A stretch of DNA of 62,514 nt, filler included, from Nanobdellota archaeon (GTDB lineage: Archaea > Nanobdellota > Nanobdellia > Woesearchaeales > CAZZGN01), in NCBI GenBank assembly GCA_051819665.1. It is 6 parts of 6 records of this genome, joined end to end, with 100 filler letters (N's around TTAATTAATTAA, not from the genome) between each part and the next. Parts side by side here need not be neighbours in the genome. Positions count along the whole stretch, not along the records: positions 23,957 to 34,577 come from JBNJDG010000035.1; 5 more parts are not named here. The stretch is one strand, 5' to 3'. Positions 1 to 62,514 of this stretch are shown piece by piece. The notes beneath the pieces were generated by a model. That model was not told the origin of the DNA. It saw nothing but the letters and a program-made list of their open reading frames with translations, and ran no database searches. Each line of letters opens with the position of its first letter. Positions within the stretch are counted from its first letter, which is position 1. Made by a program: the position numbers and the translations under genes.

Positions 1-443
1 ATCTCGTCTATATCAGTTATCTCTCCCGTCTTGACCTTCTGGCCTATACCTGTCTTAGCCTTCCAGGCAGCTTTGGCCTCTTTGAGCCTCTCAGATGACT
101 TGAGCTCATCATCAACATTATTCTCATCCGGAACCTCCTTCAGGGCTTCCTCTTCCTCCTTGGTCCTCTGCTGGGGCTTTTCAGTGCCCTCTGAAGACTG
201 TTCTGTCTTTTCTGAAGACTGCTGATTCTCCTGAACCTGCTGAGACTCTTCCTCTTCCTTCACTTTCTCTTCAGACTCAGCCTTTTCCTTACTCTTTGAA
301 GCAGCCTTCTTGGAAGCTTTCTTGGAGGTCTTCTTTGAAGCAGCCTTCTTGGATGCCTTTTTAGAAGACTTCTTTGAAGCGGCCTTCTTGGATGCTTTCT
401 TAGAGGTCTTCTTTTCTGCCTTTTTTGATTCTTCATTACCCAT
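1..443 (-). CDS. rps5: 30S ribosomal protein uS5 (3'-truncated at window edge) with long Lys/Ala/Ser- then Glu-rich N-terminal extension
   Basis: Manual translation from ATG at 443: MGNEESKKAEKKTSKKASKKAASKK...AWKAKTGIGQKVKTGEITDIDE. The W-x-x-KT-x-x-G-x-x-V-K-x-G-E-I motif is the archaeal uS5 start; the gene follows uL18. Absent from the ORF track. Confidence 0.88.
   Translation of the reverse strand, partial: MGNEESKKAEKKTSKKASKKAASKKSSKKASKKAASKKTSKKASKKAASKSKEKAESEEKVKEEEESQQVQENQQSSEKTEQSSEGTEKPQQRTKEEEEALKEVPDENNVDDELKSSERLKEAKAAWKAKTGIGQKVKTGEITDIDE
294..410 (-). repeat. 3 x 39-bp imperfect tandem repeat encoding K(T/S)SKKASKKAASK in the uS5 extension
   Basis: Units start at 294, 333 and 372 (ctttgaagc(a/g)gccttcttgga...). 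Confidence 0.9.
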
Positions 444-448
444 TTTGA

Positions 449-946
449 TCATGCCAATACCTTATCCTTTACCTGTTTAATGTCCTTGTCTAAGCCTTCT
501 TTTATATGCTTGCCATTGAGCCTGTCCTCTGACGGGAGAACATCATCCGAATACGGGATCTCTATACCAGCATCGATGAGGCCTTTCAGAGCCGCATACA
601 ACCTCGAACCCTTAACTACACTCTCGAGGCCGAAATCCACGACACCAGTATTCACTTTCTTATCCTTTGCCTTTTTACCTGCAAGCACACCTGCAAGATA
701 AGCAGCCGGAAGATTGGATGTACTGTGTTCCCAGCCGTATTTCTTCAGCTCCTTCGTTGAGACCGTGAAATTTACCTTGTCTCCTTTCGGCAGGAAATCC
801 ACCAGCTGAACTGTAATATACTTGAGGCTGCGCCTTATGACAAACCTTGATTTCCTTGCTTTCAGGAGAGAGAGCCTCTTCTTATAATCTGTCTTTTTCT
901 CCCTTTTCCTCGCATGAGGTACCGTGTATATCTTTTGTGAAGCCAT
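449..946 (-). CDS. rpl18: 50S ribosomal protein uL18
   Basis: RKREKKTDYKKRL, NLPAAYLAG motifs; operon position. Confidence 0.95.
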   Translation of the reverse strand: MASQKIYTVPHARKREKKTDYKKRLSLLKARKSRFVIRRSLKYITVQLVDFLPKGDKVNFTVSTKELKKYGWEHSTSNLPAAYLAGVLAGKKAKDKKVNTGVVDFGLESVVKGSRLYAALKGLIDAGIEIPYSDDVLPSEDRLNGKHIKEGLDKDIKQVKDKVLA

Positions 947-1395
947 TACTTATTCACCAGATCATTTTCTTCCATATAGAGCTTGATATGCCTCTTACTC
1001 CTGAAATATCCGCCTTTGGATTTATTGTAGAGCATCCTGTAGGTGCTGACATCTATGACCCCTTTCTTCTTCAGTTCCCTGAGGAAAGCTCTCTGTTTCC
1101 TGACCCTGCTCATCCACTCTTCCTTCTTGGAGAGCCTTGCAGTGGCCTTACCTTTCCTCGAACCGAGGCCTCTTCTCCTGCCTTTGGATTTCTGGGACTT
1201 AAGCTTCCTCGATCTCACTCTCGAGGGACCTTTTACAGGTTTAAGCTTAATAGCCTTATCCTTTATCAGTGACTTTATATCAAACCTTGTTATGGCTTCC
1301 TTAACCTCATCAAGCCTTGATGTATCAAAAGCCACCTTCTTGGCAGACTTCCTTAGTATTGATGATGCCAACCTTTTCTGTACTTTGAATTTCAT
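946..1395 (-). CDS. rpl19e: 50S ribosomal protein eL19
   Basis: QKRLAS, AITRFDI, KGRRRGLGSRKG, YNKSKGGYF; start set at ATG 1395. Confidence 0.95.
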   Translation of the reverse strand: MKFKVQKRLASSILRKSAKKVAFDTSRLDEVKEAITRFDIKSLIKDKAIKLKPVKGPSRVRSRKLKSQKSKGRRRGLGSRKGKATARLSKKEEWMSRVRKQRAFLRELKKKGVIDVSTYRMLYNKSKGGYFRSKRHIKLYMEENDLVNK

Positions 1396-1400
1396 TAGGA

Positions 1401-2147
1401 TCACTCTTTGTTATCTTTAGCAGCCTGGTTCTTTGATGTATCAGGCTTGTCAGATGAGGCAGATTTTGAAGCTGCCTTCTTTGAAGCTTTCTTTGATGCA
1501 GTCTTACCGGAAGCCTTCTTTGCAGTCTTCTTAGCAGGCTTATTTTCCTGGGAAGATCCTGTCTTGCCTGATCCTTCCTTCTTCTGGTCATCCTTCTGGG
1601 AAGAACTCTTCTGGGAGGCACTCTCTTTCTCCTGACCGGTCTGGTCCTTCTTGTCTTCAGAACCTTCCTTGCCGGAATCCTCCTTCGTCTTCTCCTTGGA
1701 CTTTTCCTGCTTCTTCTGTTCCTGCTTCTTCCTCTTCTCTTCGAGATTCTTCCTCTCCTGTTTCTTATCGGAGATCTTCTTCTCTACCTGTTTGAGGAAA
1801 GCATCAGGATCTTTTATGTTGGAGAGAGCTATATTCTTCTCCTTGGCCCTCCTGACGAGGTCAGACCTTTTCCTGTTGCCCAGCCCTGAAGAGAGAACGA
1901 CTGAATTCTCCTTAGGATCGACCTTGTCAAGCTCACCCAGGTTATTGACAACAACCGGATAAAGGCCGTTCCTGTCCGTTCCCCTCTGATCACGGGGCAT
2001 CCTGTAGCCGGTCTTTACAATAGCTGAATGACCATTCTTCTGAAGTCTCTGTTTAGACTGGATCCCTCTGGGCCTTACCCATTTCTTTTCCAGCTTGGAC
2101 TTCTTATGATAATCCTGTCTTATAAATGAAGGTTTCTTCTTTACCAT
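1401..2147 (-). CDS. rpl32e: 50S ribosomal protein eL32 with ~125-aa charged/KAS-rich C-terminal extension
   Basis: KKKPSFIRQD, KWVRPRGIQSKQR, GYRMP motifs; lies between uL6 and eL19. Confidence 0.93.
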   Translation of the reverse strand: MVKKKPSFIRQDYHKKSKLEKKWVRPRGIQSKQRLQKNGHSAIVKTGYRMPRDQRGTDRNGLYPVVVNNLGELDKVDPKENSVVLSSGLGNRKRSDLVRRAKEKNIALSNIKDPDAFLKQVEKKISDKKQERKNLEEKRKKQEQKKQEKSKEKTKEDSGKEGSEDKKDQTGQEKESASQKSSSQKDDQKKEGSGKTGSSQENKPAKKTAKKASGKTASKKASKKAASKSASSDKPDTSKNQAAKDNKE

Positions 2148-2148
2148 T

Positions 2149-2703
2149 TTAACCAATATTCTTCCCGTCTTTCTCCGTTATATATATGCCGTCCTGGAAG
2201 ACCCTTTCATCGAAACCGGGCCTCCTCGTCAACAGCTCAAGGTCCGAAGCGACCATTCCTGCTCTTTCCTTGTCTACACTCTCAACCGTGATGTCCTCAC
2301 CCTCAATGTTCACCTTGACATCCTCGGGTACATCATAAGTCCTCGGGACCTTCTCTCCCAGGTAATTCTTCACAACTATCTGTCCATTCGACTGGGATAT
2401 GTTCATAGGGAAATGTCCGGAGCAGACTTTCATCTTATAAGTGTGTCCTTCCTTTACCCCCCTGATTAGGTTCTCTATGTGGGACTTGAAGGTCTTTATG
2501 GTCTTGTTCTCCCTCTTTCCACCTTTACTTTTAGGCTTCAGGATAACTTTGTTGTCCTTTACCTCCACAGTAATGAGAGGGTTGAAGATCACTCTCCTGT
2601 TCTCTCCCTTTGGTCCCTTGAAGACAAGCTCCTTGCCTTCCTGGCTTATTTCAACACCTTCATCCGGTGTTATTTCCTGATCGATATTTTTGCTCCAGGC
2701 CAT
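2149..2703 (-). CDS. rpl6: 50S ribosomal protein uL6
   Basis: KGPKGE, HFPM, NYLGEK, DERVFQDGIYI. Confidence 0.96.
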   Translation of the reverse strand: MAWSKNIDQEITPDEGVEISQEGKELVFKGPKGENRRVIFNPLITVEVKDNKVILKPKSKGGKRENKTIKTFKSHIENLIRGVKEGHTYKMKVCSGHFPMNISQSNGQIVVKNYLGEKVPRTYDVPEDVKVNIEGEDITVESVDKERAGMVASDLELLTRRPGFDERVFQDGIYITEKDGKNIG

Positions 2704-2705
2704 TT

Positions 2706-3098
2706 TCAATAACAGTAAGCTATCAGCTTTCCTCCTATCTTCTTTTTCTTGGCTTCAGTATGAGGGATTATACCCTTTGATGTGGATACGAAAATTATAC
2801 CGAAATCCCTTCCGGGGAGATATCTCTTCTCATACTTCTCGAATTCCTCTATCCTGCACGGGGTCCTCGGCTTGATCACACCTGTCTCATTCGTCTTACC
2901 GAGCAGGCTCAGGGTCAGTACTCCTCCCCTGTGATCTTCATTCTCCTTATACTCACCTACATAACCCCTCTTATTGAGGATCTTGAGGATCTTCTTGAGC
3001 ATGTTCGAAGCAGGCGTGAGCTCTACCTCGTCCCTTCCGAGTTTCTCATACATAACTATCTTTGACAATGCATTTGCTAATGGATCATTCATGGACAT
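2706..3098 (-). CDS. rps8: 30S ribosomal protein uS8
   Basis: NDPLANALS, GVIKPR, STSKGI, GGKLIAYCY; AGGTGA SD before ATG 3098. Confidence 0.96.
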   Translation of the reverse strand: MSMNDPLANALSKIVMYEKLGRDEVELTPASNMLKKILKILNKRGYVGEYKENEDHRGGVLTLSLLGKTNETGVIKPRTPCRIEEFEKYEKRYLPGRDFGIIFVSTSKGIIPHTEAKKKKIGGKLIAYCY

Positions 3099-3108
3099 TT
3101 GCTTCACC

Positions 3109-3342
3109 TTATGAATATTTCTTGAAACCTAGTTTCTCTGCTACTTCCCTGAAAGACTGCCTGCACACGTTAAGACCGTATTTCCTGATGACACCCCTTC
3201 CTACACGTCCGGTAATCCTGCATTTCTTGTTCAGGATCGAACAGCTCCTTTCCTTGGGAGCGTTATGCTTATTGAATTTCTTCATCTTCCCTGGTTTATT
3301 CTTGAGCTGTTTGATTACCTTCCTATGATCGCCTGCAGTCAT
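3109..3342 (-). CDS. rps14: 30S ribosomal protein uS14
   Basis: [25 protein letters not shown]. Confidence 0.93.
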
Positions 3343-3851
3343 TCTTCATCACCTAATTTGATACCGAACTTATCCTTCATGAACTGGATAGCCTCCTGTT
3401 TCTTTACAGAATGCTTCTTACCTACCGATGAGGTCTTCCTTGATCTCCTCTTAACCCTGTACCCTGGTCTTTCCAGTGTAACAGCTACATCAAGTCCCAT
3501 CATACCTACATCATGGCTGTACTCGACGCCGTCTATCTCAATATACTCCGGGACGCCGAATGAAAGGTTACCGTTCTCATCGAAGTTGCTCTCTTCCAGA
3601 GTGTAATCCCTGGCCACCAGAAGCCTCTTCAGGAGCGTCTCAGCATCTTTCCTGATCGTTATCTTACAACCAATGGGAAGATTCGGCCTCAGTCCCCAAG
3701 TTGAATTCCTCTTGGTAGTCGCAGTCTGAACAGGCTCTATACCTGTTATAAGCTTGAGCAGCTTCTTCCCCCTCTCAAGCTTACTCTGGTCTTTACCAGC
3801 ACCTACATTGAGAGTTACTTTCCCTATCCTTATTTGTTTCATCGGATTCAT
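3339..3851 (-). CDS. rpl5: 50S ribosomal protein uL5
   Basis: [33 protein letters not shown]. Confidence 0.96.
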
Positions 3852-3858
3852 TTTTCAA

Positions 3859-4548
3859 TCACTTACTCTTGAATGATATTACCGGCTTCTCCTTGCCGAT
3901 AGGGTACGCATATTTCCTGTGCGTCTTGAGCTCGTCCTTGCCCTTCTTGAGGATAAGGCTCGTGTTATCGAAATCGACTATCTTTCCTGTCACACCTACG
4001 TGCGATCCTCCCACGAGGTATACATACGCGCCTTTCTCCATAGAGATCTTATCCCTTATCTTCTTTGACGGAAGCTCAAGGACAAGTACATCTCCTACCT
4101 TATATTCATCCTTATCAACCATCACATTATAACCGTTCATGAAGTTCAGCTGTACCTTCCCTCCCTTAAGGATTGATTTCCCTATTATCTTGGAAGGTCT
4201 CAGCGCTGATTCCTTCTCGCTGATCTTCACCAGCTCGAATTTCCCCTTCTCATTGAGGATGAGCCTGTAGTTCCTGTCATCACTCTTGATCTGGAGAACA
4301 TCCATAAGACCCAGTATATCCTTGGGGTCATTCTTCCTGACACCATTGACGAAGATATAATTGTTCTGGAGGATATCGCTCACCTCTTTCTTCGTCATCG
4401 CGATCCCGAGCATGTTCTTGAAAACGTATTTCAGTGTAACACTATTCTCTGGAGATCTTGATAAAAGAGGCTTAAGCACATAAGGAGTGCCTTTCTTTTC
4501 CATAGACCATGTCCTTGGCACGTTTAAAATCTTTAAATGTCGCTTCAT
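3859..4548 (-). CDS. rps4e: 30S ribosomal protein eS4
   Basis: HLK..NVPRTW, GLMDV, GGKVQLN, GGSHVG. Confidence 0.93.
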   Translation of the reverse strand: MKRHLKILNVPRTWSMEKKGTPYVLKPLLSRSPENSVTLKYVFKNMLGIAMTKKEVSDILQNNYIFVNGVRKNDPKDILGLMDVLQIKSDDRNYRLILNEKGKFELVKISEKESALRPSKIIGKSILKGGKVQLNFMNGYNVMVDKDEYKVGDVLVLELPSKKIRDKISMEKGAYVYLVGGSHVGVTGKIVDFDNTSLILKKGKDELKTHRKYAYPIGKEKPVISFKSK

Positions 4549-4925
4549 CTTTGAGCACCTTTGAGTTTTTCCATCCTTTTCTTATCTGACTGATCAATTT
4601 CAGTGATCATCAAGTTTGAAGGTACGAACGGATACTTGACCTTTGTCCCGTCCTTCTTCGCAAAGTCCACACCGGCTATTAGCACCTTGCCTTTCTCGAC
4701 CGAATCGACTTTGCCCATCTTCCCTTTGAACTGGCCCCTCAGGACTTTCACTTTATCTCCTGTCCTTACCGGGATACTCCTCTTGGTATATCTCTTCCTC
4801 AGTTCAGGGGAAAGATGTACATTCCTTAACCTGCTCCTCATATGTGCCGGGAGATTAAAGATATACTTCCTCTGCTTCCTCGTCTGCTTACTGCTTTTCC
4901 AACTTGATGAAAAGGTCTTATCCAT
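4545..4925 (-). CDS. rpl24: 50S ribosomal protein uL24
   Basis: SSKQTRKQRK, HLSPELR, GDKVKVLRG, PSNLMI. Confidence 0.95.
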   Translation of the reverse strand: MDKTFSSSWKSSKQTRKQRKYIFNLPAHMRSRLRNVHLSPELRKRYTKRSIPVRTGDKVKVLRGQFKGKMGKVDSVEKGKVLIAGVDFAKKDGTKVKYPFVPSNLMITEIDQSDKKRMEKLKGAQR

Positions 4926-4930
4926 TCTTA

Positions 4931-5332
4931 TCACACGATCATGCTTGCTACTTTAGCTATTGCCGGGTACCTGTCACAAACCTCTTTAGCTATAGGTCCC
5001 TTGAATATTGTTCCTTTAGGATTGCCCAGCTCGTCTTTCAATACAACTGCGGCATTGTCCTCAAACTTTATCCTCGTACCGTCGAGTCTCCTGTATTCCT
5101 TCCTCTGTCTTACTATTACAGCGGGAACCACCTGTTTTCTCATATCAGGTTTCCCCTTGACAACAGATGCAGTGATCATATCCCCTACACCTGCAGAAGG
5201 ATTCCTCCTTTTGGTCGTTCTTCTACCTTTTACAGAGATAAACTTAAGCATCTTAGCCCCTGAATTATCACAAGCAGGGATAAGAGACTCCTTGACCAAT
5301 CCGTCAGTGATCCTTGCCTTTACTGGTTTCAT
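4931..5332 (-). CDS. rpl14: 50S ribosomal protein uL14
   Basis: CDNSGAK, FEDNAAV, GPIAKE. Confidence 0.97.
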   Translation of the reverse strand: MKPVKARITDGLVKESLIPACDNSGAKMLKFISVKGRRTTKRRNPSAGVGDMITASVVKGKPDMRKQVVPAVIVRQRKEYRRLDGTRIKFEDNAAVVLKDELGNPKGTIFKGPIAKEVCDRYPAIAKVASMIV

Positions 5333-5631
5333 TTTTGTTTCCTCTTACTAAGGTTTTCAACGAACGTGAAACTCTTTGTTTTGCTTATGGGCCTAGTCTC
5401 CATTACCTTGACCCTGTCTCCCTCATCTATATCAGCATCCTCTGGAGCGTGAGCATAGACCCTGCTCCTTTTCTTCTTGTATCTCTCATACTTAGGTATG
5501 AACTCCCTGGTCTCCCATTCTACTACAATGGTCTTATGCATGCTGTTGCTCACAACACTACCTACGAAAGTCCTGCCACGTAAGCTGAGTTTTTTTTCCT
5601 TGTTTGATTTTTCTGCGGACACTTTGTTCAC
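5329..5631 (-). CDS. rps17: 30S ribosomal protein uS17
   Basis: LRGRTFVGSVVS, KYERY, ETRPISKTKSF. Confidence 0.95.
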   Translation of the reverse strand: MNKVSAEKSNKEKKLSLRGRTFVGSVVSNSMHKTIVVEWETREFIPKYERYKKKRSRVYAHAPEDADIDEGDRVKVMETRPISKTKSFTFVENLSKRKQK

Positions 5632-5870
5632 CTTAATCTTTTGACCCTCTCATGGGGCCTGAAACACATTTTATTTCCTTTGACTGTTATGTCTCTCATC
5701 TTAAAGACAACCTGGTTCTTCAGGATCCTCTCTCCCGAATCCAGTGTAAAGGTATGTTTCGTCTCATCGACGACCTTACCTTTCTTGCCTTTCAATGAGC
5801 AATTATCGGCATCGGTTATCTCTATTTCCTCACCGATAATCTCATCCCGAAGGACATCTCTGATCTTCAT
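5628..5870 (-). CDS. rnp1: RNase P protein component Rpp29 (POP4)
   Basis: EIIG, GKVVDETK, RPHER; canonical position between SUI1 and uS17. Confidence 0.88.
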   Translation of the reverse strand: MKIRDVLRDEIIGEEIEITDADNCSLKGKKGKVVDETKHTFTLDSGERILKNQVVFKMRDITVKGNKMCFRPHERVKRLR

Positions 5871-6175
5871 TTCACATCCAGGGATTCTTCCGGAAAGCCA
5901 AGGTCGACCAAAGCCTGCTTGACCTTCTTTATGTGATTCCCCTGAAGTTCTATTATGCCATCCTTGGCTGTTCCTCCGCAGGCGAACTTGGACTTGAGCT
6001 TTTTCGCCATGTCCTTCATATCCACCTGTTTCGAATCAATGCCCTTGATGACCGTGTATTCTTTGCCGAATTTCCTCTTTTCTATCTTAGCTGTTATCTG
6101 CTGGTTCTCTTTCGCTATATCTTCGCCGATTCCCAGCTCTTTTGGTAGTCCTGTTATTGGATCTATTTCGCCCAT
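5867..6175 (-). CDS. sui1: translation initiation factor aIF1/SUI1
   Basis: TGLPKEL, LKSKFACGGT, IELQGNH. Confidence 0.93.
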   Translation of the reverse strand: MGEIDPITGLPKELGIGEDIAKENQQITAKIEKRKFGKEYTVIKGIDSKQVDMKDMAKKLKSKFACGGTAKDGIIELQGNHIKKVKQALVDLGFPEESLDVK

Positions 6176-6182
6176 TATCCCG

Positions 6183-6371
6183 TTATTTCCCCTCATTAAG
6201 CACAGTTTTTATCCTGGCTATCGTTTTTTTCTTCTCTCTCAGCTGCCCGGGGTTCTTAGGAGTAGTCCCGGAAGCTACCTGAGAGTTATCCTTAAGCAAA
6301 TCCATATTAAGCTCTTTCATCTTCTGTTCAAGAGCTTTTTTATCCATCTGTTTGATCTCGTTGAACTTCAT
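6183..6371 (-). CDS. rpl29: 50S ribosomal protein uL29
   Basis: NPGQLREKKKTIARIKT. Confidence 0.92.
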   Translation of the reverse strand: MKFNEIKQMDKKALEQKMKELNMDLLKDNSQVASGTTPKNPGQLREKKKTIARIKTVLNEGK

Positions 6372-7024
6372 TTTTCATCCCCTTCTGAAGTGTCCTCGAT
6401 GACAACCTCGTCCTGCTCTTCCTGGACTTCCTCTGTCAGTTCAACATTATCCGGAAGCTGTGTGTTCGGGGGCATGATCCTTACCTGGATACCTACCACA
6501 CCAGTCTTAAGCCTCGCTATCGAATAAGCATGGTCCACACCGGAGATAGAGATGTCTCCGCTCTTCTTCAGGTATCCCTGATAGAACCTCCATCTCTTCG
6601 CCCTGCTGCTCGGGATCTTCCCAGTGATGAGAATCTCGATACCGAGCGCTTTCGAGAGCATGACATCTTCCATCACTCTGTGGCCGACTCCCTTGAATCT
6701 GGCCGAGCCGAACCTTTCCAGTGAATTTGAGATTCTCTCTGCAACTATCTGTGAGTTAAGGTTAGGTTGCTTGACCTCGTTGATCTCTATCTGGGGATTA
6801 TCAAGCCCGAACCTTTTCTTCAGTGATTTGGTAAGAGTCTTTATATTCTGGCCCTTCTTGCCCACGATGAGCCCTGGCCGGGATGCGGTTATTATAACCT
6901 TATCTCCCAGAGGAGTCTTCTTGAGCTGCGAGCTTCCGTGGCCCACTTTCCTGAGATTGTTCTTTATGTAAGATTCAATCTCGAACTCTTTCATGTTCTG
7001 TGCGATTATGCTCCTTTCGATCAT
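6368..7024 (-). CDS. rps3: 30S ribosomal protein uS3
   Basis: KTPLG, RPGLIVGKKG (KH domain), GYLKKSG, GVVGIQVRIM. Confidence 0.96.
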   Translation of the reverse strand: MIERSIIAQNMKEFEIESYIKNNLRKVGHGSSQLKKTPLGDKVIITASRPGLIVGKKGQNIKTLTKSLKKRFGLDNPQIEINEVKQPNLNSQIVAERISNSLERFGSARFKGVGHRVMEDVMLSKALGIEILITGKIPSSRAKRWRFYQGYLKKSGDISISGVDHAYSIARLKTGVVGIQVRIMPPNTQLPDNVELTEEVQEEQDEVVIEDTSEGDEK

Positions 7025-7512
7025 TTTTTAGCACCTGAATTTGATTTCTCCTTTTTGGCCGGAGTTTTCTTATCCTGTTTCTTCGGCTTCTCGCGAAGAA
7101 CAAGTTCCACATGAGAGGCCTTGCCTTCCCTGCCTCTGTGCCTTCCGAGCCTCATAGGTCTGGAAGCTTTATGGGCGGCTATATGACTTATCATAAGTTC
7201 CTTGCCAAGGCCCTTATCCTGCGCATTCGCTTCTGCTGACTTGATAAGGGAAAGTATACTCTCAGCGGCTTTCACGGGATATCTCGCGCTTCCGTTGCCT
7301 TTCTTATGGCCAACATCCCAGTTGAACCTCTTAAAGGGGATCGGTTTCTGCTTACTGATCACCTTCGAAAGGTGGTCCTTGACCTTAGCGACATCCTTGC
7401 CCCTTACAAAGTTTGCTATTTCTATGCTGTGCTTTGTAGAGATAGCCGCACTCCTTAGGACTGCACTGGCCATGTCCTCCTTTATTTTTGTCGAATAGTT
7501 ATACTTAGCCAT
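7021..7512 (-). CDS. rpl22: 50S ribosomal protein uL22
   Basis: ISTKHSIEI, RYPVKAA, AEANA..KG, HVELVL. Confidence 0.95.
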   Translation of the reverse strand: MAKYNYSTKIKEDMASAVLRSAAISTKHSIEIANFVRGKDVAKVKDHLSKVISKQKPIPFKRFNWDVGHKKGNGSARYPVKAAESILSLIKSAEANAQDKGLGKELMISHIAAHKASRPMRLGRHRGREGKASHVELVLREKPKKQDKKTPAKKEKSNSGAKK

Positions 7513-7513
7513 T

Positions 7514-7894
7514 TTACCTTACCGATACGCTTGCACTTGATTTCGTTGCACCGACACCCGGTGAGTTATGGGTTATACGTCCTCTCGTGAGACACAGATC
7601 TCCCAATCTCATCCCCAGCATGTCAGCTGTGATGTTCACCTGCTTGAAAGCCTTCCCATTATGGATATGCACTGCTTTCCCGATCATCTCCGGGATTACC
7701 AGAAGGTCCCTGCAATGTGTCCTGGCAGAGTCCTTTTTCCTGAGAGTCTCGAGGAGCTTCTTCTGTTCCTCGGTGAAGCCTCTCTTAAGAGATCTTCTGC
7801 TCTTTGCCGGAAGAAGATCCATGAACTCCTGGAGACTCATGGCCTTGAGCTCTTCTTCAGTCTTTCCTTTGAATCTGAATTCTTTCTTTGCCAT
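7514..7894 (-). CDS. rps19: 30S ribosomal protein uS19
   Basis: RRSLKRG, RTHCRD, PEMIG, HNGK, PGVGATKSS. Confidence 0.95.
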   Translation of the reverse strand: MAKKEFRFKGKTEEELKAMSLQEFMDLLPAKSRRSLKRGFTEEQKKLLETLRKKDSARTHCRDLLVIPEMIGKAVHIHNGKAFKQVNITADMLGMRLGDLCLTRGRITHNSPGVGATKSSASVSVR

Positions 7895-7896
7895 TT

Positions 7897-8610
7897 TCAC
7901 TTATTCCTTCCAGTATGCCTTGCCCTGATCATTCCTACCTTTCTTCCAGGCGGAGCATTTCTAGGTGCAGGCGTTGCCTTTGATTTCCTCAATGAACGTG
8001 AATTTCCGAACGGGTGATCCACAGCGTTCTGAGCATTACCCGAAACCTTCGGCCAGAGTTTGTTCTTAGCCTTGTGTAGGTAATAGTTCTTTCCTGCCTT
8101 CACAAGCGGCTTGTCTTTCCTTCCGCTTCCTGCGATGGAACCTATGGTCGCCCTGCATTCCCTGTTGAACTCTTTCTTCTTCTTCGAGGGAAGCTCTACT
8201 ACCACTTTATCCTTCATCTGTGCAACCACTTTGGCCGCACCACCGGTGCTTCTCACGAACTTCCCGCCGTCTCCGGGTCTACCTTCGATATTGAATACGA
8301 GTGTTCCTTCAGGTATGTTATCCAGCGGAAGCACATTGCCTTTCCTGACCTGTGCTTCTGAACCCATTCCTACCTCATCGCCCACTTTTATATGCTCTGC
8401 AGATACCTGCAGGGACGATTCACCATTGGCGTACTCTACCCTCACAAGAGGGCTTGAATGTCCTGCGCTCTTAACTATATCAACAACCTGTCCGGTAAGG
8501 GTCTCCTCATGAGGCAGAGTGTATCCTACCTCACCCCCATACCTGAAGCTTGGGGCCCTGTAAGTCGGACCTCCTTTTCCTCTTGCCTGTTGTATTAGTC
8601 TCTTTCCCAT
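7897..8610 (-). CDS. rpl2: 50S ribosomal protein uL2
   Basis: MGKRLIQQARGKG, PGDGGKFVR, NAVDHPFG, APPGRKVG. Confidence 0.97.
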   Translation of the reverse strand: MGKRLIQQARGKGGPTYRAPSFRYGGEVGYTLPHEETLTGQVVDIVKSAGHSSPLVRVEYANGESSLQVSAEHIKVGDEVGMGSEAQVRKGNVLPLDNIPEGTLVFNIEGRPGDGGKFVRSTGGAAKVVAQMKDKVVVELPSKKKKEFNRECRATIGSIAGSGRKDKPLVKAGKNYYLHKAKNKLWPKVSGNAQNAVDHPFGNSRSLRKSKATPAPRNAPPGRKVGMIRARHTGRNK

Positions 8611-8614
8611 TTTA

Positions 8615-8869
8615 TTACATCAGCCCTAATTGTGTTGCCACATCAATGGCGGGTGTCTCCTCGTTCAGTTTAACATATGCCTTCTTCTTTCCATTCGTAG
8701 TTACAACTGTATTGACCTTATCTACTTTGACCTCAAAGAGTTTCTCTATAGCCTCTTTGATCTCTGATTTGTTGGCCTTCATATCGACTATGAAGCCAAG
8801 CTTGTTCTCAGATTCCATCATCCTTATCGACTTTTCTGTCGACAACGGGTATTTAATCGTCGATTTCAT
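8615..8869 (-). CDS. rpl23: 50S ribosomal protein uL23
   Basis: [19 protein letters not shown]. Confidence 0.96.
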
Positions 8870-9672
8870 AGGAACAGACTCTCCTTTTTCATTCTTTCAA
8901 CCGCTGGTTTTGACCAGATGGTCAATCTGCCATAATCACTCCCTGGTGCAAGCTTCTCCGCATTGAGCGAATCCACAACACATACATCAACACCCGGAAT
9001 GTTTGCTGCTGATCTGTGAAGATCGCATTTGCCCGAAACTACGAACAAAGGACCTTTCCTTGATTTGTACCTTCTTCCCCTTTTCCTGCCTTTACCGGCT
9101 CTCTCTTTCTTTGAGGAAGCTCTCTTCATCTCCTCATCCAGCCCATAGCCGGAGAGGGTCTTCACAAGCTCTGAAGTCTTCTTCACATTCTCAATGCTCT
9201 CGTCAACGACAAAAGGATAATCCTCTGGTACCTTATGGCCCCTCTTCTCTACAAGGGTCTTTATGACCGAGGCACTGATTGCAGACCTTATGGCCTTTCT
9301 CCTTTCCTTGACGTTCATCCTCTGTGACCATTTCTTGGAAGCTTTCGGGGGATGAGCTCTTCTACCGCCCACTGTACCTGGTATCTCGGCACCTTCCCAG
9401 TTGAACCTCGTTCCTCTCCTTGAGAGTATCTTCCTCGGTACCCTGCTGATACCATAACCGTAAGCGCCCCTGTAATTCTGCCTCCTTCTTGAAATATCAG
9501 CAGAAACCCTCAGGCCTGCACGGGGATGAGCTCCATAAGGCTGTCTCCTGTTCACCTGGACCACTCTGACTGCCCTCTTGATCAGGTCCGGCCTTATCTG
9601 CTCAGTGAACTGAACCGGCAGCTCCTCGCTGCCTTTCTCTGTCTTTTTTGTGTCGTATATCTTGAGTTTCAT
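8866..9672 (-). CDS. rpl4: 50S ribosomal protein uL4
   Basis: [27 protein letters not shown]...GRLTIWS. Confidence 0.96.
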
Positions 9673-9673
9673 T

Positions 9674-10636
9674 TTAACCCTGCTGTGATTCCTGGCTTAT
9701 ATATTCTATTGAAGGGGCTTCTTTAGGAACATTCTTGGTCGGCCTGATAGCAGCGTTGAATGCTACCTGCCTTTTCTTCGGACCAGGTATTGAGCCTTTC
9801 ACAAGCACGTATTTGCTCTTCACAAACCCGTAATTGACTATTCCCCCTGATGGATTTACCTCTTCAGGCTTCTCACCTATCTTCAGGATCCATTTATTAT
9901 AATCTGTCCTGAGATGGTAGCCCATCTTGCCTGCGCCCGGGACCCTCCACATGATATGTCCCTGACCGCACCACGGACCAAGGCTTCCTGCTGCCCTTTT
10001 GGTCTTCTCGGCATTATGTTCTCTGATCTTTACACCGAATCTCTTCACGGATCCCTGGTAACCCTTACCCGTTGTGACCGCATGGACATCTATCAGCTGG
10101 CCTTCGCCGAAAACATCAGCGATGTTCACTTCACCGCCGAGATTATCCTTGGCATACTTCAGCTGTTCATCCTTCCCGCCACCGACAGGTATCTCGAAAT
10201 AATCGGGTTTTTTCTTTCCTATCCCTGTATACTTAGGCTGAGTATATACACCGAGCCTTATGAAATCAAAATCAGTGATGTCATCGAACTTCTTCGATGA
10301 TTTGGGATAGCTCTTCTCGAACTCCTTGTCCAGTTTCCCTGCTGAGACCTCACCGACGGGTTTGGTGCCGTTCTCCGTCTCTTTGTAGAAACGGGCTGCC
10401 GCAACCTTCATAGGAGGACATTCCACTATAGTGGCAGGTGTTATGACCTCCTGACCCTTTGTCAGTGAAGTCTTTGAATTGTCGACGTACCTCAGATGAG
10501 TCATACCGGCCTTGAAACCTGCAAAGCCAAGGACACCCTGGCCTTCTGTCCAATGCCTGACTCTCGGGGTCTCACTCTTGGCCCTTTTACGCGGCCAAAA
10601 TTGCATACTTCCTCTTCTTGGATTGGCTTTTGTCAT
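9674..10636 (-). CDS. rpl3: 50S ribosomal protein uL3
   Basis: PRRGSMQFWPRKRA, FKAGMTH, GKGYQG.VKRFG, KGSIPGPKKR. Confidence 0.97.
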   Translation of the reverse strand: MTKANPRRGSMQFWPRKRAKSETPRVRHWTEGQGVLGFAGFKAGMTHLRYVDNSKTSLTKGQEVITPATIVECPPMKVAAARFYKETENGTKPVGEVSAGKLDKEFEKSYPKSSKKFDDITDFDFIRLGVYTQPKYTGIGKKKPDYFEIPVGGGKDEQLKYAKDNLGGEVNIADVFGEGQLIDVHAVTTGKGYQGSVKRFGVKIREHNAEKTKRAAGSLGPWCGQGHIMWRVPGAGKMGYHLRTDYNKWILKIGEKPEEVNPSGGIVNYGFVKSKYVLVKGSIPGPKKRQVAFNAAIRPTKNVPKEAPSIEYISQESQQG

Positions 10637-10779
10637 TTTTCAGATTAGCAAAATCTTTTTTACATATGACCTTTTTACAAAGCTTTCCAGAGAAAACTGC
10701 GTTTGGATCGCTTCTTTTCAGGTCAGTCTTGTCTGCTACTCAAACGTATGTTCAAGTAGGGGGTGGGATAAGAGCACTA

Positions 10780-10797
10780 TTTATAAAGCTTTCGAAA
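10780..10797 (-). promoter_or_regulatory. BRE/TATA-like promoter of the L3 operon
   Basis: Minus strand CGAAAGC-TTTATAAA about 145 nt upstream of the uL3 ATG. Confidence 0.6.
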
Positions 10798-10885
10798 AGT
10801 TCACTACCGACGGGGTATCGAACGTGCACCTTAAAGCGGCTTCTGGAGCCCACTTTGGACACAAATATAGATTTATGTAGACCCA

Positions 10886-11056
10886 TCATGGTCTTATTTT
10901 ATCCTCTGAATAATCACGACTTACGGCAGAGAGAGCCCTGTTGACCTCTTTCTCCTCATGATGATGCAGAAGTAGATATTCCTTTATAGAAGAAACAGAA
11001 TGGCCCTTCAGGAGAGCCTTTTTGATATAACCGACAAGTCTCTTATCAGGCTTCAT
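10886..11056 (-). CDS. small hypothetical protein (56 aa)
   Basis: MKPDKRLVGYIKKALLKGHSVSSIKEYLLLHHHEEKEVNRALSAV...; ATG overlaps the end of the PRC-barrel gene; amphipathic helical pattern; below the ORF-track cut-off. Confidence 0.55.
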   Translation of the reverse strand: MKPDKRLVGYIKKALLKGHSVSSIKEYLLLHHHEEKEVNRALSAVSRDYSEDKIRP

Positions 11057-11321
11057 CCTCTTCTTCCTGGTTGGATGAAGGCACTGCTGACTTGCTTATG
11101 ATCATTATGTCGCCTATGCTCTTCACCAGCTGATGAGGCACGATGACACCTTTAGCCGAACCCAGGACCTTGTTAAGGAACGAGTTCTTTGTCGATCTCA
11201 CTCTCCATCCGAAGACCTTGGTCTGAGTGAGGATTGCCTCCTCGAGGTCCCCGAAGTAATCTCCTGTGTCTGTAAACACCTTCATATCGTAAGTTTCGGA
11301 TATCTTTTTGACTTTTAGCAT
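11046..11321 (-). CDS. PRC-barrel domain protein (CdpB-like, possible cell-division factor)
   Basis: MKVFTDTGDYFGDLEE and VPHQLVKSIGDIMII match the archaeal PRC-barrel pattern. Confidence 0.8.
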   Translation of the reverse strand: MLKVKKISETYDMKVFTDTGDYFGDLEEAILTQTKVFGWRVRSTKNSFLNKVLGSAKGVIVPHQLVKSIGDIMIISKSAVPSSNQEEEDEA

Positions 11322-11408
11322 TATAATCCCTCCCTTGCCTATGGATTCATGATAAGCGATTTAATATATAAATGTTATTATTTTGGGCTGTATAATAGAG
11401 ATTTTAAA

Positions 11409-12212
11409 TCAATCATCAAGAGGACTTTTTATATCAAGGTAATCCTTCTTAGAGACATGAGTATAGATTGAAGTTGTCCTCAGATGCGAGTGGCCGAGGA
11501 GCTTTTGTATATATCTGATGTCAACACCTTTCTCTAAAAGATGAGTAGCAAAACTGTGCCTGAGCATATGAGGAGTTACTCCCTTATCCAGTCTCTTTAA
11601 TATATTCTGGACAGATTTCACTGTATATTTGCCATTCCTTCCTTCGAATAGGTAGTCACAGCTTGAATCTTTCCGACACAGGTGATCCAGAAGATCCTTC
11701 TTGACATTCTCTGATAGGATTGTGACCCTGTCCTTTTTTCCTTTCCCCTGTCTTATAAAAATGAGGTTCCTTTTTGTATCAATATCGGTCCTTTTTAGAT
11801 TCACGAGCTCACCCACTCTCAATCCTGAAGAGTACAACAGGCTTACGATAAGCCGGTGTTTCAGATTATCCAGAGACGAGATGAAATTTTCTATCTTATC
11901 CTTCGGTAAAGTCTTTGGAAGTGTCTTTTTCCTTTTCATAGCAGGGACCTCATCAGACATATAGTCCTTGCCTAAGACATTTTTAAAGAAGAATGCCAGT
12001 GAAGCTCTTATCTGCCTTATCGTACTTGACGAATAATTCCTTTTTGACAGAACCAAGATATAATCCTTAACCACGGCCTTGATCAGATCTTTGGAACCTA
12101 ACCATTCTAGAAACCTTGCCACATGATAAACATAGTTTGAGATTGTCTTTCCCGAATAGCCCCTGAGCCTGCATTCATCGGAGACTTTGACCAATAATCT
12201 TTCATTATCCAT
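11409..12212 (-). CDS. tyrosine recombinase (Xer/integron-integrase-like)
   Basis: N-terminal SAM-like RLRGYSxKT; GLRVGEL, GKGKKDR, HMLRHSFATHLLE, LLGH, IYTHV (catalytic R-K-H-R-H-Y intact); C-terminal KSPLD. Confidence 0.92.
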   Translation of the reverse strand: MDNERLLVKVSDECRLRGYSGKTISNYVYHVARFLEWLGSKDLIKAVVKDYILVLSKRNYSSSTIRQIRASLAFFFKNVLGKDYMSDEVPAMKRKKTLPKTLPKDKIENFISSLDNLKHRLIVSLLYSSGLRVGELVNLKRTDIDTKRNLIFIRQGKGKKDRVTILSENVKKDLLDHLCRKDSSCDYLFEGRNGKYTVKSVQNILKRLDKGVTPHMLRHSFATHLLEKGVDIRYIQKLLGHSHLRTTSIYTHVSKKDYLDIKSPLDD

Positions 12213-12337
12213 ATAGACCACCATAACAAAAACAGGATCATAAGAATTTAAACTTTGGTTCGTTTTTTCCGCAGGATCTTACCAAAAAACCGAATATATT
12301 AACACCTCTCCCAGAATATCTTCATTTAATAGGTGTT

Positions 12338-12437
12338 NNNNNNNNNNNNNNNNNNNNNNNNNNNNNNNNNNNNNNNNNNNNTTAATTAATTAANNNNNNN
12401 NNNNNNNNNNNNNNNNNNNNNNNNNNNNNNNNNNNNN
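12338..12437. other. artificial contig-joining linker
   Basis: N44-TTAATTAATTAA-N44 (stops in all frames). Confidence 0.98.
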
Positions 12438-12965
12438 CGTATCATAAACCCTAAGATACCCCCTTAGAGGTATAGAGTTGATTACATTATTCTTAAGTTC
12501 TCCTGACAAATTCTCGAAATTTTCAGTGAAAAAAATGGAAATTTTTCTGCCTAATGCTCTCTCATATTTTAATAGATCCAGAGGTTTTTCGGGCGATAGT
12601 AAAAATATATCAATATCTGACTCTTCTGTGTCCTCGCCTCTTGATGCAGAACCAAAAAGGATTATACAATCTGGCATGCAGGTGTCATAAAGATAATCTA
12701 TCAGACCAGAAGAGTGAAGGTCAAGTATTGTCTGGTTTTTCTTATGAATCCTAAAATATCTGTTTTCACGATTAGCCTTATAGACCGGATAAAGACCTTT
12801 ATTATCTTTTGAGATAAGACCCTCTTCTAATAGAAATTTTATATGATTTATAACAGATGGCTGACCTAAACTAATCTCACGAGATATCTCCCGGATATGG
12901 AACCCTTTAGTGGGTCTAAAAAAAAATAGATTCAATATTTTATTACTGTTATGATTTTTTAGCAT
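12438..12965 (-). CDS. HTH + minimal nucleotidyltransferase (MNT antitoxin-like), 3'-truncated
   Basis: N-terminal wHTH; ILFGSASRG...SDIDI nucleotidyltransferase motif; runs into the gap. Confidence 0.85.
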
Positions 12966-12986
12966 GTGTTATAATAAAATAACATA

Positions 12987-13571
12987 TTATTTAAACTTTT
13001 CCTCATAATAATCAATAAGTTTCTTTACACATTCTTCCTTAGACATCTTAGAAGTATCAACAACTACCTCTGGATTTTCAGGTTCCTCATAAGGTGCATT
13101 GACACCAGTAAAATCCTTGATCTCGCCCTTCCTTGCCTTCTTATAGAGCCCTTTAGGATCCCTCTTCTCGCACTCAGAAAGATCACATTTCACATGAACC
13201 TCAATGAACCTCTCTCCAAGAAGTTCCCTCACCTTGTCCCTGTCTTTCTTATAAGGCGAGATGAAGGAAGTAAGGACTATCAGACCTGCATCCACCATCA
13301 GCTTCGAAACCTCTCCTGTCCTTCTTATATTCTCCTCGCGGTCTTCAGCAGAGAAACTCAGATCCTTGTTAAGCCCGTGCCTAACATTATCACCATCAAG
13401 GATATAACACAACCGGCCAGAAGAGAACATCCTCTCCTCGAAGAGAGAAGCCAACGTAGACTTGCCGCTCCCCGAAAGGCCGGTGAACCAGAAAAGACAG
13501 GCCTTCTGATCAAGAAGCTTCTCCCTGTCCTCTTTCCTTATCTTATGATCATGCCAGACAATATTTCCCAT
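12987..13571 (-). CDS. cysC: adenylyl-sulfate (APS) kinase
   Basis: [40 protein letters not shown]. Confidence 0.96.
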
Positions 13572-13572
13572 A

Positions 13573-15342
13573 TTAATAGATTCCCCTGTTGAACCTCAGC
13601 TTCTCGGAGATCCTGACTATGTTCTTCTCTACACCATCTTTCTCATTGATGTGGAGATCAACCACACCGTCGAGCCGGCCGGCGTCACCGAGAGAGACTA
13701 TCATTATATTATCCCTCGAGAGGATAGTCTGGACCTTCCTCAGCTCTTCATGGGTGAGGTCACTGGCAGTGGCTATAACTATGAGGCCGGCATCCAGAAG
13801 GATATTACCTACCTCAGCAAGCCTCCTGATATGCTCTTCCCTCTGTTTCTTGTTGATATCCGCATCAAGACCTCTCAGGAGATTCCCTATGCCTAAAAAG
13901 TAGGGTTTCCTGCCTTCATCGAAGAGTTTCCTCTCGAACTGTTTCGCGAGGCTCTTTTTATCTACACCGGTCTCTCCTGTGATCAACACAAGCTTTGGTT
14001 TCTGTCCATACCTCAATGACCTCTCCTGAGCAGGGATTATGCTACGGTCCCATTTCTTCTCCCTCAGGAAAGCCTGGTCCCTCACTTCCTTATACTCATC
14101 AGGTATGTTCTCGGTTATTATCCCCCCTCCTGAAATCTCGTAATCATCCACGATCACGAAACGGCCAGTCGACTGGATATCCTTGGTGAGGTCGTAGGCA
14201 ATAGGTGACTGGAGCTCCAGGACTGCCTCCGCCACTTCGTGCCTCTCTATCCTTTCCTTCTTCTCGTTCTCAAGAGAGGAGGCATCAAGCACCTTCGATA
14301 CTTCCTTAAGCCTGAAAGGCACTTTCATCGTCCCGAGTTTTATATTGTATTCCTTATCTTTCATCATTGGGTTCCTGCCCATCCAGAATATGCTCACCTT
14401 CATCCCTGAGCTGACATAAGGCTGGGTATCCTCTACCCTGCACATCACATCCCCTCTGTTGATGAAGATCTGCTCTGTCAATGTAAAACCTGTCGCGTAA
14501 CCGGCAGAGATGCTTTTCCTCTCAGGTGCGGAGAAGGCCTCGATGGATTTTACGGTGGATTTCTTATTCGAAGGGAGGAAAATGACCTCATCCCCTACTT
14601 TGACTGTCCCCGAAGTGACCGTTCCGGCCACGATACGGCGGTTATCTCCATTCCTTGTGAACTTATAGACTCCCTGAACCGGCATCCTGAAAGGTTTCTC
14701 TTCCGGAGGACTTTCTTTTTCGAACTGGTCAAAGGTTGAAAGCACCGTGCTCCCATCAAACCAGGATAGATTATCCGAAGCTTCTGATATATTGTCCCCC
14801 TCCAGGCCTGAGACAGGGATGAAATCCTTGGCCTCAACACCTATCTCTGAAAGGAACTGAGAATACTCCTTCTTGATCTTCTCGAAACGTTCCTGACTGT
14901 AATCCACCAGATCCATCTTGTTGACACAGACGAATACCTGGGTTATGCCGAGCATAGAGAGCATATAACCATGCCTTTTCGAGTTCTCCTGGACACCCTC
15001 GTCAGCATCAATGACAAGAAGAGCGGCCTCTGCTCTCGCTGCTCCCGAGATCATGTTCTTCAGGAATTCTATATGGCCCGGAGCATCGATTATTATATAA
15101 TGCCTGTTCTCTGTCTTGAAGAACACTCTCGCACTGTCTATGGTTATGCCCTGGCTCTGTTCATCCTTAAGAGCATCGAGGAGATAAGCATACTCGAAAT
15201 TCTTGGATTCACGCCTGCATCTCTCTTTTACCTGCTCAAGCTTCCCTTCAGGAAGGGAGTTGGTCTCGGCAAGCATCCTGCCTATGATGGTGCTCTTACC
15301 ATGGTCTACATGTCCTACGATCACTACGTTCATCTGGTCCAT
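13573..15342 (-). CDS. cysN: sulfate adenylyltransferase large subunit with degenerate C-terminal APS-kinase-like domain (CysN/NodQ-like)
   Basis: [24 protein letters not shown] GTPase motifs; TGRFVIVD; CysC-like C-terminus. Confidence 0.92.
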
Positions 15343-15343
15343 T

Positions 15344-16225
15344 TTACATGTACCCCTCTTTCCTCAGTGTCTCAAGGCCTCCGCCATCCTCCTTATCCTG
15401 CGCTCGGCCTGCCCTTTCAGCCACATTGCTGAATTTGCCTGACTCAAGCTCTTCGACAATCTCCCTGACATTCTTTGCAGTAGAATTTACAGGATTTGTA
15501 CACGGATAACAACCGAGAGACCTATACCTCTTTCCATTACCCTGATCGAAATAAAGATCGACTATGGGCACCTGCTCTCTTAAGATGTATTTCCAGAGAT
15601 CAAGCTCTGTCCAGTCAAGAAGAGGATGTATCCTTAGATGAGTGCCTGGCTTGAAATCAGTATTGAACTGGTTCCATAACTCCGGCGGTTGATCGCTGAT
15701 GTTCCACTGGCTCTGCTTCCCCCTCGGAGAGAAATACCTCTCCTTCGACCTCGAACCTTCCTCATCGGACCTTGCTCCGACAATAACCCCTGTATAAGGC
15801 TCTTTGTTCTTGTCAAGTTCGTATTCGCCAGTCTCATGGTTCATCCTGTACCTTGGCCAGTCACCCGCAAGCGTATGCTTCAGAGCTTCAGTCTTGAGGT
15901 TCCTGCAACAGGCGGTCCTGCTTATGGCCCCGTCAGGATATGTCTCTTTATTGTCGAGTTTCTCCCTGTTCTCGCCATAGACCATGTCAAGCTTCCAGTC
16001 TCTTGCAAGCTGATCCCTGTACCTGATCATCCTCGGTATCTTGAAATTCGTATCCACATGAACAAGAGTGAAAGGAACATGACCGAAGAATGCCTTCCTG
16101 GCAAGCCAGAGCATCACTGTGCTGTCCTTCCCTATGCTCCAGAGCATGCAGAGGTTCTTGAAATTACCGTATGCCTCCCTTAAGATGTATATCGATTGCG
16201 CTTCAAGCTCATCAAGTCTGTCCAT
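15344..16225 (-). CDS. cysD: sulfate adenylyltransferase small subunit
   Basis: [43 protein letters not shown]; start at MDRL (16225). Confidence 0.95.
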
Positions 16226-16427
16226 ATTCTGTACCCCATTTGATCCTGTCCCATGTCCTTTCATGGAAATAATATACCAGTAGTTTCACGAACACTTCCA
16301 CTACAGCAAGTGAGACCGAAAGCTCTATGCTGCCAGTGAAAATATAAACAAGCACCATCGTGGTCAACGTTGCCAGGGCTCTCCATGAAAGACTCTTAGC
16401 TAAACTCCTCTTTTTTGATTCTTTCAT
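16212..16427 (-). CDS. DUF2061-like small membrane protein
   Basis: [13 protein letters not shown]...YYFHERTW pattern; commonly found with cys genes. Confidence 0.85.
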
Positions 16428-16490
16428 AACAGGAAGTCAAGCCAAACAGATATTTATAAAACTTGTGTAATTCAATTACGGAAGAAAAGG

Positions 16491-16606
16491 GTTGACAGCT
16501 TCCCCAATTTCCCATGCAAAGCATAGTACAAATGGGGACGGAGGCTTGCTTGACTTTGGTGTTCGAAACGGGAACCAGTAGATCCAAACCCCTATGGCCG
16601 TCTAAC
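16491..16606 (-). rRNA. rrf: 5S rRNA (stand-alone)
   Basis: Reverse complement GTTAGACGGCCATAG...CCCGTTTCGAACACCAAAGTCAAG...GTACT...ATGGGAAA...GCTGTCAAC; terminal helix I pairs; TATA box ~25 nt upstream. Confidence 0.92.
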
Positions 16607-16717
16607 AGCCTGGGATGAGTTTTCCATTTATAAAATTTACGGAAATCTGTTACAATCAGGATAGCTTATCAAAAGATTTAATAATACTTACCTCTGGTTT
16701 ACAAATAAGGTGATAAT

Positions 16718-17278
16718 ATGCTGGATAAAATAATCAATGAAGCCAAGAATGCTATAGTAGCTACGGTCAAAGGAGCTGACGACACTGTTAGCGCACTTCG
16801 TGAAGCGGTCAGGGATCAGATTGTCGGCGTTCTGAAGGATGTAAAGGATATAGGAGTGAGCACCGAAGACTCCATCTCAGGAGTCACTAAAGGAGCTATC
16901 CAGGGAGCTTCCGGTGTCACGGGAGTCTCTATCGATGCGGTCAAGAATACAGTACAGTCTGCTGTCGGAGCATCCGCCGAGACAGGGAAGGATGTCTTTG
17001 TTTCCATCCAGAAAGCTTCACAGGGAGCCATTGAAGGCACAGGAAAAGTGGGTGAAGACATCGGAGGGGTCAGTGTAGCTGCTGTTGAAGGCACGATAAA
17101 TGCCGCCAAGAAGATAGGCGTAGACTCCACCGAAGCTGTAAGCGCTTCTGTCAAGGGAGTCATCGACGGTGCGAATAAGATAGGCAGTGATACCGCTTCT
17201 GCTGCAAAGAAAGCTCTCCTTAACGCTTCCTCTCTGCCGAGGGAAGTAGTGGAGAGCGTCATCAAGGGCAAGAAATGA
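16718..17278 (+). CDS. Ala/Gly/Val-rich protein with ~22-aa amphipathic repeats
   Basis: AGGTGA SD; recurring GAIxG/GTI/GVI at 22-aa spacing; T-rich terminator after the stop. Confidence 0.75.
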   Translation: MLDKIINEAKNAIVATVKGADDTVSALREAVRDQIVGVLKDVKDIGVSTEDSISGVTKGAIQGASGVTGVSIDAVKNTVQSAVGASAETGKDVFVSIQKASQGAIEGTGKVGEDIGGVSVAAVEGTINAAKKIGVDSTEAVSASVKGVIDGANKIGSDTASAAKKALLNASSLPREVVESVIKGKK

Positions 17279-17336
17279 TTCTTGCTCTTTTTTATTTCTG
17301 AAAAAATATTTAAAGTTGTAGTATAGATTAATATAT

Positions 17337-17849
17337 ATGTTCGTCAGGCTGAAGAAACTGAAGGGGAAAGAGTACGCCTATCTCGTCAGGAACAAATGGA
17401 CGAAGAAAGGACCCAGGCAGAAGACCAAGAAATACCTCGGCAGGTGTGTCGTTCCCGATAAGGCTGAAGAGCCTGACTTCAACGAGTATTATAACATCGA
17501 TACAGAAGAGCTCGTATACGGTAATGATATGAAGGGAGTTCTCTCAAAGCTCATGGAATTCGAGCTGTTCAAGCATGGTTTCTCCTACCATGGAAAGAAG
17601 ATGTATAAAGACAACATAGTCGGAAGGCCAAAAAGTCTAAGGGTTTATGATAAAGAGACGAAGAATAATATTGTCCTGAAGATCAATGAAGGTTACCTCT
17701 GTGAATACATGCTGAAGAAGATCCTCCGCTTCAGGTTCACCGGCAAGGAGGATGACGCTTACAGGTTCGCCGACAGTTTCGTGGCAGCGGGGATAAGTAT
17801 CCCGAAAGAGATCTTCGTTGAGCTTTACAGGAAACTTAATAATCAATGA
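17337..17849 (+). CDS. hypothetical protein with basic N-terminal beta-hairpin motif
   Basis: Leaderless after TTTAAA TATA box; MFVRLKK..GKEYAYLV..KW.KKGPRQK..KYLGR. Confidence 0.75.
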   Translation: MFVRLKKLKGKEYAYLVRNKWTKKGPRQKTKKYLGRCVVPDKAEEPDFNEYYNIDTEELVYGNDMKGVLSKLMEFELFKHGFSYHGKKMYKDNIVGRPKSLRVYDKETKNNIVLKINEGYLCEYMLKKILRFRFTGKEDDAYRFADSFVAAGISIPKEIFVELYRKLNNQ

Positions 17850-18865
17850 TTCCTGATGTTAGAAAGGCATTCCCTCGCTTCAGATATCTTACCCAGATCA
17901 TGTAAAACCAGAGATTTATTCATATATGCCTTCTCTTTAGACGGGTTAAGAGAGATTGCCCTGTCATAAGCCCTTATCGCCTCATATTTTTCCCCCAGGT
18001 CCTCTAATGCTATTGCCTTATTGAAATGGAATGCATCAGTATAAGGATCGAGAGATATAGCTTTATCGTAATCTTCAACAGCTTTGAGCAGAAGGCCCTT
18101 ATCACCGGATCTGCTGCTGAGGTTTTTCAGGGATAATGCTTTATTATTGTACAGATCCGGTGTCTTACTATGCATGGTCAGGCCATCAGCATACAATCTT
18201 AACGCCTCCTCATACCTCCCCTTGAGGTTCATATGGTTACCAAGGTCAATATACCAATCAAAGCTGGCCTGGCCAATATCGAGGGAATTCAGGTAAACCC
18301 CTTGTCTGATGCTCTCTTCATGAACTCCATATTTTCTCTTATACGTGCTGTCGCTCAATAAAGACCCTCTTGTACTCTCAATATTAATATGATCCCTTTC
18401 AGTCAAAAGGCGGGGGAAGATATGGCCAGGAACCACCGAAACTGCAGGAGAAAGACCGAAAATCTCGAAAACAGAATTGTATAAAGTTGTGTATGAAGAA
18501 CAATTAGCCTTACCTGACTCCATCTTTTTGCCCATCAATCCGCCTTCCCCAAAGCTCAATCCCTCTTCCCTGAAGATTCCATTGATTCTAATAGCAGCTT
18601 CCTTCAAAGCATTATAATTCACTCTCTCTTTAGAGAGAACCTCGTTAAGGATCCTGCTTTTCCCTGCCTTATCAAGAATACTTTTTACATTCTCATAAAC
18701 CGAAGGGTCGAAAGATACATGTTCCTCTTCCAGAGCGAGCCTTTCAAAAGCGGATGTTTCCTTAACCCCGCGTTTTCCGGATCTAAGCAGAATGAACTCC
18801 AGGTCCCGGCCCGATTTACTACCAAAATCCGATAGACCCATTATATAATCAGAATACTTAACCAT
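17843..18865 (-). CDS. transglutaminase-like (Cys-His-Glu) domain plus TPR repeats
   Basis: KANCSS, PGHIF, NIEST; C-terminal YDKAISLDP/YDRAISLNP TPRs. Confidence 0.8.
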   Translation of the reverse strand: MVKYSDYIMGLSDFGSKSGRDLEFILLRSGKRGVKETSAFERLALEEEHVSFDPSVYENVKSILDKAGKSRILNEVLSKERVNYNALKEAAIRINGIFREEGLSFGEGGLMGKKMESGKANCSSYTTLYNSVFEIFGLSPAVSVVPGHIFPRLLTERDHINIESTRGSLLSDSTYKRKYGVHEESIRQGVYLNSLDIGQASFDWYIDLGNHMNLKGRYEEALRLYADGLTMHSKTPDLYNNKALSLKNLSSRSGDKGLLLKAVEDYDKAISLDPYTDAFHFNKAIALEDLGEKYEAIRAYDRAISLNPSKEKAYMNKSLVLHDLGKISEARECLSNIRNH

Positions 18866-18905
18866 TTCTCCTCAAAAAAAAGAAAAAATAAAACAAGGGA
18901 AGAGA

Positions 18906-19106
18906 TCAGGCTTCCGCCTTCTCTTTGCCCTCTTCCTGCTCTTCCGAAGCAGTGCCTTTCAGGACAGCATCATAGTAGCTGATCGGCTTGAGATCCGTGA
19001 TCACGGTCCTGTGGATCAGGAACTTGCCGTCCTGGCTCTTCGAAACCTTTGTCTCGACAAGAGGCATCTTCTTCAACTGTTCTTCTCTCTTATTTGTAAG
19101 TCCCAT
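18906..19106 (-). CDS. small hypothetical protein
   Basis: GGTGA SD, native codon usage, T-rich terminator downstream. Confidence 0.7.
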   Translation of the reverse strand: MGLTNKREEQLKKMPLVETKVSKSQDGKFLIHRTVITDLKPISYYDAVLKGTASEEQEEGKEKAEA

Positions 19107-19224
19107 CTTATCACCATGATAAACAGTAAGAAAGGATTTAATAACATTTTACAGAAGATTACTGAAAGACTTTCAAAAGAACGGAAGCATATCCAATAAT
19201 AAGAAATATTTTACCTGAAAATGC

Positions 19225-20085
19225 CTATTCATCCGAAATCTTTTTGAGCCTGGCGATAAAAAATCCCTGGGTCTCGGGCGGCCAGAACCTCCTGCATCTT
19301 CGTGTCCTTTCGGTAAGACCGGGTTCTCCGGCAGTAGTATTGACATCCATGAGCTCCATATCGAATTTCTCAAGGGCGAATTCAATGACCTTCTCGTTCT
19401 CCTCTATCTCTAAAGAACAAGTGGAATAGACCATCTCTCCTCCTGGTTTGAGGACATCGAAGGCCGAAGTGATGAGATCCTTCTGCTCTTCCGCATTACT
19501 TTCTATCATGCCGATGTCCCTCTTTTCAAACCAACCCTCATCATTCGAGTAATTGCCTGAACAGGGAGCATCAAGAAGGACCTTATCAAAACTGAGCTGA
19601 AGGTCATCAGCATACTTGGCATCTTTCCTGTAAACGAGACAGTTCCTCACACCGAGGCGTTCTAGATTGTTCCTCAGGGACATGATCCGCGGGTTATTGA
19701 TATCCAGAGCCACAACCGTTCCCTTGTTACCCATCAACTGAGATAAATGCGTGGTCTTCGATCCGGGAGAAGCACACATATCAAGGACAAGATCATCTTC
19801 CTTCGGTGCAAGAACCTCGCTGGCTAGCTGACTGGCTGCCTCCTGAAGATAATAATACCCGAGAAGGTATAGAGGGGAAGATCCGAGAGAGAAATCCGCA
19901 TCGTAATGATAACCCTTGTCGAGGAAATTTATCTTCTCCAAAGTGACTTCCGAATCCTTTAACCTCCTGACCGCGTCCTTCTCAGAGATCTTCAAGGTGT
20001 TTATCCTCAAAGCCGGCTTAGGCTTCTCGTTCCCTGTAAGTTCGTGGCCCCATTTCTTATAACGGTTAAGAAAGAAATTCATCAT
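19225..20085 (-). CDS. RsmB/NOL1/NOP2/Sun family RNA m5C methyltransferase
   Basis: YLQEAAS, LDMCASPGSKT, LLDAPCSG, VYSTCS..EENE. Confidence 0.95.
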   Translation of the reverse strand: MMNFFLNRYKKWGHELTGNEKPKPALRINTLKISEKDAVRRLKDSEVTLEKINFLDKGYHYDADFSLGSSPLYLLGYYYLQEAASQLASEVLAPKEDDLVLDMCASPGSKTTHLSQLMGNKGTVVALDINNPRIMSLRNNLERLGVRNCLVYRKDAKYADDLQLSFDKVLLDAPCSGNYSNDEGWFEKRDIGMIESNAEEQKDLITSAFDVLKPGGEMVYSTCSLEIEENEKVIEFALEKFDMELMDVNTTAGEPGLTERTRRCRRFWPPETQGFFIARLKKISDE

Positions 20086-21197
20086 GTGTCCTCCAGTTCA
20101 AGAGTGACTTTCTTGTCCTTCGCATTGATCTGCTTTATCGTCTCATGGCCCTTGAGCTTCTTCTTTATCTCATCCCAGCTGAGCTCTTCCCTCGCTTTGT
20201 TGATGGCATCTATGATCTTCTGCACTTCCTGATAATTATGGAATATTACCTCTCCCTTCTTCTGATTCTCATCTATCTTCCCCTTAAGCTCCTCTATCTT
20301 AGCTTCCTGGTTCTCGATTATCTTCCTGAGTTTCTTGAGCTCCTTCTCTTTCTTAGACTCCACCTGCTTCTCTTCCTTCTCTATCTTGCTCTCTGTAAGT
20401 GTCTCATCAAGAGCCTCATTGAAGCTTTCAAACTCTTTCGCTCCACTCATATCAAGTATGCTCAGATTAAAAGGGAAAATCTTATCATCATTGAGTACAA
20501 GACCTTTCTTCTCCCTCTGTTTTATCTTTCCGGCTGCCTCATAAAGTTTATCTATATGTGAGTCATCAATCTCCGAGAGATCCTTGTCAATTTCGGCCAG
20601 AGAACAGAGCTCTTCAGCATAAGTTCCGCCGAGACCGAAATCTATCGCCAGGCCTTTCACTATGCTTTCCTTATCTGAAGAATAGAGAGTATCCGCAAAC
20701 TCCTGCCTCGATATCTCGCGGAAGTTAACATCCTTCTTCGGATGCTGGTACTCTATGCCCCCTCTGATTGTACGCTCCTTCCAATTCTGGGTTATCAGGG
20801 GGAAGATTATCTTATAATCCTCATCACAGAGGATGACATTACCATCACTGAAAAGCTCGACGATCATATGATATTTTCTTTCTTTTGTCTCGAATATGAA
20901 ATCGACTATCCTCTCGAACCTTATCTGCTCTGCCTGCCTGAGCCTCGAGTTCCTTAACCTCTTCCTCAGGAAATGGCAGAAAGCCGGAGGTGTGTCGGGC
21001 TGCTTTCCCTTGTACTTCGTAAGATACATCATACCGGGAAGCATTATCCTGATCATCCTCTTTCCTTCACCCGGCTTGTGGAAACGAAAGACTAGTTCTT
21101 CCTTGCCCTGCTGATACACCTGATCCACCTTAGCCCCTTCCAGATCAAGCTCAGCAAGAAGGTAATACAATTCCAGAGCTGTCAGCTGTTTCTTCAT
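20082..21197 (-). CDS. NFACT/Rqc2 (FbpA-like) N-terminal + HhH + coiled-coil protein
   Basis: PPAFCHFLRKRL, QIRFERIV, VELFSDGNVIL, GLGGTYAEELC; ends after the coiled coil. Confidence 0.85.
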   Translation of the reverse strand: MKKQLTALELYYLLAELDLEGAKVDQVYQQGKEELVFRFHKPGEGKRMIRIMLPGMMYLTKYKGKQPDTPPAFCHFLRKRLRNSRLRQAEQIRFERIVDFIFETKERKYHMIVELFSDGNVILCDEDYKIIFPLITQNWKERTIRGGIEYQHPKKDVNFREISRQEFADTLYSSDKESIVKGLAIDFGLGGTYAEELCSLAEIDKDLSEIDDSHIDKLYEAAGKIKQREKKGLVLNDDKIFPFNLSILDMSGAKEFESFNEALDETLTESKIEKEEKQVESKKEKELKKLRKIIENQEAKIEELKGKIDENQKKGEVIFHNYQEVQKIIDAINKAREELSWDEIKKKLKGHETIKQINAKDKKVTLELEDT

Positions 21198-21227
21198 ATA
21201 GATTAAGAAAAAGAGATAATATTTAAA

Positions 21228-22574
21228 TCATTCCACAAAAAATGCCCTGTAGAACCTATAAGCCGAATAGATATCCGCTTTGCTCACGACCTCGCACGGA
21301 GAATGCATGCCCAGGACACAGGGTCCTGCATCAACACAGTCCATGCCGTACCTTGACATGAACATGCCTATAGTGCCTCCACCACCGAGGTCTATCTTAC
21401 CTAACTCTCCGGTCTGCCATTCTATGCCTTCCTTGTCGAGTATGCTCCTTAAGTACTGCATATATTCAGCATGAGCATCATGAGTAGAATACTTGCCTCC
21501 AGAACCGCCGTATTTCTCGACAGATATTCCATGCCCCAGTTTTGATGCATTTTGAGGATCATGGGCATCCTTGTAATTCGGGTTTAGCCCCGCCGTAACA
21601 TCTGCAGAGACACATCTGGAAGCTGAAAGTATCTGATCAACACCCTTGTCAAGCTTCATGAGTCTCCTGTAATCATGAGCGAAGTTCTGTAATATGAGGC
21701 TTGCTGCCCCTGTGTCACCGACAGAGCCTATCTCTTCCTTATCCACAAAGAACCCAAGGGCTGTTCTGCCAGGGACTTCAAGCTCGATAAGGGCCTTAAG
21801 TGAGGTGTAAGCACAGACCTTATCATCCTGACCGTAAGCGCCGACCATGGACTTGTCAAAGCCTATATCCATAGGATCCTGAGCAGGTACGAGCTCGAGT
21901 TCAGCAAAAGCGAAATCCTCCTCGAGTATGTTGTATTTCTCCTTGAGATGATTGAGCATAGCTCTCTTGAGCTTCTCCTTCTCTTCCTCGTCCTCTACAG
22001 GAATATTGCCAATGAGGATATTCAGCTCTTCACCCTGAATCATCTCTTTGGGTGTCTTCTCCATCTGTTTCCTGGCAAGATGTGCAAGGAGATCCGGAAT
22101 TATGAAATTCCCCTCATTAACATCCACTTTCCTGCCGTCCTTCGTGAATATAACGCCCTTAAGCTCCAGAGGCAGATTGACCCAATGATACTTCTTAATA
22201 CCTCCATAATAATGCGTCTTTAATAGAGACAAGGAAGATTCCTCATAGAGGGGAATCGGCTTAAGATCGAGCCTCGGAGAATCAACATGACTGCCCACTA
22301 TCTGGAGATTGTCCTTCTCCTTGCCCACTACAAAGGCGAAGATGGTCTTATCCTTGATCATCTTATAGATCCTGTCGCCTTCCCTGGCTTCCCTGACTTC
22401 ATCGAATCTTTTGAAGCCATTATCTTCTAAGATCTTCTTTATGTTGCTTATCGCATGCCTCTCGGTCTTACTGTGTTTCATGAAATCCTTATAGCCTTCA
22501 GAGAAAGCCATGATGTCTTCTTTATCCTGCCACGCATGCTTATTTTCGTATTTCAGAGAATCATTTTCTGCCAT
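21228..22574 (-). CDS. M18 family aminopeptidase
   Basis: SKTER, SHVDSPRLDLKP, GQDD, DKEEIGS, SADV, GGGGTI, MHSP. Confidence 0.93.
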   Translation of the reverse strand: MAENDSLKYENKHAWQDKEDIMAFSEGYKDFMKHSKTERHAISNIKKILEDNGFKRFDEVREAREGDRIYKMIKDKTIFAFVVGKEKDNLQIVGSHVDSPRLDLKPIPLYEESSLSLLKTHYYGGIKKYHWVNLPLELKGVIFTKDGRKVDVNEGNFIIPDLLAHLARKQMEKTPKEMIQGEELNILIGNIPVEDEEEKEKLKRAMLNHLKEKYNILEEDFAFAELELVPAQDPMDIGFDKSMVGAYGQDDKVCAYTSLKALIELEVPGRTALGFFVDKEEIGSVGDTGAASLILQNFAHDYRRLMKLDKGVDQILSASRCVSADVTAGLNPNYKDAHDPQNASKLGHGISVEKYGGSGGKYSTHDAHAEYMQYLRSILDKEGIEWQTGELGKIDLGGGGTIGMFMSRYGMDCVDAGPCVLGMHSPCEVVSKADIYSAYRFYRAFFVE

Positions 22575-22618
22575 TTTAGATTCCTGTAATCTGGATTAAT
22601 ATAAAAATATGTCGGATG

Positions 22619-23053
22619 TCAGATCTTAATATTATTTATGAATTTTTGAGTGAAAGAGATCACTTTAGCTGCATAATCCTTGCCAAAAGATTTCCCATTA
22701 TACATTATCCTGTTCCTGAAATACCTTAACTGGTCACAAAAATAAACTTCTTTTTCACCAAACCCAAGATTTCTTAGAAAGGATACCTCTGCTTCATGCG
22801 CCCCTTGTCCTGAAGCCTTAAATCCTCGCTCATACATCTTTGAACGTATAAGTTCCATTATGATGTCATAACCTATCTTAATTATTGTGTTTGAATTTTT
22901 ATCATTTATTCCAATACTTTCTACAATATTTTTCAAAAAATCATACGCTTCTTCTGATTCTTTCCTAAGACTTTTAGCTCTTGAAAAATCAGGTTTATAA
23001 TCCCTTACAATGCCTTCATCAAAAAAATCTTCGAATTCTCTCAGTGGCCTCAA
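22619..23053 (-). CDS. HEPN-domain protein (putative toxin)
   Basis: GAHEAEV, DQLRYFRNRIMY helical HEPN pattern; overlaps the upstream MNT gene. Confidence 0.72.
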   Translation of the reverse strand: MRPLREFEDFFDEGIVRDYKPDFSRAKSLRKESEEAYDFLKNIVESIGINDKNSNTIIKIGYDIIMELIRSKMYERGFKASGQGAHEAEVSFLRNLGFGEKEVYFCDQLRYFRNRIMYNGKSFGKDYAAKVISFTQKFINNIKI

Positions 23054-23589
23054 AGCTCAATTCCTCCCGATAACACGATTCCATTGCAGAGATTCTCTCT
23101 TAACTCCTTGTCAATACCTGCAAACGAATCATAGAAACCGAGATTGATATGCCTTTGTAAGATTTTTTCGTAATTCTTTAGACTGGTCCGTTTATCTTCC
23201 GAACCAACTATTGCGATGTCTATATCAGAATCTGACCTGTCTTCACCACGAGAGTAGCTTCCAAAGAGTATGATAGTAGAGCCAGGATTATTTTCTTCCA
23301 AATATTCAATCAACCCGGATTCGTAAATCTGGCGAAGATTATCCAAATGTTTCAGTCTGAGTGTCCTGCTGTCCCTCAAAAGAGAGATCAGATTAAGGTT
23401 CATGGCCTTGCTTTTCTCCACATTTACAAAACCTTTTAGTCCACGAAGCGCTTTTGAGACACCCATCGGAGTAGCACCTATGAGCCTTGCAATCTCTCCC
23501 TGGCTTAGTCTCTCCCCAGCCTTTATACAAAGAAGTCGAAAGATCTCTTCCTGAAGCCCTGTAAATGATTTGGTTTTTATATAAACCAT
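23050..23589 (-). CDS. HTH + minimal nucleotidyltransferase (MNT antitoxin)
   Basis: LSQGEIARLIG HTH; ILFGSYSRGED..DSDIDIAI. Confidence 0.88.
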   Translation of the reverse strand: MVYIKTKSFTGLQEEIFRLLCIKAGERLSQGEIARLIGATPMGVSKALRGLKGFVNVEKSKAMNLNLISLLRDSRTLRLKHLDNLRQIYESGLIEYLEENNPGSTIILFGSYSRGEDRSDSDIDIAIVGSEDKRTSLKNYEKILQRHINLGFYDSFAGIDKELRENLCNGIVLSGGIEL

Positions 23590-23638
23590 AGTTTATACGT
23601 ATACACTTAAGTTTATATATGTTTTTCGGTCAGGTAAA

Positions 23639-23856
23639 GACTAAAACAATGGGAACTTCGTTCGGTAGATAAGCCTCCAAGAACAAAACATGAGGGAAGG
23701 GGGACCCTGAACGACTGGTTACGGTCAGTCGACACCCAAGGTATGGCACAAGGCCAAACTCAACCATAAATCTCCAAGAACAAAACATGAGGGAAGGGGG
23801 ACTCACACAAGTTTTTTAGAAAAACTTGACTAAAACAATGGGAACTTCGTTCGGTA
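23639..23856. repeat. nested direct repeats A-B-hairpin-B-hairpin-A at contig end
   Basis: A = GACTAAAACAATGGGAACTTCGTTCGGTA (23639-23667, 23828-23856); B = CTCCAAGAACAAAACATGAGGGAAGGGGGAC (23675-23705, 23772-23802). Confidence 0.88.
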
Positions 23857-23956
23857 NNNNNNNNNNNNNNNNNNNNNNNNNNNNNNNNNNNNNNNNNNNN
23901 TTAATTAATTAANNNNNNNNNNNNNNNNNNNNNNNNNNNNNNNNNNNNNNNNNNNN
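23857..23956. other. artificial contig-joining linker
   Basis: N44-TTAATTAATTAA-N44. Confidence 0.98.
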
Positions 23957-25457
23957 GGAGGAGCTTGCGGGTAAGCTTTCCAAGCCGGATTTTATCAGGA
24001 AGATAGAGAATAACGGCCCTTACCTTAATTTCTTCATAGACAGCTCTTATATGGCAAAGGCTGTCTTTGATTCTCTCAACAAGAGCTATGATAAGAAAGA
24101 AGACAGGATCATGGTGGAATACTGCCAGGTGAATACTCACAAGGCTTTCCATGTGGGCCATCTCAGAGGAACTTTGCTGGGATCAGCATTAGTAAATCTC
24201 CTGAGGTATTATGGTTTCGAGGTGGTCTCTGCTAATTATCAGGGAGATATAGGCGCTCATGTCGCAAAGTCGATATGGTATCTTAATAAGTTTGAACCTG
24301 AGATGCCCGAAAAGGAGAAGGGAAAATGGCTCGGAAGGATATATCAGAAAGCCAATAAGGAACTGGAAGACAATCCCGGATATAAGGAAGAGGTCTCGGC
24401 TACTTTACAGAAGCTTGAGAATGGAGACCTCGATAGTATATGGAAGAAGACCAGGCAATGGTGCCTTGATGATTTCGAGAAGATCTATTCAAGACTTGGA
24501 GTGGAATTCGATGAGTATTTCTTTGAGAGTCAGGTCGAGAAGGAAGGCAAGAGGATAGTCAGGGAACTTCGTGACAAGGGCATTGCAGAGGAGAGCGAGG
24601 GTGCTCTGATAATCAACCTTGAGGAATATGGGTTGGGAAATTTCCTGCTCCTGAAGTCTGATGGTACTGCTCTCTACTCCACAAAAGACCTTGCTCTTGC
24701 GAAGTGGAAATTCGAGAAGTATGATATAGACCGCTCGCTTTATGTTGTCGGCTCTGAACAGAAGATGTATTTCCAGCAGATATTCAGGACGCTTGAGAAG
24801 ATGGGCTTTAAGGAAGCTGAGAAATGCAGTCATATACCTTTCGAGCTAGTTAGCCTGGAGGGGGGAAAGATATCTTCGAGAGAAGGTGAGCTCATACTTG
24901 CTGATGAACTCCTTGATGAGCTTGAGGAGCATTCCTATGAGGAGGTTAAGAGAAGGCATCCTGACTGGAAAGAGGAAGACAGGAAAGAGACTGCCAGGAG
25001 TCTTGCTCTTGCAGGAATTAAGTTCGGCATGCTATCACAGGACAATAAGAGATCGATGGTCTTTAACATAAAGGACTCGCTTGATTTTGAGGGCGAGACT
25101 GGGCCTTACATACAGTATGCCCATGCCAGGATATGCAGTATTTTGAGGAAATCAGATACAGAATATGGAGAGGCGGATGTATCTTATCTTAAGAATGAGG
25201 ACGAGAAGAACCTTGTATCTCTCCTCGGTGGCTTTGATGAGGCTTTAAAACAGTCGGTCAAGGATTACAGGCTCATGCCCCTGTGCAGGTATCTGCTCGA
25301 TCTCTCCCAGGCACTGAACGAGTATTATCATAAGCATAATATCCTTAAGGAGGAGGAAGGGAAGAAGAAAGCAAGGCTTTTCCTTGTAGATAATGTGAGG
25401 AAGGTCATAGCCAGGGGTCTTTCCATCTTAGGTATGGATGCACCAGAGAGGATGTAA
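23957..25457 (+). CDS. argS: arginyl-tRNA synthetase (5'-truncated)
   Basis: HVGH (HIGH), KSDGTALY, KISSR, FEGETGPYIQYAHARICSI, APERM; frame open back to the gap (GPYLNF). Confidence 0.96.
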
Positions 25458-25460
25458 ACT

Positions 25461-26033
25461 TTAACATTCGAGCTTATTGCCTTCGCCTGTTGTGCAGGCT
25501 ATCTTGTTGTTGGAGATAATATATGAATCTGTCTCAGGATAATCAACCTTATGCTTGCAACATATGTTTTCTGCAGCGTTTCCGGCGAGTGCATCGAATC
25601 TTTTTTTCAGTGAGTCCAGTTCCTTCTGTAACTGTTCTTTCTCTCTCTCGACCTCTACCTTTTCCTGGTTACATTTATTCTCGCTGTTCTCGAGCTTGTT
25701 TTCCAGTTCCTGTATCTTCCGGTCCTTCTCGCTCTTGAGTTCGTTCTTCAGCTGTGAGCATTGATAGCTTTCATTGGTGAGCTCTTCAATCCTTTCTTTC
25801 TGTCTCTCACTTGTCTTTTCACAGGATCTTTTCCTTATAAGGGCAGAATTAAGTTTCGTCTCTTTCTCCTCAACTTTTGAGAGGATCTCGTCGAGGGTCA
25901 TATCATAACTGCCGAACTCTTTCCTGATCTCATAGCCTTTCAGGGCAGGTTTCATCATGAAGAGGATTATAACAAAGAGTACGGCTACTATGGTTATGGT
26001 CAGCAGGACCTGGTGTTTGTGACTTAATTCCAT
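25461..26033 (-). CDS. membrane-anchored coiled-coil protein with Cys-rich C-terminus
   Basis: N-terminal TM helix, heptad repeats, NICC...C...C. Confidence 0.75.
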   Translation of the reverse strand: MELSHKHQVLLTITIVAVLFVIILFMMKPALKGYEIRKEFGSYDMTLDEILSKVEEKETKLNSALIRKRSCEKTSERQKERIEELTNESYQCSQLKNELKSEKDRKIQELENKLENSENKCNQEKVEVEREKEQLQKELDSLKKRFDALAGNAAENICCKHKVDYPETDSYIISNNKIACTTGEGNKLEC

Positions 26034-26039
26034 CTTTCC

Positions 26040-26630
26040 TCAATAACCCAGTTCCTCATCCACGAGGATCACATGGGCTTCCTTGTCCTTTATCCATTCC
26101 AGTATGCCTATAGACCTGCAGATCCTCTCAGGTGATGAGCAATCAGTGCATTCTCCTCTTTCCTTACAGGGGACCTTCTTGTCAAGTCTTTTGGCATTAG
26201 GGGGAGCAGCAACATCTTTCGCTCTCCTTATCCCGTCTTCCAGAGTACCTTCGGTGATCTTGTTACTTCCTATCAGGAAGATAAGTTTCTTTGGGCCGTA
26301 TATGGTTGCGGCGACCCTGTTCCCTCTTCCGTCTATGTTGATGATCCGGCCATCAGCAAGGAGAGAATTGACGCTGGTAAGGAAAGTATCTGCATAGAAC
26401 GCTTTCTTCATTGCCTCAGGATCTTTCTTCCTGTCAAGGACTCTTATGTCCTCTCTCTTCCGTAGCCCTTCAAAGACTCCTGTCTCTTCAAGCGAAGCGC
26501 TGCCTCCCCAGGCGACTGTCTCTCCCTCTTTCACAAGGTCGAGGATAAGTTCTTTCGCTTCCTCTTTGGTATCGCAATGATGCGGGATGAAATTCCTCTT
26601 TTTCAGATTGTTTATAAGTTCTTCTGTCAT
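26040..26630 (-). CDS. LUD-domain (LutC/YkgG-like) lactate utilization protein
   Basis: WGGS, NIDGRGNRVAA..YGP, PC..GECTDCSSPERIC, EELGY; start codon uncertain. Confidence 0.88.
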   Translation of the reverse strand: MTEELINNLKKRNFIPHHCDTKEEAKELILDLVKEGETVAWGGSASLEETGVFEGLRKREDIRVLDRKKDPEAMKKAFYADTFLTSVNSLLADGRIINIDGRGNRVAATIYGPKKLIFLIGSNKITEGTLEDGIRRAKDVAAPPNAKRLDKKVPCKERGECTDCSSPERICRSIGILEWIKDKEAHVILVDEELGY

Positions 26631-26665
26631 AATATTACTTGTAGATATCATCTGGGTAATAAATC

Positions 26666-27544
26666 TTATGGCTCTGTAATAGAACCAGAATACTCTTGTT
26701 TAATCTTGTTCATCTCTCCCTCGAGTTCTTCATAGGCCCCTTTCATCTCTTTCTCTATCTTTTCTGTCTCTTTTTTTATCTTCTCCAGGTCTTCGTTGTG
26801 CTGATTGATCTCCGTTTCCAGGGAACTAAGGTATAACTGCCTGAATCTCTTGTAAGATTCCCTTATCCTGTCCCAGAACCTTTTTATGACTCTGAAAACC
26901 TTCTTTTCTTCCTCCTCTCCAAGCCTTCTCGTGAAATGTGTTGATATTTCTTCCATGCCCAGGTCTTTCTTCGCTTTCTCATAAGCTTCCTTGAGTTTAT
27001 AGTAAATGGTTGAGACTGCCTTTTCTGATTTCTTCATTATGGTTTTTGGAGGGATCCCTTTTTCCACAGCCTTATCGGCTTTTTCCCAGAATAGATTGAA
27101 TGTGGCTTCAATCATGGGCCATGTGTGGGAGACTGATTTCCAGAATTCTTTTATGACTTCATTCTGTTGTTCTATCTTGAAATTCATGAACTCCTCTTTG
27201 CTTGTAAAGTATTTCTTGTCAGGATTCATCTCTTTGTATAGTACCTCGTGTCCCTCCTCATCGTATATTATTTCTGCGTTCCTGAACCTGTCCTCTTTCT
27301 CTTCAAAAGAGCTGACCTGAAGAGTCTTCAATATCTCGGAATAGCTCATATGGCTCTTCCTGATACTCTGGTTGGGGATGGAGGCAGAGATCTCTTTTGC
27401 GATCTGTCTTCTTTCTTCTGTGGAGGCTGATTCAAGATCCTTTATGTTGTTCTTCTCAAGGATCCGTTTGAGTATATTGATACCTTCGTGTCCGTACAAT
27501 CTCTCCATCAATGAACTCAGTTCAGTATACATGTATTCAATCAT
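26666..27544 (-). CDS. hypothetical helical protein
   Basis: 292-aa ORF, native codon usage, TATA box upstream. Confidence 0.7.
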   Translation of the reverse strand: MIEYMYTELSSLMERLYGHEGINILKRILEKNNIKDLESASTEERRQIAKEISASIPNQSIRKSHMSYSEILKTLQVSSFEEKEDRFRNAEIIYDEEGHEVLYKEMNPDKKYFTSKEEFMNFKIEQQNEVIKEFWKSVSHTWPMIEATFNLFWEKADKAVEKGIPPKTIMKKSEKAVSTIYYKLKEAYEKAKKDLGMEEISTHFTRRLGEEEEKKVFRVIKRFWDRIRESYKRFRQLYLSSLETEINQHNEDLEKIKKETEKIEKEMKGAYEELEGEMNKIKQEYSGSITEP

Positions 27545-27634
27545 ATATGTTTTAATTTATAATGTTTTCGGAATTATTAACAAACAGAAAGAATAGAAAA
27601 AGCTCCCCCCACATATGAGGGAGGATAAGTTTAT

Positions 27635-28336
27635 TTACCTTCCAGTGTTTGGTCCTTCAGGTCCACTTTGTTCACCTGAAGGGCTCTCATTACTGTCAAC
27701 AGCCCCGCCGGTAGAGGGTTCTTCTCCGGAAGAGATGTTGTCTGGTCCAGGTCTGTCAGTTTCCCTGGTGTCTCTTCCTGGACCGGGCTTTCCTTTATCT
27801 TCGGCATTACCTCTGCTTTTAGAGCCCTGCATATGTTCCTGTACCCTAGCTCTTGCGTTCTCTCTCACTCTACCGAGCATCCTGCCGGTACTGTTCTCGA
27901 GTTCCGAGGCTCTTTCAGGGTTTCTCTGTCTCACTCTCTCCAGGGCTCTTTCTCTTCCTCTTGCGCTGCTGTTCATTGCCCTCTCTATACCTTTTTTTGC
28001 CTGCTCGGGCACTTTGTCATAGACCTCACCGAGTACAGCCAGGTGGTTTGAGGTCTTATTGGCCATCTCTTCATCGTCCTCAGACCTGTTAAGAGCTTTC
28101 TGGTAGCCGTTCATGGCTTTCTCCATACCTCTCTGATTGTTCTCTCTCGCCATTGCTACCATTTCGGCAGCTCTTTCGTCAGAGACTTTCTCGGCTGCTC
28201 TGAAATTATCAAAGAAACTGTCCATGAAGTAGAACGGACTGTCGGGGGTTGTTCCCGGATCTGGCAGTTCCTCTACAGCAAGGGCAGGCATTGCAGCGAG
28301 CATAATCCCTGCTATCAATATTCCTATTAATCTCAT
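27635..28336 (-). CDS. secreted DUF5667-like protein with disordered C-terminus
   Basis: Signal peptide, LPDPGTTPDSPFYF, KVPEQAKKGIERA. Confidence 0.78.
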   Translation of the reverse strand: MRLIGILIAGIMLAAMPALAVEELPDPGTTPDSPFYFMDSFFDNFRAAEKVSDERAAEMVAMARENNQRGMEKAMNGYQKALNRSEDDEEMANKTSNHLAVLGEVYDKVPEQAKKGIERAMNSSARGRERALERVRQRNPERASELENSTGRMLGRVRENARARVQEHMQGSKSRGNAEDKGKPGPGRDTRETDRPGPDNISSGEEPSTGGAVDSNESPSGEQSGPEGPNTGR

Positions 28337-28460
28337 TTTGACCCCTCCGCCTGTGTTCCAGGCTTTAGTATATAGAGATGGAACGATTTAAATACTTTTT
28401 CCGGAATTAGCGGAACAAGGTGGATCTTGAATAAGAAGCTATTCTACAGAACTTCATTCA

Positions 28461-28534
28461 TGACCCCAGCGGGATTCGAACCCGCACCAGCCGGTCCGAA
28501 GCCGGCCGCACTATCCGGATTATGCTATGGGGCC
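28461..28534 (-). tRNA. tRNA-Arg (anticodon UCG), no intron, CCA not encoded
   Basis: GGCCCCA/TGGGGTC acceptor stem; GCCGG-CTTCGGA-CCGGC anticodon arm; GCGGG-TTCGAAT-CCCGC T-arm; A20. Confidence 0.95.
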
Positions 28535-28598
28535 ATCTTGTCATAGGTGAATCTAAGTCATAAGCAGTGATTTATAATATTTACTAAAAAGAAAAAAA

Positions 28599-28703
28599 TC
28601 ATTTCTTAAAAGGGTCTTCTCCATAACCGACCCATATATATTCTCCGTTCTTCTCACTGGCCATCCTATTAAAAAGGTTGGCGAATCTCTTCAAGAGTTT
28701 CAT
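28599..28703 (-). CDS. small ORF (34 aa) downstream of alba
   Basis: MKLLKRFANLFNRMASEKNGEYIWVGYGEDPFKK; AGGTGA SD; poly-T terminator right after the stop. Confidence 0.55.
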   Translation of the reverse strand: MKLLKRFANLFNRMASEKNGEYIWVGYGEDPFKK

Positions 28704-28712
28704 CCTATCACC

Positions 28713-28997
28713 TTATTCTTTCTTCGTCAGTATGATTTCAATCGTCGAAACCCTTACTTCCTTTCCTTCTTTGTTCTCGAACTCTTCAGAATCGATCTTG
28801 ATATCCTTGATCCCTACTGTGCCGTCAAGGAACCTTTTTGAAGCGACCTCTGCGACATCTACTGCCCTGCTTATGAACTTGCCTCTTGCCTTGACCGTCA
28901 CTTCCTCAGCGTCCTTTGTAGTGAATTGCATCACTACACCGGTAACATAGTTCATAAAAGGCTTGTTACCGATAAAGATAGAATTGTCTCCTATCAT
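28713..28997 (-). CDS. albA: DNA/RNA-binding protein Alba
   Basis: IFIGNKPFMNYV, KARGKFISRAVDVAE, VSTIEI. Confidence 0.96.
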   Translation of the reverse strand: MIGDNSIFIGNKPFMNYVTGVVMQFTTKDAEEVTVKARGKFISRAVDVAEVASKRFLDGTVGIKDIKIDSEEFENKEGKEVRVSTIEIILTKKE

Positions 28998-29009
28998 TTG
29001 TGTTCCCCC

Positions 29010-29198
29010 CTAGTTCCTGGTTTTCACTAGTCTTGTTACGTAACCGGCGATAATGTTCCTTATTTTTCTTGAAGATACTTTAGTGTATTTATCGACCAGC
29101 GCCTTATTCTGTTCAAACTCCTTCTTGAATTCTGAAGGATGTTCTCTTAGCAAGTCATTACTGCATCTTTTTATAAGCATTGTTTTTATTCTTCCCAC
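29010..29198 (-). CDS. rps17e: 30S ribosomal protein eS17
   Basis: MGRIKT..IKR, FEQNK, RNIIAGYVTR. Confidence 0.94.
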   Translation of the reverse strand: MGRIKTMLIKRCSNDLLREHPSEFKKEFEQNKALVDKYTKVSSRKIRNIIAGYVTRLVKTRN

Positions 29199-29273
29199 TG
29201 TAAATCACTGGTCACAGGAACGCAATCTTCATTTATAAAGTTATCGGTTAAATCCTCTTCTCAGGGGTATCTT

Positions 29274-30125
29274 TTATTCATATGCTCTGACTCTGGCTTT
29301 GCTTATGTCTATCTCAGAAGGTATTGCACCTCTTATCTCAGCCACAGCTCCCGCAACCTTGTTCGCAAGACTGAGTTTATCATCTCTTTTATTCAGTAGA
29401 GCATATAAGAAGCCTGCTGTGAAAGCATCTCCACAACCAACAGTGTCTGCAATCTTCCTTTTCAGACCTCTCACTTTGGTCCTTTTCCAGCTATCTCCTT
29501 GTTTCTCGAGGAGCTCAGCACCTTTCTCCCCTTTCGTGATGATAATCTTCCTCAATGAGAAGTTCTTGAGATATCTGATCGGTTCGACATCGAAGATATC
29601 TCTAATCCTCTCTAACTCCTCATCGCTTATCTTCAGGATGTCTGCCCTTTTTAAAGATTCGAAGATCGTCAGCTCGTTCTCTCCTCCCCTTAAGTTCATA
29701 TCGTATATCTTGAGTCCGGGACTGTTGTCTATGAGCTTCTGTATCTCTTTCCGGTTCCTCCTCTGGGCCAGGCTGCCGTAATAGATGACATCAGAGTCCT
29801 TCACGAAACGGAGGCTCTTTTTCGTGGCCCTTATGTAATCATAAGCGACTTTATCCTTTATGTTGAATGTATGTTTTTTCCCCTTCATGCTGACCTTAAC
29901 TGCACCTGTCTCGACATTCCTCTTCTGGATTATATGGTTGATCTTCCTGTTCCTTACGAAATCGGTGATCTCCTTGCCCAGCTTGTCCTTGCCGACAGCT
30001 GTTATTATACCTGTATTCAGCCCCAGAAGCTTTCCCATTAATGCAACGTTCAGCGGGGCTCCGCCGATCCTCTTCTCTCTGCCGAATATATCGAATAAGG
30101 TCTCTCCTATGCATAGAATGTCCAT
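29274..30125 (-). CDS. PfkB-family carbohydrate kinase (probable fructokinase)
   Basis: CIGETLFD, GGAPLNVA, YGSLAQR, DMNLR, DTVGCGDAFTAG. Confidence 0.9.
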   Translation of the reverse strand: MDILCIGETLFDIFGREKRIGGAPLNVALMGKLLGLNTGIITAVGKDKLGKEITDFVRNRKINHIIQKRNVETGAVKVSMKGKKHTFNIKDKVAYDYIRATKKSLRFVKDSDVIYYGSLAQRRNRKEIQKLIDNSPGLKIYDMNLRGGENELTIFESLKRADILKISDEELERIRDIFDVEPIRYLKNFSLRKIIITKGEKGAELLEKQGDSWKRTKVRGLKRKIADTVGCGDAFTAGFLYALLNKRDDKLSLANKVAGAVAEIRGAIPSEIDISKARVRAYE

Positions 30126-30126
30126 T

Positions 30127-30627
30127 TCAATACCTCCTGTAATCTCCCGGTTCGATGTCCTTTATCTTCGCTTTCTCTTTCAGCGTATCTCCCAGATTTT
30201 CATTATAATCCTTCGGGGAATGGATTATATCCAGCTTCCCGCTCCAGATGTTCTTCTCTATCTTAGGATAAGTATCATCCTTGTCCTTTTTCTTTATCAT
30301 ATCAAGGGCTTCTTTCCTTATCTCCTCATACCCATACTGTGGGTTGTTTTTATATGTTTCCTTGTCCGGCAGTTCGTTTTTGCTGTAATCGCCTTTGTTT
30401 TCTATATCATAATCTATATTCTCACCCTGTTCAGTAGCAGCTTCTTCCTCAACCTCCTTCTCGAGAGGCTTCTCACTCTCTTTGCTCATCCATATCTTCG
30501 CACAGTCTGGTGTACAGAAATTAGCCTTGGTCACATTGCCTTCTTTCTTCTTGATGAACCTGAAATAAGTGTAATCTCCATCCCTTTTGATTTCTTTTCC
30601 GCAGTTTCTGCATATGATCGGTTTCAT
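30127..30627 (-). CDS. hypothetical protein with N-terminal CxxC...FCxxxC zinc finger
   Basis: CRNCGKEI...NFCTPDC; translationally coupled to the invertase gene. Confidence 0.7.
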   Translation of the reverse strand: MKPIICRNCGKEIKRDGDYTYFRFIKKKEGNVTKANFCTPDCAKIWMSKESEKPLEKEVEEEAATEQGENIDYDIENKGDYSKNELPDKETYKNNPQYGYEEIRKEALDMIKKKDKDDTYPKIEKNIWSGKLDIIHSPKDYNENLGDTLKEKAKIKDIEPGDYRRY

Positions 30628-31889
30628 CTGAAATTGAAAATGTTGAAGTCTTCTTTTATGCTCTTATAAGCAAGGATATAGGCTGAGGCAGACCATGCCT
30701 GTTCTTTCTTTCCCTTCGAATCGGCTGTCTGGCCGTGCATGTACTCGTTGAAATCCCAGTTGTTCTTCTCGAGGAGCTCAGCAAGCTTGTATAGTTCTTC
30801 TTCCGCTTTATTGGTATAGCCTATCTTATCGAGAGCGTATATCCAGAAACCTGCGATCATAGGCCAGAGACCTCCGTTGTGATATGTATGTGTCTGCTCT
30901 TTCTTCTCGTAGACGTATTCCCAGCCTCTCTCGTGCTTGTATACAGGCGGGTGAAGAGCCTTGATAGGATAAGGCTTATTGACCTTGTTCCTCAATGCAT
31001 GATTTATAATCATCCTTTTCTTCTTCTTGTTCGCTATATCTGTCACGATGGCCAGTATATTACCCAGGCTGTCGAACCTCCATTCCCAGTGTATCTTGAA
31101 GGGTTTTAGGTGCGACTGGTAGTAGCTGTATGTCTTCTCCTCGATGTTCTCCATGATCATGTATTCATCTTTGATATCCTTTATGTTGTCCTTGGTGAAC
31201 CAGAAGACCTGATTGATCCTCTTCTTCACTTTGGGCTTTCTGAGCCTGATCCATCTTATCCTTTTCCTGATCCTCTTCCTGATGTCCTCGTCCTTTGTCT
31301 TTTCGTATCCTCTCTCAAAGAGATATATGAGTGCTTTGAGGGCTTCGTAATAGAGACATTCATCATAAAGTACGTGGTAACTTCGGTTCATGACATCTGC
31401 CCAGTCGCCAGCTGTTGGAACTTCCATGAGGCCGCAGTTATTAGAGTCAAAAGCCTTGAAGAGCCTATAGAACCTCCTGTACCTGAGCATGTTCGTCTTG
31501 GAGAGGAAGGTCTTGTTTTTAGTCCTCTTATGCATGATAGCGCATGCGATGACGATCCAAAGGTTGGAATCCACAGAGGTTATTGATCCGAATCCTCCAT
31601 ATACTTTCTTCTTATTCTCTATCTCTACATAACTCGGCACTTGTCCGTGGTCTATCTGGTTACGGAGGAGGAAGAATATGCCTGTCTCAGCGGTCTCTAT
31701 AAGATCCTCATCACCTGTCAATATAGCACCAATGGAAGTTATGCAATGGTCCCTGGCCCAGACGGAATAATAATTCTCCTTTCTCTCGGTGCTTGCGGAA
31801 AAACCGTACTTAGATTGGTTCTTCCTGAGAACATCCACAGCTTTCCTGTATCCTTCCTCAATCTTTTCCTCTTTCTTATGGCGGCTCAT
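30624..31889 (-). CDS. GH100-like alkaline/neutral invertase
   Basis: NYYSVWARD, SVDSNLW, AGDWAD, RFDSLGNILA, YHNGGLWP, FNEYMHG, QAWSA. Confidence 0.82.
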   Translation of the reverse strand: MSRHKKEEKIEEGYRKAVDVLRKNQSKYGFSASTERKENYYSVWARDHCITSIGAILTGDEDLIETAETGIFFLLRNQIDHGQVPSYVEIENKKKVYGGFGSITSVDSNLWIVIACAIMHKRTKNKTFLSKTNMLRYRRFYRLFKAFDSNNCGLMEVPTAGDWADVMNRSYHVLYDECLYYEALKALIYLFERGYEKTKDEDIRKRIRKRIRWIRLRKPKVKKRINQVFWFTKDNIKDIKDEYMIMENIEEKTYSYYQSHLKPFKIHWEWRFDSLGNILAIVTDIANKKKKRMIINHALRNKVNKPYPIKALHPPVYKHERGWEYVYEKKEQTHTYHNGGLWPMIAGFWIYALDKIGYTNKAEEELYKLAELLEKNNWDFNEYMHGQTADSKGKKEQAWSASAYILAYKSIKEDFNIFNFR

Positions 31890-31952
31890 ATCATGTCCAT
31901 AATGTTCAGTGTTTTTATATTTTGCGACCCGAAAGAGTTATAAATAATTCAT

Positions 31953-33299
31953 ATGATGAATAGAATAATTATGGTAACCCAAAAAGAGAGGCATGAGGAT
32001 TTCAGGAAATCAGGAAGGAAACATATATTATTGATAACCAATCATGGCTGTCATTCAAGGGAGATCCATGTGACGACTGATACCGGAGGACAGAATTTCT
32101 ATGTTAATGATTTTGCCAAGGCCCTCCTCAAGCTGGGTTATAAGGTCACTATCCTCAACAGGGGTGGTTACAGGCATCCTGTTACAGGCAAGATGCACAA
32201 AGGGGTTTTCTATTATGATGAAACTTTCGGGAAGATGGGTGAGTACTGCAGGCTCCTTTACCTCGAGGACAGCATAAAATCCTTTGTCCCTAAAGAGAAA
32301 CTCAAGCTCAAACATCTCTCGGAGGAAGTTGATTTCTTCTTTGATAAAGCACATAAGCTCGGCATGAAGCTGGAAGATATTTTCTTCATATCCTCCCATT
32401 ACTGGGATGGTGGTATAGTGGGCACGTTGATAAACAGAAGGCTCGGCAGGAAAGTGCCTCATCTCTGGACACCCCATTCTCTTGGAAAGCTCAAGAGATA
32501 CAATTACAGGAACAAGCCGAAGTGGATAATAAGGAGGCTGAATTTCCCCACCAGGATAAGGAACGAGGAGAAGGTCCTTTCGGAAGTGGACGGTGTTGTC
32601 TCCACCTCGGGTAAGATAACGAACACTTTGGAGAAATATAACAACAAACCTCCCAGGTATTGGTTCCCTCCTGGTATAGATATGAAGGTCTTCAGGCCCA
32701 GGAAGAACTGTAATAAAGCTGTGAAACTGATAAATGAGTTTGCGGGCAGGCAGATATATGATAAGGGCAAGAAAGTCTTCCTTGAAGTGAGCAGGACAGC
32801 AAGACCTAAACAGAAAGACGTTGTGATGAAAGCCTTCTCGAAGGTGAAGGATAATGCTATACTTGCGATGACTATAGATAAGGAGACTAATACCTATGAT
32901 GAGATCATGGAACTTAAGAAGGAGCTGGATAGTGATAATATAATCCTCCTCGACCGTTTCCTTGAGCAGGATGAGATAGCCCAGCTTTTCTCCCTTGCTG
33001 ATGTTTATGTTACTGCTTCAGTTATGGAAGGCTGGGGCATGTCGGTCCAGCAGGCCGCTGCATCCCGTTGTGCTATTATCTCTTCAAAGTATGTGCCTTT
33101 TGTCAATGAGGTGCTCAAGGAAAAAGCCTTCGTGGTGGATAATAAGGTGAGCAGTTATGCTTCACAGATACAGGAACTGGCGGACAATCCTGAGAAAGCA
33201 GCTGAGAAAGCGGAAGAGATTTATGAGATCGCTAAAGGATATTCATGGGAAGCGCTCAGCAGGAGGCTTATAAAGGAGATGAGAAGATGTTTGTTCTAG
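31953..33299 (+). CDS. GT4 glycosyltransferase of the sucrose-phosphate / mannosylfructose-phosphate synthase type
   Basis: LLITNHG, DTGGQ, FVPKE, SSHYWDGG, TPHSLG, NFPTRIRNE, EGWGM. Confidence 0.82.
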   Translation: MMNRIIMVTQKERHEDFRKSGRKHILLITNHGCHSREIHVTTDTGGQNFYVNDFAKALLKLGYKVTILNRGGYRHPVTGKMHKGVFYYDETFGKMGEYCRLLYLEDSIKSFVPKEKLKLKHLSEEVDFFFDKAHKLGMKLEDIFFISSHYWDGGIVGTLINRRLGRKVPHLWTPHSLGKLKRYNYRNKPKWIIRRLNFPTRIRNEEKVLSEVDGVVSTSGKITNTLEKYNNKPPRYWFPPGIDMKVFRPRKNCNKAVKLINEFAGRQIYDKGKKVFLEVSRTARPKQKDVVMKAFSKVKDNAILAMTIDKETNTYDEIMELKKELDSDNIILLDRFLEQDEIAQLFSLADVYVTASVMEGWGMSVQQAAASRCAIISSKYVPFVNEVLKEKAFVVDNKVSSYASQIQELADNPEKAAEKAEEIYEIAKGYSWEALSRRLIKEMRRCLF

Positions 33300-34111
33300 C
33301 CACTGATCTTGACCGGACGCTTTTCCCCAACGGGCTCCAGGAATATGATGAAAGTATGAGCCTATTCTCGCAGGTAATAAAGAAGGAGAGACCTAAGTTG
33401 ATCTATGTCACGGGGAGGAATATAGAACAGGTTAAGGAAGGCATGAAAGAGTTCCATGCTCCTATGCCTGATCACCTTGTCCTTGAAGTCGGGACAAAGG
33501 TCTACAATAATGTTGACGGGAAATTTGTGGAGGATGAAGGCTGGATAGATACAATCAAGTCAGTCACAAGTAACTGGAATGTCAATACCTTCAGGCAGGA
33601 ACTTTCTGTTATAAAAAGCCTTAGGCTCCAGGAAGAGCATAATCAGAATCGCTTCAAGCTGAGCTATTATCTTGATGATCCTGATAATTCAGAAACGATA
33701 GTGAGAGAGGTAACGAGGATAATCAAATCAATATGTGAAGATGCCTGTATTGTTTATAGCGAGGACGAGACTCACGGAGTGGGTCTTCTGGATATACTCC
33801 CTAAGAGAGCCACCAAGGTTGAAGGCCTCGAATACCTTAGGAGAAAGCTCGGCTTCTCCATGGAAGATATTGTATATTCAGGTGATAGTGGGAATGATAT
33901 CCTTCCGCTGACTTATGGTTACAGGTCCATTCTCGTCAGGAATGCAAAGGAGGATGTGAGGAACACGGTGAGGAACATGATGCTCGAGAAGAATATACTT
34001 GACCGCCTTCACCTATGCAAAGGTTACGGCAGACTAAACGGTCATTATGTTTCGGGAATATTAGAGGGGCTCATCCATTTTGCCCTGATAGATGAAGACT
34101 ACATTCTTTGA
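33287..34111 (+). CDS. HAD-IIB sucrose-phosphatase-like (SPP/MFPP) phosphatase
   Basis: ATDLDRT, YVTGR, FKLSYY, LDILP..ATK, SGDSGND; true start ATG 33287 overlaps the GT4 gene. Confidence 0.88.
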   Translation: MFVLATDLDRTLFPNGLQEYDESMSLFSQVIKKERPKLIYVTGRNIEQVKEGMKEFHAPMPDHLVLEVGTKVYNNVDGKFVEDEGWIDTIKSVTSNWNVNTFRQELSVIKSLRLQEEHNQNRFKLSYYLDDPDNSETIVREVTRIIKSICEDACIVYSEDETHGVGLLDILPKRATKVEGLEYLRRKLGFSMEDIVYSGDSGNDILPLTYGYRSILVRNAKEDVRNTVRNMMLEKNILDRLHLCKGYGRLNGHYVSGILEGLIHFALIDEDYIL

Positions 34112-34577
34112 CGATCTTAGCCCCCAGCTTTGCTGTAAGGCCCTTGTCAAGCTCAGGATTTATTTCCACTAAATCTACCATCGTCAGATTGTGAAGTTCC
34201 CTGAACCTCTGCAGTAAGAAGAGGAGCTCTCTCGAGGTAAGGCCACCTGATTCTGGATAACCGGTTCCCGGAGCGAAAGCAGGATCCACGATGTCTATGT
34301 CTATCGAGACATACGTTGAACTCCATCTCCTTGCTATCGACATGACCGCTTCAGAGACTTCCCTGAGGCCCTCGAAACTGATCTCTTTCATCGTGAAATA
34401 CCTTATCCCGTTTTTCTCGAGAAAATCCAGCTCGTCCTTATGCCAGTTCCTTATGCCTAAGATGATTATGTTCTCCGGCTTCAGGTCCTTATTGTTCACA
34501 AGGCCTCTGATGAGGTCCTCATGGCTCGGAGGCATGAAATCACTTTCACAGTCTGGATGGGCATCGAGCATTATCAA
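34071..34577 (-). CDS. arginase/agmatinase (ureohydrolase) family protein, 5'-truncated
   Basis: DAHPD, SIDIDIVDPAFAPGTG..ESGG, DLVEINP. Confidence 0.9.
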   Translation of the reverse strand: MIMLDAHPDCESDFMPPSHEDLIRGLVNNKDLKPENIIILGIRNWHKDELDFLEKNGIRYFTMKEISFEGLREVSEAVMSIARRWSSTYVSIDIDIVDPAFAPGTGYPESGGLTSRELLFLLQRFRELHNLTMVDLVEINPELDKGLTAKLGAKIVKECSLHLSGQNG

Positions 34578-34677
34578 NNNNNNNNNNNNNNNNNNNNNNN
34601 NNNNNNNNNNNNNNNNNNNNNTTAATTAATTAANNNNNNNNNNNNNNNNNNNNNNNNNNNNNNNNNNNNNNNNNNNN
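34578..34677. other. artificial contig-joining linker
   Basis: N44-TTAATTAATTAA-N44. Confidence 0.98.
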
Positions 34678-35340
34678 GATTCCCCACTAGTATTGACATC
34701 CAGGCTTACACCTTCGGAAGTGGATGATATGGCACATGGTGTTGATGTGCCGTGGAGGTATCCTTTAGAACTTTATGAGGCTGCCCTTGAGTGCAAGTCA
34801 TCCAAGGAGATGGAGATGGACCAGATAGAAGGAAGACTTGATACACCTCAGCAGTATGAGGGTATGGGGTTTACCCATGATATAAGAAGCATAAATGATG
34901 GTGTCTCTATATCGGCATATAAGGTTCTTCCGACGATGGAGGACAAACTCAAGAAACAGATGGAACTTGCAGAGATAATAAGGGCAGTGGATCTGACTGA
35001 TGTAGCGTCTTCAGTGATAAACAAACATTTCCTCAAGGACATAAAAGGTAATCTCAAGAAATTCTCCCAGCAGCAGTTCAGGTGTGTAAAGTGCAATGAG
35101 AAGTTCAGGAGACCTCCGCTTATCGGGAAATGCACTAAATGCGGGGCGAAGATAATATTCACAATCTCGGAAGGTTCAGTAGGCAAGTATCTTGAGCCGA
35201 GCATAAGTCTTGCCAGGAAGTATCATGTCTCTCCTTATATACAACAGAACCTTGAGCTCATCAAGAGGAGCTTTGAAGCGGTTTTCGGCAAGGACAAGGA
35301 CAGGCAGGCAAATCTGGGTGATTGGTTTGGACAGACCTGA
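34678..35340 (+). CDS. polC: DNA polymerase D large subunit DP2, C-terminal part
   Basis: HFLKDIKGNLKKFSQQQFRCVKCNEKFRRPPL.GKC..CG, C-terminal PIP-like QANLGDWF. Confidence 0.95.
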   Translation, partial: DSPLVLTSRLTPSEVDDMAHGVDVPWRYPLELYEAALECKSSKEMEMDQIEGRLDTPQQYEGMGFTHDIRSINDGVSISAYKVLPTMEDKLKKQMELAEIIRAVDLTDVASSVINKHFLKDIKGNLKKFSQQQFRCVKCNEKFRRPPLIGKCTKCGAKIIFTISEGSVGKYLEPSISLARKYHVSPYIQQNLELIKRSFEAVFGKDKDRQANLGDWFGQT

Positions 35341-35773
35341 AGTGATCGTGAATTCAGCTGTATATAATGGGGATGATATTCTCCTTATAAAGAGGAACAA
35401 ACAGCCTTTCAAAGGAAAGTGGGCGCTTATTGGGGGAAAACTGGAGACAGGTGAAAGCATACCGGAAGCAGCTGTCAGAGAGGTGAAGGAAGAGACAGGT
35501 CTTGACACGGAATTTATCGGCATAAAAGGAGTATATAATGAAGTTGCTGATGTGGAAGGTGAAAGGAGAGGATTCCTTTTCATACTATGTGAGGTGAGGG
35601 CAGAGAACAGGAGGGTTACAGAGAGCAGAGAAGGTTCTCTCTCATGGTTTTCCGTATTGCCTGAGGATATGGTCCCCCAGGACAGATGGAGACTTTCGAA
35701 TAATTCAGAGGTAGATATACCAGAGCTGAGGATCACTCAGGAAAAGGGCAGTGTGAGGTTCAAAACAGAATGA
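35327..35773 (+). CDS. NUDIX hydrolase
   Basis: GGKLETGESIPEAAVREVKEETGL Nudix box; start uncertain (GTG 35318 or TTG 35327). Confidence 0.9.
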   Translation: MDRPEVIVNSAVYNGDDILLIKRNKQPFKGKWALIGGKLETGESIPEAAVREVKEETGLDTEFIGIKGVYNEVADVEGERRGFLFILCEVRAENRRVTESREGSLSWFSVLPEDMVPQDRWRLSNNSEVDIPELRITQEKGSVRFKTE

Positions 35774-36327
35774 AGATCATTATAGTCTATGCACATCCCA
35801 ACAAGGAAGGTAATTGCGGGCATTTGCTTTCGATAGTGAAGGAGAACATTGAGGAGCTCGGTCATGAACATCGTGTCCTGGATCTTTACAAAGAGGGTTA
35901 TGATCCGGTCATGAAGAACGAGGAGCATTACACTTCCGGCCGTAAGAAAATTGCCAAAGATACTGAGTATTATCAGAGGCTATTTAAAGAGAACGACCGT
36001 TTTGTGTTCATCTACCCTACATGGTGGAATTCTCCTCCGGCGATCCTTAAAGGTTTCTTCGACAGGACCTTTACAGGCGGATTCTCTCATAAGTTCAGCA
36101 AAGGTATGCCCGTCGGGCTCCTCAATGGGAAGGCTTCGGTCATAAGCACATCCGGGAGTCCGGCTTTCATCCAGAAGATGAGGAACAGGTCTATAAACAT
36201 AGTCGTAAAGGATGTTCTGAGATTCTCAGGTATCGACGCCCGTGGTTATCTTATAGGCTCTGCCACTTGGTTAAGGAAGAAAAAGATCGAGAAAGTAGCT
36301 GAAAAAGCAGTCAAAGCTCTAATCTAG
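35770..36327 (+). CDS. flavodoxin-fold NAD(P)H-dependent oxidoreductase (MdaB/KefF-like)
   Basis: YAHP, LDLY, YPTWW..PPAILKGFFDR. Confidence 0.9.
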   Translation: MKIIIVYAHPNKEGNCGHLLSIVKENIEELGHEHRVLDLYKEGYDPVMKNEEHYTSGRKKIAKDTEYYQRLFKENDRFVFIYPTWWNSPPAILKGFFDRTFTGGFSHKFSKGMPVGLLNGKASVISTSGSPAFIQKMRNRSINIVVKDVLRFSGIDARGYLIGSATWLRKKKIEKVAEKAVKALI

Positions 36328-36607
36328 TCACCTGGATATGAGGTATATTATCTATCTTAAGAACATCTTCTTCTTTAGTCAGTCCTTCTTTTATGAGGAA
36401 ATCGACACTTTCTTCGCCTGCAGCGTTGATCGAACTTACGGTCTTTGTGAACTGTCTGGCATAATCATGGCTTATCTTTTTCCCATCATAAAATGGGGAA
36501 GAGAGGTCAAGAATTTTCTCTCCTTCCTCGAAGGTCTTCCCGAGGATGTTCTCATCACACAGGGTCATCACAGACCTTCCGTCCTTATGGTGTATCCTTG
36601 ATATCAT
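36311..36607 (-). CDS. DUF424 family protein
   Basis: CDENILGK.F, FYDG, NAAGEESV, IPHIQ; coupled to aIF2-beta. Confidence 0.85.
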   Translation of the reverse strand: MISRIHHKDGRSVMTLCDENILGKTFEEGEKILDLSSPFYDGKKISHDYARQFTKTVSSINAAGEESVDFLIKEGLTKEEDVLKIDNIPHIQVTRLEL

Positions 36608-37014
36608 ATTTTAGAATGGATCGGTGTCTTGGCACCACATGCGGTGCATTTGAGGAACTGTATGTTCTTCTCTTTCTCTATATTAGTATCAGGCTTACCG
36701 CATTCAGGGCAGATCACGAATTGTCTTGAATATAGCTTGATCTTGTCGTTTATCTTTGAAGCGGGGATCTTGCTTCCCATTATGACTTCGCCGGTCTTTT
36801 TCATATTACCCGGCGTGGCAAGTTCTTTAAGGATGAACTTGAACATGTGCTGGGGATCTCTTCCTAGGGTTGAGGCAATCTCGCTGAAATTACTCAGGAC
36901 AGTCTTGTTACCCTGGATGTGTCCTTTCACCTTAGGTATCTCGAACCTTTCAGCTTCGTGGATAGAGTCCGGAAGTTCTTCCCTGCCTTTCTTAAGCATT
37001 TCTTCGTAATCCAT
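36604..37014 (-). CDS. eif2b: translation initiation factor aIF2 beta subunit
   Basis: ERFEIP, KELATPG, VICPECGKPDT, CTACGA. Confidence 0.95.
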   Translation of the reverse strand: MDYEEMLKKGREELPDSIHEAERFEIPKVKGHIQGNKTVLSNFSEIASTLGRDPQHMFKFILKELATPGNMKKTGEVIMGSKIPASKINDKIKLYSRQFVICPECGKPDTNIEKEKNIQFLKCTACGAKTPIHSKI

Positions 37015-37147
37015 ATAATATATTGGGAGAGTTTCTTGATTTATAAATCATTCGATAAACAAGCTGGTTTTCAGTGATTATATCAGGAAAATCCTTCTGT
37101 AGGTCATGCAATAAATTATAAATACTCGCTCTCTCAGGTTCATTTAG

Positions 37148-38008
37148 ATGGTCCTTGAATATCTCGGAATCAATATGAAAGAGAAGCCGAAGTTCCTTGT
37201 CTTAGGCATGCTTTATTTCGGCGTCGCTCTCGCTTTCTCATTCCTTCTCTTTGACCAGAGCAAAGGCCTTTTTACAGTCTTCTTCACAGTCCTTGCTGCT
37301 GTGCCTTTCTTTTACAGGACCATAGAGAGAGAGGAAGAGTTTGATATAAAACACAGGGACGAGAAGAACCTTCTCACTTATCATTCCAGGACCATAGGAA
37401 AGTTCCTCATGTTCTTTGTCGGTGTGATGATCGCTGTTATCATCACGGTGATAATACTCTCTCCTGCCCAGGTGCAGGACACATTCGATGCGCAGGTCAA
37501 TGCGATCGAGAATATAAACCCCACTCTTGCTGAAAATCTTTTTTCGATTACCGGGAATTCTGTTTCAGGCGTGGAGAGCATGTTCGATATATTCCTCTCC
37601 AATATAGGCGTCCTTGTGGCATGTATAGTCTTTTCCATGATTTATGGTTTAGGGGCCCTTTATGTAATAACATGGAATGCTACTGTCATCGGTGTGGCAA
37701 TAGCTGCACTCTTCAAGACCGAACTTGCAGCGCTTTCCGGTTTCGGTTTCTGGAGCGCTTTGTCAGTGCTCGGTTCCTCCCTGCTGAGATTCTCTCTTCA
37801 TGCCCTTCCTGAGATAATAGCCTTCATCATTGCAGGTCTTGCAGGAGGTATAATCTCTGTCGCTGTTATAAGGCACCATCTGGCATCAGAAGAAGGTCTG
37901 CGTATCATGAAGGATGCCTTCGTGCTCGTAGGATTATCTGTCGGCCTGCTCCTCATAGCAGCTGTAATAGAAGTCTATGTCTCTCCATTCGTCTATTCTT
38001 TATTCTAG
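37148..38008 (+). CDS. SpoIIM-family membrane protein
   Basis: Multiple TM helices; IF.SN, WNA..IG, H..PEI, AAVIEVY. Confidence 0.82.
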   Translation: MVLEYLGINMKEKPKFLVLGMLYFGVALAFSFLLFDQSKGLFTVFFTVLAAVPFFYRTIEREEEFDIKHRDEKNLLTYHSRTIGKFLMFFVGVMIAVIITVIILSPAQVQDTFDAQVNAIENINPTLAENLFSITGNSVSGVESMFDIFLSNIGVLVACIVFSMIYGLGALYVITWNATVIGVAIAALFKTELAALSGFGFWSALSVLGSSLLRFSLHALPEIIAFIIAGLAGGIISVAVIRHHLASEEGLRIMKDAFVLVGLSVGLLLIAAVIEVYVSPFVYSLF

Positions 38009-38674
38009 GATCTTGACTCTGCCGGGTTTCACTTCGAATATCTCCCCCTCATTGAGGAGGTTATTGATTATCTCTTCTGTATTTTCCTTAGAGCTCTCTT
38101 CCACTATCTTTTCTATATCTGCCCCATTACCATCATCATGTTTCTTTATAAGTTCGAAGAGGTCCTCATGTTCATTCTTCCCAACAGCCATCTCTTCAAC
38201 TACTTCTTCTTTAGGGCCTTCCTTCACCGGCTCTTCTTCCGCTTTCTCTTTCACCTCTTCCTTCTTCGGCTGTTGTTCAGGAGGTGCCTCTGCAGGGGCT
38301 TCATTCCTGAGCTTCTCTATCTCTTTCTTCCTTACCTCAACCCATTTCTCATTCTTTATCTTCTTGACAATCTCAGGCACAATATAATTCTCATCGTTGT
38401 ATTCCCTTGGTTTGCCGATGACCATGACAATATCCCCCATCTCTAATTCAGGTATATGGATGTTATCATCGAAGATCCTGACCATTATATTATCCGAGCC
38501 GTCATCGACATAGAAACTATTCTCATCATTCGAGATTATAACACCTATTACATTGACCCTTGAGACCTTTATCCCTCTTATCATGATGTAGTTAGGGTCC
38601 CATTCGCCTTCTGACTTTGTGTAAGTTGAATTCTTTATCTCGTCTATACCTACTATATGTGCTGTTTGTCTCAT
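38000..38674 (-). CDS. RPA32-like OB-fold protein with C-terminal winged helix
   Basis: VSRVNVIG, VDDGS, VIGKPREY, LLNEGEIFEVKPG. Confidence 0.82.
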   Translation of the reverse strand: MRQTAHIVGIDEIKNSTYTKSEGEWDPNYIMIRGIKVSRVNVIGVIISNDENSFYVDDGSDNIMVRIFDDNIHIPELEMGDIVMVIGKPREYNDENYIVPEIVKKIKNEKWVEVRKKEIEKLRNEAPAEAPPEQQPKKEEVKEKAEEEPVKEGPKEEVVEEMAVGKNEHEDLFELIKKHDDGNGADIEKIVEESSKENTEEIINNLLNEGEIFEVKPGRVKILE

Positions 38675-38675
38675 T

Positions 38676-41600
38676 TTATATCTTTGATATGAATCCTCTT
38701 CTAGGTTCGAAGATATCCCCTGACCTCTTAAGTTTTTCTATTGATTCCTCTACTTTCTCTTCAGTCATGCCTTTTTCCGAAGCGGCATTTATTATCTCCT
38801 CAATCGGGATAGTCTTCCCGAATTTATCCTCTAACTCGTTTATTATCTCCCTGACATTGACTATCTTGCTCCTCTCGGTAGTAGTTATTCCGGTAGTTAT
38901 ACGGTCAATGTCTATCTCACCGGTTTCGGGATCGAAGCCTACCTGTGCGAGAGAATAATGAAGCAGTTCCACTGCCCTTTTTGCATCCAGCTTCGAGACC
39001 TTGTTTGAAAGCCTGAGCTTTGCCGAGGATTCTGCTATCCTCACTAATGCCTCAAGCTGTCTTGCAGAGATAGGGACGCTCTTGACCTCATTTTCGGATT
39101 GTCCCTTCTGTCTCATCTTGATATAATATCTCTTGATCTCCTCAATGGCGTTATTGGTGAGCTGGGGAGTGATCTTCTGCCTCGCATAGGCGATGTATTT
39201 TCTTATGAGCTCGGTGCTTATCTCCCCTCCCTCTCCTGTCGGATTCTTATGGAGATTGAGTATGAAAGAGGCCATCTTATCGTCCTTATCCTGATCAGGC
39301 AGGTCTCTTACTGGGAATATGAGGTCGAAACGGTTTATTAGTGTTGGTGGCAGGTCGATCTGTTTTGAGATCACCTCGTAAGGGTCGAAGCGTCCGAATT
39401 TAGGGTTTGCTGCAGCAAGGACAGTTGTCTGGGACCTTAGTGTTGCCTGGATATTGGCCTTTGAGATTGTTATCGTGTTGTGGAGCACTGCCCCCTGGCT
39501 GATGAAAGTCTGGTTAGGGAACATAGTGACATCATATACATAAGGGACAGTTTCAGTGACCCTATCCTTCTCCTTGATTCCCATGAGACTGAGATCCGAT
39601 TCAAGGAACCTGCTTATCTGTTCAAGTTCCTCTTCTATAGGCTCAAGCTTATTTTTCATTTTCTGTTCGAGGATGCCTTTGAACATCTCTGTGTTCCCCT
39701 GTTCTTCATGGTTATACACAGTGGAAGGTGAACATCCGGCGGTCTCCGCTATGTCTTTAACGTGTATGTTTGCGTTTCTTCTCAGTCCTCTGAAGGAACC
39801 TGTCTGTCTTATCTTATTTATCCTTTCTCTGGCCCGCAGAACATGTTTCATAACTGTTCTCCTGTTAGAATTATGGCCTCTTTTTATGACATTAGTGAAA
39901 TATCCATCATCTATCTTCAAAGACTTCAATATGTTCTTCACCCTGAGGACCATGTCTATAGGCACAGTGTCCCTGTAATTAGCTTTATTATAACTCCTGC
40001 CTGTTAGTCCCTTTACTTTTTCGAGCCTTTCATCTTTCCTGTCGATGACTGATTCGCTGAATGTTTTTTTTCCTTCCGGGCTGGTTATGATTGTTTTGAA
40101 ATATCTCTTATCTCCCCTTTCTTCTGTTCTTATGATGCTTGTTATGCCAAGATCCAGGAGAAGGTCCTGATAATCCTCGGCAAGCTTTCTTGAAGCTGTC
40201 GTGAAACCGAAATCGCTATTATCATAATAACCGTCCCCCCTGAATGCGGCGCAGAGGAACTCAGTTTTTATCTCTTTGGTCTCCTTCATGATAACCTGAG
40301 GGGCCCTCTTCAGAGGAGCTTTACAAAGGAGCTCGGGGAAATTCTTCCTGAAAAATTCATAAAGAGGCTTTGAGGGGCACCTGATAGTGTAAAGGTCAAG
40401 TGTGGCTCTCTTCCTTGATTCTTTCTTATGTATGTTGATGTTTATGCTTGTTTCAAACACCCCTTCGAACAATGACTTCACTTCCTCTTTGATCTCATCC
40501 GAGGTGGTGCTTATACCTATCTCAGCATATCTATTGGAGGGATTGTTATGACTATGGCCTTCAGATATGAAATATCCGAGGAGTTTTGATAAGCCTCTGG
40601 ATAAGTATTCAGGGAATGTTATCGGTTTGTTGTTAGGCTTCTTTGGGATGACCTTTTCCAGTGTTTGTGATTCACCTGTAATGCCTGATCTTTTCGGACA
40701 AGGCACGAGTTCGTCCCCTTTTATGGAGTCAGCGGGCACTTCGACAAATTTTCCGTTCCTGTATACCCACATTGGGTGTTCCGGGGTGACTTTTATCGTC
40801 CTGCCGTTCTGAAAAGTGAACCTGACAAAGTATTCAGGAGGTGTATGTCTGCTTATCCTGTCAATATTAGTTTCATATACCTGGTTGAAATCAGTTGTAA
40901 CCATGGAGATATCTTTCGGGAAAGAGAATTCACATCTTATACCTTCAACTTTCTTCTCCTCTTTCATAATTTTTTCAACGAGATTTCCCATCCTGACTCT
41001 GGTTCCGTCTGAGAGCCTTATTTCAGTCTCCGGGTGATAACTCTGCCCTTCCAGCGCTTCGTGCATGGCGCTCCTGTCCTCATCGGTCATCTTGTCAAGC
41101 TCGTCTATAGCGCACATTCCCTTATTAGCAAGCACCAAAGCTCCTGCTTCCAGGCTCCAGCCTTTCAGGAACTCATCCTTGACTACAGAGGCGGTAAGAC
41201 CTGCACCGGATGCTCCCTTACCCGAGACGAATCTGGCTTTAGGGGCCACTTTGGACATCCTTTTAAGCAATTGTGACTTACCCGAACCAGGGTCCCCGAT
41301 AAGGAGGACGTGCATGTCTCCTCTTGTCACTCCTCCGTCTGTCCTTTCTTTCTTTATTCCCCCCACCATCTGGTAGAGGAGGGCCTCTTTTATCTTATCA
41401 TAGCCGTAGACAGAGGGAGCTACAGATTCCACAAGTTTCTTGTTGATATCATTATTCTCAGCAAGATCGAGGATCTCGTCTTCCTCTTCCTGGGTGATCT
41501 CTATCTCTCCGAAATCCTCACTGGAGGAATCCACATAGTTAGCTTCAATGAGGAGGTCATATCTTGTTGATGTACCTCCGGTGTTAAGGGTCACAGGCAC

Positions 41601-42302
41601 TTCCTTCACAAAGCCGTTGAGGATGATCTTGGTTCCGGGGTTGGTTTTCTTGTCAGAGAGGGGGCTCACAAGGTCAGCTTTCAGGAAGACGTTCATCCTC
41701 TTCGGTTGTTCTCCTCCTTCCAGTCCGTCAGGGGATTCTTCAAGGACTATGCCCTGGGCATCCACAAGCTCCTTTGTCATGAGCATGAACTTGCCTTTCC
41801 TGCCGCATCCGCATCTTGTTGGTTCCTTGAACTTGGAGTCAAGCTGAAGGACGGAGATGACATTCCCACAACTGGGGCATTCGAATTTTGCATTCGTGAC
41901 CTGGGGCCTTACATCGGTCTTCTGTCTTACAATACCCTCTATGTGCAGGAATTTCCCGATATGCTCGCTCCTGATGTTCCTTATCATCAGGTGCTGGTTA
42001 GAAGGAAGGTTGTAGAACCTCACATATAATTTTTTTATATCCTTTGCGAAGTCAAAATCCGTCACGGCCACTTCGCATGCCTTTAAGACATCCTCCGGGT
42101 TTTCCAGCAGCTCTTCAGAAAGGTCCGGATCGAATTTTATTAAACTTGAGAAATCAATTGAGATATGTTTCAGGCCCTTCCTTACGGTTTCCAGGAGCTC
42201 ACCATAATAGTTATCTTCCACGAATTGTTTGAATCTTCTTATGTGCTCCGTGGTCTCCATCTGTTTTTCTTCTTCCTGTTGTGCGGATTTTGCCTGGTCC
42301 AT
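38676..42302 (-). CDS. mcm: MCM replicative helicase containing one intein
   Basis: CPSC/CGC Zn finger, GDPGSGKSQ, LEAGALVLA, IDELDKM, AAANPKFGRF, RFDLIF, SARQLE. Confidence 0.97.
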   Translation of the reverse strand: MDQAKSAQQEEEKQMETTEHIRRFKQFVEDNYYGELLETVRKGLKHISIDFSSLIKFDPDLSEELLENPEDVLKACEVAVTDFDFAKDIKKLYVRFYNLPSNQHLMIRNIRSEHIGKFLHIEGIVRQKTDVRPQVTNAKFECPSCGNVISVLQLDSKFKEPTRCGCGRKGKFMLMTKELVDAQGIVLEESPDGLEGGEQPKRMNVFLKADLVSPLSDKKTNPGTKIILNGFVKEVPVTLNTGGTSTRYDLLIEANYVDSSSEDFGEIEITQEEEDEILDLAENNDINKKLVESVAPSVYGYDKIKEALLYQMVGGIKKERTDGGVTRGDMHVLLIGDPGSGKSQLLKRMSKVAPKARFVSGKGASGAGLTASVVKDEFLKGWSLEAGALVLANKGMCAIDELDKMTDEDRSAMHEALEGQSYHPETEIRLSDGTRVRMGNLVEKIMKEEKKVEGIRCEFSFPKDISMVTTDFNQVYETNIDRISRHTPPEYFVRFTFQNGRTIKVTPEHPMWVYRNGKFVEVPADSIKGDELVPCPKRSGITGESQTLEKVIPKKPNNKPITFPEYLSRGLSKLLGYFISEGHSHNNPSNRYAEIGISTTSDEIKEEVKSLFEGVFETSININIHKKESRKRATLDLYTIRCPSKPLYEFFRKNFPELLCKAPLKRAPQVIMKETKEIKTEFLCAAFRGDGYYDNSDFGFTTASRKLAEDYQDLLLDLGITSIIRTEERGDKRYFKTIITSPEGKKTFSESVIDRKDERLEKVKGLTGRSYNKANYRDTVPIDMVLRVKNILKSLKIDDGYFTNVIKRGHNSNRRTVMKHVLRARERINKIRQTGSFRGLRRNANIHVKDIAETAGCSPSTVYNHEEQGNTEMFKGILEQKMKNKLEPIEEELEQISRFLESDLSLMGIKEKDRVTETVPYVYDVTMFPNQTFISQGAVLHNTITISKANIQATLRSQTTVLAAANPKFGRFDPYEVISKQIDLPPTLINRFDLIFPVRDLPDQDKDDKMASFILNLHKNPTGEGGEISTELIRKYIAYARQKITPQLTNNAIEEIKRYYIKMRQKGQSENEVKSVPISARQLEALVRIAESSAKLRLSNKVSKLDAKRAVELLHYSLAQVGFDPETGEIDIDRITTGITTTERSKIVNVREIINELEDKFGKTIPIEEIINAASEKGMTEEKVEESIEKLKRSGDIFEPRRGFISKI
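39477..41042 (-). mobile_element. intein (522 aa) with LAGLIDADG homing endonuclease in MCM
   Basis: Inserted at HEALEGQ|TITISK; begins SYHPET, block B VTPEHP, LLGYFISEG and AAFRGDG, ends VYDVT...VLHN followed by Thr. Confidence 0.93.
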
Positions 42303-42386
42303 ATGATATAGGTACCTCTAATCTTAAATAAATCTTAAGCGAATAAGTCCAGTGTCCAGTGGTCTTGTAAATCGACCGGAAACTGC

Positions 42387-42932
42387 TTATTTCATGACCC
42401 TGCCGAGATTATGCTTGAGCTTTTCCAGAGCTGTGTGGACTTCGTCCTCGCTCTTTGTTCCTGTGCAGACTATCTTCCCGTTGGTGAACAGAAGGAAGGT
42501 TGCCTTCGCATCAGGAAGTTTATAGACCAATCCCGGGAACTGTTCCGGTTCATATTCAGTGTTCGTAAGCTTCATAGCGAGCGTGTTCAGGTTCAGGTCC
42601 ATCCCGAGGTTGCCTGAAGCGACGATGTTCTGGATATTGATCTTCGGCTGGATCGTTATTTTCACGTTTATCTTCTGAAGGCTCTCCTTTATCTTCACTA
42701 TAGATTTGTCCACTTCATCAAGGTTCTTTGCACCTGTGCATACTACCTTTCCTGAGCTGAAGATAAGCGCGGATGTATTAGGTTCCCTGATCCTGATTAC
42801 AAGTCCGGGAAACTGTTCCGGGTTGTATTCCGTGTTAGGAAGCGTAGCGGCCATCTTCTCCAAAGGAATATCATGTTCCAGAGAAGTACTCACCACGATG
42901 TTAACAATCTGTATGTCTTTTTCGTTAGTCAT
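42387..42932 (-). CDS. tbp: TATA-box binding protein
   Basis: Two repeats of EY.PEQFPGLV ... LIFSSGKVVCTG / LLFTNGKIVCTG. Confidence 0.97.
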   Translation of the reverse strand: MTNEKDIQIVNIVVSTSLEHDIPLEKMAATLPNTEYNPEQFPGLVIRIREPNTSALIFSSGKVVCTGAKNLDEVDKSIVKIKESLQKINVKITIQPKINIQNIVASGNLGMDLNLNTLAMKLTNTEYEPEQFPGLVYKLPDAKATFLLFTNGKIVCTGTKSEDEVHTALEKLKHNLGRVMK

Positions 42933-43038
42933 TTGTTAAACCCCCGTAGACTGTATATATAAAGTCGGATTAGCTTATTTATAAATACTTTGGTTTTTAA
43001 ATCCTTTTGTTTTGAAGTATTGATTTTAGTTGGGGTAC

Positions 43039-43142
43039 CCCCATTGTTTCTTGTGGAGAATCGGCCATAATACCAAAATTTTTGCTTCTCAGCGGTTTGT
43101 GTGGAATTATCATCAAATCAAGACCCCATTGTTTCTTGTGGA
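43039..43142 (-). promoter_or_regulatory. two ORB-like boxes (candidate replication origin)
   Basis: Exact 19-bp direct repeat, reverse complement TCCACAAGAAACAATGGGG, at 43039-43057 and 43124-43142; fits the ORB pattern TCCA-N3-GAAA-N-GGGG. Confidence 0.65.
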
Positions 43143-43211
43143 ACTTTTTGCTTGAGAGAGGTTTTAAAAGATGTTGCATCATATATATATTTTATCAACA
43201 TATTTCTCTTT

Positions 43212-43625
43212 CTACTCTTGTATTCTTATCTTTACATCTCTGCCCGTAATATTTTCTTGGAATCTACCTTTATTCGTTTCGAGGACATACTTAGCTTTCC
43301 CTTCATATGTTCTGCAGGGATCTTTTTTGCATGGTTCTGCATGATGTATCTCATTTATTCTCTTGTCTTCCCCGATGAATATGATGTCTAAAGGAAGCTT
43401 TGTATCTTTCATCCAGAAACTCCTTTCTTTCTCCTCCCTGAAGATGAAGAGCATGCCGCAGTCATCACAAAGCTCTTCCCTGTGCATGAGGCCTTTCTCT
43501 CTTTCTTCTGGTGTATCCGCGATCTCCACCTCGATCCTCTCCTCATCTACGATGACATGCGGCGAACTGCAGCCGGTAAGGAGTATAACTATTATGATGA
43601 GGCCGATCAAAAGCTTAGTCTTCAT
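43212..43625 (-). CDS. DUF192 family lipoprotein
   Basis: LLTGC lipobox; EIADT..ER.KGLM, GMLF, FWMKDT..PLDIIF, YVLET. Confidence 0.9.
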   Translation of the reverse strand: MKTKLLIGLIIIVILLTGCSSPHVIVDEERIEVEIADTPEEREKGLMHREELCDDCGMLFIFREEKERSFWMKDTKLPLDIIFIGEDKRINEIHHAEPCKKDPCRTYEGKAKYVLETNKGRFQENITGRDVKIRIQE

Positions 43626-44057
43626 GGTCTATCCTCTTCTTTGCAAGGATGTACATCGCATGGCTCCATCCGAGGGGCTTTACTGAAACCTGAAGTTCAT
43701 TATCGAAGATCTGCTCAGGTATAAGCTCTCCTTTCAGGTCTTCCATAACCTTGTCATAATATCTCCTGTCTCCTGTTATGAGGGTCATCCAGAAATTGAG
43801 CACGGGCCAGTACCCTGCGCCTTTCTTACGATGATAACCTTTGTACATCCATCCATCATATTCATCATGCTCATATCTATACACACCTTTATCTTTGGTG
43901 AGCTTCTCTCCGATCAACTCTATTGTCCTCTTCATCCTCGGCTCTTCCTTATCCACTATATTGAAAGGCCATACAAGCCCGAGTAGAGAGGCATCCACCC
44001 TTTTGTCATCTATCTTCCCCGTGCTTCTCCTGAAGTATCCTTCCTGTTCGAGTATCT
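43615..44057 (-). CDS. GH15 glucoamylase-like protein, C-terminal part
   Basis: DASLLGL, GVYRY.HD.Y, W...NFW, IPEQ, PLGWSHAMYI. Confidence 0.85.
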
Positions 44058-44157
44058 NNNNNNNNNNNNNNNNNNNNNNNNNNNNNNNNNNNNNNNNNNN
44101 NTTAATTAATTAANNNNNNNNNNNNNNNNNNNNNNNNNNNNNNNNNNNNNNNNNNNN
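44058..44157. other. artificial contig-joining linker
   Basis: N44-TTAATTAATTAA-N44. Confidence 0.98.
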
Positions 44158-44282
44158 AGCAAAGCCTTGTTCTGCAAGGACGATGCGGTCTGGATAAGAA
44201 CTCCTGCTGCTATTGCAGCGACAAGAATCATCGCTATGAAGATTATCAGGGTCCCTATACCCATCTCAGCTTTTTTTCTCAT
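44158..44282 (-). CDS. arlB: archaellin (3'-truncated)
   Basis: [42 protein letters not shown] then gap; absent from the ORF track. Confidence 0.92.
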
Positions 44283-44422
44283 ATAACCACCCTCTTATAG
44301 TTTTATGTATATTAAATCTTTCATAATTTTATATTTATATTTTTCGGTAATACGGAACAAACATACAAATGCCTTTCCCATATTGAAAAACAACAGAATA
44401 AAAGAATAAGAAGTATCCCAGT

Positions 44423-45019
44423 TTATGGGAATACTGTAACTCTCTGTTCAGAGATTATATCAGGCATTGCCGTCGTAACAACTGCCGGATTACCTATCTT
44501 AGGAACCATCCTGATCTCGATGGTCTCGTCCTCAGTGACGTTCCTCTTGGTCTGGAAGCACAGCTTTCCTATATCTCCTCTCTGTAGGTAACCTTCCTCA
44601 AACTGGGAACCGGTTATAAGGTAATCCACTGCAAAACCTTCCTTCACGGAACTGTTGTCATATTGGGGCACATTATTCTCACAATCAGCTGTGGAGTTGT
44701 AAGTGTAATCGTAATTCGCATCCTTCAGAGAGACCTCCATCAACATCTCCTCGAACTTGACAGGATCTGAACCTGGTGCAAGCTTCAGTTTGGAGAAGAA
44801 AGTCTTCACTGAGCTGTCTGTAGAACCATCTTCAGCATAAACCAGCATCGGCTTTATGCTCGTCGATACCTGCTGTTGTGATCTCTCACCTGTAAGCAAA
44901 GCCTTGTTCTGCAAGGACGATGCGGTCTGGATAAGAACACCTGCAGCTATTGCCGCAACAAGGATCATCGCTATAAAGATTATCAGGGTCCCTATACCCA
45001 TTTCTGCTTTTTTTCTCAT
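44423..45019 (-). CDS. arlB: archaellin
   Basis: Class III signal [33 protein letters not shown]. Confidence 0.95.
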   Translation of the reverse strand: MRKKAEMGIGTLIIFIAMILVAAIAAGVLIQTASSLQNKALLTGERSQQQVSTSIKPMLVYAEDGSTDSSVKTFFSKLKLAPGSDPVKFEEMLMEVSLKDANYDYTYNSTADCENNVPQYDNSSVKEGFAVDYLITGSQFEEGYLQRGDIGKLCFQTKRNVTEDETIEIRMVPKIGNPAVVTTAMPDIISEQRVTVFP

Positions 45020-45130
45020 GTTTAACCACCCTCTATGTGTGTTTATTGAAAGTTTCTGAGAAACAGCCTTATATAAATCTTTGGATAATTATGTGGATTT
45101 ATAAAGATAAATAAAGATAATAAAAAGAAT

Positions 45131-45736
45131 TCAAGGGTAAATGGTTACCCTCTTTTCAGACAGTATATCAGGCATTGCTGTCTCTATAGGCGCCTGATTA
45201 CCTATCTTCGGGATAAGCCTTATAGCGAAGTTCTCGTCCTCAGTGACGTTCCTCTTGGTCTGGAAGCACAACTTCGATATATCCCCTCTCTGCAGATAAC
45301 CGTCAGAGAAGCTGGAACCCTTGATCAGGTAATCAATTGCAAATCCTTCATGGACAGTCTCGTTGAAGACAGGCACATTATTCTCACAGTCCGCCGTACC
45401 ATTAAAGTTATAATCATACGACGCATTATTCAGTGAGACCTCTACAAGCATCTCATCAAACTTCACCGGATTGGAACCCGGGGCAAGTTTCATCTTCATA
45501 TAAAACGTCTTTACGTTGTTCCCCGTCGAACCATCTTCAGCATAGAGAAGCATCGGCTTAAGACTCGTCGATACCTGCTGTTGTGATCTCTCGCCTGTAA
45601 GCAAAGCCTTGTTCTGCAAGGACGATGCGGTCTGGATAAGAACCCCTGCTGCTATTGCCGCAACAAGAATCATGGCAATAAAGATAATCAAAGTCCCGAT
45701 TCCCATCTCTGCTTTTTTCTTGACTTTATTTTTCAT
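45131..45736 (-). CDS. arlB: archaellin
   Basis: Same N-terminus; GAGGTGA SD before ATG 45736. Confidence 0.95.
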
Positions 45737-45771
45737 TCGAATCACCTCTAAAGGGCAAGACCCTTATCCTT

Positions 45772-46347
45772 TTAAGGATAAATAGTCACCCTTTTTTCTG
45801 ACATTATGTCGGGCATTGCTGTGTGGATAGGAGCCTGACTTCCTATTTTTGGGATTAATGTGATTTCTACATTCTCGTCTTCTGTGACATTCCTCGATGT
45901 GCTGAAACAAAGGTTCACCACATCCCCTCTCTGCAGGTAGCCTTCCGAAAGTCCTGAACCTTCAATAAGGTAATCTATAGCAAATCCCTCACTATAGGCA
46001 GGCGGAGCAGTACAGTTAGCTGTTGAATTGAAAGTAAGGTCATCAGATCTGTCCTTGAGGGAGACCTCCACAAGCATCTCGCCGAACTTCACTGGATCTG
46101 AGCCAGGAGCAAGCTTCACCTTCAGGTAAAAAGTATCAACCTGAGCATTAGTCCCGTTCTCCGCATAAAGCACCATCGGCCTCAAACTTGTAGATATCTG
46201 GTCCTGCGATCTCTTACCTGTAAGCAGGGCCTTGTTCTGCAAGGACGATGCAGTCTGGATAAGAACACCTGCTGCTATCGCCGCAACAAGGATCATCGCT
46301 ATGAAGATGATCAAAGTCCCGATTCCCATTTCAGCTTTCTTTTTCAT
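45772..46347 (-). CDS. arlB: archaellin
   Basis: Same N-terminus; own TATA promoter upstream. Confidence 0.95.
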
Positions 46348-46710
46348 GATAACACCTCTTGAATCTTAATGTGATAATCCTACTATTAGTATTCATTTTT
46401 GTATACTGGGATATGGTTATTTATAAATTTTTTCAAAATACGCAACTAATTCGGCTAAACCGAAAAACTCATAGAATGAAAAATAGATTTCATTTTCAGA
46501 AAAAAAGATAAAAAAACAATAAAAAGCATAAAAAAAGCTTAAAATAATCTATTTAATCTTAAAAAATCAAATAACAACAAAATAATTAAAATAAATGAAT
46601 AAAAAATAAATAGAAATCAAAAATAATAATAAAAAATAAAAGAAAAGAACAAAATAAAACAATTTACACTTCTTTAGGATTATAAAAATAAAAATATCTC
46701 TCTAAGAGTA

Positions 46711-47316
46711 TCAGGAGTATAATTTAACGTATTTTTTTGTAATCACATCAGGAGTCACGAAAGAAGCTGTTGAAGGAGAGCCCTTATCAGGGACAAATCT
46801 TATCTCAACTTCCTCATCTTCCCCTACCTGCCTCGGAGAAGCGAAACATAATTTCACCATCTCACCCCTTTTTAGATGGGCTTGTTCACTATCAGAAGAT
46901 TTAATATACTCTACTGTGAAAGTACCGTTGCCATTATCCGCATCAGTGAAATATCCATCGCCTGATGAGTTTGTGACATTATCACAAGCTTCAGGACTGT
47001 AAGAAAGATCAGCAGACATATTGGACAGACTGAGAGAGATCATAGCTTCCGAAAGGTCCATTGCATCAGAACCAGGAGCAAGCTTTATCTGCTCTTCAAA
47101 GAAACGTACTCCACCCTCTGTACCATCAAAAGCTGATATGTGCATCACGACTGCTCTTGTGGAAACTGCCGACTGCGAAGCCTTCGAAGTCATAAGAGCC
47201 TTCTGTTGGAGGGAATCCGCCGACTGGATGAAAACGCCTGCTGTTATTGCAGCTACGAAGATCATAGCTATGAATATTATAAGGGATCCGATGCCGACTT
47301 CAGCCTTTTTTGTCAT
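46711..47316 (-). CDS. arlB: divergent (minor) archaellin
   Basis: [33 protein letters not shown]; coupled to arlJ. Confidence 0.9.
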   Translation of the reverse strand: MTKKAEVGIGSLIIFIAMIFVAAITAGVFIQSADSLQQKALMTSKASQSAVSTRAVVMHISAFDGTEGGVRFFEEQIKLAPGSDAMDLSEAMISLSLSNMSADLSYSPEACDNVTNSSGDGYFTDADNGNGTFTVEYIKSSDSEQAHLKRGEMVKLCFASPRQVGEDEEVEIRFVPDKGSPSTASFVTPDVITKKYVKLYS

Positions 47317-49055
47317 CCTCCACCCCCCGGCGCTGTTCCGTTACCGGCAGAAGCGTTCATATTCGAAGCAAGGTCGGGCATCATACTATCTATGACATTA
47401 GGGAGCAGCCAGCTTATGAAAGCACCTATCCACAGCATGAAGACAAGGTCGAAGATAGCAGCATAATTATTCCCACCATCAACGATCTTTATGACAAGCG
47501 AAGACACTATGCAATGTACAACAACCATTATACCGATGTACATCGAAATCTGGGCAAAATCAAAGTTCATCGAAGCAGGGGGAGCTATCGAACTCACAAC
47601 ACTCGCCATATACCCGCTGTCACTCCCGGAGATGCCAGAGATCGGAGATTTGAAAAGCATCGCAAGCATCTCAGTTATCTTGGCAGAAACATAGCTCGCT
47701 GCAGCAAAACCAACGAGAGAACCATAGAAAGCACCTCTCAGAGAGGAAGCAAGCTGCAGCCTCAATTTCCTGAGAGATAGAAGCCTTGAAAAATTCTTGC
47801 TGACGATCTCCCCTATCTTCTCCGCATTACCGCCAAGGTAGATCGTCTCGGTGAATATCTGAGTGAAATTGGTTATGAGATTACTTCCTGATTCCTGAGC
47901 AAAAAGGGCCCATGACCTGTACTTATTATTCCCCAACCTAAGACGCCTGTAAAGAGAGATGACCATATTATTAAGAACTCCGAAATCATGCACCTGAAGG
48001 CTCCTCAGGCTGGATATGACCGCACCAACCTTCACCTCGATTATAGACCCAAGAGCTCTTACAAAAGAAGGGAAAGCCTTATCCCTTGTATATATTAGTT
48101 TCTCATGATTCTGGGCATAAAAACCCACAACAAGGAGGGGACTAAAGCCTATAGCAAAATTGAAGAGGAAGGGAAGCTTGTCCACATACAAAAGGAACAG
48201 GGTGAAAAGTATTGAGATAGGTGCAAAGACGAAGAAATTCCTGATGACCTTCTTCATCTCCTGATCCTTCTCCTTCATGGTGTGACAGAGCCTGTCAGCA
48301 GGTATGAATGACTTGACGATTATATAAAGGAAAATATCCACTGCCACTATGATCCCGAGACTTACCTGAACCACAAAGTTTATGGATATACCGGCCACGA
48401 CGGGCAGTAAAAGGGCTGTTGCCATCACGAAGGCTATTGCTATCGTGAGAGAGACGAAGACATCCTGCATCAGCCTGATGTTCTCCAAAGCCTTCTTATA
48501 CTGTGACTCGAAATGATCCATCATTGAGTCCTGTTCTTCTGCAAGGAAGACCTTCAGGTCCTGTCCGAAGTCCATCATGACCGCAAAACGATCAAGGAAA
48601 TCCGAGAAGATCTTGGAAGGGGTTATCTCCGCTATCTTCCTCGCTGATTTGGAGAACCCGAGATTCCAGGATTTGGAGAAATAGAATATCTTCTCAGTGA
48701 TCTTCGATATATCCCCGAACCTCTTGGCATCAGAGAGTCTCTTGAACAGGATATTCCTCTGTATATCAGCTGTAGCAAGCGTTCCAGCATAAGTGATCAT
48801 CAGATGGAGATTCTCATCTATATTGGTTGCACTCTTCTTGTACATCAGATAAGGATAAAGTAAGATGAAACCCATCCCGGAGATTATTATGAATACAGGC
48901 ACATAAACCGGAAGAGTCGGAAGGAAGAGGAAGACACCTATCGCAAAAAGAAATGTCATACCAAAGACGGGCAAAGCAAGCTTAGAGAGATATTCATCTA
49001 CAGAGAGGAAACCCACATTGGCTACCATCTTCTCAAGCTGCTTTTCAACACCCAT
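47313..49055 (-). CDS. arlJ: archaellum membrane platform protein ArlJ (FlaJ)
   Basis: Polytopic; TPS..FSDFLDRFA, FPSFVRALG, HDFG.L..LYRRL, LGGN. Confidence 0.93.
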   Translation of the reverse strand: MGVEKQLEKMVANVGFLSVDEYLSKLALPVFGMTFLFAIGVFLFLPTLPVYVPVFIIISGMGFILLYPYLMYKKSATNIDENLHLMITYAGTLATADIQRNILFKRLSDAKRFGDISKITEKIFYFSKSWNLGFSKSARKIAEITPSKIFSDFLDRFAVMMDFGQDLKVFLAEEQDSMMDHFESQYKKALENIRLMQDVFVSLTIAIAFVMATALLLPVVAGISINFVVQVSLGIIVAVDIFLYIIVKSFIPADRLCHTMKEKDQEMKKVIRNFFVFAPISILFTLFLLYVDKLPFLFNFAIGFSPLLVVGFYAQNHEKLIYTRDKAFPSFVRALGSIIEVKVGAVISSLRSLQVHDFGVLNNMVISLYRRLRLGNNKYRSWALFAQESGSNLITNFTQIFTETIYLGGNAEKIGEIVSKNFSRLLSLRKLRLQLASSLRGAFYGSLVGFAAASYVSAKITEMLAMLFKSPISGISGSDSGYMASVVSSIAPPASMNFDFAQISMYIGIMVVVHCIVSSLVIKIVDGGNNYAAIFDLVFMLWIGAFISWLLPNVIDSMMPDLASNMNASAGNGTAPGGGG

Positions 49056-50707
49056 TACTGCCAATCCTCTACCTTGAAAGGCAGGGCCTCCTTACCGATT
49101 ATATGATAGTTCTTTATGAGCTCCCAGACATCGAAATAATTGAAGATCTTATTCTCCACCATCTTATCAAGTATCTTCCTTCTCTTATCGAGCTCTTTAT
49201 AGATATCCCTTGTGTCCTCGTAACCTATCATGAGGGCGATCTTGCTCTCCAGGATATAACTGTTCATCATACCCTTGAAAATGTGAGTATCATCGGTAGG
49301 GTTCCAATCAAAGACCTGCCTGGTTATCATCTTATCTGCTGGCGCATAATACCTCTCCAGCTCTGTCACACTCAAAACTCTTCGCAGGTGCTGACCTTTG
49401 TTGGTCACTGCCATCTGAATAAGAGAGATATTGAGGTTATCAATGAAAGCTATAGGTACATTGATAGGATCTCCTGTAAGCCTCTGTATCATCGTGGTAA
49501 CATTACCTGAGTGGAAAGTCGACATCACTGGATGACCGGTCTGCATAGCCTGGAAAGCTACGTTCCCCTCTTCACCCCTGATCTCTCCCACGATGATATA
49601 ATCGGGTCGAGACCTGAGGGAAGCGAGAAGGAGTTTCTGCATCGTAATGTCAGTCTCTTTTCCCGCCTCCCTCGACAGGAGGTGCTGCCAGGTCTCATGA
49701 GGCATTGTTACCTCTGGTGTGTTCTCTACCGTATAGACCTTATCGGCAGGTTTTATGAAAGTGCATATCGCGTTCAATGTAGTAGTTTTCCCGGAAGCCG
49801 TCTCTCCACAGACGAAAAGGTTCATCCCGTTCTCCAGGCAGATCCATAGATAAGCAGCAATCTCAGAGCTCATCGTCCCGAAATTGATGATCTGGGTCAC
49901 ACTTATCGGGACCTCAGAGAACTTTCGGATCGTAAAGCTTGAACCTTCAAGGCTCACATCACGACCATAGATGAAGTTGCTCCTGGATCCGTCGGGCATC
50001 ATCGCGTCAACAACAGCATTCGCATCCGAAGCAGGTCTCTCAACCCTCTCAGTGACCTCGATCACGAATTTGTTCAATTCCACATCGTCCTTGAACTCGA
50101 TGTTAGTATAGACCATGTCAAAGATCTTGTGAATGAGGGACAAAGTACCGACACCAGTACAATGGATATCCTCCGGATATGGATCATTGAATATCGGCTC
50201 AAGCTTACCAAACCCCACCCTGTTCCTTATGATATAATACCTTATCGTATCGTTCTGCTCCTTCGTGAGCTTTATCTTGGAATTGAACTGGCTCATGAAG
50301 CCTGCTCCCTTATCCTCATCCACAACTTCCACTATCTGATCCATCAGCTTGAGAAGCACATCACCTATCTCGTTGACATTATGCGGTACGGGCAGCACGT
50401 TACCCACTTCAATTAGCCTGTTAAGGACCTGATCATAAAGCCCCTGTATATCCTCGTCGAACTCAGGCTCGATAACGATATACCTCATACCCCTCTTGCC
50501 TTCCTTATAGATATGGATGAAAATAGGATCACCCACAGGATAGACAAGATTGGGATTCTTCATCTTCTTCATCTTCCTGCTCAGCTCCGGATAGAACTCT
50601 GGCTCCCCTCTTTCTTTAGTGACCTGCTCAATATACTTCCTGAAATGAGGGAACTTGGCCTTTGCTTCTTTCATCGAAAGCGTTTTTTTAAGATTCTTTT
50701 CCGGCAT
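49055..50707 (-). CDS. arlI: archaellum ATPase ArlI (FlaI)
   Basis: YPVGDPIFIHI, GETASGKTT, LRSRPDYIIVGEIRG.EG, QTGHPVMSTFH. Confidence 0.96.
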   Translation of the reverse strand: MPEKNLKKTLSMKEAKAKFPHFRKYIEQVTKERGEPEFYPELSRKMKKMKNPNLVYPVGDPIFIHIYKEGKRGMRYIVIEPEFDEDIQGLYDQVLNRLIEVGNVLPVPHNVNEIGDVLLKLMDQIVEVVDEDKGAGFMSQFNSKIKLTKEQNDTIRYYIIRNRVGFGKLEPIFNDPYPEDIHCTGVGTLSLIHKIFDMVYTNIEFKDDVELNKFVIEVTERVERPASDANAVVDAMMPDGSRSNFIYGRDVSLEGSSFTIRKFSEVPISVTQIINFGTMSSEIAAYLWICLENGMNLFVCGETASGKTTTLNAICTFIKPADKVYTVENTPEVTMPHETWQHLLSREAGKETDITMQKLLLASLRSRPDYIIVGEIRGEEGNVAFQAMQTGHPVMSTFHSGNVTTMIQRLTGDPINVPIAFIDNLNISLIQMAVTNKGQHLRRVLSVTELERYYAPADKMITRQVFDWNPTDDTHIFKGMMNSYILESKIALMIGYEDTRDIYKELDKRRKILDKMVENKIFNYFDVWELIKNYHIIGKEALPFKVEDWQ

Positions 50708-50711
50708 AATA

Positions 50712-51410
50712 TCAACTCAATGACGCTAGTTCTATACTTAAACCCACATTAGGCTGCACCTTGAACGGGAATCTGACGGCAACCTCCTCTGCAGATCTCC
50801 TGTATCTCTTGATGTTCGCAACCCTAAGGAAGACACCAAGGACTTCCTTTGCCTCTACAGTAAGGTATATATCGGAGACCGCTCTCAAGATATTAAGGAA
50901 CTCTTTCTTAAGATGCTCAGGGTCAACACATATGATGATATTCTTATTCAGGCTTATCATCTTCTTGAAGAACTTCACTATCTGGAATATCTTCCCCTTC
51001 TTTATCTCATTATGGACTATAAGGTAAGAGAGAGTATCAAAGACAACAACATCTTTCTCGAATATCTTCTTCGTTGCCATGAGCCTGTCAATGAAATCAT
51101 CCCTGAGTTTAACATCACCAAGATAAGGGAACATAGGAACAAAGAACAGATTCTCATGGAGTATATCTTCATTAATCGAATAACCGAGAGAAGACATCTG
51201 GTCCACGAAACCCATCGTATGGAGCTCCGTACTTATATAAGTCACAGTGGTATCATTCTTCACAAGACTATAGGAAAGCCTTTGGGCAAGGATGCTCTTA
51301 CCTCCTCCATCATTACCTTCAATGAGCATAAGAGTGCCCTGCGGCAGACCGCCGCCGAACTTATCACTCAGCTCATCCCTCTTAAGGTCTATCCGTAACT
51401 GTCCTTTCAT
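50712..51410 (-). CDS. arlH: archaellum protein ArlH (FlaH), KaiC/RecA-like
   Basis: RDEL..KFGGGLP.G, EGNDGGGKS, YISTE, F.VQPNVGL. Confidence 0.93.
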   Translation of the reverse strand: MKGQLRIDLKRDELSDKFGGGLPQGTLMLIEGNDGGGKSILAQRLSYSLVKNDTTVTYISTELHTMGFVDQMSSLGYSINEDILHENLFFVPMFPYLGDVKLRDDFIDRLMATKKIFEKDVVVFDTLSYLIVHNEIKKGKIFQIVKFFKKMISLNKNIIICVDPEHLKKEFLNILRAVSDIYLTVEAKEVLGVFLRVANIKRYRRSAEEVAVRFPFKVQPNVGLSIELASLS

Positions 51411-51413
51411 TAT

Positions 51414-51869
51414 TTAAACACCTATCGTCGAAGCCCTGACTATCCCGTTCTCTGAAGATACCCTTATAAGATGCTTCCCTGAGGTAAGCTCCCTCGAAAC
51501 ATTGATCTCTATCTTCTCTCCCGAGTCCCAATGATTATCATTCACTAGATTATCCTTGATCTCAATCTCCTTAGCAGAGGAATCCCTTTTTATCCTCTCA
51601 TCATCAATGAATATGTCAACCTGTTCCGGATCGAGCTTTACCGAGCCGGTATTCTCCACCTGCAGAGAGATCCTGCTCTCCCCGGCATCATAATCTGCAT
51701 CTGTTATCTCGAAGGAAGTATCAAACTTCCTGAACAACTCCTTATTCTGGCTCTCAAAAGACTGATCGGTTGTAGAGATATAACCCTTATGAACCATGGT
51801 CAGCATCACCACTGCAAGCAACACCGACATGAAAAGTATGACCTGTGATATGACATTGCCGAACCCCAT
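51414..51869 (-). CDS. arlF: archaellum stator protein ArlF (FlaF)
   Basis: MGF start, TM helix, VENTGS, W..GE, ENG. Confidence 0.8.
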   Translation of the reverse strand: MGFGNVISQVILFMSVLLAVVMLTMVHKGYISTTDQSFESQNKELFRKFDTSFEITDADYDAGESRISLQVENTGSVKLDPEQVDIFIDDERIKRDSSAKEIEIKDNLVNDNHWDSGEKIEINVSRELTSGKHLIRVSSENGIVRASTIGV

Positions 51870-51875
51870 CTTAAG

Positions 51876-52343
51876 TCACGTCGAAAACTCACTCTTATCC
51901 TGTGAGCCGTATTGTCCGGTCACCAGGACATCATAAGTGGTATTATCATCAAGTGTTTTGTTCACAATTATCCGGAGTTGTTCTTTCGGATCCCAGAGAC
52001 CCTCATTAGCAACCTCTGTATCGGGCAGGACCTCAACCTTCCTCGATTCATTGTTCCTCTCTATCCTCTCACCAGAGAGATATATGTCAACATAAGATGT
52101 ATCTATTATTGTAGAACCTGTATTCTCTACATAAACTGTGGTCTGGTTCTCTGCCCTGTCGACATAATTGACCAGCTCGATCGTGATATCTGTCTTGAGC
52201 TGGTTGGACAACCAGTTCTGCTGGGTCTCAATAGAGCTTGCTGTAGCATCGATATTATCATTGAAAACGGCCACCACAAGGGTAGATATACTTATAACTG
52301 CAATGAACATTATCAGATGGGATGATACAGCACTCATACCCAT
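51876..52343 (-). CDS. arlG: archaellum stator protein ArlG (FlaG)
   Basis: SSHLIMFIA, LKTDI, YVENTGS, WDP.E. Confidence 0.82.
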   Translation of the reverse strand: MGMSAVSSHLIMFIAVISISTLVVAVFNDNIDATASSIETQQNWLSNQLKTDITIELVNYVDRAENQTTVYVENTGSTIIDTSYVDIYLSGERIERNNESRKVEVLPDTEVANEGLWDPKEQLRIIVNKTLDDNTTYDVLVTGQYGSQDKSEFST

Positions 52344-52460
52344 TCACAAGCACCTCTTCATCTCAAGGAAATCCGTTACGTGGTTCTTCCTCTGCCCGCG
52401 TTTATATTTCACCTGCTCAAACGCAAGCTTATCGATACCTTCCATATATCCCGTCATCAT
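52344..52460 (-). CDS. small ORF (38 aa) heading the arl operon
   Basis: MMTGYMEGIDKLAFEQVKYKRGQRKNHVTDFLEMKRCL; GAGG SD; TGA directly abuts the arlG ATG. Confidence 0.5.
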   Translation of the reverse strand: MMTGYMEGIDKLAFEQVKYKRGQRKNHVTDFLEMKRCL

Positions 52461-52612
52461 TGTCAATCGCCTCTTATTTTTTATATAACACTATACTAAA
52501 AAGTATATTGTTATGTGGGTTCACTTTTATATAAATCTTTTGGTTCGGTTTTTCGGATGTACCGAATAAATAAAAAAATTTATATACCTCTCCATACTTA
52601 GATGTATAAAAA

Positions 52613-53191
52613 ATGGAATATTGCATCGCTTACAATAAGAATTCAAAAGAGATCATCGATTTCCTGCCTGTAGAGATAGATGAAAAAGTGAAAAACAATA
52701 TCATAGAGGTATGGAACCAAAAGATATCAAGAGAGATACTGATCACCCTTTCAGAACAGGGAGAGATGACAGCACCGAAGATAAAAGAAAAGATCGGACA
52801 TTCAGCTTCCACCCTCCATGAGAACATAAAGAACCTGGAAGAGAAAGGGCTTATCAAGACAGAGATGATCTATAAAGGGAACAAACAGAAAGTGATAAAG
52901 CCAAAGGTTTTATGCATCACAAAAAACCCCAGGTCAAAGGAAAGGTTCAAACGGTTTTTCAGAGGTCTCTTCGTTGATACTAACAACAACAAGAAGATTA
53001 TCGAATTCCTGAAACAACACCCCCAAAAGTATTTCTCCATCGAGGAGATCTCTGCAAAAACCAAAATCCCTTCCGACGAGATAGAGATCCTTCTCAATAA
53101 CTGGGAATCCCAGATAACAAGGTCATTCTCTGACTTCATGAAAGAAAAACCATTCGAGAAAAAGACCCTTTACAGGTTCAGGAATGTTTGA
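52613..53191 (+). CDS. winged-HTH (ArsR-like) transcriptional regulator, divergent from the arl operon
   Basis: REILITL..GEMTAPKIKEKIGHSASTLHENIKNLEEKGLI; second HTH-like segment FSIEEISAKTKIP. Confidence 0.8.
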   Translation: MEYCIAYNKNSKEIIDFLPVEIDEKVKNNIIEVWNQKISREILITLSEQGEMTAPKIKEKIGHSASTLHENIKNLEEKGLIKTEMIYKGNKQKVIKPKVLCITKNPRSKERFKRFFRGLFVDTNNNKKIIEFLKQHPQKYFSIEEISAKTKIPSDEIEILLNNWESQITRSFSDFMKEKPFEKKTLYRFRNV

Positions 53192-53416
53192 ATAATTTCT
53201 TGACCACTTCGGGCTTGCTGTTAAGGTTGACATCCAGATCCTTGTTCTTTGATTTTATCCAGAACAATACCCTTCCTTTTCTGGAAAGCACATGCTTCTT
53301 ATAATCATCTTCAGACATATGCATGACCAACTCACCAAAAGACTCAAGATCATAGACCTTCTGGCCGTTGATCTCTATAGGAGTACCTTTAGATTCAGAA
53401 CCACTCCCGGACGCTC
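53178..53416 (-). CDS. C-terminal fragment of a hypothetical protein (DUF5752-like domain)
   Basis: Open frame from the gap: INGQKVYDLESFGELVMHMSEDDYKKHV...FWI; stop at 53178. Confidence 0.55.
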
Positions 53417-53516
53417 NNNNNNNNNNNNNNNNNNNNNNNNNNNNNNNNNNNNNNNNNNNNTTAATTAATTAANNNNNNNNNNNNNNNNNNNNNNNNNNNN
53501 NNNNNNNNNNNNNNNN
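53417..53516. other. artificial contig-joining linker
   Basis: N44-TTAATTAATTAA-N44. Confidence 0.98.
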
Positions 53517-53558
53517 AAAGCCGCAGGAAATATATATCTCTTTATCTTACCACACAAT

Positions 53559-54170
53559 ATGTCAAGACAGACCATGCTGAGGAATGTGGATCAGATACTC
53601 GGTACAGGTAATGAGAATATCTTTGAAGCCTTCGAGAGAATAGACAGGGCATGGTTCGTCGATGCGCCTGAGCCATACCTTGACAGCCCGCTGCCCATCG
53701 GGGAAGATCAGACAATCTCGCAGCCGAGCACGGTCGCTTATATGTTAAAACTATCAGGTGTTGAAAAAGGCGATAAAGTGCTCGAGATAGGCACAGGGTC
53801 GGGATGGAACGCCGCTCTCATTAAACAAATAGTAGGAAAGAAAGGGGAAGTGATCACTTCAGAGAAAGAGAAGGCCCTCGCAGAGAAAGCTGTTAAGAAC
53901 CTCTCCAAGGCAGGGATTGATGATGTAAGGGTCCAGACAAGTGATTTCAGGAATATTAAGGAAAAATTCGACATAATCATATTCACTGCAGGCATGACCG
54001 AACTTGAAAAAAGAGAGGTTACCGACTTCGGAAGAAAAGCGCTCAAGGATGATGGAAGGCTCATCTGTCCCCGGACAAGAGGCCCTGTGATGATAATGGA
54101 CAAGAGAGAGGGAAAAGAGAGCATAGAACAGACCGGAGAGTCATTCGTCTTCGTTCCGTTGAGGCTCTAG
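53559..54170 (+). CDS. pcm: protein-L-isoaspartate O-methyltransferase
   Basis: PLPIGEDQTISQP, VLEIGTGSGWNAA, FVFVPL. Confidence 0.92.
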   Translation: MSRQTMLRNVDQILGTGNENIFEAFERIDRAWFVDAPEPYLDSPLPIGEDQTISQPSTVAYMLKLSGVEKGDKVLEIGTGSGWNAALIKQIVGKKGEVITSEKEKALAEKAVKNLSKAGIDDVRVQTSDFRNIKEKFDIIIFTAGMTELEKREVTDFGRKALKDDGRLICPRTRGPVMIMDKREGKESIEQTGESFVFVPLRL

Positions 54171-54211
54171 TTCCACAATATTTTTAAATCCATTCTGCCT
54201 TCTAAAGAGAT

Positions 54212-55057
54212 ATGATACTCAACAAATTCAAGACAGCGATGCTCCTCGCACTGCTCACAGCACTCCTCTTATGGGCAGGCCAGGCCCTGGGTGGTGCAGG
54301 TGGATTAGGTATAGCAATAATCCTTGTCCTGGCGATGAACCTGGGAAGCTTCTGGTTCTCGGATAAGATAGTCCTGTCCATGTACAAAGCGAAGAAAGTA
54401 TCGCAGAAGGAAGCGCCGAGGCTTTACAGCCTTGTCAAGGACATCTCGGAAAGAGCAGAGCTCCCGATGCCGAAGATATACATCCTCCCGAGCATGAGCC
54501 CGAATGCTTTCGCTACAGGCAGAAGCCCCAGCCATTCAGCTGTCGCAGCAACCAAGGGCCTGATGGAGATGCTGAATGATGAAGAGTTGAAAGGTGTCCT
54601 TGCCCATGAGATGAGCCATGTCAGACACAGGGACACGCTTATACAGACAATTTCAGGTATGATCGCAGGTATAATCTCTTACCTAGCCATATTCGCAAGA
54701 TTCGGTGCTTTATTCGGACTTGGAGGGGATGATGAGAACGGAGGCATCTTAGGAATACTTCTCATGTCAATACTCGCCCCTCTGGCAGCATCCATTATCC
54801 AGATGGCCATATCCAGGAACAGGGAATTCATGGCGGATGAAGGCGCAGCTAAACTCCTTAATAATCCCAACGGGCTGGCTAAGGCTCTAAGGAAGATCGA
54901 GGAAGGCGTAAAGAAGAAGCCTATGAAGATGGGTGGAGACTCTACGGCACACCTTTTCATATCAAATCCTTTCAAAGCGAAGAAGATGATGAACCTCTTC
55001 TCTACACACCCTACAACAGATGCAAGAGTTAAGAGGCTTGAGTCTCTTAATGTCTAA
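54212..55057 (+). CDS. htpX: zinc metalloprotease HtpX
   Basis: PNAFATGR, GVLAHEMSH, ISRNREFMAD, LFSTHP. Confidence 0.95.
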   Translation: MILNKFKTAMLLALLTALLLWAGQALGGAGGLGIAIILVLAMNLGSFWFSDKIVLSMYKAKKVSQKEAPRLYSLVKDISERAELPMPKIYILPSMSPNAFATGRSPSHSAVAATKGLMEMLNDEELKGVLAHEMSHVRHRDTLIQTISGMIAGIISYLAIFARFGALFGLGGDDENGGILGILLMSILAPLAASIIQMAISRNREFMADEGAAKLLNNPNGLAKALRKIEEGVKKKPMKMGGDSTAHLFISNPFKAKKMMNLFSTHPTTDARVKRLESLNV

Positions 55058-55491
55058 TCCCTGTAAACCCTTAAACAGTGCATCTGATGAAGGGCTATTA
55101 CCTGTATTATCACTGCCGCCGCGATTATGAGGTCATGATAACTCATCAGATGATGTAAAGCTACAGGGGAAAGAGCAGAGATTATCCCGGTTGACGCAGC
55201 AGCAACACAGAATCCTGAAGTTGTACATACATGCAGAGCACTGAATCCGAGAACAGCTCCGAACAGGCCGAGACCGGAACCTTTATGCCTGGCCAGATCA
55301 GCTCTTTCTTTTATATTCCTGACTGTACAGGTAAGGGATAATGAAAATGTCGCCATAAAAAGGACAGAGAGAGGTATGAGATGACCTCTGAAAGCCTGTG
55401 AAGGCAGGATAAGATAAGAGATGATGAGCGCGAGTATGAATACGGCCCTGCACCTCCATCCTTTGAGGATCCTCAGTAAATAGAACTTCAT
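55054..55491 (-). CDS. small polytopic membrane protein with intramembrane Cys/His residues
   Basis: About four TM segments; HVCTTSGFC; start set at ATG 55491. Confidence 0.65.
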   Translation of the reverse strand: MKFYLLRILKGWRCRAVFILALIISYLILPSQAFRGHLIPLSVLFMATFSLSLTCTVRNIKERADLARHKGSGLGLFGAVLGFSALHVCTTSGFCVAAASTGIISALSPVALHHLMSYHDLIIAAAVIIQVIALHQMHCLRVYRD

Positions 55492-55622
55492 AGCACTTCT
55501 TCTTAAAAGGTCTTTTAAAACAGTTATGGTGTTGTGAATAAGGTGAAAAATTCGTTCATTACCCATAACAAAAAAAGACACAAAACGGAAATTATATAAA
55601 TGCCCGAAGGGCTTTTTGTAAT

Positions 55623-56294
55623 ATGGGAATTCGGAAAAAACGGTTGAATAATTATCTTGCAGGACTGCTGATATTCTTCCTAATAAGCCTCATAGCCTTA
55701 TCCATCTTCTTCAAGGATAACATGGAAGAGATGAACGAGAACTACAAACAACAGAAAGAGAGGCTAAAGCTCACGAAGCAGGAACTGCAGTATCAGCTGA
55801 ACAGGTATAATGAACTCAATTCCTCATACAAAGAGCTGAACACAGAAGTTGATTCCTACACTAAAGAATTCCAGAATGTATACGGTAAATGCAAAAAGGA
55901 GAAAGAAGAGCTTGCAGAAGAGCTTGATGAGACCATAAAGTCCCTTAACAGCAAGAAGATCGATCTGCAGAACAAGAAGAACAAGCTTAACACAATAAGG
56001 TCAAAAGTGGTGAATCTGAAGGAAGACATGGATGATATTATAGCAGATTCGGAAGACATGAAAGAACACTCCAAGGATAGTTACAGTTATGCAAATGATA
56101 TCGAGGCGGATAAAGAGAACCTTACGATCTCGAAATGCGAGACCCAGCTTGACGATCATGAAGAAAAGGCAGGAGCCATTAAAGATGAAAGCGAGGACGG
56201 GATCAATAAGGCTGAAACCATGGAAGATGACCTGATCTTGATAAAGAACAAGCTCGAAGAGATAAACTCAGCATTGGTGGAACAGGATGCTTAA
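55623..56294 (+). CDS. membrane-anchored coiled-coil protein
   Basis: N-terminal TM helix then long heptad repeats; first gene of the MoxR operon. Confidence 0.75.
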   Translation: MGIRKKRLNNYLAGLLIFFLISLIALSIFFKDNMEEMNENYKQQKERLKLTKQELQYQLNRYNELNSSYKELNTEVDSYTKEFQNVYGKCKKEKEELAEELDETIKSLNSKKIDLQNKKNKLNTIRSKVVNLKEDMDDIIADSEDMKEHSKDSYSYANDIEADKENLTISKCETQLDDHEEKAGAIKDESEDGINKAETMEDDLILIKNKLEEINSALVEQDA

Positions 56295-56979
56295 GGACAA
56301 GATTGATGAGGTAACCTCTATACTGAGGAATGCGGCTTTCTTCCATTCCCTCATAGACGCTGTCCTGATGTTCGAAGTGGCTTATATAGCATTCTCCCTG
56401 ATAAATTTCTTCCCGGTCCTGTTGGCATCATTCATATCATCCCTCTACCTCATATTCAAATGGAGCAGCGGCCTCTCAAGATTCACTGAGCTGTACTTCG
56501 AGAAAAGGTTCCCTGACTTAAGGTACAAGCTCACGACCGCAAAAGAATGCCATGACAAGAACAGTTTTGTTGTGGAAAGGTTAAGGAGAGAGGTCTCCGA
56601 GAAGCTGAAACATATAGATGCAGGATACCTTTTCAATTTCAGGAAGGTATTTGCACAATCCTCGATAATAGTGATACTCTGTTTTTCCATAATCTTCATC
56701 GGCATGACAGACACGCAGTTCTTCGATCTGGAAGATAATATTGACTTGCCCGAAAACCCGATCACAGGAAAAGCCACACAGCAGAATGAGCAGGACGGCC
56801 TTGACTTCAAGTCACCGCAGAAGAAAGACCTGAGCGAGATAGAGGATACGAAGGATATCGATTTCAGGGAAGATGAATTTGATCATGACCTTCGTACGGT
56901 CGGGGCAAAAGAATATAAAGACCCCATGACCGAGGAAGAGCAGAAAGTAGTGAAAGAATACTTCGAGAATATCAGGTGA
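56287..56979 (+). CDS. membrane protein in the MoxR operon
   Basis: Three TM helices, E..FPDL..KL.TA motif, C-terminal VKEYF. Confidence 0.72.
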   Translation: MLKDKIDEVTSILRNAAFFHSLIDAVLMFEVAYIAFSLINFFPVLLASFISSLYLIFKWSSGLSRFTELYFEKRFPDLRYKLTTAKECHDKNSFVVERLRREVSEKLKHIDAGYLFNFRKVFAQSSIIVILCFSIIFIGMTDTQFFDLEDNIDLPENPITGKATQQNEQDGLDFKSPQKKDLSEIEDTKDIDFREDEFDHDLRTVGAKEYKDPMTEEEQKVVKEYFENIR

Positions 56980-56983
56980 GATC

Positions 56984-57907
56984 ATGGAAAAATTAAGAGA
57001 CACATTCAGTAAGATCAGGAAAGAAGTGAGCAAAGTAGTGGTAGGACAGAAAGAGACCTTTGACCAGATCCTCATATCGATACTTGCAGACAGCAATGCC
57101 CTGCTTGAAAGTTATCCCGGGCTTGGAAAGACCCTCATGGTGAGCACGCTGGCAGAGGTGATGGACCTGGATTTCTCGAGGATACAGTTCACCCCTGACC
57201 TAATGCCTTCCGATGTAACAGGAACACAGATCATCGAAGAGGTTGACGGCAAGAGATACTTCAAGTTCCAGAGAGGACCCATCTTCTCCAACATCGTCCT
57301 CGGTGACGAGATCAACAGAGCCACTCCTAAGACACAGTCCTCCCTTCTTGAGGCCATGCAGGAAAAGAGAGTTACATCGGGGAACAAGACATATGAGCTC
57401 GAGAAGCCTTTCTTTGTCCTGGCTACACAGAACCCTATCGAACAGGAAGGGACTTATCCGCTTCCCGAAGCACAGACCGACAGGTTCCTCCTGAAGATCA
57501 AGCTTGATTACCCTACAGAGGAAGAGGAGCATGAGATCCTGAGGAGATACACCTCTGCTGAAAAGAACGAGAAGATAAACAAAGTCATAGGGAAAGATTC
57601 CCTCCTGGTAATACAAAGGTTTGTGAGGGAAGTGCCTTTATCAAAAGAGCTTGAGAAGAGGATCATAGACCTCGTGAAAAAGACAAGGGAAGATGACCTG
57701 ATCGAATTCGGAGCTTCCCCGAGAGCTTCGATAGGATTGACTTTAGCTGCCAAAGCAAGGGCTATCCTTAACGGGAGGAGCAATGTGACAAAGGAAGACA
57801 TAGACAAAATGGCTTTCCCTGTCCTGAGGCACAGGATCATACTGAGCTTCGATGCAGAGAGAAAAGGCCTCACAACAGATGATGCTATTACCAAGATCCT
57901 AAAATGA
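56984..57907 (+). CDS. moxR: MoxR-family AAA+ ATPase
   Basis: PGLGKT, RIQFTPDLMPSD, DEINRA.PKTQSSLLEAMQE, NPIEQEGTYPLPEAQ.DRF, GASPR. Confidence 0.96.
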   Translation: MEKLRDTFSKIRKEVSKVVVGQKETFDQILISILADSNALLESYPGLGKTLMVSTLAEVMDLDFSRIQFTPDLMPSDVTGTQIIEEVDGKRYFKFQRGPIFSNIVLGDEINRATPKTQSSLLEAMQEKRVTSGNKTYELEKPFFVLATQNPIEQEGTYPLPEAQTDRFLLKIKLDYPTEEEEHEILRRYTSAEKNEKINKVIGKDSLLVIQRFVREVPLSKELEKRIIDLVKKTREDDLIEFGASPRASIGLTLAAKARAILNGRSNVTKEDIDKMAFPVLRHRIILSFDAERKGLTTDDAITKILK

Positions 57908-58752
57908 TAGACACCGATTTTCTTGACCAGCTTGCAAGGTTCAACCTGGTGATAAGGAAAAGGGTCACCTCCAGTTTCACGGGGACACACAAGTCTCATT
58001 CTTTCGGAACAGGTACTGAATTAAGGGACATGAGAGAATATGTTCATGGCGATGATATAAGGCAGATCGACTGGAACATATTCGCAAGGACAGACAAGCT
58101 TCATGTAAAAAGATTTGAGGAAGAGAAACACCTGCCTGTACATATAATAATCGATTATTCAAATTCAATGAACTTCGGGAGAGATAAGACCAAGTTCGAT
58201 TATGGGTGCATGCTCGGGATAGGATTCGCCTTCCTTGCTATGAAGAACAATGATAAGTTTGAGTTCTCTACATTCTCCGAGGACCTTTATCCTGTAAAAG
58301 CCCGGAGGGGAAGGAAACAACTGGCAGGGATAATAGACCACCTGGAAAAACTCAAAGCGGGCGGAAGAACAGACTTTGAGAAGATGATGTCAAGATACAG
58401 GAGATTCATAAAGAACAAGTCAATGGTGGTCATAATCTCCGATTTCATGTTCGACAGGGAACAGATAGAGAAAGGACTGTCCTATTTCAGGAAGCATGAC
58501 CTCAAGGTAATCCAGCTTCTGGATAAGAGCGAGGTCAATCTCGATCTGGAAGGTGACCTGAAGCTCAAGGATTCTGAAGATAATTCTATGATGAGGACTT
58601 ACCTGAGCAAGAAGATGAAAGAGAGATATTATAAACAGCTCGAAGAACATAAAGCTTTCATACAAAAAACTGTGGAATCACTCCGCGGAACTTTCTATCC
58701 GGCAGACACTTCTCAGGATGTATTCAATATCCTCTTCAATACGATATCCTGA
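57904..58752 (+). CDS. DUF58 / vWA-like MoxR partner
   Basis: REYVHGDDIRQIDWN, DYSNSM MIDAS, VIISDF. Confidence 0.92.
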   Translation: MIDTDFLDQLARFNLVIRKRVTSSFTGTHKSHSFGTGTELRDMREYVHGDDIRQIDWNIFARTDKLHVKRFEEEKHLPVHIIIDYSNSMNFGRDKTKFDYGCMLGIGFAFLAMKNNDKFEFSTFSEDLYPVKARRGRKQLAGIIDHLEKLKAGGRTDFEKMMSRYRRFIKNKSMVVIISDFMFDREQIEKGLSYFRKHDLKVIQLLDKSEVNLDLEGDLKLKDSEDNSMMRTYLSKKMKERYYKQLEEHKAFIQKTVESLRGTFYPADTSQDVFNILFNTIS

Positions 58753-58767
58753 AAATCAGCCCGTCCT

Positions 58768-58872
58768 TCAGCCCGTCGCTGCAAGAATAAGAAAAATAAA
58801 GAACAGGAGGCCCATAAAGACCAGAATGGTTATACCAAAGGTCTTGAACATGGACCTGAGGAATTCATTCAT
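58768..58872 (-). CDS. small single-TM protein (34 aa)
   Basis: MNEFLRSMFKTFGITILVFMGLLFFIFLILAATG; ATGA overlap with the TrmB stop. Confidence 0.55.
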   Translation of the reverse strand: MNEFLRSMFKTFGITILVFMGLLFFIFLILAATG

Positions 58873-59687
58873 AACTTAAGCACCTTCTTGGCAGGTTTCA
58901 TACTCTGCCAAGCTATCTCGAAAAGCTCCTCAAGAGCAGATGCGAAGAAAGGAGTGTTCACCCATACACCTACATCATAAGTAGGATGCACATCCATGTC
59001 GTCCATGACCATGAATACAACTTCTTTCCCGTCAACAACTGCAAAACGGGCTTTCGAATCAGTATGCCTTATCTCTGCCAGGTCATCAAGATCCTTGACA
59101 GCTTCTTTAGCTTCATTGGTAAGAGGAGCAGCGATCCTTATCGTAACACCTCTCTTCTTAAGCTGTTCAAAAGTACCTTTCAGAGCCTCTATCTTCCTGA
59201 GAAGACCCTGGCTAGTCGTCATAATTGTCACTGTCTCTTCAGCGTTCCTTACTGTAAGCTCAAGATGATTGTAAAGGTTATGCCTGCCTCTCAGACTGCC
59301 ACTGAGATCAGTAGGCTCTACAAGCTCAACGCCCTGTGAGTGAAGTGAATTGAGTTCGTCAAGAACTTCATTGTCCTTAAGAGAATCCAGTTTTTTCACC
59401 TTCTCTTCAGCGTTCTTCTTCATATTCTTCTTAACTCTCTCTACAACTTCTGAAGGAGGCACTGCTATGTATTTTATAGGCTTACCCAGTTTCATTACCA
59501 CAAAGCCTTTCTTCTCGAGACTCTCAAGAACATCGTAGCTTCTTGATCTTGGCACATTGGCTATATCGCTCAATTCTCCTGCTGTAGAAACTCCTCTTGA
59601 AAGAAGAGCTGTCCAGATCTTTACCTCATAGAGATTCAAATCAAAATATCTCCTGAGTTTACTCAAAAATTCTTCTTTAACAATCAT
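58869..59687 (-). CDS. TrmB-family transcriptional regulator / chromatin protein (TrmBL2-like)
   Basis: LNLYEVKIW.ALL, VPRSRSYDVLESLEKKG, GKPIKY.A; start MIVKEE after GGGGGGAG SD. Confidence 0.9.
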   Translation of the reverse strand: MIVKEEFLSKLRRYFDLNLYEVKIWTALLSRGVSTAGELSDIANVPRSRSYDVLESLEKKGFVVMKLGKPIKYIAVPPSEVVERVKKNMKKNAEEKVKKLDSLKDNEVLDELNSLHSQGVELVEPTDLSGSLRGRHNLYNHLELTVRNAEETVTIMTTSQGLLRKIEALKGTFEQLKKRGVTIRIAAPLTNEAKEAVKDLDDLAEIRHTDSKARFAVVDGKEVVFMVMDDMDVHPTYDVGVWVNTPFFASALEELFEIAWQSMKPAKKVLKL

Positions 59688-60062
59688 TTTTCGATCTCCC
59701 CCCTTTTTTACTGGTATATAGGGGTAATAAATTGGTCCTATTAAAAGGTTATGGTTACAGGGCCTCTGAAAACCCATCCATGAAATTTTTCAAGCCGATT
59801 AATCACTTTGAAGTGAATTGGGGCCTATCCTGGCTTTAATTCATCAGATAACCTATCTAATCCTAAATTTAAACTCATATTTAAATATTACTATTCTAAA
59901 ATAGTTCTAAAAAATAAAGGGCATAAATTCGTAAAAATACAGTAGTGAATCAGAGTCTACATCGAATGATAGTATGAACTGTTCGCAAGAACAGAGTGAC
60001 AACACCAAAAATAATCCATAAAAAAAGATGAATTGAAATCAAGAAAAAAAGATTTCAAAAAA

Positions 60063-62045
60063 TCAAATCAGCAAAGGTGCTATGACCAATGCTATGATGC
60101 TCATAAGCTTAAGCAATATGTTAAGGCTCGGACCGCTCGTATCTTTGAACGGATCACCTACAGTGTCACCGACCACTGAAGCCTTATGAGCCTCAGAACC
60201 TTTTCCTCCATGGTTACCGAGTTCAACATACTTCTTTGCATTGTCCCATGCACCGCCTGCATTCGCCATGGTTATAGCCAATGCAAGTCCTGTGACAAGA
60301 GTTCCTGCAAGAAGTCCGCCGAGAGCTTCGGGGCCTAGGAGAAGTCCGATCACAACAGGACTCAATACTGCAACAACACCAGGTATGACCATCTCTTTCA
60401 AGGCCCCCTTAGTGCTTATGTCAACACAGCTTGCAGAATCGGGCTTAGCCTTGCCCTGCATGAGCCCTTTGATCTCCTTGAACTGTCTCCTGACTTCCTC
60501 GATCATGGAGAAAGCGGCTCTCCCTACAGCCTTCATGGTCATCGAGCTGAAAAGGAAAGGAAGCATTCCTCCCAAAAAGAGCCCGATTATGACCCTTGGC
60601 TCAAGGATCGATATCGCGTCAAGACCTGCAGAAGCAGCATACGCTGAGAAAAGCCCGAGTGAAGTGAGAGCTGCTGAACCTATAGCGAATCCTTTTCCCA
60701 TTGCTGCTGTTGTGTTTCCGACTGAATCGAGTGCATCTGTCCTCTCCCTGGTCTTCTCGCCGAGCTCTGCCATCTCCGCTATGCCGCCTGCATTATCTGC
60801 TACAGGACCATAAGCGTCGATCGCAAGGCTTATTCCTAAGGTGGAAAGCATACCCACTGCAGCTATAGCAATACCATAGAGATTAGCGAAATAGTAAGCC
60901 ACGAAGATCCCTATAACGATCACGATTATTGGCAGAGCAGTACTGACCATCCCTACTGAGAAACCAGAGATGATATTAGTAGCAGTACCGGTCTCAGAAG
61001 ACTCAGCTATCTTCTTGACGGGCTTGTAATCATATGAGGTGTAGAACTCAGTCAGGAGACCTATAACCACACCGACGACAAGACCTGCTACGATGGACCA
61101 GAACACACCCATAGCATGTTCTGCAGGAAGCACATAATTCGTCAGGAAATATGAAGCAACAAGTACAAGACCGCTGCTTACGAAAAGACCTGTGTTGAGA
61201 GCCTTGTGGACCCCCTTCTCATCCCTTGCCCTGACAAAGAAAGTGCCTATGATGGAACATAATATACCTACGCTTGCAAGAAGCATCGGGAACTTGATGA
61301 AAGCTGACTGGACAGCATCGCTGAAACTCAGGGCAATGCCCATCGCAGCGATCATACTTCCTACATAGCTCTCGAAAAGGTCCGCACCCATCCCGGCTAC
61401 GTCACCTACATTGTCACCAACATTATCAGCTATTACAGCAGGGTTCCTCGGGTCATCCTCTGAAATGCCTGCCTCTACCTTGCCCACAAGGTCAGCACCG
61501 ACATCGGCAGCTTTGGTATATATTCCTCCGCCGACCCTTGCAAAGAGTGCTATGGACGATGCACCAAAGCCGAATCCGAAAAGGACTTCCGGATTACCGA
61601 ACCACATGTAAAGCCCGAATAATCCAAGGATCCCGAACCCCACTACAGAAAGGCTCATCACTGAGCCGCTCTTGAACGCTATCTTCAGCGAATCAAGCAG
61701 CGAGCTTCTTGCTGCCTGGGCTGTCCTGTTATTAGCTGAAGTGGCCACGCTCATCCCTATCCAGCCTGCCAATGCGGAAGAGATCGCACCTACAGCGTAG
61801 CTCACTGCCGTCTGCCAGTTGAGAAAATAATACAACAGGACAAACACTATCACTGCAAAAATCGAAAGCATCTTGTACTCTCTTCTAAGGAAGGCCATTG
61901 CCCCCTTATGCACTTCGGTTCCTAACTCTTTCATCAGTTTATTTCCCCGATTTTTCTTCTTGATGAGACCGGAGAAGATAAACGCAATGATAAGAGAAAT
62001 TGCTCCTATTATTGGTACTGTGACTATTAGATCCATTGTTTTCAT
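60063..62045 (-). CDS. hppA: membrane-integral pyrophosphatase, K+-dependent, probably Na+-translocating
   Basis: [64 protein letters not shown]. Confidence 0.96.
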
Positions 62046-62175
62046 CCCCCTAAATTATTAACTCGTGAACGGTGAGGCGCGTATTATATAAATATTTCGA
62101 TAAGTATGATATAGTATGATTATGAATGCTGCATCAACGAAAGAATTAAATATACCCAGGTATACTCAAGTATAC

Positions 62176-62415
62176 ATGAGCCCAACAACAATAAAATTAC
62201 ATCCCGAAACAAAGGTAAATCTGGACAGATTCAAAGAATACAAGAATGAAAGTTACGACGAAGTTATATCCAAATTAGTCTATATCGCCAAAAACACGAA
62301 TAAGAATCCTGAATTGAGTAAAGAGACAATAAGGCACATAGAGAAAGCGAGAGAAAGGATAAAAAACGGAATGTACGTGAAAGAGGAGGAGGCGAGGAAA
62401 AGACTGGGATTCTAA
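62176..62415 (+). CDS. RHH-type antitoxin (RelB-like partner)
   Basis: MSPTTIKL..ETK..L..K....ESYDEVI..L; EEEARKRLG; precedes a RelE-like ORF. Confidence 0.75.
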   Translation: MSPTTIKLHPETKVNLDRFKEYKNESYDEVISKLVYIAKNTNKNPELSKETIRHIEKARERIKNGMYVKEEEARKRLGF

Positions 62416-62416
62416 A

Positions 62417-62514
62417 ATGCATGAACTTATATTTGATGAAGAAGTCTTAAAATACCTTGAAAAACTGCCAAAAACCATATCCAAAAGAATATTTAATAAA
62501 TTAAAAGACTCAAA
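62417..62514 (+). CDS. RelE/ParE-family toxin (3'-truncated)
   Basis: MHELIFDEEVLKYLEKLPKTISKRIFNKL is a typical RelE N-terminus; 1 nt after the antitoxin stop. Confidence 0.72.
   Translation, partial: MHELIFDEEVLKYLEKLPKTISKRIFNKLKDS

Follow-up and report, generated by a model that had tools for sequence, protein, structure and literature searches.

Can a genome-reduced DPANN archaeon make and recycle a fructose-containing disaccharide of its own, and if so, which one? Sucrose synthesis is generally ascribed to plants, cyanobacteria, and some bacteria. The question is raised here by five genes of a Nanobdellota archaeon, which an earlier note on this DNA had read as a synthesis-and-breakdown cluster in two divergent arms. 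They lie in the window, that is, the whole stretch of DNA analysed (62,514 nucleotides; six contigs joined by N spacers), on one 10.6-kb contig (C35, window 23957-34577). The coordinates of all five open reading frames and the layout in two arms were confirmed, with a shared gap of 63 bp where about 60 bp had been claimed. The features are the following:

28460-28535: tRNA-Arg(TCG), on contig C35
29274-30125, minus strand: PfkB sugar kinase, predicted fructokinase; motifs GGAPLNVA and DTVGCGDAF
30127-30627, minus strand: orphan putative Zn-finger protein of 166 aa; N-terminal CxxC...CxxxC, acidic tail
30624-31889, minus strand: GH100-like (alpha/alpha)6 hydrolase of a DPANN-resident clade; PF12899, D165 and E382
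31890-31952, no strand: divergent gap of 63 bp; two TATA-like boxes read by eye
31953-33299, plus strand: GT4 of clade A, predicted NDP-hexose:fructose-6-phosphate transferase; likely start Met7 at 31971
33287-34111, plus strand: HAD-IIB phosphatase of the sucrose-phosphatase type; DLDRT ... GDSGND

Within the arms the genes are tightly coupled: hydrolase and Zn-finger genes overlap by 4 nt, a single nucleotide separates the Zn-finger and PfkB genes, and GT4 and HAD genes overlap by 13 nt. All Pfam matches exceed the curated cut-offs (GT4, PF00534, 60.5 bits; S6PP, 161; Glyco_hydro_100, 83.7; PfkB, 106). The argument from archaeal neighbours against bin contamination holds for contig C35, because the cluster shares it with ArgRS, tRNA-Arg, Alba, and eS17. 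The last three, together with flat GC (0.43-0.44) and ordinary codon use (27th to 89th percentile of the genome for the five cluster genes), rule out contamination or a very recent transfer.

Two boxes in the divergent gap, TTATAAAT (31938-31945, plus strand) and TATAAAAA (31919-31912, minus strand), each following a purine-rich BRE-like run by eye, are probably archaeal TATA-like elements, and scans for sigma-70 promoters and terminators stayed at chance level (12 versus 9.6; 6 versus 4.3). Since a TATA-like box stands just 7 nt upstream of the first ATG and the database protein has 442 aa, Met7 (31971) is the most likely start of the GT4. All five genes are covered by RNA contigs from salt-lake metatranscriptome runs (assembled contigs, one study), and the cluster genes appear to be transcribed. 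Among the RNA contigs listed for X1 and X2 the gap is uncovered, a hole that proves nothing; the two arms might conceivably be controlled in opposite directions from one divergent promoter.

The translation of the GT4 contains the motifs DTGGQ, SHYWD, and TPHSLG named in the earlier note, and from the first ATG it forms a single GT-B unit of 448 aa, unlike sucrose synthase (SuS), which a passage of PMC11046441 describes as carrying extra N-terminal SSN domains; no match to TIGR02470 or PF00862, the SuS signature, was found in it at E<=0.001. The best PDB matches of the GT4 family profile are TeSPS (106 bits), H. orenii SPS (86), and then MshA (81). 

In the fold search, the GT4 aligns with TeSPS (6KIH; Z 34.8, rmsd 4.3, 382 residues aligned) and H. 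orenii SPS (2R60; Z 31.5, rmsd 5.2, 411 aligned), and MshA is level with TeSPS (Z 35.2). On the MshA model TIGR03449 the protein reaches 77 bits against a cut-off of 462.5, and it has Q47 where MshA has Met. Its score on the SPS model TIGR02472 is likewise 77 bits, against a cut-off of 576 and against 431-445 for SPS-clade enzymes of the same order.

Alignment with the TeSPS positions named in a passage of PMC7264703 equates Gln51 with Q47, Arg105 with K114, His158 with H175, Arg178 with R201, Arg249 with R281, and Glu331 with E359. The GT4 therefore retains by alignment the catalytic pair (H175/E359), the basic residues for the acceptor phosphate (K114/R201/R281), and the fructose Gln (Q47); across 34 clade-A proteins, Q47, H175, R201, and R281 never vary, and K114 and E359 hardly do. 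Against a sucrose reading, the GT4 has G360, P285, and Q367 where TeSPS has Pro332, Arg253, and Glu339. Fructose-6-phosphate is strongly favoured as the predicted acceptor, and glucose, with moderate confidence, as the likely donor sugar.

The phylogeny places the GT4 outside the SPS clade (support 98-99*) and outside the MfpsA-like clade, in a third, unnamed lineage (clade A) seen in CPR, DPANN, and anaerobic bacteria. The clade that holds it has 100* support, a long branch, and a signature of its own, E278 and MEG(W/F)G replacing YEPFG. Because all trees are quick LG+G4 reconstructions without bootstrap, starred branches close to long rows need caution. Both sister arrangements survive the AU test (p 0.31 and 0.53), the value of 0.53 belonging to the tree in which AB is held with the MfpsA-like group.

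It is here that the main competitor enters, in which the same cycle would yield mannosylfructose from GDP-mannose, as in the Agrobacterium MfpsA/MfppA pathway reportedly described by Torres and Salerno in 2007, and the hydrolase would be an alpha-mannosidase. We consider this reading unlikely. As the earlier note had claimed, HYWD and PHSLG are common to the GT4 and the MfpsA-like group and absent from classical SPS; the step from these motifs to MfpsA fails, as the GT4 belongs to neither clade, the AU test is indifferent, and TeSPS, a proven SPS, has neither HYAD nor HYWD. Calling the donor sugar from motifs is thereby ruled out. The top BLAST match among outside references is P0159 (28%, 116 bits; SPS-clade proteins, 58-88 bits), which favours mannosylfructose to the extent that P0159 is an MfpsA, as its motifs suggest. 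One clade-B protein (P0051) bears the source label 'mannosylfructose-phosphate synthase', and the Atlas gives only generic GT4 names for the homologue P0031. Clade B, the sister of clade A, however, is often co-located with MfpsA-like or class-C GT4s, which suggests a different job: a class-C-type match occurs in 20 of its 72 loci (among the best 80 of 582 matches), and clade B occurs in 5 of 66 P0159-type loci. The wider GH100-like family also adjoins P0159-type GT4s in 23 of 66 loci, which speaks against sucrose, and L248 and L250 hold the same four functions. Mannosucrose is treated as an osmolyte in a passage of PMC2918589.

The phosphatase points the other way. It scores 161 bits on PF05116 (cut-off 20.3), exceeds the cut-off of TIGR01484, and carries DLDRT and GDSGND; it misses the plant/cyanobacterial equivalog TIGR01485 (117 versus 183.65 bits), as does the HAD next to the SPS-clade GT4 of genome G041 (109). 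Its top PDB match is Synechocystis SPP (E 1.4e-16; next, 9.6e-8). In the HAD tree it joins, with 99* support, the HAD partners of SPS-clade GT4s in G041 and G152 from the same order, apart from all 11 HADs of MfpsA-like, class-C, or flavobacterial-fusion contexts. Identity is 35-36% to the stand-alone HAD of the Acidithiobacillus sps-GH100-pfkB cluster and 21% to the Paracoccus class-C partner.

On the breakdown side, the hydrolase scores 83.7 bits on PF12899 (cut-off 23.6), and its (alpha/alpha)6 fold is nearest InvA. D165 and E382, invariant in 52 homologues, align with the catalytic D188 and E414 of InvA. The model matches GH100 invertases with Z 40-43 (rmsd 2.7-2.8, about 387 aligned) and other (alpha/alpha)6 families with Z<=35. 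From fold and residues, it is predicted to split a sucrose-type sugar. The PfkB kinase (PF00294, 106 bits; anion-hole motif DTVGCGDAF) reaches 70 bits against 450 on NF006957, and is 30-34% identical to kinases of fructoside clusters and 25% to the other PfkB of the genome. All three genes of this arm are in place as claimed. The Zn-finger gene is an orphan: none of 52 similarly long candidates is a homologue at E<=0.01, and a DUF7576 match stays below cut-off; its CxxC...CxxxC is presumably TRASH-like.

Whether these parts belong together is a separate matter. Within the order, a single genome out of 401 holds all five genes, so the cluster does not stand as a conserved unit, and a conserved five-gene operon is ruled out. 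A further reading holds that the GT4 and HAD make another sugar phosphate or solute (other donor, acceptor, or a trisaccharide), and/or that the arms are chance neighbours and the hydrolase works on glycogen or scavenged oligosaccharides. We regard it as improbable. Besides this single occurrence, it draws on the long branch and novel donor-loop residues of the GT4, on the absence of a nearby clade-A GT4 or SPP-type HAD in 11 of 11 close hydrolase relatives, one of which adjoins glycogen genes, and on the label 'amylo-alpha-1,6-glucosidase' borne by many relatives. The fold is nevertheless closer to GH100 than to amylo-1,6-glucosidase 7vma (Z 42.7 versus 33.0), and the hydrolase is paired with PfkB in two relatives (G175, G083). 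That its clade lacks a nearby synthase in the other close relatives inspected also counts against mannosylfructose. Moreover, clade-A GT4s turn up again alongside a HAD and a GH100-like gene from another subclade: L178 has a HAD-GH fusion, L179-L181 and L009 hold remnants, and L006 carries a divergent copy. Synthesis genes and hydrolase have therefore come together on more than one occasion. Of the clade-A loci, 5 of 8 in GTDB and 4 of 8 in metagenomes have a HAD after the GT4, and four of the seven loci lacking one stop at a contig edge within or just past the GT4. SPS-clade GT4+HAD pairs occur in three further genomes of this order, where no PF12899 match was found. The cluster is thus a mosaic of a GT4+HAD module circulating in CPR, DPANN, and anaerobic bacteria and a hydrolase from a DPANN-resident clade.

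The neighbourhoods also bear on direction. A GT4 running mainly in reverse, like TreT or sucrose synthase, would turn sucrose(-phosphate) from host or prey into NDP-glucose and fructose-6-phosphate, making the whole cluster catabolic. Clade B, where 58 of 72 loci include a gene of GalT-like or DUF4922 type and the neighbours include ABC permeases (21), LacI (13), GH32 (8), and PfkB (8) (all among the best 80 of 582 matches), fits this picture, as do clade-A locus L010 (GalT, PfkB, and GT4, no HAD) and six genomes of the order with a HAD and GH100-like pair and no GT4 in the stretch examined. The cluster itself has neither a GalT nor a DUF4922 gene, translational coupling to a phosphatase would pull towards synthesis, the sugar-binding protein SBP_bac_1 was not found in the 96%-complete genome, and a reversed GT4 would be redundant beside an invertase; we hold this reading to be quite improbable.

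The rest of the genome (G000) holds genes that would supply UDP-glucose and fructose-6-phosphate. It encodes a UDP-glucose pyrophosphorylase (UDPGP, 387 bits) beside glycogen synthase, PGI/PMI above cut-off, a ROK kinase, and PGM/PMM; its GalT lies on contig C62 with glycogen synthase. A nucleotidyltransferase beside PGM/PMM has mannose-1-P guanylyltransferase as its top match (173 bits, cut-off 440), so GDP-mannose may instead be the donor, and with PGI/PMI this candidate adds to the case for mannosylfructose; the ManC cupin domain was not found in G000. A compatible-solute role, as the earlier note proposed, is probable, and an osmotic role of the sugar is inferred with moderate confidence: G000 has a betaine-type BCCT transporter (628 bits) and a non-acidic proteome (median pI 6.7, 913 ORFs), no TPS was found in it, and salt-lake metatranscriptomes contain the cluster stretch. 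A search of the 96%-complete genome for OpuAC found none. A passage of PMC11606122 raises as an open point how DPANN archaea deal with salt when their proteome is not acidic.

Conserved residues and folds support the claimed pairing of GT4 and SPP-type HAD for synthesis with GH100-like hydrolase and PfkB for breakdown of a fructose-containing disaccharide. Phosphatase, UDP-glucose supply, and hydrolase distribution lean towards sucrose, and an osmolyte cycle with sucrose as product, at a probability of about one half, ranks ahead of mannosylfructose. In the sucrose cycle, the GT4 would join the glucose of UDP-glucose to fructose-6-phosphate, the HAD would remove the phosphate from the product, the hydrolase would split the sugar, and PfkB would convert fructose to fructose-6-phosphate, so that sucrose would serve as a salt-protecting solute and be recycled.

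More generally, there is a slightly better than even chance that this DPANN archaeon of reduced genome produces a non-reducing fructoside, sucrose or a related sugar, as its own osmolyte and recycles it. The hexosyl-fructose-phosphate synthase would then belong to a third family, so far undescribed, which CPR and anaerobic bacteria also have and whose large sister clade is paired with GalT/DUF4922 nucleotidyltransferases. If true, this would be a way of sugar making for which no description was found in archaea, in a tiny salt-lake archaeon, and together with the SPS-clade pairs in three other genomes it would mean that sucrose-type synthesis entered these archaea at least two times. The earlier note knew of no archaeal example. 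In the portions of text covered by a full-text literature search, including Woesearchaeota papers and a review, no archaeal sucrose synthesis pathway was found, but GH100 in Woesearchaeota is already published, appearing in the relevant passages of PMC11606122 solely as sucrose degradation. The word 'sucrose' is absent from the main texts of PMC8421398 and PMC11337218, whose supplements may list such genes, and no assayed enzyme of clade A or B was found in the literature searched. The cluster offers four soluble enzymes suited to assay in E. coli, and knowing what the GT4 does would also give a function to an unnamed lineage, comprising 34 clade-A proteins and 72 clade-B loci (among the best 80 of 582 GTDB matches), which databases label merely glycosyltransferase.

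Compared with known systems, the GT4 resembles TeSPS and H. orenii SPS in its GT-B fold and in keeping the equivalents of H158, E331, Q51, R178, and R249, with R105 as Lys; it departs from TeSPS in P332 to G, R253 to P, and E339 to Q, and from SPS in an invariant E278 and a TNHGCH motif specific to its lineage. With Agrobacterium MfpsA/MfppA the cluster shares the GT4 and HAD operon and the HYWD and PHSLG motifs of the presumed MfpsA-like group, whereas its GT4 forms a separate clade with another donor-loop motif and 28% identity to the presumed orthologue P0159, and its HAD comes from another subfamily. The hydrolase has InvA, InvB, and CINV1 (5GOP, 5Z73, 6TTJ) as top structural matches and keeps both catalytic acids as well as their NY...RD, YHNGG.WP, and Q.W segments. 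It differs in being only 20-21% identical to assayed members and in its DPANN-resident clade, whose relatives include the C-terminal domain of HAD-GH fusions from flavobacteria.

The closest parallels in content are the Acidithiobacillus plasmid locus L158 and the Synechococcus PCC 7002 cluster spsA-sppA-frkA-amsA (as given in a passage of PMC11046441), which follow the pattern sps-spp-invertase (or amylosucrase)-fructokinase and combine the same four functions with an SPP-type HAD. Like L158-type sucrose clusters, the archaeal one has a GH100 fold with both catalytic acids, and its PfkB shares 32.5% identity with the kinase of L158. A canonical GH100 serves the one canonical SPS cluster examined, whereas the hydrolase here belongs to a distant GH100-like subfamily (21% identity). 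Unlike the proteobacterial and cyanobacterial sucrose clusters, the synthase lies outside the SPS clade (22-26% identity), the arms are divergent, and the host is a DPANN archaeon.

The window joins six contigs of a 1.12 Mb genome (G000), separated by N spacers; the genome has a completeness of 96% and a contamination of 4.5%. The five genes lie on contig C35 (window 23957–34577):

29274–30125 (−): PfkB-type kinase
30127–30627 (−): Zn-finger ORF
30624–31889 (−): GH100-like hydrolase
31953–33299 (+): GT4 glycosyltransferase
33287–34111 (+): HAD phosphatase

These ORFs and strands, the three motifs and the divergent gap of the earlier note matched on re-inspection, the gap measuring 63 bp. The Pfam models over cut-off in the cluster were GT4, S6PP, Glyco_hydro_100 and PfkB. 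The contig also holds ArgRS, tRNA-Arg(TCG), Alba and eS17; its GC is flat, and codon use of the five genes is ordinary (27th–89th percentile). Within the gap, one TATA-like box per strand was found by eye, that on the + strand lying 7 nt ahead of the first GT4 ATG and 25 nt ahead of Met7, a start that agrees with the 442-aa database protein.

The most likely reading, with a probability of about 0.5, is that these genes form a cycle that makes and recycles sucrose. UDP-glucose and fructose-6-phosphate (F6P) would yield sucrose-6F-phosphate, which would be converted to sucrose under salt stress; recycling would split sucrose into glucose and fructose and return them to hexose phosphates. In G000, UDPGP adjoins glycogen synthase and GalT (contig C62, L162: a single operon of GT3-type glycogen synthase, GalT and PF01704-type UDPGP). 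Glycogen phosphorylase, GH57, a bifunctional PGI/PMI, a ROK kinase and PGM/PMM are also encoded, and UDP-glucose and F6P could therefore be supplied from glycogen or glucose. Trehalose-phosphate synthase, OpuAC and SBP_bac_1 were not found in this 96% complete genome, which has a BCCT transporter and a non-acidic proteome (median pI 6.7, 913 ORFs); the solute genes and the proteome fit a cell relying on organic solutes. Elsewhere in G000, a 902-aa fusion of YvcK/CofD, nucleotidyltransferase and HAD lies beside GlmS (contig C6, L166 5344–8052). By eye, the window also carries three ORFs resembling cysD-cysN-cysC for sulfate activation (12987–16264, −), unusual in a reduced DPANN genome, and a 1,208-aa MCM-like ORF with an apparent intein insertion (38676–42302, −).

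Five sequencing runs contain part of the stretch, with 57–66% of its words present in two salt-lake metatranscriptomes from a single study. RNA contigs from these two span all five cluster genes (29/30 and 27/30 bins, mostly ≥99% identity); as assemblies from a single study, which may also be where the genome came from, these contigs speak to representation in RNA libraries rather than to level, strand or regulation. As a control, depth on the archaellum contig in the same runs ranged from <1 to ~1,200, a spread unlike that expected of flat DNA carry-over. At window 44423–52343 (−), inspection by eye shows four archaellin-like genes together with genes for archaellum assembly, the archaellins reaching RNA contig depths of 200–1,200 in both runs.

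The GT4 scored under the cut-offs of the sucrose-phosphate synthase (SPS) model TIGR02472 (77/576 bits) and of MshA (77/462.5 bits). Its lineage, clade A, was defined from 33 full-length relatives at 43–56% identity, the few named ones being Patescibacteria, Moranbacteria and Lokiarchaeota. A GTDB scan gave at least 602 pattern matches, of which at least 582 were confirmed; the best 80, which were used, include 8 of clade A (labelled Saccharibacteria, Nanoarchaeia, Atribacterota (two), Chloroflexota, Sulfurovum, Aerophobus and Moraniibacteriota) and 72 of its sister clade B, mainly Planctomycetota, Chloroflexota, Acidimicrobiia and Spirochaetota. In quick LG+G4 trees of 74 and 39 rows, built without bootstrap, clades A and B, together with some long forms, group on a long branch (support 100), separate from the SPS clade (98–99) and from the group of reference P0159, presumed MfpsA-like by its motifs. 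The phylogeny proposed in the earlier note thus places the enzyme outside both, and a sister position to either was unrejected (p-AU 0.31 for SPS, 0.53 for MfpsA-like). That HYWD and PHSLG are common to the GT4 and the MfpsA-like group was borne out; reading them as a sign of MfpsA was not, since the assayed synthase TeSPS (6KIH) carries NYWL, and these motifs therefore cannot fix the donor. Mannosylfructose as the product, to which the motifs had been taken to point, is rather unlikely. A ManC cupin was not found in G000, but one nucleotidyltransferase has a mannose-1-P guanylyltransferase as best match, under cut-off.

The GT4 model (pLDDT 93.5) matches the folds of MshA (Z 35.2) and TeSPS (Z 34.8) equally, and the sequence profile favours TeSPS and H. 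orenii SPS (2R60). The fold search also returned a 'sucrose-phosphate synthase-like protein from Leishmania major' (PDB 8VRF/8UAG, Z 27.9), on which a literature search found no paper. Catalytic, fructose-binding and basic residues of TeSPS, as given in PMC7264703, were mapped onto the GT4 by alignment with an inferred numbering offset of 3. Catalytic H175 and E359, fructose-binding Q47 and three of the four basic residues (K114, R201, R281) are kept; TeSPS Arg253, Pro332 and Glu339 are not. The F6P ligands of H. orenii SPS, presumably K96, Y128, S152, K157 and R180, likewise map onto conserved GT4 positions. F6P is therefore a well-supported predicted acceptor.

The top PDB match of the window HAD is Synechocystis sucrose phosphatase. 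HAD matches at E ≤ 1e-20 occur in 10 of 401 genomes of the order, and in three of the nine others the HAD immediately follows an SPS-clade GT4, amid archaeal genes:

G041, contig C32, L102 8003–10163: SPS-clade GT4 and SPP-type HAD
G152, contig C84, L101 8764–11141: SPS-clade GT4 and SPP-type HAD
G030, contig C59, L103: SPS-clade GT4 and SPP-type HAD

Two of these GT4s reach 431–445 bits with TIGR02472, below cut-off, and the G030 copy has an internal stop. For sucrose synthesis in archaea, these pairs are cleaner candidates than the window GT4, and with them G000 is not the sole archaeal case. In the other six genomes the HAD adjoins a GH100-like gene, without a GT4 in the fetched stretch; such pairs (L104–L110; G281, G330, G312, G107, G242 and, in two copies, G089) have no nearby glycosyltransferase. 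In a 37-row tree, the window HAD joins the G041 and G152 enzymes, clade-A partners and two HADs of clade-B loci (support 99, likewise without bootstrap), apart from 11 HADs of MfpsA-like, class-C or flavobacterial-fusion contexts. Of the sequence evidence, this placement argues most strongly for sucrose-phosphate as the probable substrate. Separately, the HAD of a Saccharibacteria-labelled contig (L003 5754–6581) shares 89% identity with a lone HAD from an archaeal contig (G469:C113, L258 1501–2325), suggesting recent CPR–DPANN transfer or else a mis-binned contig.

A HAD lies downstream of the clade-A GT4 in 5/8 GTDB and 4/8 metagenome loci; four of the seven loci without it stop at a contig edge, L177 duplicates L003, and L180 and L181 are near copies. 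Because GH100-like genes of another subclade occur in clade-A loci as a HAD fusion (L178), remnants (L179–L181, L009) or a divergent gene (L006), synthase, phosphatase and hydrolase have come together on more than one occasion. In L009 (6998–10323), the Ca. Aerophobus GT4 is interrupted by a 496-aa ORF that resembles a transposase, with the hydrolase remnant downstream. Genes of the wider GH100-like family also neighbour P0159-type GT4s, in 23/66 loci, with a HAD in 41/66 and all four functions in L248 and L250; this association weighs against a simple sucrose reading.

Among the 72 clade-B loci of the best 80 matches, 58 have a GalT-like or DUF4922 gene, 37 a HAD, 21 ABC permeases and 8 GH32. 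The GalT-like and DUF4922 genes are sometimes fused and often lie within ABC/LacI/GH32/PfkB operons (L011–L082). This context could reflect reversible, catabolic use, possibly a route for fructosides, reversible or phosphorolytic, that is so far undescribed; it also offers a functional lead for DUF4922. A reverse, catabolic use of the window GT4 is improbable, however: DUF4922 was not found in G000, and its GalT sits away from the cluster. In L012, L015, L024, L039 and L042, the clade-B GT4 is flanked by ~1,100-aa proteins and an MFS transporter, beside long GT4 proteins; a Pfam scan of one ~1,100-aa protein gave zero matches, and L012 encodes a giant cupin–GT4–NTP-transferase fusion.

The hydrolase model (pLDDT 93.6) is nearest in fold to GH100 invertases (Z 40–43 vs ≤35 for other families). 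D165 and E382 align with D188 and E414 of the invertase InvA (offset of 1 inferred), and Lys394 replaces InvA Arg430, an Arg by eye in the family majority. Of 682 relatives at E ≤ 1e-25, the named ones above ~50% identity among the 120 matches listed are DPANN, the closest (72%) labelled Ca. Woesearchaeota, in line with Woesearchaeales as the probable order of G000; a 50-row tree nests the hydrolase within DPANN sequences. The PfkB is 30–34% identical to fructoside-cluster kinases, and a homologue search (E ≤ 0.01) among 52 candidates of similar length left the Zn-finger ORF an orphan. A recurring DPANN cluster (L154–L157; G098, G137, G215, G140) combines a 379-aa GT4, a shorter GH100-like hydrolase and a presumably PIG-L-like protein, in the neighbourhood of SIS, ROK-like and other sugar genes. 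Within the order, 33/401 genomes have hydrolase matches, 11 of them besides G000 at 46–70% identity; the stretches fetched around these 11 include two with a PfkB adjoining the hydrolase and none with a GT4 of clade A or an SPP-type HAD. The GT4 family profile finds 5/401 genomes (G000, G148 with a truncated clade-A gene, and the three SPS-clade genomes), and a 351-genome phylum sample adds one lone HAD (G469). Among these genomes, the complete set was found in G000 only. Another product, or two arms adjacent by chance, is a doubtful alternative to the sucrose cycle; restriction of the full set to one genome speaks for that alternative, recurrence of the pieces in other loci against it.

In PMC11606122, GH100 in Woesearchaeota is already taken to indicate sucrose degradation, and an open-access literature search found no description of archaeal sucrose synthesis. 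The cluster would work in the same way as the cyanobacterial and proteobacterial sucrose clusters, but its synthase falls outside SPS and, in the trees built here, outside the presumed MfpsA-like group.
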